A DNA stretch of 42,498 bases. It comes from a virus. Taxonomy: Duplodnaviria > Caudoviricetes. Position 1 is the first letter of the stretch; every line of letters starts with the position of its first letter. Position numbers and translations under genes: made by a program. The notes under the pieces are model-generated. The model saw only the letters and a program-made list of their open reading frames with translations, was not told where the DNA came from and did not search any database. The stretch is taken from the IMG/VR virus record IMGVR_UViG_3300022670_000173, positions 1 to 42,498 of that record; one strand, written 5' to 3'. Shown in pieces: positions 1 to 42,498 of this stretch.

Positions 1-144
1 GGCATTGCGTAAGGAAAGCCATAACTTCTTTTTAGACGATTTGGATAATGAGAACAAAAAAGCTATAATTGAAAACGAACGAGGAGAATTATTCGCCCGA
101 CCTTTTGAAATCTCTGAAGGTGTGGCAAAATTTTCATCAACTGA
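1..144. repeat. Terminal direct overlap, left copy (identical to 42355-42498); indicates circular assembly
   Basis: Sequence ggcattgcgt...tcaactga read identically at both window ends. Confidence 0.97.
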
Positions 145-607
145 AATGAAGCCTGTTGTTAAGTCGGTTACTTTTAAAGAAACTGAAAGTGGCATGGTTA
201 ATTCTAAAATAGTTAAAAAGGTGATACCAATGGATATTGAAGAAGCAATGAAACTTTGCAAAGCCAAAGGCTTTACAGTAAATAAAACCGATGTTGAAAA
301 AGAAAAAGATAGCGACTTTTACCAAACAAACAAAGAGCGCATTACTAGCCTTATTGCCGCTGACGATAAAGAAGTTAATGACTTGCGTGTGAGCGTTGTT
401 GCTAACTCTGAATTAACCGTTGATGATGTTGCCAATATGAACACAGCTTCATTGATGACCATTAATAAAATGGTTTCCAAAGATGCCGAAACAAAAACAG
501 ATTATTCTGTTACCGCTGGCACAACTGGCGAAACAACTAAAACAAACACTAAAGAGAAAAAGGGCTTTGATTTTGCAAACCCTGATTCTTTCGCTAAGGA
601 GGCTTAA
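1..607 (+). CDS. C-terminal (scaffold-like) part of prohead protease; continues from 41717 across the circular junction
   Basis: In frame with the ORF starting at ATG 41717 via the overlap; charged low-complexity C-terminus; lies just before decoration and capsid genes. Confidence 0.85.
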   Translation, partial: ALRKESHNFFLDDLDNENKKAIIENERGELFARPFEISEGVAKFSSTEMKPVVKSVTFKETESGMVNSKIVKKVIPMDIEEAMKLCKAKGFTVNKTDVEKEKDSDFYQTNKERITSLIAADDKEVNDLRVSVVANSELTVDDVANMNTASLMTINKMVSKDAETKTDYSVTAGTTGETTKTNTKEKKGFDFANPDSFAKEA

Positions 608-609
608 AA

Positions 610-1050
610 ATGGCTTCATCTACTCCGAATCGTGTTGAGCAATCACCACTACCAGTAAACCCAATCTATCAAGAATATATTGGTAAACAAACCTTTAAAG
701 CTGGCGAAATGGGCAACGTTGTTTCTGACGGTGAGCTTGATTATCCCGCCGCTTCAACTGTTGTTTCTCGTACCTTTGTCGTTGAAAATGTGGCGGATGC
801 GCGCGGTATTGATGACCCTTACATTGTGGGCGAATTAGTGCGCACTCGTACGCTTGAAGTCGGTCAACGCATTTATGCGTGGTTAGCAAATGGCAATTCA
901 GTAAACCCTTCTTCTCGACTTGTTGCTGATGGTGCGGGTGGTTTGAAATTAGTAACGGCAGAAACAGGCAAAGACGTAATTGCTCGACCTGTTGAAACAT
1001 TAAATAATACGTCCGGTGTTCCGGCGCGTCTATTGGTTGAGGTGATTTAA
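610..1050 (+). CDS. Head decoration/cement protein
   Basis: 146 aa between protease and major capsid; beta-rich with LVADGAGGLK motif; SD AAGGAGG upstream. Confidence 0.7.
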   Translation: MASSTPNRVEQSPLPVNPIYQEYIGKQTFKAGEMGNVVSDGELDYPAASTVVSRTFVVENVADARGIDDPYIVGELVRTRTLEVGQRIYAWLANGNSVNPSSRLVADGAGGLKLVTAETGKDVIARPVETLNNTSGVPARLLVEVI

Positions 1051-1052
1051 TT

Positions 1053-2039
1053 ATGAAATTTTCACAAGAACAGTTACATTTTGCAGTTAACCGCGCCAAT
1101 AAAGAATGGAATAACGCATTAATTGACAATGAAAGCGGTGAAGTAATCCGCACAAACGGCACGTTGAAGCATGAAGACGCGCGCAAAATCATGGAGGACT
1201 TAACTTTAGTTCGTCAAAATGATTTAACTCTATTAGCTGATTTGAAGGCTGCGGGCTTAACCGTTCCAACTTCAATTTCTGATATGCTGATTGGTGTTGA
1301 AACCCTTAATGAATTCGTTGAAGCAAATCAAACAATGAATCCAACGGCTATTTCAAACGATCAAACAGACTATGAACTGGTTTATACTCCGCAGCCTATT
1401 ACGCATGCGGGCTGGTCTATCCCATATCGTCAAAAAGAATTCGGCTATAAAAATTCTGATGGCTTAACCGCTTCAGTCCGTCGAGTTGAAGAAAAAATTG
1501 ATTCAATGATTATGCGCGGCAATCCAAATATTGTTGTAAAAGACCCTTCAGGTTCTACTTTTGAAGTGTTTGGTTATGTTACCCATCCCGACCGTGAAAC
1601 GTTCACAATTACAGATTGGGCGGCTGCTACACCTGAAGCAATCCGGACTCAAGTATTAGCTATGATTAATCAGCTAATTGTTAATGTTCGTTCAATTCGC
1701 CCTAATAGCTTGATGCTTTATATTCCTTTTGAATATGAATCTGTAATGGAAGACGATTATTCAACCGCTAAAGGTGATCGTACTTTACGAGAGCGTTTAA
1801 TGGCTATCAAACAAATCAAAGATATTAAATCTAGTGTTGATTTGGGCGCAACTGAAGTTGCAATGGTTGAATTAGATAAACGAACCGTTGTTTATGCTGA
1901 AGCATCCGGTATTAATACCATGCCGTTTGATAAATCTAACCCGCTAGACCCTAGCAACTTTGTTACCTTTGCTGTTGGTGTTCCGGTTGGTAAACCAGAT
2001 CGTAACGGGCGCTTAGCGTTCCTTCACGGCTCAGTATAA
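1053..2039 (+). CDS. Major capsid protein (HK97 fold)
   Basis: 328 aa, canonical position, SD GAGGTG; PQPITHAGW and GYVTHPDR segments resemble linocin/encapsulin-like phage capsids. Confidence 0.85.
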   Translation: MKFSQEQLHFAVNRANKEWNNALIDNESGEVIRTNGTLKHEDARKIMEDLTLVRQNDLTLLADLKAAGLTVPTSISDMLIGVETLNEFVEANQTMNPTAISNDQTDYELVYTPQPITHAGWSIPYRQKEFGYKNSDGLTASVRRVEEKIDSMIMRGNPNIVVKDPSGSTFEVFGYVTHPDRETFTITDWAAATPEAIRTQVLAMINQLIVNVRSIRPNSLMLYIPFEYESVMEDDYSTAKGDRTLRERLMAIKQIKDIKSSVDLGATEVAMVELDKRTVVYAEASGINTMPFDKSNPLDPSNFVTFAVGVPVGKPDRNGRLAFLHGSV

Positions 2040-2048
2040 TCAATAAAC

Positions 2049-2072
2049 GGCGCTCTCATTAGGGGGCGCTTA
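2049..2072 (+). terminator. GC-rich hairpin after major capsid gene (weak terminator or mRNA stabiliser)
   Basis: GCGCTCTC-ATTA-GGGGGCGC followed by only a short T run. Confidence 0.5.
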
Positions 2073-2098
2073 ACCGAAATAATAAAGAGAATATAATC

Positions 2099-2443
2099 AT
2101 GGCAACTGCTAAAAAAGAAAAATTAGTTGAACACATTGTTGTATCGCGCCGTTTAGAGCTTGACGGCAAAGCTTATGAAACAGGTGATTCAATCGAATTG
2201 TCAGAACGCCGAGGCGCATTATTAATTAATAAAGTCGCGCTGAAGAAAAATGTTCCAATGGTTGCGGCTAGTATTGCCAGCGCCAAAGCAGAAACAAGTA
2301 AAGTCAATAAAGAGCTAGCATCTTTGCAAGCTGAATTTGACGCTTTGAAAGCATCGACTGAAGTTAAAAAACCTGAATCTAAAAAGCCTGAAGTTAAAAC
2401 CGAAGCTAAAAAACCAGAAACAGAAACAGAAACAGAAAAGTAG
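2099..2443 (+). CDS. Hypothetical head-associated protein
   Basis: 114 aa after capsid gene; coiled coil and KKPE/ET low-complexity tail. Confidence 0.6.
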   Translation: MATAKKEKLVEHIVVSRRLELDGKAYETGDSIELSERRGALLINKVALKKNVPMVAASIASAKAETSKVNKELASLQAEFDALKASTEVKKPESKKPEVKTEAKKPETETETEK

Positions 2444-2451
2444 GGTAAATT

Positions 2452-2838
2452 ATGGCAATCCGAACAGATAAAGCCGCAGTCCGAGCAATAGCGCCAGCAC
2501 TTGAATCAACGCTTGATGCTGTACTTGATGCGTATATTCTAGCGGCTTCAATTCGGGTCGATAAATTAGCCCTTGGCGCTTGTGGTAGTGTTCTTGCTGA
2601 TGACGTTCTCAAGGAAATTGAAACGTGGTTGACGGCTCACTTAGGCGCTATTTCTACACCTTCAGCAAATGCTGTCATGGAAGAAAAGTTTGAAGGCAGT
2701 ATGAAAATATACGCCATCAAGCAACTAACTGGTGAAGGTGTTCTTTCTACCGCTTACGGCAACATGGCAAATGAATTGTCATGCGGTTGTCTAGTTGAGC
2801 AGGGTAAACGCAGAATGTCGTTAGCGGGCTTTATATGA
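2452..2838 (+). CDS. Head-tail adaptor
   Basis: Position; helical N-terminus, WLTAH and STAYG motifs typical of DUF4054-like adaptors. Confidence 0.65.
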   Translation: MAIRTDKAAVRAIAPALESTLDAVLDAYILAASIRVDKLALGACGSVLADDVLKEIETWLTAHLGAISTPSANAVMEEKFEGSMKIYAIKQLTGEGVLSTAYGNMANELSCGCLVEQGKRRMSLAGFI

Positions 2839-3149
2839 GCGCCGTTAATTACACTCAAAAAGCCACGGTGTGGAAATTTACCGTGGACGGTAAAGGCAAT
2901 AGAAACTTCACAAACTCCGGTGTTTTTCGTGCGCGTGAATACGACAAGAAATCTATCGTAAGGGGTGAAGAAGGCGAAAAGGTTATAACTAGCAAAGCCT
3001 TATACATTGAAGCGCCCATTGTGGCGATTGATGATTTTGTTGCTGTTGGTGACTTTTCTCTTGATGCCGAACCAGTGCCAACCGCCATAGCTGTTAAAGA
3101 TCGTATCTTTTCAGATATGTTTCCCAGTGATGTGAGGGTTGTTTTCTAA
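2835..3149 (+). CDS. Head closure/stopper protein
   Basis: 104 aa beta-rich, ATGA overlap with previous gene, neck position. Confidence 0.6.
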   Translation: MSAVNYTQKATVWKFTVDGKGNRNFTNSGVFRAREYDKKSIVRGEEGEKVITSKALYIEAPIVAIDDFVAVGDFSLDAEPVPTAIAVKDRIFSDMFPSDVRVVF

Positions 3150-3562
3150 TGACTGGCAAAACAGAGTTGCTTGGCGCGACCGAGTTAGACACAAACATTA
3201 ATGATTTTGTAAAAAGAATGAAGTTAAAAACTCCGGCGGCTTTACTTGCTGCGGCTAACTTTGTTTTAGAACAGGCTGATAAAGGAATTCCTGTTGATGA
3301 AGGAAAGCTTGCTAATTCTGCTTTTGCTGAACCGTTGCCGACAATGGGCGATGAATTCGGCGTTATATTTGGATATTCTGCCAATTACGCTGCTTTTGTC
3401 CATGAAATGCCTAATGATACCAATTGGTCGAAATCAGGCACAGAAAGCCAATGGTTGCTAAAAACATTACAGCGGGAACAATCAAGCGTATTAAATATAA
3501 TAAGAGACATAAGCAGGGATGAATTAAACAACCCGTTTAAAAAAGGCATTCCTAAAAGGTAA
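3149..3562 (+). CDS. HK97 gp10-like neck/tail completion protein
   Basis: PVDEGKLANS and YSANYAAFVHE motifs. Confidence 0.75.
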   Translation: MTGKTELLGATELDTNINDFVKRMKLKTPAALLAAANFVLEQADKGIPVDEGKLANSAFAEPLPTMGDEFGVIFGYSANYAAFVHEMPNDTNWSKSGTESQWLLKTLQREQSSVLNIIRDISRDELNNPFKKGIPKR

Positions 3563-3565
3563 ATT

Positions 3566-3976
3566 ATGGCTACTCAAATCAAATATGATTTTCCTAGTAA
3601 TTTTGTTTGTGATGATATTCAAGATTATTTAATTGCCAATGGCATTATAAACATCGGTGATTCTACTTGTTTCGAGTGGAAACCAAAAATAGATAAACAG
3701 ATTTTGATTCGTGATAATGGTAGTTTTGAATCGCCAACGCCCGCTTCTTATAGAAATAATACATTTCAAGTGCTTATCAGGGGCGATAAATCAGACGGCT
3801 TTCAGAATTTAAAAGCTATTGCCTATAATATAGCTGAATTCTTAGTTAATTCTGATTCATTTACGGTAAACTTAAATAGATACAATCAAGTGTTTCTAAT
3901 ATCAGACCCGTCTATTCTTGGAAGGGATGAAGAAGGAAGACCACTTGTTTCAATGAACTTTAATGCAGCGAGATAA
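3566..3976 (+). CDS. Tail terminator / minor capsid family protein
   Basis: FQVLIRG and LGRDEEGRPLVSMNF motifs; directly before tail tube gene. Confidence 0.7.
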   Translation: MATQIKYDFPSNFVCDDIQDYLIANGIINIGDSTCFEWKPKIDKQILIRDNGSFESPTPASYRNNTFQVLIRGDKSDGFQNLKAIAYNIAEFLVNSDSFTVNLNRYNQVFLISDPSILGRDEEGRPLVSMNFNAAR

Positions 3977-3981
3977 AAACT

Positions 3982-4434
3982 ATGAGTGCTAATAATATTC
4001 AAGGTCAAAACTTTCTTTTATCCCTATCGAAAGACGTAGGGGTAACATTTTTAGAGGTTGGCGGTTTTCAGTCAAAATCTTTTACATTCGACAACAACAC
4101 AGCAGATAATACAAACAGCGCCACAAACGGCGAGTTTACCGAGAATTGTTGGACTGGTTACAGTGCTGTTAGTGCTTCCGGTTCTGGCGTTGTTGATCAG
4201 CGAATCACAGCGACAACAGCAACCTATTATGACCTTTTAGCACTTGCAACTTCAGGCGATAGAACGGCATTCTTAAAGTTTGAAGATGGTGTTGGTTTTG
4301 AGGCTTCAGGTCTTTTTGTTATCAACAGTATGTCAACTTCGGGCGATCAACAAGGGTTTGTGACCTTTGATTTATCGGTACAATCCGCCACTGATATTGC
4401 CGTGACAGTTACACCTCCTGTTTTCGTACCATAG
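3982..4434 (+). CDS. Major tail tube protein (TP901-1/GTA-like)
   Basis: 150 aa; VSASGSGV and G.FVINS...VTFDLSVQS pattern. Confidence 0.8.
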   Translation: MSANNIQGQNFLLSLSKDVGVTFLEVGGFQSKSFTFDNNTADNTNSATNGEFTENCWTGYSAVSASGSGVVDQRITATTATYYDLLALATSGDRTAFLKFEDGVGFEASGLFVINSMSTSGDQQGFVTFDLSVQSATDIAVTVTPPVFVP

Positions 4435-4443
4435 GGTTTTAAA

Positions 4444-4938
4444 ATGGCTAACAATCGCTATACAGGCGAAGAACGGGTAAATGTAGACAAAGACGTTTAT
4501 TTTATTAAGTGTGACTTTGCATTTGCTCAAGCCTTAGAAGATTCTGGATACACTGATTTAGCCGCGCTATTGGATACAGTAGGCGCGGGTAAAGTTCAGC
4601 CTTCAATGATTAAAAAAATAATTGAATGTTCCCTGAAGACTTTTAATGGCAAAAAAATACCGCCTAATGAATTAGAAGAACATGCCGAGCGAATCGCAAC
4701 GGTGAAAGGCTTTCAAGAATCATGGGGGCTTTGTATGACGATTTTAGATTACGCCTTTTATGGCGCTGAAAAAAAGCCTTTTTTGTTCCTTCCAAAAACG
4801 ATGGTGTTCTTGATGTTAAAGGTAAAAGGTTTGACATCGCTAGATTCTTGGAAACAGCCATTCTTATGGACTTGGCTATTTCTGACTTTTGGGGTCTCAG
4901 CATGTACGGCTTTCTCAGTGTTAAAGATAGCTGGCTAA
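4444..4938 (+). CDS. Tail assembly chaperone (gpG-like)
   Basis: Between tail tube and tape measure; contains A AAA AAG slippery site at 4770-4776. Confidence 0.75.
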   Translation: MANNRYTGEERVNVDKDVYFIKCDFAFAQALEDSGYTDLAALLDTVGAGKVQPSMIKKIIECSLKTFNGKKIPPNELEEHAERIATVKGFQESWGLCMTILDYAFYGAEKKPFLFLPKTMVFLMLKVKGLTSLDSWKQPFLWTWLFLTFGVSACTAFSVLKIAG

Positions 4939-5063
4939 GAAAGAACAACATGCACCCTGAACAGGATAAGGAAGAAGCCATAAAAAAAGGCAACGACCTA
5001 ACCGACCTTAGAGAGCGCGTGAAGGAACAAAGAAAACGAAAAGAAGAAAAACTAAATACATAA
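4770..5063 (+). CDS. -1 frameshift extension of tail assembly chaperone (gpGT-like)
   Basis: The -1 frame is closed by TGA at 4767-4769 and then open from the slippery heptamer to 5063; includes track ORF 4848..5063 with FWGLS motif. Confidence 0.8.
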   Translation, partial: KKAFFVPSKNDGVLDVKGKRFDIARFLETAILMDLAISDFWGLSMYGFLSVKDSWLRKNNMHPEQDKEEAIKKGNDLTDLRERVKEQRKRKEEKLNT

Positions 5064-5076
5064 AAAGGTAAATGAC

Positions 5077-7746
5077 ATGGCTTTGACTATTGGCTCTTTA
5101 ATTGTAAGGTTTGGGGCTGATACCCGAGGGTATGAGAAAGGCGCTAAACGAGTTAAGAAAGAAACAAAAGCGGTCAAAATGGAAATGACCGGATTAGCAA
5201 AAGCCATATCGGGCGCGTTCGCTGTTGAAGGGGTGCGCCGCATTTTAATGATGGCTGATAGCTTCCAAAAACTTAATGCCCGAATGAAATTGGCAACCGA
5301 CAGCCAAGAAGAATTTCTAAAAGTACAATCAAATCTTATCAGTATTTCAAAACAAACAGGCGCAGAGCTTGAATCCCTTGTTGGCACATTTCAAAATATT
5401 GAACGATCAAAAGAAGCCGTAGGTGCTACCACTGACCAAATTTTATTAATGGTTGATAGCCTTAGTAAATTAGGTGTAGTTTCTGGTGCTTCGACGGTCG
5501 ATATGAGCAACGCATTACGCCAATTCAGCCAAGCTATGAGTCTTGGTGTTTTACGTGGTGATGAATTCATTTCAGTACAAGAGCAAATGCCCGCAGTTAT
5601 TGAGCAGATAGCAATAGGCATGGGTAAAACAAGCGATGAAATGAAAAAGCTAGCTGATAATGGTCAACTATTGGCAAAGGACGTTTTCGCGGCAATATTA
5701 AAACAAACCGACGATATTAATAAACAGTTTGCAACAATGCCCCGCCAAATGGACGTTGCCGCAACCGCCTTTAAAACCACTCTAGGCACTGCTTTAGCTG
5801 AAATGGATAACTTAGTTGGAGCAACTGACGGCGTGGTGATGTTGCTTGATAAAATGGCGGAGATAGCCGAAGAAGATCTTGTTGCCTCGTTAATAGAAAT
5901 AAAAGGTGCGTTCATTGATATTTCTAACAGGGTTGAGTTTATGTTAGACGGCTTCATAAGTTCTGGTGAAGCTGCGGGTGTGACAAAAGATATACTTAAT
6001 GAAATATCAGATATTCTAGGTTTTGTTGGTGAAAAAGTTCTTGAATTACCCGTTAACCTAAGATCACTTTTTACCATAATGTTTGTTGAATTTGATATTT
6101 TAAAAGATACGGTAAATATCTTATTTAAAGAAATGCTCATTTCATCCGACCGAGTAGGCAACGCAATACAAGAGGCATTAACAACCGCTGCCAATGCTTT
6201 TAGAATTGCAATGGCTACCGCTATGGATTTTGTAATGGGCAATATAGCGCATAATTTCGCAGCCATAGCCGATCAACTTGAATCATTCGGGTTAGATGAA
6301 TTAGCCGCCGGAATGCGCGGAATTGCGACTGAATCAACAAAGGTTTTAGAATTAGAAAAAGAAATAAACGCAGAACGCAGGGCTACAAAGGATATAAATG
6401 ACGCCGAAATAAAAGCTAAGCAAGATGAAATTGACGCCATTAGAGCCAACGCCGAAGAAAGAAAATCACTATTGAGAGGTATCGCAGCCGATACCATAGA
6501 ATTAAACAATAAAGTAAATGAAGACTTTGCCCAAAAAGCAAAAGAGCAAACAGCAATAGAGCTGGAAGAATTAAGAAAGCGCCAAGATGCCAGAAGAAAA
6601 GCTGGCGAAGAAGGTACAAGCGGAACTTCTAGGACTTTAGGAACTGGCAGCACCAAAGCAGCACTAGCCGCAGCGGAGGCGCTAAGTAAAAAAATTGAGA
6701 CTCTTGTAACTAAAAATAAAGCAGCAGCAAGCGCAATGGCGGCGGCTCATGGTGCTGGGGCAAATGAAGCATTGCTAAACTGGCAAGCGGCTATTGATTC
6801 GTTATTGGTAGCCCAACAAAGCGCCGTAGAGCAAGTTGGCAAACTAATGCTGACCGCCAATGAAGAACAGAAAATAATACTAAACGAACAATTAGAATTC
6901 TTGGAAGGTGAATTTACAGACGAACGCCTAAGAATTAATCAAGAATTAAATGACGCTTTGGCAGAGCAAGACACAGAGGCGGCTAAGCAAAAGCTCTCAG
7001 AATTTCAAGATAGCTTCAATCAAATGTCTAATATTGTTTCAAAATCATTTAACGATATAGCCAGAATCTCAAGAATAAAACGTGACGAAGAACTTTCTGA
7101 TTTTAAAGATAATATAAACGCCAGAACCGACCTTTCAGACGAACAAAAAATAACGCTTATTAATCACGCTGAAGAATTAGCCAGTAGAAGAACAAGAGCT
7201 GAAAAAATAGCGTTCATTGCCAGTAAAGCCATTGCTCTTGCGCAAATGGCAATTGATACGGCTAGGAATGTTTTAGCGTCAGGTGGTCTTACTCCGCTTG
7301 GTATCGCGCAGGGTGTTTTGGGGGCGGTGGCAATTGCGACTTCTGCGGCGGTATCGGTTCAGGAATTTAACACCGGACGCTTAAATGGTGGCGCTGTTCA
7401 GAAGGATGGGCTTCACCCAATCAACGAAAACGGGCGCTCAGAGGTTTTACAGGATAATGTAGGCAATCAGTTCTTAATGCCAGCAAAAGACGGTATGAAG
7501 GTAATGAGCAATAAAGACCTTAGTTCTACGGGTGGCTCAAGCGGAATGATTAAGGTTACGGTTGTTAATAATCTAGGCGTACAAGCTCAGGTTAAGGAGA
7601 CAATGGTATCAAGAGAAGAATTGATGATAGAATTAAATCGTTCTTCTCAAGAGTTGGTCACTGGCATAGCTCAAAGTATTTCTATGAATGTCGGAGAAGT
7701 TCCGGAAGCGATAAGCAACTCTTTTAACGTTACTAGGAGCATATAA
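5077..7746 (+). CDS. Tape measure protein
   Basis: 889 aa helical, Ala-rich; ALRQFSQAMSLGVLRGDEF tape-measure domain; C-terminal GG..V..INENGRSE motif. Confidence 0.93.
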   Translation: MALTIGSLIVRFGADTRGYEKGAKRVKKETKAVKMEMTGLAKAISGAFAVEGVRRILMMADSFQKLNARMKLATDSQEEFLKVQSNLISISKQTGAELESLVGTFQNIERSKEAVGATTDQILLMVDSLSKLGVVSGASTVDMSNALRQFSQAMSLGVLRGDEFISVQEQMPAVIEQIAIGMGKTSDEMKKLADNGQLLAKDVFAAILKQTDDINKQFATMPRQMDVAATAFKTTLGTALAEMDNLVGATDGVVMLLDKMAEIAEEDLVASLIEIKGAFIDISNRVEFMLDGFISSGEAAGVTKDILNEISDILGFVGEKVLELPVNLRSLFTIMFVEFDILKDTVNILFKEMLISSDRVGNAIQEALTTAANAFRIAMATAMDFVMGNIAHNFAAIADQLESFGLDELAAGMRGIATESTKVLELEKEINAERRATKDINDAEIKAKQDEIDAIRANAEERKSLLRGIAADTIELNNKVNEDFAQKAKEQTAIELEELRKRQDARRKAGEEGTSGTSRTLGTGSTKAALAAAEALSKKIETLVTKNKAAASAMAAAHGAGANEALLNWQAAIDSLLVAQQSAVEQVGKLMLTANEEQKIILNEQLEFLEGEFTDERLRINQELNDALAEQDTEAAKQKLSEFQDSFNQMSNIVSKSFNDIARISRIKRDEELSDFKDNINARTDLSDEQKITLINHAEELASRRTRAEKIAFIASKAIALAQMAIDTARNVLASGGLTPLGIAQGVLGAVAIATSAAVSVQEFNTGRLNGGAVQKDGLHPINENGRSEVLQDNVGNQFLMPAKDGMKVMSNKDLSSTGGSSGMIKVTVVNNLGVQAQVKETMVSREELMIELNRSSQELVTGIAQSISMNVGEVPEAISNSFNVTRSI

Positions 7747-7749
7747 AAA

Positions 7750-8304
7750 ATGGCTATACAAAAAGGCGTTATAATTCCGCCATCGCCTAACAATGGGCTT
7801 CCTGATTTTCCTCATGCCTCATTTGGCTTTGTTAGAAAACAAAATTTTAGTTACAGAATTAGCAATGCCGTGGTCACAACTAGCGTTGACAGGGGTGTAC
7901 CGATTGTTGAAAAGTTTACATTGGATAACATAGCAAATTTTTCAATTACAATGAGAATGTCAGAATCACAATTTCGCGCACTTCTAGTATGGACTGACTT
8001 AACTTTGGCTAATACGTCAAAGTTTTTTAACATGCTTTTGCCATTTCAAATTGATGTAGCCGGACAAAACAACTGGCTTGAAGTAAATTTTATGGGAAAC
8101 AGACCTGTACATGGTGGTTATGAAGGAAGCTTTATACTTGTGACATTTACAGTAAGTGCCAGAAACATACCGACAGAAGATCAGGAATGGCTTGACAATA
8201 TGCTTGCATCCCTTGAAAATAATGATAACCCTCAACCCTTATATGAAAGACTTGAGCAATTCTCTAATGAAGATTTAGAGCTGTTGAATAAGGACGGTTT
8301 TTAA
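7750..8304 (+). CDS. Distal tail / minor tail protein
   Basis: Immediately after tape measure; FFNMLLP pattern similar to gpM-like proteins. Confidence 0.6.
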   Translation: MAIQKGVIIPPSPNNGLPDFPHASFGFVRKQNFSYRISNAVVTTSVDRGVPIVEKFTLDNIANFSITMRMSESQFRALLVWTDLTLANTSKFFNMLLPFQIDVAGQNNWLEVNFMGNRPVHGGYEGSFILVTFTVSARNIPTEDQEWLDNMLASLENNDNPQPLYERLEQFSNEDLELLNKDGF

Positions 8305-8891
8305 TGGCTGATTATACCGATTCGGCAAAGCGCCTTTTCAATACACACCCCGATAAAACTTGGAGAATCCCAGTTCTTGAATTTAGTTTTGCTGGTTCTT
8401 CTTTTTCCTTTAATACGAAGCTATGGCGAACAACAGAAGAAGCTACCGCTGTCATTGATGGAATTTCTTATGACCCATCATGGTTTGAGATTGCCGCGCC
8501 GTCAAAGGTAGCAAGACAAGGCAACTCAACAATTAAAATAACATTTAGTTTATTCGCCATAAAACAAATAAATGAAATAATGAGTTCTATCAATGGAATT
8601 GATTTTTTAACCCCCATCCTTTGCACTTATAAAACTTATATTGCCACTGGCGATCCTGTTTTTTCACCTAATGGATTTTCAGAAGACTTTTCTGAAGAAT
8701 TTGCGGGTGGTAGTTATGTTTTTGATGAAAATACGGTTTTGGGGTTTACTGAAGACCCTATGGCTGTTACCTCAATCACAAAAAAAGCGGGCGGTGGAAT
8801 CAGTATGATATTATCAACAGCCAATAGATTTAATGAAAACAGGGTTAACCGCTATGTCAGTTCCAAAGAATTTTTCGGAATCATTAAGTGA
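8304..8891 (+). CDS. Minor tail protein (DUF1833/gpL-like position)
   Basis: Position between distal tail and NlpC/P60 gene; YDPSWFEIAAP motif. Confidence 0.55.
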   Translation: MADYTDSAKRLFNTHPDKTWRIPVLEFSFAGSSFSFNTKLWRTTEEATAVIDGISYDPSWFEIAAPSKVARQGNSTIKITFSLFAIKQINEIMSSINGIDFLTPILCTYKTYIATGDPVFSPNGFSEDFSEEFAGGSYVFDENTVLGFTEDPMAVTSITKKAGGGISMILSTANRFNENRVNRYVSSKEFFGIIK

Positions 8892-9249
8892 TTTATTGGG
8901 TAAGCCTTATAAGCTTCAGGGTTCGGGTGATTCTTATGATTGCTGGACGCTAATAGTTGAAATTTATAGACGTATGGGAATAGAAATAACCGATACCATT
9001 GATTATTCTATTTCGTTTTTGTCGTACGCAAAAGACAAGGCGAAAAGGTCGAAATGGATTAAGATTGATAAGCCTGAAGCGGGCTGTATTATACTGCTTT
9101 ATAATAATGATATTACTTGCCATGTAGCTTTTTGCATAAAAAGAGGAAAGGTTATTCATGCTACAAATGTCGGCGTAAAAACAGGCAATAGAAAATCAAT
9201 TGAACGTATTTTCAAGAAATCGGAGTATTTTAAGCCATGTATGAATTAA
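8833..9249 (+). CDS. NlpC/P60 family tail assembly protein (start may be ATG 8854)
   Basis: LLGKPY..G...YDCWTL catalytic Cys; HVAF and VIHA histidines. Confidence 0.85.
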   Translation: MKTGLTAMSVPKNFSESLSDLLGKPYKLQGSGDSYDCWTLIVEIYRRMGIEITDTIDYSISFLSYAKDKAKRSKWIKIDKPEAGCIILLYNNDITCHVAFCIKRGKVIHATNVGVKTGNRKSIERIFKKSEYFKPCMN

Positions 9250-12197
9250 CTTTATTAAAAGACGCTTCGGGGTCATTGGGCGGAAAAACCTACCAGCTAA
9301 ATGAAAACAAACCATTAGTAGAATCTCTATTATCAATGTTCCCTAATGGTCTACCAAAAACCGCAAGAATATCATGCTGCAATGAAAACATTTGCCTTGA
9401 TGATTTGATAAGCGGATACACGCCGCGCGGTGATGTAACAATATTAATAAAGCCTGCTTTTTTCGCAGAATCACAACCAATTCAAGTTAGAGTGATAGGC
9501 GGCTCAAGCGCCGGAACTGGGACTGAGCCAATATCAAATCAAATTCCGGCTGAAGTTCCTGAATCAAGAAATATAACCTCAAATTCAACCAACAGTTTTT
9601 CAGCTCAAGGTAACGTTTCCCGCATTGGTGAGAGAATACCCGACATTTACGGGGAATTAAGGGTCTATCCCGATTTGCTTTCTGAATCGCTAGAACGTTA
9701 CACCGATGAAAACGGAAATAGTGGAAAAAAAAGCGCGGCTGGAAGAACACTGTATAAAAATAGTAGAAAGCGAATAACACAGCTATTTATAACATCAATG
9801 GGGGATGGTGAAGTTGTCAATGGCACTGAAAGAATTGGTGACGGTACTTTTCCAACAGCCGCAACACTTGAAGATGTTACAGGAATAACGAAAGTTGTTG
9901 ATTATCCTTTTAATATTCCAACATCGGAAAATCAAATAGTCTTTGATTACCTTCAATTCGATAAACTTAATTTATTTAGACGCGCTGATTTTTTCGGTAA
10001 TGGTGCTTTTGAAAATGTTGTTTTGTTTACGATGCTTAATGGTGTTATGGATTTAACAATTAGCAGTCTGTTTGGTTCACCCGCGACAAATGACGATGCC
10101 GCTTTTTTTGCTTACTGCTTTGAAAATGTAAAGACTGGTGACGAACTTGTGATAGGTGGGCTAAATGCAGATCAATCATTCAAATCAACCTTAGAAGGAA
10201 CGTACGCCTTCAAAAGACTTTCAATCACACAAGTAGCGCAAGGGCAGGGATTCGGAAAAGTATCAATATTGCTTGATAAAATCTCAGGTGATTTGAATAA
10301 TATAGGTACAAATATCATCGGAACAGCTACCGCATTTAGTGGGGCTTTCATTCAAGGCAAAGGAATTAGGGGTAATCTAAGGGATGCTGTTTTTAATGAG
10401 GTTGAGCGGTTAGAGAAATACGAATTACCACACAATCTTAATACCACCGTTGAAACTGGTACAGAATACAAAGCTTCATTCGATTTGTTTTTTAGTCGAG
10501 GCTTAGACACTAAATTTACTGACGAGCCAATGGTGGGCGCTGTATATGAAGTAGTCGAAAGTTTTTATGATACTGGTTCAAATGATTGGTTGTTTTTGGG
10601 AACTGGTGGTATTTCTGAATATACATTTGTCGGATGGGCTGAAGAAGGCGAGCAAATACGGGGAACAATTACCCATACAATGTCATCTGAAGCAATCTTA
10701 AAAAGTCGAGCTGGTTTTAGAATGTCAGTAAGTATTAGAAGAACGAAGACGGCTGTTGATAATGGCATAGGGTTTAATGGCGCAGCAACACTACCGGACG
10801 AAAACGGTTCAAATTATGTAATTACGCCACCCGATTATTTTAAATTTAGCACTCTTGAGGACAATCAAGATTTTTATGTGACTGATTCAATAATAACCCG
10901 AGTAACGCAAGTTATAAGCAAAAAAACAACATTCAACAACCACACAGTAGAGTTTGACTTTAAAGATACGACCTCGCCACAATCAACAAGCTCAGGCGCG
11001 CTTAATTTTATATTTAAAAGAGACATTACTATATTTGACGTAAACGGTGATGTGATTAGTGTCGGGTTTAGTAATGACGTTCGCCAAATTGTATTAAATT
11101 ATATGTCCGTAACCAATAAGATACCAATTTCAACAATTGACGTTGACGCCTTGTTTGACATTGGAAGCCTTGACGGTGACTTTGATTTAAACATTGCACT
11201 AACAAATAAAAGTAACACGTTTGAAAAAGAACTTAGCATAATGCTACAACCATTTTTTGCCAAATCAATAAGGTCAGGTGGTGGTTATACTTTCGGTTCT
11301 GAATTTGACAGTACGGGCAGCAAAGACGTATCAAGCATTATAACTGGGCGCATTGCTGAATTAAATAATGCAGCCATAAGTTATAGTTTAAGTTCAGACG
11401 ACCCTGTAACGGCTATTGACGTTGAATTCAAGGACGGTTTAAATAACATTTACGATATTAAGGTTTTTAGAATAAAAAAATTAGGCGTAACAGACCCTAA
11501 AGTTAAAAAAATATCACTTGTTGGAATAACCAAACAAAGCCAAGCTGAATTTTTCGCAAAGATTACTTTCAATAAATTGGTAATGCAAAGAAGATCAACT
11601 TCAGTAAATGTAAATTCCAGTATGTTGAGTTTGAACCCATTTGATAGGGTTAGAATGGCAGACCCCACTTATTTTGATTTAACATTTGTTGACGGTGGCG
11701 GGACTTCCAATAACTTCAATAGCCAAGAGGCGGAATTAATCGGCTTAGATGGCATTGTATACACGCTATCAGAAAAAATAAAATTCCCCGAAGGTGGGAT
11801 TTATGTTTTTGGTGAAATGAACATATTAATAACGAATGAATTTGGTGAAATTGATAATGCCGAAGAATTTAGAATTCTTCCATTGTCGGGATTGCCGTCT
11901 GATAACTTGCTAGATAAGGTGATAATACTTGATTCTTCTCAAAGCATTGTTACCAACTTCACCTTCAGGGGGCAAGTAATATCACCCCTTGCTGGGGCTA
12001 CGCAGGTCGGCGCTAGAATATCGGCAACACCTATTCCAGTAACCCCAAATGATAACAGTTCAAAACTAGATGATTATTTAATAACTGGAATCGTCCCAGC
12101 CACAAACAACACTGTTAAAGTAAATTTGATAGAATATAATGAATTATTCTATAAACCTGATGCGCTAGCATCTGAAACAGAGCAGGAGATTTTATAA
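9237..12197 (+). CDS. Tail tip / host-specificity protein (gpJ-like)
   Basis: 986 aa; NVSRIGERIPDIYGELRVYPDL motif; C-terminal YLITGIVP...VNLIEYNE. Confidence 0.85.
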   Translation: MYELTLLKDASGSLGGKTYQLNENKPLVESLLSMFPNGLPKTARISCCNENICLDDLISGYTPRGDVTILIKPAFFAESQPIQVRVIGGSSAGTGTEPISNQIPAEVPESRNITSNSTNSFSAQGNVSRIGERIPDIYGELRVYPDLLSESLERYTDENGNSGKKSAAGRTLYKNSRKRITQLFITSMGDGEVVNGTERIGDGTFPTAATLEDVTGITKVVDYPFNIPTSENQIVFDYLQFDKLNLFRRADFFGNGAFENVVLFTMLNGVMDLTISSLFGSPATNDDAAFFAYCFENVKTGDELVIGGLNADQSFKSTLEGTYAFKRLSITQVAQGQGFGKVSILLDKISGDLNNIGTNIIGTATAFSGAFIQGKGIRGNLRDAVFNEVERLEKYELPHNLNTTVETGTEYKASFDLFFSRGLDTKFTDEPMVGAVYEVVESFYDTGSNDWLFLGTGGISEYTFVGWAEEGEQIRGTITHTMSSEAILKSRAGFRMSVSIRRTKTAVDNGIGFNGAATLPDENGSNYVITPPDYFKFSTLEDNQDFYVTDSIITRVTQVISKKTTFNNHTVEFDFKDTTSPQSTSSGALNFIFKRDITIFDVNGDVISVGFSNDVRQIVLNYMSVTNKIPISTIDVDALFDIGSLDGDFDLNIALTNKSNTFEKELSIMLQPFFAKSIRSGGGYTFGSEFDSTGSKDVSSIITGRIAELNNAAISYSLSSDDPVTAIDVEFKDGLNNIYDIKVFRIKKLGVTDPKVKKISLVGITKQSQAEFFAKITFNKLVMQRRSTSVNVNSSMLSLNPFDRVRMADPTYFDLTFVDGGGTSNNFNSQEAELIGLDGIVYTLSEKIKFPEGGIYVFGEMNILITNEFGEIDNAEEFRILPLSGLPSDNLLDKVIILDSSQSIVTNFTFRGQVISPLAGATQVGARISATPIPVTPNDNSSKLDDYLITGIVPATNNTVKVNLIEYNELFYKPDALASETEQEIL

Positions 12198-12198
12198 C

Positions 12199-14379
12199 AT
12201 GCCTTTAACCATACAAGATTTTGATGACGCGCTTGAAGATTTAAAGACAATCGGTGACGTTACAAATCTAACTCAAGACACAAAGCTTTCCAGCAGGCTA
12301 GGCGCTTTAATATCCACACTATTTAAAGCAATTGGTGATATTGGGTTTTTACCTAATGCTATTCCATGGACGCCTACAACGCTATTTGATAACCCTCAGC
12401 AATTAGTAACAGAGGGCAGCGATACCTATCGACTAAAAGAAGCTCACACTTCAGGCGCTACTTTTGCCGAAGATGCCAGCAAATGGACTCTATTTACTTC
12501 AGACCCTTCAATTCCAACAGTGACAGATTTGGATAATGCTGTTGATGGGTTTTTTAGATTTGATGGGACGGCTGCAAATGTTCCGCCTATTGGTGTTACG
12601 GGTGGCGGCTATCAAATAACTTCATCGCAAGGAAATATTAAAACTCAATATGTCCAAAGTGCTGGGTCATTTTTGTATGTTAGAAGCTTTAACGGTGTTG
12701 TGTGGACGGTTTGGGTTAGGCAAGTAGATGAAAATGATTTGAAGTTTTTAACAATATCGGGAAATAATTTTGATACTTTTGACGCTCAAGGTAATTTTGC
12801 TATTCAATTGCCAACCTCAACAACATTGCCCCCTAATTTTGAAACTAATATAGCAGTTCAAGACCATGCGACAATTGAGGTAATTAGAGGGCAGACAGTT
12901 ACCGAGGCTTCGGGGGTGGTAGCAAAAAGAAGCCTAACAATTCAGCGATTGCATGGTATTGATACTCTAGGTGAGAAAACAACATGGAGTAGATACCAAG
13001 ATGAAACCGATGTCTCGCCATCATTTGGCGATTGGATTCAACCTAGTGGTGGCGGTAGTGGTGATGCTGTCATTATTACAGATTTAGATAATGCGCCTGA
13101 TGGATTTATTAAATGGGGCAATACCATTGCAAACGCACCAGCAGGAGCGGCTCATACTGGTTCGGGTTATCAAACAACAGCATTAACGGCGGGTGGCTCC
13201 AATTGGTCTCGATCTCAAGAAATAACAGTTGCCAAAGTTAGATACACAAGAACTGAAGACGAAGCTGTCGGGTGGCTGGAATGGCATAGAAGCGCCTATG
13301 TCGGAATTTATGGTATAGGATTCAGCGCCCAACAAACCACAAACATTGATGATATTGATGCTTCAAGCGGGGCTTTTTGGGTTGATGAAACCGTGGTTTC
13401 TGGTACTTATCCACCTGATGCCGTAGGTGACATAAGAATATTATTAGAACACGTACAAGGTTCAATACTTGATATTAACGGACTTAAAGATGATAAGTCC
13501 ATGACAACGCAAACGCTGACTAGCGGGGTTAATGCTAACGATATTCGACAATATAAACGCTATAGAAATGAAACCCAAGTAAGCCCGTCATGGTCTGATT
13601 GGCATGAAGGAATAGACCGTGGTGATTTTGGGTATGCTGGAGCAGCACCAGAAGCACCTAATTTTGGGGATGCTGACGACATTGATACTACGGGTTCTTA
13701 TTTCGCCTCTCAAAATTGCCCGACCGCGCACCAGTATTTAATTAGAGCAGTTAATAAAACCGTTACCGCTGGCAATACTTCAAAACATCAAATAGCAAGT
13801 AGGGCTGATGGTTTTGATTTTAAATTATTCCATCGTGGATATGATACAAATGGTAATTTTTGGAATGCGTGGGTAGATTTAACTGAAACAGGCGGTGGCG
13901 GTGGATTTACTCCGGCTATCGGTTATATGTCAAAAGACAATCTAACACTTAAATTGATGCCCACAATAACCGCTACGGTATTTCAGAAAATAGAAGATAG
14001 TGTAAGCGCCACTGTTTACGATGATTCAACAGGGTCAACTGGCGTTACTGTTGATTTGATAAACTCAACATTGGAAATCACAGCCGCCGGAACTTATAAT
14101 TTAAAAATTGATGTTGAAATTTCAATTGATGCGCCTTTGTCGGATATTACTGTAAGTATTGCTAAATTTACAGGAGTAGAACCAGCTATACCCGTAGCTC
14201 TAGCCTCAAGATTAGTTAGATCAACAACAGCGGATAATTCAAATCAGCGTTATCATGTTGAAGTTTCAGGAACAGAGGTTTTAGCTATCGGTGATAAATT
14301 AATACCAATTGTGACCAGTAACGCAACAACAAACCCATCAATAAAATCAACTTCATTTTCAGCCATAAGGATTGCATAA
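12199..14379 (+). CDS. Tail fibre with repeated knob-like domains
   Basis: 726 aa; SRLG N-terminal anchor, repeated DLDN..G.. and W..W modules, Gly linkers, beta-sandwich C-terminus. Confidence 0.85.
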   Translation: MPLTIQDFDDALEDLKTIGDVTNLTQDTKLSSRLGALISTLFKAIGDIGFLPNAIPWTPTTLFDNPQQLVTEGSDTYRLKEAHTSGATFAEDASKWTLFTSDPSIPTVTDLDNAVDGFFRFDGTAANVPPIGVTGGGYQITSSQGNIKTQYVQSAGSFLYVRSFNGVVWTVWVRQVDENDLKFLTISGNNFDTFDAQGNFAIQLPTSTTLPPNFETNIAVQDHATIEVIRGQTVTEASGVVAKRSLTIQRLHGIDTLGEKTTWSRYQDETDVSPSFGDWIQPSGGGSGDAVIITDLDNAPDGFIKWGNTIANAPAGAAHTGSGYQTTALTAGGSNWSRSQEITVAKVRYTRTEDEAVGWLEWHRSAYVGIYGIGFSAQQTTNIDDIDASSGAFWVDETVVSGTYPPDAVGDIRILLEHVQGSILDINGLKDDKSMTTQTLTSGVNANDIRQYKRYRNETQVSPSWSDWHEGIDRGDFGYAGAAPEAPNFGDADDIDTTGSYFASQNCPTAHQYLIRAVNKTVTAGNTSKHQIASRADGFDFKLFHRGYDTNGNFWNAWVDLTETGGGGGFTPAIGYMSKDNLTLKLMPTITATVFQKIEDSVSATVYDDSTGSTGVTVDLINSTLEITAAGTYNLKIDVEISIDAPLSDITVSIAKFTGVEPAIPVALASRLVRSTTADNSNQRYHVEVSGTEVLAIGDKLIPIVTSNATTNPSIKSTSFSAIRIA

Positions 14380-14744
14380 TGGGTATTTTACAAGAAGCAA
14401 AAGATAATAGAATTCGAGGTATTCGTGGCGAAATGTTGCGCGTCATTCATGCTGGATTTGATATTGGTGATAAACACTATAATTGCACAAATGACGATGT
14501 TAATTATTATACTAGCTCTCTTGTTGTGCTTCAGGCTGGCATTGTCCCCACTGTACCTGTTGCTCGCTTGTTTGGTGGGGAGTGGTCGGACTCTGAACAT
14601 AATGAAGAAGACTTAAAATCAATAGCCCTAGCTGCTACTGTACTTGTGTTTGCGGCGCGCTTAAAGCGCCAAAGCATAGTTGACCTAATAAACACTAAAA
14701 CAACTGTAAAAGCCGCTTATGGCGTAAAATGGGATTCAGTATGA
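14379..14744 (+). CDS. Tail fibre assembly/chaperone (DUF4376-like)
   Basis: 121 aa directly after fibre; ends in ..VKW like DUF4376 proteins. Confidence 0.6.
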   Translation: MGILQEAKDNRIRGIRGEMLRVIHAGFDIGDKHYNCTNDDVNYYTSSLVVLQAGIVPTVPVARLFGGEWSDSEHNEEDLKSIALAATVLVFAARLKRQSIVDLINTKTTVKAAYGVKWDSV

Positions 14745-15160
14745 GTAAATTTGTATTTGGCAAAAATTCTTTAAAGAATCGTGAAGGCGTTCACCCTGAT
14801 TTAATTAGGGTTGATGACTTGGCAATAACATTAACGCTTGTTGATTTTGGGCATGGTGAATATTCAGGATTAAGAACCGCTGAAGATCAAAACCACCTTC
14901 ACAAAAAAGGCGTTTCACCCAATTGCGATGGCTTCAAAGTAAAATCATTGCATCAATCAGGACGGGCATTAGATTTTCATGCTCACGTTGAGGGGCGCGG
15001 TTCTTGGAAAGAAGACCATCTAACAATGGTTGCTTGCGCCTATTTTCAAGCGGCATCAATACTAGGAATTAAAATAAAATGGGGCGGATTGTGGAAAGGT
15101 GGTAAAACACGTCATGGTATTCAATATGGGTGGGATTGCCCGCACATTCAGTTAGCCTAA
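14741..15160 (+). CDS. Endolysin, M15 family L-Ala-D-Glu peptidase (start ATG 14741 preferred)
   Basis: EGVHPDL, GLRT..Q, SLHQSGRALD, WGGLW, WDCPHIQL zinc-peptidase motifs. Confidence 0.9.
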   Translation: MSKFVFGKNSLKNREGVHPDLIRVDDLAITLTLVDFGHGEYSGLRTAEDQNHLHKKGVSPNCDGFKVKSLHQSGRALDFHAHVEGRGSWKEDHLTMVACAYFQAASILGIKIKWGGLWKGGKTRHGIQYGWDCPHIQLA

Positions 15161-15162
15161 AC

Positions 15163-15259
15163 GAAAAAGCCCCGTTACTAAACCAGAAAGTAACGGGGCT
15201 AAAACAACCACAGCAAACAACCTAACTAAGATTAAAACCTTCGGAGAGGAAAAAACCTT
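15163..15259 (-). ncRNA. Predicted ~96-nt small RNA, antisense to early-gene leaders
   Basis: Bounded by a leftward promoter (15266-15293) and a leftward intrinsic terminator (15164-15200); no start codon in it; segments complementary to leaders at 15362, 28113 and 32661 and to AACCRGAG. Confidence 0.55.
15164..15200 (-). terminator. Intrinsic terminator oriented for the minus strand
   Basis: Perfect 12-bp stem AGCCCCGTTACT (15168-79) / AGTAACGGGGCT (15189-200), 9-nt loop; A5 on the left side (U-tract on minus strand) and no T-tract on the right. Confidence 0.8.
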
Positions 15260-15265
15260 AAATTC

Positions 15266-15293
15266 ATAATAACAAAAACACCCACCCTGTAAA
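15266..15293 (-). promoter_or_regulatory. Leftward sigma70-type promoter with extended -10
   Basis: Minus strand reads TTTACA-N16-TATTAT with TGn before the -10. Confidence 0.6.
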
Positions 15294-15312
15294 ATCATTT
15301 ATCCCTCATTTA

Positions 15313-15360
15313 AGAATAATTTGACACTTTCATTGCATTAATTCATAATTCGGTTATTAT
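15313..15360 (+). promoter_or_regulatory. Early promoter P1 (conserved family)
   Basis: AGAATAAT-TTGACA-N6-TTGCAT-N16-TATTAT; also contains TTGACA-N17-CATAAT. Confidence 0.8.
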
Positions 15361-15390
15361 TACCAGAGCAAACAAACCGGAGTAAATAAA

Positions 15391-15609
15391 ATGCGCGTAC
15401 CAGTAGAAACAATCATTGAAATAAACAAGATTGATTACCCAGCAATACTAACTTATTCAGAAGATGAAAATAATTTTGAATTACATTCTTTGCATTTATT
15501 AGATAAAAACGAAACTGATATGACTTTTCTATTGTCAGATTTAGATGATCAGGCGGAATATTTAGACGTTGCCGAACGACACAGAGCGGAGTCTATCGAA
15601 TGCAAATAG
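15391..15609 (+). CDS. Small acidic hypothetical protein
   Basis: ORF with AACCGGAG SD leader, first gene after P1. Confidence 0.75.
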   Translation: MRVPVETIIEINKIDYPAILTYSEDENNFELHSLHLLDKNETDMTFLLSDLDDQAEYLDVAERHRAESIECK

Positions 15610-15866
15610 AAATTAAGGGGCGAACATATAGCCCCATTTTTAAAAAGGGATGCCGAAAAGTAATCGGCTTTATTGATGATAAAAACGAGGAAATACTAAG
15701 AAGCTATAATGAATACATATTATACAGCGCGGATAATGGCGCAAGATTTGCATTGTATTTAGATATTGAACCTTGTTATTTTTTACTAAGCGAAATCTTA
15801 AAAGAGATTGAGACTGATTTTATAGGGTTCATTAAAAACAAATCAATGACGGTGGAAAGGTTATGA
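15600..15866 (+). CDS. Hypothetical protein
   Basis: ORF with GGAG SD, overlapping neighbours. Confidence 0.65.
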   Translation: MQIEIKGRTYSPIFKKGCRKVIGFIDDKNEEILRSYNEYILYSADNGARFALYLDIEPCYFLLSEILKEIETDFIGFIKNKSMTVERL

Positions 15867-16312
15867 AAAAAGAAGTATTTTTCATTCGTGACAAAGAGAC
15901 AGCGCGGCATCTAATGGGCAACGCTTTTAATTCAGCCTTGAGGCGCTTAGATTCTGGAGCGGTCGTTGTGACATTATCTTGCGAAACGCGCACCATTGAA
16001 CAGAATGACAAATTGTGGGCAATGCTAACGGACTTGTCTAAAAAGATTACCTACTATGGCAAAAAGAGAACAACGGCGGCATGGAAGGACATTGTGACCG
16101 TTGCTTGGCAAGCTGAAACAGTCGAGTTAGTGCCAAGCTTTGACAATACAAAATTAATAGCGGTCGGGCTATCAACCAGTGATTTAGGCGTTAAGGCATT
16201 CGCTGAAGTAGTTGAAGTTATTTATATGATGGGCGCTGACTTTGGCATTGAATGGTCTAAAAAATCAAATACGATTTTCAAAGAGTATAAACTTTATGAT
16301 CAAGTTACTTAG
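15863..16312 (+). CDS. ninB: NinB/Orf family recombination protein
   Basis: RTIEQNDKLWAML.DLS, W K, GLSTSDL..K.F motifs. Confidence 0.88.
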   Translation: MKKEVFFIRDKETARHLMGNAFNSALRRLDSGAVVVTLSCETRTIEQNDKLWAMLTDLSKKITYYGKKRTTAAWKDIVTVAWQAETVELVPSFDNTKLIAVGLSTSDLGVKAFAEVVEVIYMMGADFGIEWSKKSNTIFKEYKLYDQVT

Positions 16313-16421
16313 CCATATTATAATTAACGTTCGGCTTTTATTGCTTAAAAGAAAACTTAATAAAAAACTTAAAGAAAAAAACCAGAGGATTGAAGATGGG
16401 AACATTGACAAAAAGGCTTGA
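16296..16421 (+). CDS. Small basic hypothetical protein (41 aa, not in ORF track)
   Basis: ATG..TGA ORF filling the gap between ninB and next gene. Confidence 0.4.
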   Translation: MIKLLSHIIINVRLLLLKRKLNKKLKEKNQRIEDGNIDKKA

Positions 16422-16710
16422 AGAACTTGAAGTACAGCGCGATGAATTAACCGTGTGGATTGACGAATTAAAACAAGAAATAGCTGAAAATGCTTGCCCC
16501 TTTGTGGTGGGAATGGAAGTTGCTGTTTGTGGTTATGCCAGTAATGGAAAGCCAATGTTGATTGAAGAAATTTGTGGTATGCCACGACCAACAAAGCACA
16601 GCACTAAAAGCTTATGGAGGGTTCGAGGCTCTTTAATTAAAAAGAATGGTGAGCCGAGCAAGTTAACAGCAACATTTACTGACGCACAATATAAAAAGGC
16701 GATGAAATGA
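16396..16710 (+). CDS. Hypothetical protein
   Basis: AACCAGAGGA leader before ATG 16396; N-terminal coiled coil. Confidence 0.7.
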   Translation: MGTLTKRLEELEVQRDELTVWIDELKQEIAENACPFVVGMEVAVCGYASNGKPMLIEEICGMPRPTKHSTKSLWRVRGSLIKKNGEPSKLTATFTDAQYKKAMK

Positions 16711-17225
16711 AAAAATTAGCTAAATTAGTTGTTGAATGGGCTGAAGCTAAAGGTCTTAATAAAGCCAACCCTAACGCGCAATTTAAAAAAGTATATGAAG
16801 AAATCGGTGAAACATCGGCGGCTTTACTTCTTAATGATATGCCGGAAATCATTGACGGAATCGGTGACGTTTACGTGACCTTGATTGTATTATCAAATCA
16901 GCTAAACATTCCTTTTGATTTTAATGACAAAGATGAAATCGAACATATTTCTGAAAATAGAGCATTTATTGACCTTGCTTTTTGCGTTGGCAACATCGGG
17001 CATCATATTGATAGTGAATCAAACTATAGTATGGGCTTTGTAAGCCATTACATTTACCTTGCTTGTGTTGCGTTGTCGCACCTAGCTAAACGCCGTGGGC
17101 TGACCGCTGAGCAGTGCCTACAAACTGCTTATGATGTTATTAGCAAGCGAAAAGGTAAAATGGTTGGCGATGTTTTTATTAAAGAAAAACCGCAAGCGGA
17201 TTGGAGCAAAAAAAGTGGCAAATAG
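16707..17225 (+). CDS. MazG-like nucleotide pyrophosphohydrolase
   Basis: W.E.KGL, QFKKVYEEIGE, DGIGDV, AYDVISKRKGKMV motifs. Confidence 0.85.
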   Translation: MKKLAKLVVEWAEAKGLNKANPNAQFKKVYEEIGETSAALLLNDMPEIIDGIGDVYVTLIVLSNQLNIPFDFNDKDEIEHISENRAFIDLAFCVGNIGHHIDSESNYSMGFVSHYIYLACVALSHLAKRRGLTAEQCLQTAYDVISKRKGKMVGDVFIKEKPQADWSKKSGK

Positions 17226-17556
17226 AATAGCCGCAAGGGTTGACGCAAATCACGGAGAAATCAAAAAGGCATTTATCAGCCTTGGCTGTTCTGTTTCGGA
17301 TACGTCCGGCGCGGGCAAAGGCTTTCCTGATATTGTTGTGGGCTACAAGGGGATAACCGTTTTAGTTGAAATAAAGGACGGTGAAAAAACACCTAGCCAA
17401 AGAAAACTTACAAAAGATCAAATAATATTTCACGGCAATTTTACGGGCGCAATTGCTGTTGTAAAAGACGTTGACGATGTTTTGAAGATTTATAACAAGC
17501 TAATAATGAATGAAATTTCCTTTCGTCATTACTGGAAATTAGACAACGGTTATTAA
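17215..17556 (+). CDS. VRR-NUC / PD-(D/E)xK endonuclease (likely GTG start at 17215)
   Basis: ARVDANH, GFPDIVVG, LVEIKDG, LTKDQ motifs; GGAG SD at 17203. Confidence 0.85.
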   Translation: MANRIAARVDANHGEIKKAFISLGCSVSDTSGAGKGFPDIVVGYKGITVLVEIKDGEKTPSQRKLTKDQIIFHGNFTGAIAVVKDVDDVLKIYNKLIMNEISFRHYWKLDNGY

Positions 17557-17573
17557 CTGCTATATTTATTAAC

Positions 17574-17605
17574 AAGGTCATAGGTTAAACTATGACCTTT
17601 TTTTT
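17574..17605 (+). terminator. Intrinsic terminator
   Basis: AAGGTCATAG-GTTAAA-CTATGACCTT followed by a T run. Confidence 0.9.
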
Positions 17606-17627
17606 ATGGATGAAAGAAAAGGGAGTT

Positions 17628-17636
17628 TGTTATAAT
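17628..17636 (+). promoter_or_regulatory. Extended -10 promoter for moron
   Basis: TGTTATAAT 33 nt upstream of ATG 17669. Confidence 0.6.
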
Positions 17637-17668
17637 TAGAAACAGTTTGATAAAAAGAGCGGGAAAAA

Positions 17669-18202
17669 ATGACTGATGTTTCGGGCATGATGGATAAATT
17701 AAAGCCAAAATACATTATTGCTATTGTTTTATGCGGTAGTTTGATAAATATATTGCCAAGCATTTATACAGAGTACAATAATAAAAGCTCAACTAAGCCA
17801 ATAGGCGCGGATGATACTATTAGGGACGTTGCTAAAACCTTTACCTATTACAACCGCTCTATCATAGACGGCTTTAAAAACCTTCTTGATTCAAATATGA
17901 CGCTAAGCAACAGAGAATATTCTACTTTTGTTTACGACCTATTAGAGCGGGGTTGGAGTCAAGGTTTTGCAGAATTAAACAGACATCCATTTTGTATGAA
18001 AAACGTTGGTGAATGGGTAGAACAAAATATAAATTCAGATGATACTTTAAAAGAAGAATCGTTAAGTGTTGTAAGCAATGGGCAAATAACAACCAGTGAG
18101 AAAATTATAATGCTAGAATTATTAATACTTTCATATTCCCAGAAAACCGGAAAATCATTAAAAACCCATTTAAAGAGTGTTGAGAAATGCAAAAAATCCT
18201 AA
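17669..18202 (+). CDS. Membrane-anchored hypothetical protein
   Basis: N-terminal hydrophobic segment YIIAIVLCGSLINILPSIY followed by a soluble helical domain. Confidence 0.7.
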   Translation: MTDVSGMMDKLKPKYIIAIVLCGSLINILPSIYTEYNNKSSTKPIGADDTIRDVAKTFTYYNRSIIDGFKNLLDSNMTLSNREYSTFVYDLLERGWSQGFAELNRHPFCMKNVGEWVEQNINSDDTLKEESLSVVSNGQITTSEKIIMLELLILSYSQKTGKSLKTHLKSVEKCKKS

Positions 18203-18900
18203 TTACTACATTGATGTGTATTAGTGCTTTTGCTCAGAGTGAATCACTTGTTTTACACACCGTAGCACAGCCCCCATATATTTATGAACCATACAGAGAG
18301 AATCAAGGCGCATTGATGGAGGCAACGAAACTAGCCTTTGAAGATGCCAAAATTGATTACACGGTTGTTTACCACACTGAATGGGATGAAGCATTTAACG
18401 AGCTAAACACGCGAAGCAATGCGGTTTATGTTGCCGATATAACGAACATAAACCGTGATGTAATGTATGGTTCTGTAAATACTGGGTTCATCGTTACAAA
18501 TGCCATTTATGCAAGAACAGACAGCTATTTTCATTATGACGGAATCGAAAGCCTAAAGGGTATGAAAATAGGTATTGTTAGCGACCGCCTAACAGGTGAC
18601 AAAGAATTTGATAAAAAATTCATGCTTAACAAATACGACTTCAGACAAAAAAACGATGTAGAACACCTTCTAATGTCGTTATATATGGGATGGGTTGACG
18701 TTGCCATATTACCGCAAGAACTCGCTGAACACTCTTTACGAATGAGGTTTGGGAAAACACAATACAAGATTGAACAACGAGGACAACTAAACAAAGAATA
18801 CCTTCGGCTTATTTTCAATAACAAAATCTCAAAAGAAACAATTAGAAAAATTCAAAAATCTTATGATGAAGTAAGAAAGGGAATTAGGATTTATTGGTAA
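18187..18900 (+). CDS. Periplasmic solute-binding protein (family 3 / type II PBP fold)
   Basis: Signal peptide ending SAFA; PPY motif, W..A, I.SLKGMKIG, L..L..GWVDVAI pattern. Confidence 0.8.
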   Translation: MQKILITTLMCISAFAQSESLVLHTVAQPPYIYEPYRENQGALMEATKLAFEDAKIDYTVVYHTEWDEAFNELNTRSNAVYVADITNINRDVMYGSVNTGFIVTNAIYARTDSYFHYDGIESLKGMKIGIVSDRLTGDKEFDKKFMLNKYDFRQKNDVEHLLMSLYMGWVDVAILPQELAEHSLRMRFGKTQYKIEQRGQLNKEYLRLIFNNKISKETIRKIQKSYDEVRKGIRIYW

Positions 18901-18944
18901 TAATTTTACAAATAGATTGCAATAAATCAAAAAAGGGCTATTAT
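18901..18944 (+). promoter_or_regulatory. Early promoter P2 (conserved family)
   Basis: TAAT-TTTACA-N6-TTGCAA-N16-TATTAT. Confidence 0.75.
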
Positions 18945-18994
18945 TCCAATTAATCAAGGGAAACAAACCAGTTTATCCCGTTGGAGAAATAACC

Positions 18995-19210
18995 ATGACA
19001 ACCACACAGATTTTTAATTTCCTCGTTAACCGCCTCAAGTTCATTGATGAAATGAGAGTTTCAGAAAAACTAAAGTTAATCCTCGTTCGTAAATTCTTAT
19101 TAAAAAACGGCGCGACAAATTGCCCGTCATTTGAATCCTTTAAAATCTCCGGCGTTTCAATTTCAGCTTCATTATTAAATAATGAAATCACCATTTCAGT
19201 TAGGGCTTAA
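18995..19210 (+). CDS. Hypothetical protein
   Basis: GGAGAAATAACCATG leader. Confidence 0.7.
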   Translation: MTTTQIFNFLVNRLKFIDEMRVSEKLKLILVRKFLLKNGATNCPSFESFKISGVSISASLLNNEITISVRA

Positions 19211-19212
19211 TC

Positions 19213-19440
19213 ATGCTTACAAAATTAAGAACATTATTTAGAAAATCAAAATTAACAATGACGCAAGCGGCAATAGAATGCTGCATGACAACGCCGGAAT
19301 TTACCCTTTTAATGCAAGGCAGAACTTCAGGCATCCCAAAAACAGCTATTAGAATCTTAGAAATAAATATAAAGCTGAATGAATCAATACAAGATAATGA
19401 GCAATTATTAATTGAATTACAGGAAGAAAGAAGCTTATGA
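19213..19440 (+). CDS. Putative XRE-type helix-turn-helix protein
   Basis: LRTLFRKSKLTMTQAA....T......MQGRT..IP pattern. Confidence 0.55.
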   Translation: MLTKLRTLFRKSKLTMTQAAIECCMTTPEFTLLMQGRTSGIPKTAIRILEINIKLNESIQDNEQLLIELQEERSL

Positions 19441-19760
19441 GCCATAAAAAGAAAAGCTTTCCTGAAAGCATGTTTGCAACTTTCTATAAAAATCTGAGCG
19501 ATAAATTACCGCCAAAGCATTTTAATTATAATTGTTCGTCAATGTCACCACTTGAATTGAATATAGCAATGTCGAAAGCGTTAGCTGACTCAATACACGA
19601 AGACAACATAAGAGCAGCTAGAGAGGCTAGAGGCTTTTGTGAGCCATTACAGGGCAATAGAAAGTCCGTAATGTTCAATGATGGCAGATATGAACTAACA
19701 ACAAATTTAACTCAAGATTCACTAATCAGATCACTAAAGGTTTTATATGCAACTTTCTAA
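19437..19760 (+). CDS. Hypothetical protein
   Basis: ATGA-coupled ORF. Confidence 0.6.
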   Translation: MSHKKKSFPESMFATFYKNLSDKLPPKHFNYNCSSMSPLELNIAMSKALADSIHEDNIRAAREARGFCEPLQGNRKSVMFNDGRYELTTNLTQDSLIRSLKVLYATF

Positions 19761-20175
19761 AGGCAAAAAAGAATTCACTATGACTTTAACTCAAGGTTAT
19801 TTTGAATCTAGTAAATTTAGCGTTTATTCATATTCTTATTGCGAGCCATTACCACCTGTTTCTCTTATGGAAAACAAAATAGTAATACCTGATGATACTT
19901 ATGAAATAAGACAAGCAATTGATATTAAATTTACAATTGATTTAACGGAAAGATTTATTTCAATAAATATTTTATCAAATGATAATTCTATGGCTGACTT
20001 AGAAAGACCATTTGGATTTATAAACTTTAGAAAAGAAATAGAGCAAGTTGATATTGATATGTTTATATATTCAATGTGCGACGTTATAGGAGGCAAAGAA
20101 TATAGAAACAATTGTCTTAATTATATGTCGCAATTTATAACACGAAGACCATTACCACCACAGGGCTTTGAATAA
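19747..20175 (+). CDS. Hypothetical protein
   Basis: ORF in operon, very AT-rich. Confidence 0.6.
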   Translation: MQLSKGKKEFTMTLTQGYFESSKFSVYSYSYCEPLPPVSLMENKIVIPDDTYEIRQAIDIKFTIDLTERFISINILSNDNSMADLERPFGFINFRKEIEQVDIDMFIYSMCDVIGGKEYRNNCLNYMSQFITRRPLPPQGFE

Positions 20176-20420
20176 TGAAACAATGGATTAAAAGGGTTTT
20201 CCCTTGCTTGCTTTCTGAAGTTGAAACAGAGAATATTCTAAAAGAGAAAATGAAAACAAAGGACGCAGAATTCAAAAGAACAGTTAGTGAATTCAAAGCA
20301 CAAGTAACAAAGCAAGAGGCGCAAATTGAAAGCCTTGGCGTGATGTTATTTGAGCGTAGAAAATATGTAAAAGAATTAAAATTATCTATCGAAAAAATAG
20401 GAGATAAGGGAGGTAATTAA
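20175..20420 (+). CDS. Hypothetical coiled-coil protein
   Basis: TAATG-coupled ORF. Confidence 0.6.
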   Translation: MKQWIKRVFPCLLSEVETENILKEKMKTKDAEFKRTVSEFKAQVTKQEAQIESLGVMLFERRKYVKELKLSIEKIGDKGGN

Positions 20421-20421
20421 C

Positions 20422-20799
20422 ATGGTTATTAAAAAAAACCATAAAGAAGTTTATGCTTTTCAAAAGTGGTGGGATGAAGTAGGCAGCTCTATAACGCCAT
20501 TAATTAATAATGATATGGCTGAACATTCTATGATTATCGGCTTAATGGCGTTTAAAGAGGCTTTGAAGACGAAATGGCATGAAGCCACTGAAAGACCCGA
20601 CTTTGATTACCATAACTTTCAGAACCGCGTTTTGGTTGAATCTAGCTATGGTGTAAGGTGCGCTTGGTTCTCAACGATTGACCAATGCTTTCAAGATTGC
20701 GAAACAGATACGGACGAGGACACAATGGGCATCAATGGAAAACGCTTTGTTGTCTACCGATGGCAGTATTTACCGGAGGGAAAAGAAGAAAGTGTTTAG
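20422..20799 (+). CDS. Hypothetical protein with DUF551-like C-terminus
   Basis: WH...ERP...VLV...V.RWQYLPE motif; strong GGAGG SD. Confidence 0.65.
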   Translation: MVIKKNHKEVYAFQKWWDEVGSSITPLINNDMAEHSMIIGLMAFKEALKTKWHEATERPDFDYHNFQNRVLVESSYGVRCAWFSTIDQCFQDCETDTDEDTMGINGKRFVVYRWQYLPEGKEESV

Positions 20800-20819
20800 C
20801 CCGTTAATTCGGGCTTTTT
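20798..20819 (+). terminator. Intrinsic terminator
   Basis: AGCCCG-TTAATT-CGGGCT-TTTT. Confidence 0.88.
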
Positions 20820-20840
20820 ATTGCCTGCTATAAATAAATG

Positions 20841-20888
20841 AGAATAGTTTTACAATTACCTTGCATGTAACGAAAATATCTCTATAAT
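20841..20888 (+). promoter_or_regulatory. Early promoter P3 (conserved family)
   Basis: AGAATAGT-TTTACA-N6-TTGCAT-N16-TATAAT. Confidence 0.82.
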
Positions 20889-20926
20889 TCATTTTATCAG
20901 CTCAACAACTAAACGAGATAACGATT

Positions 20927-21289
20927 ATGAAAACAATTAAACTTTTTGATAAATCCGGCAATAAATCAATAGGCGTTTTTCACGACCATCAAGGATTTTT
21001 AGCTTTAACTTTCGCTGAATCAAAAACTTTCAAAACTGAAAAAGGCGCGTTTAATTGGTTGGCAAAGCGTGGTTATGAAGTTAAAGAAGCACCAGTTGTG
21101 CAAGTTCTGGCAAAGACAGAAACCAGCCTTCTAGGTTATCACTATCAAGCTGAAAAATATTCTCATGGGTTTGTGGTCGCTGAATACAGAAACGGCGAAT
21201 TAATGGAATACAAATCGGAGTTTATGAAGTCAAAAGATTACATTATGAAAATATTTAATCGTGTTCGATGTAACTTAAAGGAGATTTAA
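20927..21289 (+). CDS. Hypothetical protein with DUF1391-like N-terminus
   Basis: GVF...GFLALTFAESKTFKTEKGAFNWL resembles DUF1391 prophage proteins. Confidence 0.65.
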   Translation: MKTIKLFDKSGNKSIGVFHDHQGFLALTFAESKTFKTEKGAFNWLAKRGYEVKEAPVVQVLAKTETSLLGYHYQAEKYSHGFVVAEYRNGELMEYKSEFMKSKDYIMKIFNRVRCNLKEI

Positions 21290-21292
21290 ACC

Positions 21293-21547
21293 ATGAAAAA
21301 AATACTATTAGTTTTGGCAATCGTATCCTTAACAGCGTGTAATGATGGCGTTAAACGCTCAGAATGCGGCTATACAAGCGATGATTACTTAAGATACAGA
21401 ATTATAGAAACGGGCGAATATTGGGTTATAAGCACAGCTAACGGCGCTAAGCGAAAAGTAAATCCTGTTTCATGCTCGGTTTACTACCAAGACATAACAT
21501 TAATTGATATTTCATTTATTGACGTTACATTTAACAGCATACGATAA
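21293..21547 (+). CDS. Small lipoprotein
   Basis: MKKILLVLAIVSLTA-C lipobox signal peptide. Confidence 0.8.
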   Translation: MKKILLVLAIVSLTACNDGVKRSECGYTSDDYLRYRIIETGEYWVISTANGAKRKVNPVSCSVYYQDITLIDISFIDVTFNSIR

Positions 21548-21561
21548 CCGGAGTAATAACC

Positions 21562-21699
21562 ATGAATGATAAATTTTATTTAGGCAGATCAAAAAAAAGC
21601 GGTGAAGATTTAGCGGGTATTATTATCGGCATACCGTTAACGCTTTTTATGGGCTGGGCGGTCTGTAAGTTTATATTAATGATGTTTACCGGAGAGTAA
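21562..21699 (+). CDS. Small membrane protein (45 aa, not in ORF track)
   Basis: Starts in repeat motif; MNDKFYLGRSKKSGEDLAGIIIGIPLTLFMGWAVCKFILMMFTGE. Confidence 0.7.
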   Translation: MNDKFYLGRSKKSGEDLAGIIIGIPLTLFMGWAVCKFILMMFTGE

Positions 21700-21703
21700 A
21701 AAG

Positions 21704-21916
21704 ATGGCTAATAAAATTATTGAAAAAATGAAGCGTTGTAAAAAATGCAAAAAGCATACTGTACACAAATGCAATTCTGACTCAATGGGTATACTGGCAC
21801 TAATGATAAACATAATACTTGTTGTCATTACGGGCGGTTTTTGGCTTATACCATTGTTTTTGTATTTAATATTAACCATTCCATTTTTTAGTAAATGGAC
21901 TTGTAGCGAGCATTAA
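21704..21916 (+). CDS. Zinc-ribbon membrane protein (LITAF-like layout)
   Basis: CKKC, hydrophobic hairpin, then WTCSEH. Confidence 0.65.
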   Translation: MANKIIEKMKRCKKCKKHTVHKCNSDSMGILALMINIILVVITGGFWLIPLFLYLILTIPFFSKWTCSEH

Positions 21917-21930
21917 CCGGAGAAATAACC

Positions 21931-22107
21931 ATGAGTAAGAAAAAAGTTAAATATTATTATGTATACGATGGGCGCGGAATAGAAGACGGACAAGTATTTG
22001 CCGTTATCAATGCAAAGAGTGACCAGCAAGCCCGCAAAGAATGGGTGGAAGAATGGGAAGATTATGACACCACTCTTTTTGATAATAATGGAAACCAGAT
22101 ATTTTAA
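21931..22107 (+). CDS. Hypothetical protein (58 aa, not in ORF track)
   Basis: Begins and ends exactly in two repeat motifs. Confidence 0.75.
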   Translation: MSKKKVKYYYVYDGRGIEDGQVFAVINAKSDQQARKEWVEEWEDYDTTLFDNNGNQIF

Positions 22108-22121
22108 CCGGAGAAACGACC

Positions 22122-22400
22122 ATGAATAACCAGAAACGAATTATTAAAGTGACTAACTGTAATGAATGCCCATTTTGCGGTCAGTGCGCGGCATGGCAAA
22201 AGCTAACCAAAAAGCAGATCGTAACCTTAAACCTTGGTGTTGGAATACCCGCTGACTTCATGCTTGCTGAATGTCATTTAGAAGCCGAAGAAGATACCGA
22301 TAAAATGAAAAAGCTTATTGATAAGCATATTACAGGCGTTTCTTGTAATGACTGTGATGAATTTCTTGAACATTGTGAATGCGAGGGCAACCAGCTATGA
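22122..22400 (+). CDS. Cys-rich hypothetical protein
   Basis: CNECPFC and CNDC-x6-CEC; repeat leader. Confidence 0.75.
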   Translation: MNNQKRIIKVTNCNECPFCGQCAAWQKLTKKQIVTLNLGVGIPADFMLAECHLEAEEDTDKMKKLIDKHITGVSCNDCDEFLEHCECEGNQL

Positions 22401-22666
22401 AACTAACTAAAAAAGAACAGGCATGGCTTGACCGTCTTGAAAAATTACTATCAGCCGCGCCGAAAAGCTTAGACAAAAAAGTTAGTTCTTATACTGTCGG
22501 TGATGCTGATATTGTCCTATATGATAGGGCTAAATACGAAAAACACTTTGAAGAAAATCCAGTGCCATACACTGATAACCGTGATCAATGCAGCCTTGTA
22601 TCTGATTCAGATAGTGAGATTGTAACTTTTGATTTCCCTTTTTCAATTGAATCAACAGCGGGGTAA
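22397..22666 (+). CDS. Hypothetical protein (ATG 22397 preferred)
   Basis: ATGA overlap, GAGGG SD. Confidence 0.7.
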   Translation: MKLTKKEQAWLDRLEKLLSAAPKSLDKKVSSYTVGDADIVLYDRAKYEKHFEENPVPYTDNRDQCSLVSDSDSEIVTFDFPFSIESTAG

Positions 22667-22672
22667 ATAACC

Positions 22673-23071
22673 ATGACTATTAAAATGAAGCTAACTAAAA
22701 GTGAATTCACGCAATTAGTGAGCGGTATTGTAAGCGGCTTATCTATTGATAAAAGCGACCAGTGGCATGATGTAAGGGATTATGAAAACCTTGATTGTGA
22801 AGATATTTTAAGCCTTGTAGATGAATACTTTGAAGGTGTTGATTGCGATGATAACGACCGCCTAACAGAAGAAAACAAAAACCTTCTTGATAATCGCGCC
22901 GACTTAGTTGAATTTATTAAATTAACATTAATTCGTGGCATTGAAAAAGATGAAGAATTAAAAAATCTTAAAGAAATAAACGAACAGCTATCAAAAGAAT
23001 TAGCTGAATCAGTGAATTTTATAAATGATATGGGCGATAAAATGGGAAATTTAGCAAGTAGGGGTAAATAG
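22673..23071 (+). CDS. Acidic coiled-coil hypothetical protein
   Basis: GGGGTAAATAACCATG leader. Confidence 0.7.
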   Translation: MTIKMKLTKSEFTQLVSGIVSGLSIDKSDQWHDVRDYENLDCEDILSLVDEYFEGVDCDDNDRLTEENKNLLDNRADLVEFIKLTLIRGIEKDEELKNLKEINEQLSKELAESVNFINDMGDKMGNLASRGK

Positions 23072-23073
23072 CC

Positions 23074-23274
23074 ATGTTTTATAAGCTTTGTTCTTCTTTG
23101 CGGACTGCTTATTTAAGCAATCCATTATTTAAAAGTGGTTGTAAATTATCATTTGAAAATCGTGATACTTATATAGAAATGACTGAAAAAGCAATTGTTT
23201 TGCAGATTGAAGAAAATGAACGATTACAAAAACAATTAATAAAATACGCCTCGAAATACGGCGCTATTGAATAA
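23074..23274 (+). CDS. Hypothetical protein
   Basis: Ends in repeat motif. Confidence 0.65.
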   Translation: MFYKLCSSLRTAYLSNPLFKSGCKLSFENRDTYIEMTEKAIVLQIEENERLQKQLIKYASKYGAIE

Positions 23275-23288
23275 CCGGAGAAATAAAA

Positions 23289-23468
23289 ATGGGTAGCCCT
23301 TACATAAAGAAAACAATAGACCCTTCAGAACCTCATTATTTTGTAATGAAGCCTGAAGAAATTGGTGATAAGCCAAATAGGGTTATCCCTTCGCTTACAG
23401 TATGCAAAATATGTGGCTCATTTCGAGAAACTAAAATTTGTATAAGACATTATATTTCGGAGGTATAG
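23289..23468 (+). CDS. Hypothetical protein (59 aa, CxxC; not in ORF track)
   Basis: Starts in repeat motif at 23272. Confidence 0.65.
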   Translation: MGSPYIKKTIDPSEPHYFVMKPEEIGDKPNRVIPSLTVCKICGSFRETKICIRHYISEV

Positions 23469-23470
23469 CA

Positions 23471-23617
23471 ATGCTATTTAGAAAAACAATGAAGACAAAG
23501 AAAAAGCAAATATTCACAAGCAAAGATAATGATTATAAATCTAAGTCTCTTTATCGCTTAACAACGTATTGGTTTTTAATTATACCGATATATTCTTATG
23601 AAGAATTTATTGATTAG
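23471..23617 (+). CDS. Small basic hypothetical protein (48 aa, not in ORF track)
   Basis: GGAGG SD; stop TAG is the start of repeat copy 23615. Confidence 0.7.
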   Translation: MLFRKTMKTKKKQIFTSKDNDYKSKSLYRLTTYWFLIIPIYSYEEFID

Positions 23618-23631
23618 CCGGAGTAATAACC

Positions 23632-23727
23632 ATGACAATATTAAAAATTTATAGCTACGGTGGTCGCAGGGTTTGTAATAGCTGCGGAGAGTATCGTGAT
23701 CAGTGTGATTGTATTGATGATTTATAA
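23632..23727 (+). CDS. 31-aa Cys-rich microprotein (not in ORF track)
   Basis: Starts in repeat; MTILKIYSYGGRRVCNSCGEYRDQCDCIDDL. Confidence 0.65.
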   Translation: MTILKIYSYGGRRVCNSCGEYRDQCDCIDDL

Positions 23728-23757
23728 GCTAATAAAATATAATTAAAGGGGTATGGC

Positions 23758-23994
23758 ATGAAAAGATTAGTTTCAACAGATGGCAATGGTTCAAATTTAA
23801 TTGACGTTAAGGGGCTGGGGCAATACGTACCAATTAAAGTTTCTTATGATCAAGAAAAGAAAATAAACATTCTAAAAAATCGCGTTGCCGAATTAGAAAA
23901 AAACATTTGCATCTATGCGCGCGAAGAAATAGCAGAATTTCACTTTGAAAGTGATCAAGAGGCGTTAGACTTCTTTTCAAAATACGATAAATAA
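23758..23994 (+). CDS. Hypothetical protein
   Basis: AAGGGG SD; ends in repeat. Confidence 0.7.
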   Translation: MKRLVSTDGNGSNLIDVKGLGQYVPIKVSYDQEKKINILKNRVAELEKNICIYAREEIAEFHFESDQEALDFFSKYDK

Positions 23995-24008
23995 CCGGAG
24001 TAATAACC

Positions 24009-24251
24009 ATGAGCAAAGAAGATTTAACTCAAGAAAAAGTAAACGATTTATTTAAAGCAGTAAAATTAGAGTGGGATAATGCCGTTGCTGAAAGTGGCAG
24101 AACTGAGAAAATGTTTATCATTATGGATAGATCAGGGCTTGTAAGTAATTTTATGTTGAATTATAAGGAAGCAAAAGACCATATTGAAAGCCTTGGTTTA
24201 GAAGTCCCTTTTGAAATTGAAGGCTTAACAATCACATTTAATCAGGAGTAA
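24009..24251 (+). CDS. Hypothetical protein
   Basis: Starts in repeat. Confidence 0.75.
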   Translation: MSKEDLTQEKVNDLFKAVKLEWDNAVAESGRTEKMFIIMDRSGLVSNFMLNYKEAKDHIESLGLEVPFEIEGLTITFNQE

Positions 24252-24256
24252 TAACC

Positions 24257-24487
24257 ATGAAATTTATTAGAATTAATAGTTTTTTGATAAACCTTGATAA
24301 CGTAACCAGCATAAATATTTCTGATGATAACCTTATGATTTTTAGCTTTGAGAAAGATGATGAACTATATGTTGAATGCCCATCAAATCAGACAATGGAG
24401 GCAATGAGGGGTAATATTCTAAAGGCAACGGGATTGGATAAGCCAATATTACCACCACCGCCAACACCACCAAATAATAAGGCGTGA
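24257..24487 (+). CDS. Hypothetical protein with Pro-rich tail
   Basis: Starts in repeat; INLDNVTSI motif. Confidence 0.75.
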   Translation: MKFIRINSFLINLDNVTSINISDDNLMIFSFEKDDELYVECPSNQTMEAMRGNILKATGLDKPILPPPPTPPNNKA

Positions 24488-24675
24488 TTATGAAAAACAA
24501 AATATTAACTATAAATGCTGGTGATGTGGTTAAGATGAAGTTCGATTCAGGATTTAGCATGGTTGAATCTGTTGATTATGACCAAAAAACTTTCCTGATA
24601 GATGCAGGTGATGACTACAAGTACGAATATGATTTAGATGAAGTGCAAGAGGTTTACCGAAAAGATTTTAATTAA
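24484..24675 (+). CDS. Small acidic hypothetical protein (SH3-like beta pattern)
   Basis: INAGDVVKM..VESVD; last gene before terminator. Confidence 0.65.
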   Translation: MIMKNKILTINAGDVVKMKFDSGFSMVESVDYDQKTFLIDAGDDYKYEYDLDEVQEVYRKDFN

Positions 24676-24687
24676 GCATAAACAACT

Positions 24688-24709
24688 AGCCCTTTGATTA
24701 GGGCTTTTT
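24688..24709 (+). terminator. Intrinsic terminator
   Basis: AGCCCT-TTGATT-AGGGCT-TTTT. Confidence 0.85.
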
Positions 24710-24753
24710 CATGCCTGAAATTTAGTTTCAAGTTTGAAACTGCCATTAATAAA

Positions 24754-24803
24754 TTAAAATAATCATTGCTAATATATATACTTTCTATATAGTGAGTATA
24801 TAT
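24754..24803 (+). promoter_or_regulatory. Replication-operon promoter (family variant) with overlapping palindromic operator
   Basis: TTAAAA-N6-TTGCTA-N16-TATAGT; palindrome ATATATACT-TT-CTATATAG-TG-AGTATATAT (24774-24803). Confidence 0.65.
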
Positions 24804-24820
24804 CAACTGAGGATTACAAG

Positions 24821-24955
24821 ATGAAAAGATTAATTGATTTTAAAAGCCTGTTTGAAGAAATTAAAAAGTTTGCTGATGACCATTGTGAAGGAAATTTTTC
24901 ACTAGCAGTTAGAACGCTGATTAAGAAAGGTTTACGTTCACAGCCTGAGCATTAG
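24821..24955 (+). CDS. Ribbon-helix-helix-like regulator (44 aa, not in ORF track)
   Basis: GAGG SD; MKRLIDFKSLFEEIKKFADDHCEGNFSLAVRTLIKKGL fits strand-helix-G-x-x-S-helix pattern. Confidence 0.7.
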   Translation: MKRLIDFKSLFEEIKKFADDHCEGNFSLAVRTLIKKGLRSQPEH

Positions 24956-24968
24956 AAGGGGTTTAATC

Positions 24969-25856
24969 ATGCACTATTACCAATTCAATATAGGTGATTA
25001 CGCAAGCCATACAAGCAGGTTAACCCCGCTTGAAGACGTGGCATATAGAAGAATGTTAGACGTGTATTATTTGAGTGAACAGCCGTTGAACGGGTGTGCA
25101 ACAGACGTTGCTAGAGAGATTGGAATGACTGAATATCTTGATTCAGTTGAGTACATTTTAGCGAAGTTTTTTATCAAAGAAGAAAATTGTTTTTCACAAA
25201 AAAGAATTGATTCTGAAATCAAAAAATACAAATCTAATGCAAAAAATAAAAGTAAAGCTGGCAAGGCATCCGCGAAAGCTAGACGCAGCAAGGCTTTGGA
25301 GGGGTCAACACCTGTTGAACAGACGTTGAACACAAAGGCAACAACTGAGCAACTAAACATAAACCATAAACCATTAACCATTAACCAAGAAACAGTAAGT
25401 GATAGTAACTCTTGTTCGGAGAAGAAACCGAACGTGAAAAAGTCCAAATATAATTTTAATGATGATCAGATGAATTTTGCTAAGTATTTTCAGAAATGCT
25501 TGAAAGAAATTAATCCTAATCAAAAAGAACCGAATTACGAAGCATGGGCAAATGATGTTCGATTGTTAAACGAGGTTGATAAACGTGATGGACAATTGAT
25601 AAATTCAGTTTGGGAATGGGCAAGGAAGGATTCATTTTGGCAATCAAATCTTTTATCACCGTCAAAATTTAGAAAACAGTTTGACGCTTTGGTAATCAAA
25701 TTAAATCAAGTGAACGGAAAAAGCGAAAATAACAGCAATTCAACAATTGACGTACTGAAGGAAATTTATAATGAACAGCAATCAATTAGCTCTGAAGGTA
25801 ATGGTCAAATTATCGGCAATGTATCCACAGGGGGAATCACAATTCAAGGGCGATAA
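24969..25856 (+). CDS. Replication initiator (YdaU/DUF1376 N-terminus, O-like C-terminus)
   Basis: MHYYQFNIGDY...LTPLE..AYRRMLDVYY; C-terminal FWQSNLLSPSKFRKQFD. Confidence 0.85.
   Translation: MHYYQFNIGDYASHTSRLTPLEDVAYRRMLDVYYLSEQPLNGCATDVAREIGMTEYLDSVEYILAKFFIKEENCFSQKRIDSEIKKYKSNAKNKSKAGKASAKARRSKALEGSTPVEQTLNTKATTEQLNINHKPLTINQETVSDSNSCSEKKPNVKKSKYNFNDDQMNFAKYFQKCLKEINPNQKEPNYEAWANDVRLLNEVDKRDGQLINSVWEWARKDSFWQSNLLSPSKFRKQFDALVIKLNQVNGKSENNSNSTIDVLKEIYNEQQSISSEGNGQIIGNVSTGGITIQGR
25300..25395. repeat. Probable replication origin inside initiator gene
   Basis: (C/G)AAC units at 11-bp spacing (25306, 25317, 25328, 25339, 25350), then tandem 7-mers AAACCAT/TAACCAT (25361-25388). Confidence 0.65.
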
Positions 25857-26343
25857 AGAAAAAATCAAGGCGTACATGGAAGAAATAAAAAATGGCTTGG
25901 AATCAAAAGAATTATGCAATGAAGAATTTCTTGAAATTGGGTATAAAAATTTACTTGATATAACGGGCAATTTTTACCCTTCTGTACCAACGTTTATTCA
26001 TGCTTGCATGCCAGCGCCGCAAAATTGGGGCTTGCCAACGGCTCAAGATGCCTTTGATATGGCAGGAAAGCTGTCTAGCAGCCATTTAAAACATACATTG
26101 CCCCCATTGGTACAGATGGCGGCAAAAAGCCATTGGGGAGAGATTGGAGCGGGTAAGGGCTATAAAATATTTTGTGTTCGCTATGAGGATTTATTTTATA
26201 AATGGGTTCGCAATCAAATTAAACTTGAAATTATGCCTGTACCAATCGCAGCACCAGCAAAGCGCGATAAAACCGAAGCGGAAAAGCAACGTGGTAGCGA
26301 TTCAATAAAAGATTTAATTAACTTAGTCGGTGGTGATAAATGA
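25771..26343 (+). CDS. Replication protein P-like helicase loader
   Basis: FYPSVPTFIHAC....WGLPT..DAF motif; follows initiator. Confidence 0.7.
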   Translation: MNSNQLALKVMVKLSAMYPQGESQFKGDKEKIKAYMEEIKNGLESKELCNEEFLEIGYKNLLDITGNFYPSVPTFIHACMPAPQNWGLPTAQDAFDMAGKLSSSHLKHTLPPLVQMAAKSHWGEIGAGKGYKIFCVRYEDLFYKWVRNQIKLEIMPVPIAAPAKRDKTEAEKQRGSDSIKDLINLVGGDK

Positions 26344-26432
26344 GCAAAGAAAATAAAATGGCGGTCAAGAGTATTTTAATGACCGCAATATTATTTTTCG
26401 TATTAGGTTTTTTTGTTGGGGAGGTTGTATGA
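26340..26432 (+). CDS. 30-aa membrane peptide (not in ORF track)
   Basis: ATGA-coupled at both ends; hydrophobic core. Confidence 0.5.
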   Translation: MSKENKMAVKSILMTAILFFVLGFFVGEVV

Positions 26433-26692
26433 AAATATTAGTATTAGGCGGTTATTCAAGCCGACATATAATCGCGGCTTTGGCTGCTATGGGGCATAGC
26501 ATCCATGAAAAAAAACTTGGTGGAAATATTGAAGGATTTGGATTTAGCGGGGTAACTATTGATGACGATTTTGGAATGACACAATCAATATTTTCTCTTG
26601 ACGCGCTTGAAGAATTACAAAAAAAAGACGAACGAAAAAAGTGGAAATCAGCACAAAGAAAAAATCATTGGAAGGGTTCGAGATATGAGTAA
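26429..26692 (+). CDS. Hypothetical protein
   Basis: GGAGG SD. Confidence 0.65.
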   Translation: MKILVLGGYSSRHIIAALAAMGHSIHEKKLGGNIEGFGFSGVTIDDDFGMTQSIFSLDALEELQKKDERKKWKSAQRKNHWKGSRYE

Positions 26693-28016
26693 TTTATTTT
26701 CTAACGAATGCGAACAAGCGGTTATTGGAGAACTGCTTATTGATTCAGATTCGTTTGATAAAATTTCGGACATTATTGATTCAAGTTGTTTTTACTCCAT
26801 TGCAAATAAAACTACTTATTTAGCAATTGAAACCCTGTTGAATGCTAATAAGCCTTGCGATGTTATGACGGTATCAAACGCCTTAACGTTAAGCGGAAAT
26901 ATAAACGATGTCGGCGGAATTCCTTATTTAACGGGAATGATGGAGTTAGCCGCAGGGTCTTTAAATGTAGTTGATTACGCCGATATTATCAAAGAAAGGT
27001 CTGTTTTACGGGGTTTAAATAGCGTTTGTGGTGATGTTATTCATAGTTTAAGTAATCCTTCAGGTGTGGACGTTGAAACGCTGCTAGAAGGCGCACAGGC
27101 TGGAATAATGGCATTAACTGACTCAACAAACACAGAAGAAGGTTTTGTTGATGGTAACGACCTTGTAAAAGCGGCATTACTTGGTATTGATACCCGCTTT
27201 AATTCTGATAGCACGTTAACGGGCGTTGACACTGGCTTTGAAGATCTAAATGAAATAACCGGAGGATGGCAAAAGACAGATTTAATTATCATCGGCGCGC
27301 GTCCTTCAATGGGTAAAACAACGCTAGCAATGAACTTTGTTCACACAGCTATCACCTCACAGCCTTTGCATGTATGCGTTTTTAGTTTGGAAGTACCAAG
27401 GCAAGAGCTAATAAATAAAATGCTTTGTAGTGGTGGCAGGATTGATGCCAGCCGAATGAAAACCGGAAAGCTTGAAGGCGATGACTGGGCAAAATTATCA
27501 TCCGCAGTAAATAAAATTACCGATAAAAACTTTTCAATTGATGACGCAAGCGGTATTTCACCTGCTTACATGCGCAATAAATTACGCAAGCAATTGAGGG
27601 AAAAAGGCAAAATCGGAATGATTATGATTGATTACCTTCAGCTAATGAAAATCAAAGGGTTCTCTGAAGGTAGGCAACAAGAAATTTCTGAAATCTCAAG
27701 ACAGCTAAAAGCACTCGCAAAAGAGTTTGATTGCCCCGTTGTGGCGTTATCTCAGTTAAACCGATCATTGGAGCAACGACCGGACAAACGCCCTATCAAT
27801 TCAGATTTGCGTGAATCAGGCGCAATTGAACAGGATGCCGATGTGATCACATTTATTTACCGTGATGAAGTTTATAATGATGATACGCCGGACAAAGGCA
27901 CAGCGGAGATATTAATAAGAAAGCATCGGAACGGGCAAGTGGGAATGGTTAGGCTTTCATTCCTTGGTAAATACAGCACGTTTACAAATCACGCTTATGA
28001 TAACGGCGAATACTAA
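26685..28016 (+). CDS. dnaB: Replicative DNA helicase DnaB (ATG 26685 preferred)
   Basis: EQAVIG, GARPSMGKT, IDYLQL, LSQLNRSLEQR.DKRP..SDLRESGAIEQDAD, KHRNG. Confidence 0.97.
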   Translation: MSNLFSNECEQAVIGELLIDSDSFDKISDIIDSSCFYSIANKTTYLAIETLLNANKPCDVMTVSNALTLSGNINDVGGIPYLTGMMELAAGSLNVVDYADIIKERSVLRGLNSVCGDVIHSLSNPSGVDVETLLEGAQAGIMALTDSTNTEEGFVDGNDLVKAALLGIDTRFNSDSTLTGVDTGFEDLNEITGGWQKTDLIIIGARPSMGKTTLAMNFVHTAITSQPLHVCVFSLEVPRQELINKMLCSGGRIDASRMKTGKLEGDDWAKLSSAVNKITDKNFSIDDASGISPAYMRNKLRKQLREKGKIGMIMIDYLQLMKIKGFSEGRQQEISEISRQLKALAKEFDCPVVALSQLNRSLEQRPDKRPINSDLRESGAIEQDADVITFIYRDEVYNDDTPDKGTAEILIRKHRNGQVGMVRLSFLGKYSTFTNHAYDNGEY

Positions 28017-28021
28017 ATTTA

Positions 28022-28069
28022 AGAATAATTTAACAAAGTGCTTGCATTAAGTTAAATTATCTCTATTAT
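28022..28069 (+). promoter_or_regulatory. Early promoter P4 (conserved family)
   Basis: AGAATAAT-TTAACA-N6-TTGCAT-N16-TATTAT. Confidence 0.8.
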
Positions 28070-28126
28070 TCAATCTATCGAAACGGCAGCAATGACGCAG
28101 CCAGTAAAAACCAGAGTGAAAAAACC

Positions 28127-28840
28127 ATGAAAGAATTAAACCAGATTATCAACGATAAAATGGCAGAGCTTTTAACTAACGGCGTGATTGAAAAAGCCAT
28201 TGAAGAAAAACTTGAAAACGCATTACAAGAAGCAATACGTGACCAGTTCAGCTACTCCGGCGCAATCAAGAAAAGCATCGAAACAGCCATGAAAGAGGGT
28301 CTTGGTATTGATTTAAGTAATATTGATTTTGATTCGTATAATCAGCAAATGCTAACAGCGGTTAAGGTTAAAGTCGGCAATATGTTTGCAGGCGGCGCGG
28401 TTGCAAAATTCAATGAAGATATGGACGAATTATTCAAAGTAGCGCCAAAGGAAGTTTCAATAAATGAGTTAGTTAATATTGTTGTGAAGCATTGGCAAAA
28501 GGACGACTACCGCGACAACGATAGCTTTGATGAATATGCAACGGTCGAATTAGAAGAAAGCAGCTATGGCAGCTATTCGTTAAGTATTTGGAAAAAGCTT
28601 GAAAGTAGTTCAACTTCAATTTATAGCAGCGGAAAAAACAGAGCTGATGTTGTTCTTTTTATTAACCAAGAAGGTGAATTAAGAATAAATCACAGACACA
28701 GCTATAACCCAACCTGTTTTGATGAAGTTGAAACTTTCATTTTTAAATTGTATTCAGCAGGCACAAAAATAACGGGGCTTGATGAATTTGATGCTGATGA
28801 TTGTGAATTGCAAATTCTTGATGAAGATGAAAATTATTAA
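28127..28840 (+). CDS. Acidic hypothetical protein
   Basis: 237-aa ORF with AACCAGAG leader. Confidence 0.8.
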   Translation: MKELNQIINDKMAELLTNGVIEKAIEEKLENALQEAIRDQFSYSGAIKKSIETAMKEGLGIDLSNIDFDSYNQQMLTAVKVKVGNMFAGGAVAKFNEDMDELFKVAPKEVSINELVNIVVKHWQKDDYRDNDSFDEYATVELEESSYGSYSLSIWKKLESSSTSIYSSGKNRADVVLFINQEGELRINHRHSYNPTCFDEVETFIFKLYSAGTKITGLDEFDADDCELQILDEDENY

Positions 28841-28889
28841 TTAAACGCGCCTTCGGGCGCACTAATAAAACAAACCAGAGTACAAAAAA

Positions 28890-29480
28890 ATGAAAATACC
28901 AAGCCAGATTTTAAAAAGCATGTTAGCCGCAGTAGCACAGAAAGACGTTCGTTATTATCTTAACGGCGTAAATATCAACGGTAACCGATTAGAAGCTACA
29001 AACGGTCATTATATCTTCACCGCTACATTCCCTGAAACCATCGGAGACAATCAAATATTTAATTTAATTGGCGCAAAGATTCCGGCAAATGCCTACATGA
29101 CGGAATTCAGTAAAATTGAAGTTGATGAAAATGAAGAACATGAAGAACATGAAAGTGTTGAAAATGCAGGTAAAACCGTGGCAATCCATAAAGACCGAGT
29201 GGGTAACTTTGTAGGCTGTAATATTGTAAATGTTATTGATGGTAAATATCCCGACATTGATAGAACGGTAAAAGATTTTAAAGAAACGCCCGTTAGTACA
29301 ATCGGTTTTAATTCGGTCTATATGGGCTTACCTTCAAAATTATTCGGTAAAAATGCAGACAATATGAAGTTTACTTTTGGCGGCGAAAGAAGCGCAACAA
29401 AGGTTGATTTTAACAAGTACAACGAAATGAACGGCTTTGATATAGAGCTTCAAATGATCTTAATGCCAGTTAATTTATAA
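28890..29480 (+). CDS. DNA polymerase III beta-clamp-like protein (partial, about one and a half domains)
   Basis: AVAQKDVRYYLNGV, ATNGH, IDGKYPD.DR, ILMPV motifs match DnaN central/C-terminal domains. Confidence 0.75.
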   Translation: MKIPSQILKSMLAAVAQKDVRYYLNGVNINGNRLEATNGHYIFTATFPETIGDNQIFNLIGAKIPANAYMTEFSKIEVDENEEHEEHESVENAGKTVAIHKDRVGNFVGCNIVNVIDGKYPDIDRTVKDFKETPVSTIGFNSVYMGLPSKLFGKNADNMKFTFGGERSATKVDFNKYNEMNGFDIELQMILMPVNL

Positions 29481-29490
29481 GGGGTAATCT

Positions 29491-30501
29491 ATGACTAATC
29501 AAAATTTACAAACAGCCCAATCATGGGGCGATATAATCGGCGCTATTGAATCTGACTTTGTTGCGGTATCTGAAGCCAAAGAAAAGCAAATGGTTACATG
29601 GCGAGAAGAAGCAGAATATGCGGTTCAGGCAATCAATAAGAACCCGTCATTGGCAAAGTGTACGCCGTATTCAGTACAGGCAGCGGTAAAAAATATCGCT
29701 TCAGTGGGGCTTACCTTGAACCCTGTAAACGCTTACGCATACTTAGTGCCGGAGTATGTCGGCGGCGGTCAACAATGCCAGCTTAGAATCTCATATAAGG
29801 GGTTGATAAAGTTAGCTGAAAATAGCGGCGTTGTTAAGTTGGTGAAAGCCGATGTTGTCCGAGAAAATGACGTATACATTGATAACGGTATGCTTGAGCG
29901 ACCGACATTTAAAAAGAGCTTTCCCTTTGATGAAGAAAAACGTGGAAAGCCTGTTGGTGTTTTCTGTATCGCTAAATTAGACGATGGAACTTATTTAGTT
30001 GAAACCGCGCCGTGGGCTGATGTTATGTCAGCAAAAGAAGCGGCAAAAACTAAAAACGTTTGGAATAAATGGGAATCGGAAATGGCTAAAAAGTTCATTA
30101 TTAAACGAGCTTATAAAACCTTTCCATCGGCTTCACAAGAACTTTCAATTGCGGTTAATCTTCTCAATGATCAAGAAGGAAGTCGTGATGAAAGCTCAGA
30201 TTACACCGAAGACGAAAAAGAAAAGTTTATGAAATATCTTGAAACCGGAACAGCCATTGAATTTGCGGGGTATATTGATTCGCTAGATGAAAAATCTTAT
30301 GCCTCGTTATATAACTCTTTTAAAGATGGCGATAAGGTATCAAATAAAAAGCTATGCGCCAAAAAGCAGCAAGAAGGCATTAAACAAATTCGTTTAGTTC
30401 TTGCTGATATGAATAGCGATGATTCAGAAGTTGCTGAAGATGCTACCGAGGCGCTAAACCCTTTGGAAGTTAAAATATTAAACCGATGGAGAGATAAATA
30501 A
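29491..30501 (+). CDS. recT: RecT family single-strand annealing protein
   Basis: GLTLNP...AYLVP, ISYKGLIKLA, W.KW..EMAKK.IIKRA motifs. Confidence 0.9.
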   Translation: MTNQNLQTAQSWGDIIGAIESDFVAVSEAKEKQMVTWREEAEYAVQAINKNPSLAKCTPYSVQAAVKNIASVGLTLNPVNAYAYLVPEYVGGGQQCQLRISYKGLIKLAENSGVVKLVKADVVRENDVYIDNGMLERPTFKKSFPFDEEKRGKPVGVFCIAKLDDGTYLVETAPWADVMSAKEAAKTKNVWNKWESEMAKKFIIKRAYKTFPSASQELSIAVNLLNDQEGSRDESSDYTEDEKEKFMKYLETGTAIEFAGYIDSLDEKSYASLYNSFKDGDKVSNKKLCAKKQQEGIKQIRLVLADMNSDDSEVAEDATEALNPLEVKILNRWRDK

Positions 30502-30548
30502 GAATAGTTTTACATTATGCTTGCATAATAGGAATAAATCTCTATTAT
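30501..30548 (+). promoter_or_regulatory. Early promoter P5 (conserved family)
   Basis: AGAATAGT-TTTACA-N6-TTGCAT-N16-TATTAT. Confidence 0.82.
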
Positions 30549-30576
30549 GTAGGCATACCAATCAGCAACCAGAGTA

Positions 30577-30852
30577 ATGAAAATGGCAAAGGCTAGCGTG
30601 TTATATTACGGGAACAATTCAGCAGGTAATAAGGTCGATGTTGCAAAAAGAGAATCTGACGGCAAGTGGTTCTCAAGATACGAAGAAAAAACAAATTACG
30701 GCTATAAAATGTGCAAGTGGTATGAATCAGAAGAACCAAGGAAAAGCGTTATTAAAAATGAATATTCGGGTGAAGTTTGTGGAAAGGCTTATTTTTGGGG
30801 ATTTAACAAGCTTTCTGAATTAAAAAATCCTTCAGTAAGATTGCCAAACTAA
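30577..30852 (+). CDS. Hypothetical protein (start may be ATG 30583)
   Basis: AACCAGAG leader after P5. Confidence 0.7.
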   Translation: MKMAKASVLYYGNNSAGNKVDVAKRESDGKWFSRYEEKTNYGYKMCKWYESEEPRKSVIKNEYSGEVCGKAYFWGFNKLSELKNPSVRLPN

Positions 30853-30864
30853 TTAAAAAGAGTA

Positions 30865-31092
30865 ATGAAAATGAAGTTAAGCGAAGTTCAAGAAGTCGCA
30901 GTAAGTACAAGACCATTTATTACGGTAAGCGGCTTTAAATGCCTTATTACCACTTTTTCAATTGGTGAAAATTCGGGATTTTTAGAATTTGAAATTGTGT
31001 TTCATCAATTTGATGGTTTTTTTGAAGGTCATATTTCATCAAAAACACATATTAAAAATGATGTTGAACTTATTATGTTTAGCGAGGTTTGA
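30865..31092 (+). CDS. Hypothetical protein
   Basis: Same AGAGTAATGAAAATG start context as previous gene. Confidence 0.6.
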   Translation: MKMKLSEVQEVAVSTRPFITVSGFKCLITTFSIGENSGFLEFEIVFHQFDGFFEGHISSKTHIKNDVELIMFSEV

Positions 31093-31331
31093 AAATGGAA
31101 TTACACCCAAGAGTAAGTAAAAACGGTTTTACATACCCTAAGCCAGAAACCGAAGAACTTGAATATGGAACGCTTTATTACATACCAACGCTTTCAGGGC
31201 ATCAAAAATCAAGAGAATGGATTGATACCATTGTTGACCATGAAAACCTTGAATCAGGATTAGTTCACCTTGACGAATGGCGAGCCGAAGAACACGCCGA
31301 ACAGATCATTAAAATTTTAGCCTCCTTGTAG
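31089..31331 (+). CDS. Hypothetical phage protein (start may be ATG 31095)
   Basis: GAGG SD; YPKP...G.LYY...GLVHL...A motif. Confidence 0.7.
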   Translation: MKMELHPRVSKNGFTYPKPETEELEYGTLYYIPTLSGHQKSREWIDTIVDHENLESGLVHLDEWRAEEHAEQIIKILASL

Positions 31332-31355
31332 GGGCTTTAAACCGGAGTAATAAGA

Positions 31356-31541
31356 ATGAATGTAATTGATTTAGTCGTAACTGAGGTTGTCGGTAATGTT
31401 TACAAACTTAGTACGATACCAGATAGATTTTTTATTGAAGTAAAGGCTACGGCGTACGGTAGCGAAAGCGAACACACACTGATGTTTAGCGATGAATCAA
31501 AAGCATCTGAAGTGAAAATTGGTCATACTTTTCAAGCGTAA
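31356..31541 (+). CDS. Hypothetical protein
   Basis: AACCGGAGTAATAA leader. Confidence 0.75.
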   Translation: MNVIDLVVTEVVGNVYKLSTIPDRFFIEVKATAYGSESEHTLMFSDESKASEVKIGHTFQA

Positions 31542-31556
31542 ATTGGAGTAATAAAA

Positions 31557-31955
31557 ATGAAATTTGAAATTGCAATTAAAGTTGATGTTGAAGTTGAAAC
31601 GGTAGTTATTCAAATTCCTTATGATGTAAGTGAAGACCGAGAATGGCTAAAAGAGATAAGCACAAGTGAAGAATTCTTTGAAATGGAAGTTTACGTTGAA
31701 ACCGGACAAATCAAAAATTGGTCATTCAATGAGTATGAAGAAATCAGCCTAAACCCGCGAGATTCTGGTACATATATCTTAAAGGACGATGAAGGCGATA
31801 ACCTAATAATGTTGGAACAAGAACCCGTTCCTAATGAATTAATTGTTGGTGAATATGGCGATACTATCGACCTCATTATTGATAAAAGCGGATTGATTAC
31901 CAACTGGCATAAAAACCCTACAATTAACGATTTCTCGCATAAGGAAGAAGAATAA
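31557..31955 (+). CDS. Highly acidic hypothetical protein
   Basis: GGAGTAATAA leader; GQIKNW..DSGTY..YGD.IDL.I...GLITNW. Confidence 0.75.
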   Translation: MKFEIAIKVDVEVETVVIQIPYDVSEDREWLKEISTSEEFFEMEVYVETGQIKNWSFNEYEEISLNPRDSGTYILKDDEGDNLIMLEQEPVPNELIVGEYGDTIDLIIDKSGLITNWHKNPTINDFSHKEEE

Positions 31956-32638
31956 TGACACACGTTGTATCAGGATTAATTAGAAAAGCGCCTTACATTC
32001 AGGTTTTAGATAACAATACGATGTTTGTGGTTGAGCTGTCAGAAATGACGAAAGAAAAAGACGGTTCAAAGACTTACACAAATTACAGTGCGGCTTTATT
32101 TGCCAAGACTGAGGCAGCAATTAGCTACTTCACACAAGCAACGGCTGAAGGTGCTTTTATTGTTATTGCTTGCGATAAGTTGACCATTCAAAGCAGAGAG
32201 AGCAACGGCAAAACCTATACAAAATTACGAATGGAGCAAGCAAGAATAGCGGGCGGTCAATATGGGCAAGGTGTTCAAGGCGGGCAACCAGCACAACCGA
32301 TGGCTCAGCCTATGGCACAACAGGCACAACCAGCGGCGCAACCAGCACAGCAGCAAGCACAATGGCAACAACCAGCACAACAGGCACCAGTACAGCAGCA
32401 GCCAGTCCAGCAAGCGCCAAGCGTTCACCCGTCACAAAACATGCAAAATATGACGGCTGAACAGTTAGCGCAACAGCAAGCGCAATGGCAGCAACAAAGC
32501 CAGCAACAAGCACAGCAGGCGGCGCAGGGTGGTGATTGGGCAAATCAGCAAGCACCAGTGGCAACGCAGCAACAAGCACCACAACCAGCACCAGCAAATA
32601 GCTTTGATGATTTTGAAGACGAAAAAATACCTTTTTAA
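31955..32638 (+). CDS. ssb: Single-stranded DNA-binding protein (T1-like OB fold) with Q/A/P-rich linker
   Basis: H.VSG.IRK.P, YTNYSAALF; acidic tail FDDFEDEKIPF. Confidence 0.85.
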   Translation: MTHVVSGLIRKAPYIQVLDNNTMFVVELSEMTKEKDGSKTYTNYSAALFAKTEAAISYFTQATAEGAFIVIACDKLTIQSRESNGKTYTKLRMEQARIAGGQYGQGVQGGQPAQPMAQPMAQQAQPAAQPAQQQAQWQQPAQQAPVQQQPVQQAPSVHPSQNMQNMTAEQLAQQQAQWQQQSQQQAQQAAQGGDWANQQAPVATQQQAPQPAPANSFDDFEDEKIPF

Positions 32639-32689
32639 ATAATAATCATTCTTATTAAATAACAACCACAACAAACCAGAGTAAAAAAC

Positions 32690-33787
32690 ATGAATATTGA
32701 ATTAATAGCAAAAGAAACAAAATTAGTAGTTTTCTCAACTGAAGATGGACTATTGCCAGAAATTGAGCAAGCAAGGGCGTTTGTTGCTGATTTTGAGTAT
32801 GACCTTACAACTGACAAGGGGCGCAAGGATATAACGCGCCTAGCCGCTAAGGTTGCCAAACTGAAGACCACTTTGGATGGTATGGGTAAGGAATTAGTTT
32901 CTGAAGCCAAAGCTAAATGTAAATTAGTTGATGTTAACCGTAAAAAAATGCGGGAAGAACTGGACAAATTGCGAGATATTGCTAAGCAACCATTAGTTGA
33001 ATGGGAGGCGGCGCAATTAAAGATTGCCACCGAAAACGTGGCTAGAATAAAGGCTGAAGAATTGGCAAAAGAAATTGAAGATTGTCATGAATTCGCTTTG
33101 CTTCTTAATGAAAAATATGACAGAGATTTGGCAGATAAAAAAGCCGAAGAAGAACGCCTGATTAAAGAGCAGGAAGAAAAAGATAAGGCTGATAAAATCG
33201 CTGCCAAAGAAGCGCAAGAAAAACGAGAAGCGGAAATAAAGAAACAAGCCATTGCTGACGAACAAGTCAAAGCTGAAGCTAATAAGAAGCGCCTAGAGCA
33301 AGAAAAACAAGACTTGATACTAGAGCAAGAACGCCAGCAAAAACAGGCTAAGAGAGACTTAAAAACAGAGCAAGAACGAGCAAAGCAGGCATCAATAAAC
33401 TCTCAACGTGAAGCAAAAGAAGCGGAGCAAAGAAGAATTGAGGCTGAAGAAAAAGCCAAACAGGACGCCAAAATAGCCAAAGAAAAAGCTGAAGCTGAAG
33501 CTCTGAGATTAGCCAATCAAGTAAAGCAGGACGCTATAAACGCTGAAAACAAACGCCTTGCTGATATTCAGGCAGAACGCGACCGAATAGAATCTGAACG
33601 GGTAGCCGAAGAAAACCGAGTTGCTGAAGAATTGCGAGTTAAATTAGCCAATAACGCGCACGTTTCAAAGATTCGCGGCGCGGCAAAAGATTCATTTATG
33701 GCGCTTGGTTTGGATGAAGAACTTTCTAAGTTGATAGTTTTAGCCATTAATAGCGGCAAAGTAGCAAATATTTCAATTACCTACTAA
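32690..33787 (+). CDS. Long charged coiled-coil protein (TolA-like composition)
   Basis: DLTTDKGRK.I..LAAKVAK N-terminus, E/K/A/Q-rich helix, G.V.NISITY end. Confidence 0.8.
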   Translation: MNIELIAKETKLVVFSTEDGLLPEIEQARAFVADFEYDLTTDKGRKDITRLAAKVAKLKTTLDGMGKELVSEAKAKCKLVDVNRKKMREELDKLRDIAKQPLVEWEAAQLKIATENVARIKAEELAKEIEDCHEFALLLNEKYDRDLADKKAEEERLIKEQEEKDKADKIAAKEAQEKREAEIKKQAIADEQVKAEANKKRLEQEKQDLILEQERQQKQAKRDLKTEQERAKQASINSQREAKEAEQRRIEAEEKAKQDAKIAKEKAEAEALRLANQVKQDAINAENKRLADIQAERDRIESERVAEENRVAEELRVKLANNAHVSKIRGAAKDSFMALGLDEELSKLIVLAINSGKVANISITY

Positions 33788-33824
33788 TCAACAACAGCCC
33801 GTTAATTCGGGCAAAGGTTTTATT

Positions 33825-34193
33825 ATGCAATGGAAAGGCACGACAGCAGCGCACAAAAAGTGGAATCAACGTGTAAGAAAATATGCCGATGACCACGGCG
33901 CGGAACCTTACGGCGATTTCTTTAATTATCAAATTCACCATGTAGCCGGAGCAAGCTATAAGCATAATAAAGTTTACATTGGTAATTGGTTTGTATTGCC
34001 TGTTTCTTTTCAATACCACGATATGAGCAGCAATGACGCTTTGAACGTAACCCACCACAGAAGGCACTATGAAGAAGCCTTTGGTAAACAAAGTGCTATA
34101 TGGCTTGAAATGGTTAACGTCATTCGTGATCAGGACGGAACGCTGCCTTTTAGTGATGAAGTAATTGAAGCAGTTCTTGATTCTAAGTATTAA
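33825..34193 (+). CDS. Putative HNH nuclease (Ref/DUF968-like)
   Basis: QIHHV.G...VLPV...YH...H...FG pattern. Confidence 0.6.
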   Translation: MQWKGTTAAHKKWNQRVRKYADDHGAEPYGDFFNYQIHHVAGASYKHNKVYIGNWFVLPVSFQYHDMSSNDALNVTHHRRHYEEAFGKQSAIWLEMVNVIRDQDGTLPFSDEVIEAVLDSKY

Positions 34194-34238
34194 TTGCAAC
34201 TATAATGTAAACTTATTACCAACAAAGAAGAATTAAAT

Positions 34239-34940
34239 ATGAATTTACGAGCGTTTTTAAAAGCCAATTATGCGCCGACAGCAACTATATTAGGCGGAAA
34301 ATTAAAAGTCACACGACAAACAATTAATAATTACCATAAAAAAAGACCGGTATTCCTCCAAGCCATTGTTGACGGCTTCAAGTGGATGCGAATTAATGAA
34401 GATATTAGAGAATCATATTGTAAAACGTTTACCCCTGTTTCTATCGTGTCCGGCGTTAAACGATATGAATTAAAAAAGTTGTTTTCTGATAATTATTATT
34501 CAGGTTCAATTAAGGAATTTAGCCGGATTATTGGCGTATCGGATACCAAGACGTTAGTTTCATGGATTGATGAAAAGCCGGAAATATTACAGGCTGTTCT
34601 GAATGGTTTTAAATGGCAAATGCTTACCAGAAAACAGGAAATGGATGTGTTTTATATGGTTAGGCATAAGCCTAGCCTAAACATGTATAAGGTGTTTTAC
34701 CAAGAAAATGAGCAGGTAGCATTGGTTTGTGATGAAAACCATTTCAAGGCACGTTTCGCGGGCATTAAAGCGTGGAATGAACTAATAACCCCTGACTTAA
34801 CCTATTTTAAAGTTAGAATAGCGCCGGAATATAACCACCTTGTGGCTGATTTTAAATTTGTTGCCACCTGTAATGCTGAATTACCGAATGGTAAAAAAGC
34901 ATTTACTGGTGATGGCTTTTGTTTGGAGAAAATAGATTGA
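34239..34940 (+). CDS. Tandem HTH-repeat putative DNA-binding protein
   Basis: Two ~55-aa repeats ending LQAIVDGFKW / LQAVLNGFKW; KLKVTRQTINNY helix-turn-helix. Confidence 0.6.
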   Translation: MNLRAFLKANYAPTATILGGKLKVTRQTINNYHKKRPVFLQAIVDGFKWMRINEDIRESYCKTFTPVSIVSGVKRYELKKLFSDNYYSGSIKEFSRIIGVSDTKTLVSWIDEKPEILQAVLNGFKWQMLTRKQEMDVFYMVRHKPSLNMYKVFYQENEQVALVCDENHFKARFAGIKAWNELITPDLTYFKVRIAPEYNHLVADFKFVATCNAELPNGKKAFTGDGFCLEKID

Positions 34941-35044
34941 AAGATAAAATACGAGTAATAGTTATTTGTGGTGCTGCTTTCTTTGCGATTACGGCGTTTA
35001 CTGGAATGATGTTTGTTGCTTGGCTAAGTGTCGGCATCGTTTAA
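34937..35044 (+). CDS. 35-aa membrane peptide (TTG start, not in ORF track)
   Basis: GGAG SD, TTGA overlap, single hydrophobic helix. Confidence 0.5.
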   Translation: MKDKIRVIVICGAAFFAITAFTGMMFVAWLSVGIV

Positions 35045-35059
35045 AATTGGAGTGGTAAA

Positions 35060-35413
35060 GTGGATTATTCAAAGTTAGATAAATTTGAAATAAATAAATT
35101 AATTCAAGAATATATAAAGCCGGATTCATTTGATATAAAAAGCGGATATTGCCACACCCGAGAGGGGAAATTAATTTGGTTTAATGACGCAGGTTCGGCA
35201 ATAGAAAAGACTGTTGATTTTTGTGATAGCTGGGCTGATGCTGGTCAATTGATGGAGGATAATGATATTGAATTAAAGAAGAACAATACAAAACTTTCAA
35301 GTGGTCATTATTCGGCAATTTTTAATACGGGTTATTGTGTTCATCACGCTGTGGATAAAAACCCTAAACGAGCAATAGCGATTTGTTTTTTAATGATGAT
35401 TGAGGTGAAATGA
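35060..35413 (+). CDS. NinX/DUF2591-like phage protein
   Basis: MDYSKL..FEINK, DFC.SWADAG, NP.RAIAICFLMM motifs. Confidence 0.75.
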   Translation: MDYSKLDKFEINKLIQEYIKPDSFDIKSGYCHTREGKLIWFNDAGSAIEKTVDFCDSWADAGQLMEDNDIELKKNNTKLSSGHYSAIFNTGYCVHHAVDKNPKRAIAICFLMMIEVK

Positions 35414-35889
35414 TGGGTATATTTAGTAAATTGACGGATTTATTGGGCGGTTCTTTATTCGGTGATGTTACCGGACTAATTAAAGATTACTTTCCTCCTG
35501 AAATGACCGAGAGTCAAAAAGCGGGGCTTGAGAAAGAGTTTCTAATAATTGAGAACGAGGCAAAGCTTAGGCTTCAATCCGCTATCAATGACGCTGATAA
35601 GCAATTTAACAAGAGAATTAACGACCATGAAGGCACAGCAAACGATTTAAAACAAATGCCTGTAATTGGAAGTATCGTTTTATTCTTGCGAGGGGTTCAG
35701 CGCCCAGCTTGGGGGTTCTTTACCATGTATTTAAACTTTGTGTGGTTTGTTCAAAATCCGGTATGGACTGAGCAGCAAGAAAGCGCCGTAATGGTGATTA
35801 ATATTCTTGTACTTGGTTTTCTATTTGGCGAAAGGGCGGTTAAGAACCTAAGCCCAATCATTGAAAAAATGTTTGCTAAGGGTAAATAA
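35410..35889 (+). CDS. Putative holin (GTA/3TM-like)
   Basis: Amphipathic N-terminus, RG.QRP.W then two TM segments, LGFLFGER.VK. Confidence 0.7.
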   Translation: MMGIFSKLTDLLGGSLFGDVTGLIKDYFPPEMTESQKAGLEKEFLIIENEAKLRLQSAINDADKQFNKRINDHEGTANDLKQMPVIGSIVLFLRGVQRPAWGFFTMYLNFVWFVQNPVWTEQQESAVMVINILVLGFLFGERAVKNLSPIIEKMFAKGK

Positions 35890-36014
35890 TGACTCAAGAT
35901 TGGGCGAAAGAAAAACTAAAAGAAGCGAGTGATTCCGCAAATATAGGAGACTTTGAAAACTATACAAAAATTCTGGAAATATGGAGGAAGCGAGAAGAAG
36001 AAAAACAAAAATAA
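35889..36014 (+). CDS. Hypothetical protein (41 aa, not in ORF track)
   Basis: TAATG coupling to holin, AAGGG SD. Confidence 0.55.
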   Translation: MTQDWAKEKLKEASDSANIGDFENYTKILEIWRKREEEKQK

Positions 36015-36021
36015 CATAATT

Positions 36022-36075
36022 AGCCTTTTTATATTCCTGTAACGGGTTAAAATATAATAAAGGCTTTTTGTTTTT
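36022..36075 (+). terminator. Long hairpin terminator
   Basis: AGCCTTT-TTATATT ... AATATAA-T-AAAGGCT followed by TTTTGTTTTT. Confidence 0.7.
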
Positions 36076-36203
36076 ATGTGGCAGTAATAGGCGGTGATTA
36101 TCTCGCAATCAGGCAAAGCGTGAAAAGTCTGTTAAGCCTTTCCATCTGTGATAGACCGAAGGGCTTTATAATATTCAATTACTTTCAAAAGTGAGAATAT
36201 GCG

Positions 36204-37394
36204 ATGACACTAAGAGAAGACTCTAACGTAATTATTGATGGTCTAGTGGGAAAGCAAGGGCAAGTTGGTTCTGTTACGCCATCAACTCTAGGCGATGATA
36301 GATTAAGACCGTTATTAGTAAACACCCTAATGATTGATGAACAGGCTAATATTGATCTTAATGGTGATGAATATTCAATAAAGCCCGACCCCACAACAGG
36401 TATTTTGTCCCTATTTAGAACAGAGGGCGCTATAACCGTTTTTATTGGCGAAATTGGCGGCGGCTTTACCGATCAGCTAGTTTTTATTAAACCACTGGGC
36501 GGTTTAAGGTTTAAAGATGCTACCAGTGGCTTTGAATTCTTTGTGTGTAGACGCGATGTTTCCGGTGATGCTTTGGGTGCTGTATTTGGCAATTTCGATA
36601 CAGTGACGGGAAATTTCTTTGCCACTAGCGACACCGGAGGCTTAACGGTATGTCAAAAAACAGATACGGATATAGTTGATAATATTGGTAATGCTGGTTC
36701 GTCTAATTTTATTGAATCGACATTATTTAGCTTTCAATATACAAGTGATCAGGTTAAGCCGTTTGGCGCATTGGTTCAGAACTTTGTAGGGGAGACTGAT
36801 GTTGACTTTGTTGATGTGCCATTTGATACAAGAATTTTAGATTCAACAGGGGTTACTTTGTATTCTGATATTCAGAATATCGAATTATTCCAACAAAACC
36901 CCAGTGCTAGCCCATTCAAATTAACAAGTGTTGCCGGAGTTGTAACGCTTCCAGCTTCACAACCTTTTCCAATGGATTCTGCATCTACTTACACTATTGA
37001 ATATGAATTTGCTACGGCTATTCGATTAAAGGGCGATGGCGCGCAACCAGCATTGGCTGTAAATAGTAAACGCCTTGAATATTTTGCGGTAAATTACAGA
37101 GGCGGAACTGAGATAAAAACAGCCAATTTTATTGCTGAATCCGGTCATAGCTATAAAGTGGACACTTCGGGCGGGGTAATTACAGCAACAGCGCATGAAA
37201 CCGTTGAAAGTGTAAATATCGGTGATTTTGATTTAACTTTAGGAAGCCCTAATAATTTTATTTTGGACTTTGGCGCGCTTGGCACAATAATTTTTGGAAC
37301 TCAAGAAAAGGGAAATAGCTTTGAAGTAGTAAGATTCAATAGTGGCTATCGTGTTTATAATGCCGATGGTTCGTTACACTCGACCTTACCTTAA
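36204..37394 (+). CDS. Orphan virion-like beta-rich protein
   Basis: 396 aa, G/T/S/F-rich and acidic; C-terminal KTANFIA..G..YKVDTSGGVIT motif typical of fibre-type proteins. Confidence 0.65.
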   Translation: MTLREDSNVIIDGLVGKQGQVGSVTPSTLGDDRLRPLLVNTLMIDEQANIDLNGDEYSIKPDPTTGILSLFRTEGAITVFIGEIGGGFTDQLVFIKPLGGLRFKDATSGFEFFVCRRDVSGDALGAVFGNFDTVTGNFFATSDTGGLTVCQKTDTDIVDNIGNAGSSNFIESTLFSFQYTSDQVKPFGALVQNFVGETDVDFVDVPFDTRILDSTGVTLYSDIQNIELFQQNPSASPFKLTSVAGVVTLPASQPFPMDSASTYTIEYEFATAIRLKGDGAQPALAVNSKRLEYFAVNYRGGTEIKTANFIAESGHSYKVDTSGGVITATAHETVESVNIGDFDLTLGSPNNFILDFGALGTIIFGTQEKGNSFEVVRFNSGYRVYNADGSLHSTLP

Positions 37395-37410
37395 TGTGGT
37401 ATAGTAAAAG

Positions 37411-37433
37411 AGCCGTACATAATGCGGCTTTTC
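37411..37433 (+). terminator. Hairpin terminator before terS
   Basis: AGCCGTA-CATAA-TGCGGCT-TTT. Confidence 0.6.
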
Positions 37434-37480
37434 TAATTCATAAACCAGTAAAGACACTATGGCAAAGAGACAAGATTAAT

Positions 37481-37942
37481 ATGAGTGAGATTAAGGTAAA
37501 CCTATCAGAAGAACAAATTGAATTAGCTTCATTGCTAACATCATTACAACGTAGATTTGTTATTAATCTTGTTGGTGGTGATATGAGCCAAAGACAAGCA
37601 TATATTAAAGCGGGTGGTGAAGCTAAGACCGAAAACGCTCAAGATTCATCGGCTAGTGTTATGTTAAGTAATGATAAGGTTGATGCTTTCTATCAATCAT
37701 TATTGAATAGCGCCACTACTAAGGCGGTAATGACTCGCACAGAGGCGCTAGAGCGTCTTACTGGGTTAGGTCGTAAGACTGATAAGGATAGCGACAAAAT
37801 GAACGCTATCAAGCAGCTATCAACAATGCAAGGTTGGGATTCAGCGCACAAAATTGATTTGAGTTCGAGTGATCGCACTATGTCACCAAGAACGCTAAAT
37901 GATTTTTATGCTGAAGTTGAAGCCATTGATGAAGATGAATAA
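37481..37942 (+). CDS. terS: Terminase small subunit (ATG 37481 preferred over 37394)
   Basis: LTSLQRRFV...QRQAYIKAG...AS.ML HTH; MTR.EALERL; directly before terL. Confidence 0.85.
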   Translation: MSEIKVNLSEEQIELASLLTSLQRRFVINLVGGDMSQRQAYIKAGGEAKTENAQDSSASVMLSNDKVDAFYQSLLNSATTKAVMTRTEALERLTGLGRKTDKDSDKMNAIKQLSTMQGWDSAHKIDLSSSDRTMSPRTLNDFYAEVEAIDEDE

Positions 37943-37944
37943 TT

Positions 37945-39348
37945 ATGACCACGCAACCAATAGCAAAATCAACGGGGAGAATGAACCCCGCTTTAAAACC
38001 ATTCTGGCAAACAAAGGCTGATATTAAATTATTATCAGGGGGGCGGGCATCTTCTAAAACTTATGATTGCGCCGCCTTTGCTTTATACCTTGCTTCACAC
38101 TTCACGCTTAAATTCTTATGTATACGCCAATTTCAATCAAAGATTAAAGAGAGTGTTTACGCGATCTTATGTAGCCATATAGAAACATTCGGTTATCAAG
38201 GTCAGTTTACCGTCCTGAATAATGAAATCATTCATAATAAAACAGGGTCGGTGTTTATCTTCTATGGGATAGCGCGAAACATTGCGGAGATCAAAGGAAC
38301 TGAAGGTGTAGACATTTGTTGGGCTGAAGAAATGGAAAGCTTAACGAAAGAGCAGTGGTCAATCATTGAGCCAACAATCCGAAAAGATAATTCAGAGATT
38401 TGGTTGTTATGGAATCCTCGCTTGGTGTCAGACTTCATTGAATCATTTGTTCACGACCCAGCTAACGGAATAATTAAGCGTCATATTAATTATGATGAAA
38501 ACCCTTTCTTGTCAGATACGATGGTGCGCAAGATAATCCGATTAAAAGAAGCCGACCCTGAACAGTACGAACATATTTACCTTGGAGTTGCTAAAACTGA
38601 TGACGATGACGTAATTATTAAACGTTCTTGGATTGAAGCGGCTGTTGATGCTCATATTAAATTAGGTATCGAAATAGAAGGTGATAGGCAAATAGGTTTT
38701 GACGTTGCTGATAGTGGTTCGGATTTATGCGCACAGATATTCCGGTTTGGTATTCTGGCAATGTGGGGCGAACACTGGCAAGGCAAAGAGGATGAATTAG
38801 AACTAAGCGCCACAAGGGTTTATAATAAAGCGGTAAGCCTTCAAGCCCATATTAGTTACGATTCAATAGGCATCGGCGCAAATGCGGGGGCAAGGTTTAA
38901 AACATTAAATCTTGAACGAAAAGCAACCGCCGGAGAGAAGCCTGTACCATATAGTAAATTTATTGCTAGTGGCGCTGTTCTTAATCCGAAAAAGCTATGG
39001 TTAGATGACGGAATGGGCGAACAGATAACCAATAAAGCCTTCTTTGAAAACATCAAAGCGCAAACATGGTGGATACTAGCGGAACGGTTCAGGAACACTT
39101 ACAACGCAATCAACAAGGGAATGATATTTGCTGATTGTGACCTGATTAGTATTAGCTCAAGCATGCCTAATTTAGCTAATCTGATTACCGAGCTTTCAAC
39201 GCCTAAGAAAAGATTCAGCAAAGCCGCGAAGGTTATGGTTGAATCTAAAGACGAATTAAAAGCGCGTGAAGTTGATTCACCTAATGACGCTGACGCCTTT
39301 ATAATGGCTTACGCTGATAAGAATATGCGCAACACTTTGGAATGGTAG
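37945..39348 (+). CDS. terL: Terminase large subunit, PBSX-like
   Basis: GGRASSKT Walker A, WAEE Walker B, WNP, GFDVAD and SPNDADA nuclease motifs. Confidence 0.95.
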   Translation: MTTQPIAKSTGRMNPALKPFWQTKADIKLLSGGRASSKTYDCAAFALYLASHFTLKFLCIRQFQSKIKESVYAILCSHIETFGYQGQFTVLNNEIIHNKTGSVFIFYGIARNIAEIKGTEGVDICWAEEMESLTKEQWSIIEPTIRKDNSEIWLLWNPRLVSDFIESFVHDPANGIIKRHINYDENPFLSDTMVRKIIRLKEADPEQYEHIYLGVAKTDDDDVIIKRSWIEAAVDAHIKLGIEIEGDRQIGFDVADSGSDLCAQIFRFGILAMWGEHWQGKEDELELSATRVYNKAVSLQAHISYDSIGIGANAGARFKTLNLERKATAGEKPVPYSKFIASGAVLNPKKLWLDDGMGEQITNKAFFENIKAQTWWILAERFRNTYNAINKGMIFADCDLISISSSMPNLANLITELSTPKKRFSKAAKVMVESKDELKAREVDSPNDADAFIMAYADKNMRNTLEW

Positions 39349-39356
39349 GGTAAACA

Positions 39357-40727
39357 ATGAATGATGTAGTGAAGCCAATAGAGACAACCGTTTTAATCGT
39401 TAATGAGATTAGAACATTGCGCCAAGAGGTATCAGACGCCACGCATGCTTTAACGCATGATGGCAAAAGAAATACTGATACTGTGTTTGGTTTTGAACCT
39501 AACCCGCAGTTTCAGCACTTCTATTCAATGTATAAACGCAATGGATTTGCAAAGCGTGTGATTGCGGGTGTTGCGGCTAGATGCTGGCAGGCTGGGTTTA
39601 CCATCAAATCAGATAAGAAAGAAATCCTTACTGATGAAATGGCATCGCTTTTTAATAAGCGTAAATTATTAGCCAATATTGAAAAGACCGATATTTTAAA
39701 CCGCTTGGGTAGATACTCTTTAATGTATGTCGGCATACAAGGACAAAAGCCCGAAGAACCACTTAGAAAAACGGTTAGTGGTGATTTATCCAAAGTGTTC
39801 TTCTCGCCATTTGGTGAGGATGGAATAATTGTAAATACTAAAGTTACCGACCCATTAGACGAACGGTTCGGTTTACCTTTGACGTACGATGTTAGAGTTA
39901 TAGCCCGAGATAATAACCAAGAGCTAGTTGATACCAGTTCAAGAATTGTTCATTGGTCGCGCGTTGTTCACTTAGCTGAAGGTTCGCTTGATAATGACAT
40001 TGAAGGCGAGAGCGCGTTAAAGGATATTTATAACGCCTTACAATCTATTATCAAAACGAATTATAGCGCCGCTGAAGCCTATTTTCGTAACGCTCACGGT
40101 CGAATAGTGCTTGAAGTTGATAAAGCCTACGCTTCAGACATTACCACCACTGAGAAGGAATCAATGACCAAAGAGCTAGAAGCATATCAGCATGAAATGA
40201 AGGACTTTATGCGATTGGCTGGTGCTACTGCTAAACCGATTAATACGCCTCAGTTTGACCCTGTTGGAACGTTCAATGTAAACATTCAGGAAATATCGGC
40301 ATCAACTGGTATTCCGGTTCGCATTCTTACTGGTGAAGGTGGCGGGCAATACGCAGGCAATGAAGATAAGGCAAGCTATAACGCTGTAATAGCCGACCGT
40401 CAAACCAGTTTTTGTACGCCTGTAATGTTCCGAGTGTTGGAAATATTAGAAGAAGCCGGATTGATTGATTTACCTGATAATGCCGTTATTGAGTTCCCAA
40501 TAGCTAAAGCAGTTAATGAGGTGCAAGAGTCTGAAATTATCCATAAGAAGGCTTCAGCATTAAACCAAGCGGCTCAGGCTATCGGTATTGGTGGCGGCTT
40601 AGAAGGTGAAATGAGCGCAAAACAATTCATTGAAGACATTATGAATATGACTTATGAGCCAATCGAAATAGACCACGAAGATGACGATGGTGATTTTGAT
40701 ATTAAAGGCTTAGCTGATGGCGAATAA
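39357..40727 (+). CDS. Portal protein (DUF1073-like)
   Basis: 456 aa after terL; YKRNGFAKR, RFGLP, VHWSRV, IPVRILTG. Confidence 0.9.
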   Translation: MNDVVKPIETTVLIVNEIRTLRQEVSDATHALTHDGKRNTDTVFGFEPNPQFQHFYSMYKRNGFAKRVIAGVAARCWQAGFTIKSDKKEILTDEMASLFNKRKLLANIEKTDILNRLGRYSLMYVGIQGQKPEEPLRKTVSGDLSKVFFSPFGEDGIIVNTKVTDPLDERFGLPLTYDVRVIARDNNQELVDTSSRIVHWSRVVHLAEGSLDNDIEGESALKDIYNALQSIIKTNYSAAEAYFRNAHGRIVLEVDKAYASDITTTEKESMTKELEAYQHEMKDFMRLAGATAKPINTPQFDPVGTFNVNIQEISASTGIPVRILTGEGGGQYAGNEDKASYNAVIADRQTSFCTPVMFRVLEILEEAGLIDLPDNAVIEFPIAKAVNEVQESEIIHKKASALNQAAQAIGIGGGLEGEMSAKQFIEDIMNMTYEPIEIDHEDDDGDFDIKGLADGE

Positions 40728-41679
40728 AAAGCGTTCGCCTATCGCTGAAGACCCTACCAGAACGGCTACCATTCGCAAAAACTGGGTAGCTGATGCTAAG
40801 CGCCGCCATAAGGAGTTAGCACAAAGGGCGGTAGACTTCACACTGGCAGAACTTCAACCCATTAGCCGTCAAGCTGTGCAAAATAAGGCGCGGTTTGAAT
40901 ATACTTATGATCAAAATAGAATCAATGCTTTCTTGGTGTGGTTACAGATTCAAGTAGACGATTTACTGCTAACAGGTGGCGCTGATAACAGTTGGCAAAA
41001 TGCCTACCTAGAAGAAGCTTATCTAAGGGGCATTAAATCAGCTCAGGCAAAAACCAATCAGGAAATCCGGCTTGGTGAGCTACCCGCTGAAGGTACGCCA
41101 ACTATTGAGGGTGATTTAGTTATAACAGGCGGGCTTTCAACCGCTGCGGGTCTATCGGCTAGTGCTGAAGCTATAATTGCCTTAGCTATCCACCAAGAGG
41201 CTTTAAACGTTCTATTCACCAGAGACTTTGCAGCCTTAAAAGGCGTAACCGAGACAATGAGCCAACAAATAGCTAAAGTTTTGGCTGATGGTATGCTTGA
41301 GGGTGTTGGAATTAAAGAATTAGCGCGGCGCATAGCTGATAGAGTTGAAAAGATTGGATTCGCTAGAGCTAAATTAATTGCCCGAACTGAAACCATTAGA
41401 GCGCACCAATTAGGCGTTATTAATCAAGGTCTTCAATTAGAGCAGCAAACAGGCGTCAAGGTTCGCTATTTGTGGATAACTTCAGCAGATACAAGAGTTA
41501 GGCATACACACGCAACAAGAAACAGAAAGGTTTATACAAAAAAGGCTGTTATACCATTATTGGGTGAACCAAATTGCCGTTGTGCTTTGCGTTTATTCTT
41601 CCCTGTTACCGATACGCCGGAGCGACAAAAAGCCCGTACAAAAATCAGAAAAGAAGGTTTAACCCTAATTGATGAATAA
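40717..41679 (+). CDS. Head morphogenesis protein (SPP1 gp7/MuF)
   Basis: DPT, RAKLIARTE, W.TS.D.RVR..H, PNCRC motifs. Confidence 0.9.
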   Translation: MANKKRSPIAEDPTRTATIRKNWVADAKRRHKELAQRAVDFTLAELQPISRQAVQNKARFEYTYDQNRINAFLVWLQIQVDDLLLTGGADNSWQNAYLEEAYLRGIKSAQAKTNQEIRLGELPAEGTPTIEGDLVITGGLSTAAGLSASAEAIIALAIHQEALNVLFTRDFAALKGVTETMSQQIAKVLADGMLEGVGIKELARRIADRVEKIGFARAKLIARTETIRAHQLGVINQGLQLEQQTGVKVRYLWITSADTRVRHTHATRNRKVYTKKAVIPLLGEPNCRCALRLFFPVTDTPERQKARTKIRKEGLTLIDE

Positions 41680-41716
41680 TGTATATAATCAACTAAACAA
41701 ATAAGCAGGTGTGACG

Positions 41717-42498
41717 ATGAACAAAAAATTAAAAACAATGATAGTGGCGATTAATTCAACCACTTCTTCGAATGTGACTACAAAAGAAATTGACGGGGTT
41801 AAACACCTTGTTACAGAAATGATTCCCATTGTAGGCAATTCAGTAATGAACGGCGGCTTGTATCCTGATGGGCAGCTTGATTCATCGTATATGCAATTAA
41901 ACGACAAATTAACCCCAAACGGGCATCCCGTTGTTAATGGTGAACCAGTATCAGCTTTTCATCCGGCGGCAATCAACGCGCAGAACATCGGCGGCTTTAT
42001 GCGTAACGCCAAGAAGCATGGAAAGGTAGTAAGTATTGAATTTTGGCTTAATACTGAAGTTGCCGAAAAGTCTGAAGACGGCATTGAACTAATGAAAAGA
42101 ATGAATAATTCTGAAGCGGTCGGAGTTAGCACCGGACTAACATTAAAGCAGGCATTCACAAACGGCGTTCAAGATGGCATTGATTATGAATGGGTGGCAA
42201 GTGATTTTAAATTTGACCATTGCGCTATCCTATTGAATGAAGAAGCGGCGGGGGCTGATTATGGCACAGCTTTAAAATACAATTCAAAGGATGGCGAAAA
42301 AACTGTTATGGTGGTGAATGATTCACACCGAAACACAATGAACCAGCTTTTTATGGCATTGCGTAAGGAAAGCCATAACTTCTTTTTAGACGATTTGGAT
42401 AATGAGAACAAAAAAGCTATAATTGAAAACGAACGAGGAGAATTATTCGCCCGACCTTTTGAAATCTCTGAAGGTGTGGCAAAATTTTCATCAACTGA
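41717..42498 (+). CDS. Prohead protease (DUF2213-like), N-terminal part; not in ORF track because it runs off the window end
   Basis: MNKKLKT...VMNGGLYP...GHP...VSTGL...FDHCAILLNE; joins 1..607 to give 414 aa. Confidence 0.88.
   Translation, partial: MNKKLKTMIVAINSTTSSNVTTKEIDGVKHLVTEMIPIVGNSVMNGGLYPDGQLDSSYMQLNDKLTPNGHPVVNGEPVSAFHPAAINAQNIGGFMRNAKKHGKVVSIEFWLNTEVAEKSEDGIELMKRMNNSEAVGVSTGLTLKQAFTNGVQDGIDYEWVASDFKFDHCAILLNEEAAGADYGTALKYNSKDGEKTVMVVNDSHRNTMNQLFMALRKESHNFFLDDLDNENKKAIIENERGELFARPFEISEGVAKFSST
42355..42498. repeat. Terminal direct overlap, right copy
   Basis: Identical to 1-144. Confidence 0.97.

Follow-up and report, generated by a model that had tools for sequence, protein, structure and literature searches.

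What would a leftward promoter and a leftward terminator transcribe in a phage genome whose accepted genes all lie on the plus strand? Both elements are predicted on the minus strand, directly behind the last late gene, within a window of 42,498 nucleotides, an entire virus record that carries direct terminal repeats. The marine sediment run from which it probably stems, assembled independently, gave a circular contig of 42,384 bases with no differences over 13500-17500. The head and tail genes extend from ~36200 through the record ends to the endolysin gene (14729-15160, plus strand), the product of which belongs to the M15 peptidase family according to profile scans. The NinB, MazG-like, O/P-like, DnaB, RecT and SSB genes are located within 15391-34940. 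The protein neighbours of the phage suggest a gammaproteobacterial host. One open reading frame (ORF) seems to cross the record ends (41717-42498 and 1-607), and its 421-aa homologue in genome G001 matches both pieces.

The initial annotation of this locus proposed a small antisense RNA that represses many early genes in a phage with no recognisable CI. Neither an integrase nor CI was found among the 58 ORFs scanned with PHROGs and the 49 scanned with Pfam, and these scans likewise returned no known family of RNA-binding regulators. The statement on CI thus stands for the scanned ORFs, but weak HTH-like ORFs exist, one at 19213 (E = 0.03) and one at 34239 (atlas scores of at most 0.81, a lead only), so that a protein-based regulation could still operate. 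Two other parts of the early arm were noted on the way. A 44-aa ORF (24821-24955, plus strand), located just 5' of a replication gene and without Pfam match at E ≤ 1, is presumably similar to a ribbon-helix-helix repressor, judging by eye, and AT-rich near-palindromes are present upstream of it. At 17574-18900, two unannotated genes without family match are set apart by a terminator and an upstream region of their own; the start of the second one resembles a signal peptide, and the pair is a possible moron cassette.

The predicted leftward promoter (15266-15293, minus strand) is of the sigma70 type, as judged by consensus match only. As initially annotated, it consists of a -35 box TTTACA (15293-15288), a 16-nt spacer containing TG (15274-15273) and a -10 box TATTAT (15271-15266). 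It stands back-to-back with the early promoter P1 (15321-15360, plus strand), in which TTGACA..CATAAT and TTGCAT-N16-TATTAT match the consensus, 27 bases separating P1 from the leftward -35 box. Promoter-like sites as a class are not rare, with 37 found at ≥9/12 and 41.5 in shuffles. At ≥10/12, the leftward promoter is one of seven sites on the minus strand, and the sole extended-TG site among 27 on both strands. Its -10 box and spacer length are common to five rightward early promoters (15321, 18905, 20849, 28030 and 30509). The latter share an AT-rich box ending in a TTKACA-like sequence, followed by 6 bases, TTGCA, 17 bases and TATWAT, an arrangement of which the minus strand has no copy; the constant box upstream possibly represents an UP element or a site for a regulator. 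In the promoter at 30509, the region from the -35 to the -10 box is covered by a 17-bp inverted repeat without U tail (30516-30557).

The leftward unit ends in a hairpin with a stem of 12 bp (15168-15200), which is followed by a U tail at 15167-15158 on the minus strand only; the coordinates given initially, 15164-15200, include part of this tail. On the plus strand, the tail position is occupied by AAAACAACCA. The hairpin is thus an intrinsic terminator in the leftward direction only. A loose scan detected nine other terminator-like hairpins on the minus strand, all of them weaker. The description of the locus as the only leftward unit is therefore not strictly demonstrated.

The RNA predicted from these elements is non-coding, ~100 nt long and located at 15158-15259 on the minus strand, its 5' end being deduced from the promoter and its 3' end from the U tract. 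Its fold (z = -3.84) is matched by none of 200 shuffles, mostly because of the terminator hairpin. Three elements can be distinguished. The 9-nt loop of the hairpin, UUCUGGUUU (15180-15188), is predicted to be unpaired. The remainder upstream of the hairpin, here called the body (15201-15259), is weakly structured and 75% G/U, a value that rises to 90% in its 3' half. It includes, as first proposed, an anti-Shine-Dalgarno-like stretch, UCCUCUCCG (15242-15250), which is partly paired inside the predicted RNA. A search against Rfam, recommended in the initial annotation, assigned the RNA to no family at curated scores: there were no matches at the gathering score and ten weak ones at E ≤ 10, far below the cut-offs. 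A minus-strand ORF passing through the hairpin (~19 codons from a GUG), seen by eye, was rejected as unlikely.

The potential partner of the loop is a short tag, AACCRGAG (AACCAGAG or AACCGGAG), which occurs 13 times on the plus strand of the whole genome and never on the minus strand. Twelve copies, all on the plus strand and identified by motif scan, correspond to the gene starts listed initially. They are found at 15375-15382 (5' of 15391, where a partial second tag is present at 15362), 16380-16387 (5' of 16396), 21546-21553 (5' of 21562), 21915-21922 (5' of 21931), 22106-22113 (5' of 22122), 23273-23280 (5' of 23289), 23993-24000 (5' of 24009), 28109-28116 (5' of 28127), 28873-28880 (5' of 28890), 30567-30574 (5' of 30577), 31340-31347 (5' of 31356) and 32674, the last one being part of a C/A-rich leader (32661-32681) 5' of 32690. 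The thirteenth copy (27257), absent from the earlier list, is inside the DnaB gene. Under a third-order Markov model, AACCGGAG is the most over-represented 8-mer (8 seen versus 0.5 expected). Using the list of starts and the division into early and late arms by position that were drawn up in the present analysis, a tag is located within 30 nt of 12 of the 46 early-arm starts and of none of the 26 late-arm starts (Fisher p = 0.0025). This confirms the original observation that the motif marks early genes and no structural ones. Plain AACC is present in 19/46 early and 1/26 late leaders.

The GGAG/AGAG portion of the tag occupies the expected Shine-Dalgarno position. The AACC bases, beyond the part that pairs with 16S rRNA, are invariant in all 12 tags, by definition of the tag. 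Most of the tags are open, the predicted opening cost being at most 2.7 kcal/mol at 11 of the 12. A long form of the tag, AACCGGAGWAATAACCATG, was also found at 31 genome and 36 metagenome loci from varied bacteria and metagenomes, and at two viral loci; none of these genome, metagenome and viral loci has a tblastn match to the window. Its presence at 67 bacterial and metagenome loci indicates that the tag can be an ordinary bacterial ribosome-binding context.

All 12 tags are complementary to eight of the nine bases of the loop, with a U opposite the A/G position, so that the claimed complementarity to both tag variants holds, and it exceeds three different nulls. Among the top 20 helix sites of the loop genome-wide, eight fall in early start regions, which represent 2.4% of the genome, and none in late ones. 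The early-start score is matched by 2/252 permutations of the loop letters with the real loop counted, i.e., by one other of 251; composition can therefore not account for the match. Random antisense 9-mers reach this score in 5 of 1500 cases. In a second score that considers all genes, the loop obtains 7 and the other 18 terminator-like loops of the genome at most 4. In 61 other phage sequences, which together provide 788 terminator-like loops, one loop reaches the same value; this null is generous, as the sequences are partly interrelated and mostly lack a strong tag. The single loop of equal score belongs to G002, in which an anti-SD hairpin (G002:C1, ~30450-30505, minus strand) is located just upstream of a gene on the same strand, directly 5' of its GGAGAGG site, as a possible pseudoknot or translational switch.

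These values have to be read with some caution. The helix between loop and tag is worth just -8 to -9.4 kcal/mol. Most of the top 20 loop sites (12) lie outside start regions, the best two being in coding regions. With 19 loops in the genome, the chance of such a match is a few percent per genome, and the case was picked out of a very large scan, in which a p near 0.003 per loop will arise by chance. An extension of the loop pairing into the stem was rejected (stem rank 460/1024).

The longer matches reported for the body are present as described. Positions 15203-15218 match the leader at 32661-32676 (15/16) and positions 15207-15220 match 15362-15375 (13/14), the single difference being in both cases a true mismatch and not a G-U pair; the match of AGAG-GAAAAAACC (15245-15257) before the ATG at 28127 was recovered as well. 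The body contains four GGUU units (plus-strand AACC at 15206, 15219, 15236 and 15254), a number reached by 41 of 5000 shuffles. When co-folded without the hairpin against the 72 starts, its ten best partners are all early and seven of them are tagged, those of 28127 (-21.9 kcal/mol net) and 32690 (-20.2 kcal/mol net) ranking first and second. The mean is -15.5 kcal/mol for tagged starts versus -8.2 kcal/mol for late starts. Composition-matched shuffles of the body have a mean of -11.5 kcal/mol, so that much of the preference is due to composition; 10/297 of them reach the observed value and 8/297 the difference between tagged and late starts. Two other shuffle runs gave 20/400 and 5/300, the latter being of little weight, since four starts were misplaced by 1-12 bases and internal loops were not limited.

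Other controls were less favourable to the body. Of 313 random antisense 59-mers, six are as discriminating, the five best ones coinciding with or adjoining early leaders. When 25 intergenic stretches were taken in antisense, three early leaders beat the body and the late stretch 2040-2098 equalled it. None of its top 20 sites in a genome-wide scan without accessibility, and one of the top 25 in a scan for perfect helices, fall in early start regions; the body as a strong genome-wide seed was thus discarded as unsupported. The pairing of the body shows a modest gain over shuffles in co-folding and fails in the genome-wide scans, and the support of the body for early-start targeting is weak and depends on the method.

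Taken from sequence, the reading that we prefer is that of a trans-acting anti-leader RNA of ~100 nt, which would pair with the tagged ribosome sites and reduce the translation of some twelve early genes; we consider the arguments for and against it to be about evenly balanced. From the original idea of a multi-target repressor of early genes, it retains what the loop nulls and the preference of the body for tagged starts support, and it is held back by the lack of a homologue in the searches and by the weakness of the body. Since the promoter is of the host sigma70 type and has features of the early promoters, the RNA would be made early and not late. The early-to-late switch suggested initially is thereby doubtful, and a dampening feedback is favoured over a late switch, which would be less likely. 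Host RNA polymerase would use the leftward promoter from the moment of phage DNA entry. The loop would make the first contact, of 8-9 bp, over AACC and the GGAG/AGAG ribosome site, thus hiding that site, after which the G/U-rich body would pair with C/A-rich leader parts or with the spacer between AACC and AUG in a subset of the targets (28127, 32690, 15391, 24009, 21562 and 21931). If stable, the RNA would accumulate, and its negative feedback on the early arm would be delayed and dose-dependent, increasing over time or with the number of genomes. Late transcripts extending beyond the endolysin gene would be fully complementary to the RNA and could soak it up.

The most serious competitor of the anti-leader RNA, although an unlikely one in our estimation, is an ordinary junction between the late and early arms. 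Late transcription would be ended by a Rho site on the plus strand, the minus-strand terminator would stop stray leftward transcription originating in the divergent promoter region, the tags would simply be strong ribosome sites and the loop match would be due to chance. Rho sites are described as stretches of ~78 nt with more C than G (PMC6407284). An untranslated stretch of this kind does follow the endolysin stop on the plus strand, where 15201-15331 is C-rich and G-poor and represents a candidate Rho loading site; the 80-nt window of the genome with the largest excess of C over G is 15252-15331, and the window of the body is in the top 1.1%. The missing U tail on the plus strand fits this explanation, as do the failure of the body in the genome-wide scans and the generic ribosome-site context of the tag, C/A-rich leaders being common 5' of the 32690 homologues. 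A Rho site accounts for the composition of the body and leaves the loop match to chance, but this match goes beyond composition, with one other permutation of 251 scoring equally. The four GGUU units also exceed composition-matched shuffles (41/5000), no site of the genome at ≥10/12 other than the leftward promoter has an extended -10, and a reversed tag in a loop is likewise found in phage Adephagia.

A real RNA that acts in cis appears improbable. In that case, full-length pairing with late read-through transcripts would lead to their cleavage or block their passage into the early arm, and the likeness to leaders would be that of decayed gene starts. The position of the unit directly 3' of the endolysin stop (15160) and the hairpin lacking a U tail on the plus strand are compatible with this, the plus strand here resembles a series of leaders in tandem that lack an ATG, and an endolysin-associated antisense RNA is described for phage PAK_P4 (PMC12197685). 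However, the unit overlaps no coding sequence, and pairing in cis requires no particular loop, so that the match between loop and tag would go unexplained. Least probable is an active plus-strand copy, in which the AACC units of the late mRNA 3' tail (five within 15181-15257, one of them in the hairpin loop) would act as a decoy, capturing a protein or a small RNA of the host that binds early leaders. The hairpin does fold on both strands, the prophage RNA AgvB is described as a mimic of GcvB targets (PMC4104026) and there has been speculation about a protein that reads start tags (PMC11373665), but promoter and U tail are both on the minus strand, no known family of RNA-binding regulators is found among the scanned ORFs, and a U in the facing position would suit the A/G variation of the tag, though transitions are also the commonest change.

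Relatives of the locus were searched for at several levels. A blastn search of 14000-17000 against phage records gave no match. The stem pattern was found at 28 loci in viral contigs, every one with a different loop, and the pattern of the loop in a terminator at 25 loci, none of them related and one with a weak tape-measure match. In an unrelated phage of 40% GC, a hairpin with an AACCGGA core (L043, 5001-5140, plus strand) follows an A run just upstream of a consensus promoter. Scans of contigs for endolysin and NinB yielded no homologous locus. Homologues of gene 32690 were inspected at 62 of 80 loci, with at most two tag-plus-ATG sites each, and five whole records have 0-4 of these sites. 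G001 (L034-L036) shares its whole head-tail module with the window at ~30-70% identity; its replication arm is unrelated and oppositely oriented, with one tag in 43 kb and no tag set. By sequence comparison, this is a clear module swap. No relative sharing the early arm was detected when viral, genome and metagenome contigs were scanned by pattern and by protein.

If the anti-leader RNA is real, an RNA that reads the tag of a dozen early genes would provide regulon-wide translational control by RNA alone. Phage antisense RNAs such as sar, OOP, aQ, sas and STnc6030 (PMC12197685) as well as C4 (PMC5320573) are described as acting on one or few phage messages each. No report of a multi-target anti-leader phage RNA was found in the literature searched, most subscription journals being outside its scope. 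What would be new in scope is a loop-seeded antisense RNA whose self-regulon is marked by a shared tag.

Parts of this design are known from other RNAs. The P4 CI RNA is a phage RNA with a loop that pairs over the ribosome-binding site of a phage mRNA. CopA-type plasmid antisense RNAs are ~90-110 nt long and consist of a 5' tail and a terminator stem-loop, the loop of which starts the pairing. The predicted RNA has the same size and layout; CopA is cis-encoded and has one fully complementary target, and the CopA-type Rfam score obtained here, 19.8 bits versus a cut-off of 60, reflects just a hairpin. In the C4 RNA of P1/P7, loop b' is said to hide the ribosome site of a phage mRNA (PMC5320573), and the loop in our phage is similarly complementary to a phage ribosome-binding region, the likeness being one of complementarity only. 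C4 is described as having three stem-loops, an RNase P cut, two seed loops and a role in the immunity of temperate phages (PMC5320573). Unlike C4, the predicted RNA has one terminator hairpin, a 5' tail and about a dozen predicted targets, and the Rfam model of C4 gave no match at the gathering score and is absent from the ten weak matches at E ≤ 10. The R1 seed of GcvB, 88% G/U, faces translational enhancers rich in C/A, which in many mRNAs precede the ribosome site (PMC7769764). The 3' half of the body here would fit such a seed in composition, with a gain in pairing to leaders over shuffles that is modest. GcvB differs in being a conserved host RNA with bacterial targets, whereas the main seed here would be the loop of a terminator in an RNA without Rfam match.

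The closest parallel to the tag itself is provided by the cluster K mycobacteriophages, in which a 13-base start-associated sequence (SAS) precedes non-structural genes (PMC3203893, Pope et al.). It is described as an asymmetric tag made of a ribosome site plus extra conserved bases, and four K1 phages each have a single reversed copy that is not at a gene start (PMC3203893). Whether an RNA or a protein binds it was left open by Pope et al. (PMC3203893), and its role was still called unknown in 2024 (PMC11373665); the passages on the SAS in both papers give neither a function for the tag nor an RNA for the reversed copy. The tag of our phage resembles it in its single orientation (13 copies on the plus strand and 0 on the minus strand), in its location at the ribosome site of non-structural genes only and in having conserved bases beyond the part that pairs with 16S rRNA. 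The two are nonetheless unrelated in sequence and host group, the tag here having 8 nt and the cluster K sequence 13 nt. In its long form, the present tag is not rare outside the phage group, as its 67 bacterial and metagenome loci show.

In Adephagia, we found 16 forward copies of the SAS and one reverse copy, at 58682-58694. The latter is located between genes 92 and 93, in a gap of 432 bases free of genes, and falls in the loop predicted for a long hairpin (L224, 363-405; z = -2.16, 9/200 shuffles fold as well). Though a prediction for one phage, this shows that the layout of a reversed tag in a loop recurs in a cultured, unrelated phage. The Adephagia hairpin shares its strand with the genes on either side, whereas the loop in our phage is part of a terminator with its own leftward promoter. 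Start tags may tentatively be regarded as address labels that are read by a phage-made RNA, which would govern the entire early regulon through base pairing in place of a protein repressor, a design that would have arisen independently in the cluster K mycobacteriophages and elsewhere, although we lean slightly towards doubt on this generalization. If true, it would offer a possible answer to the role of the start-associated sequences, open since 2011. The phage described here, uncultured and without close relatives, would be one more independent instance and not the best test case; Adephagia is cultured and has published RNA-seq, so that the anti-leader idea is testable there.
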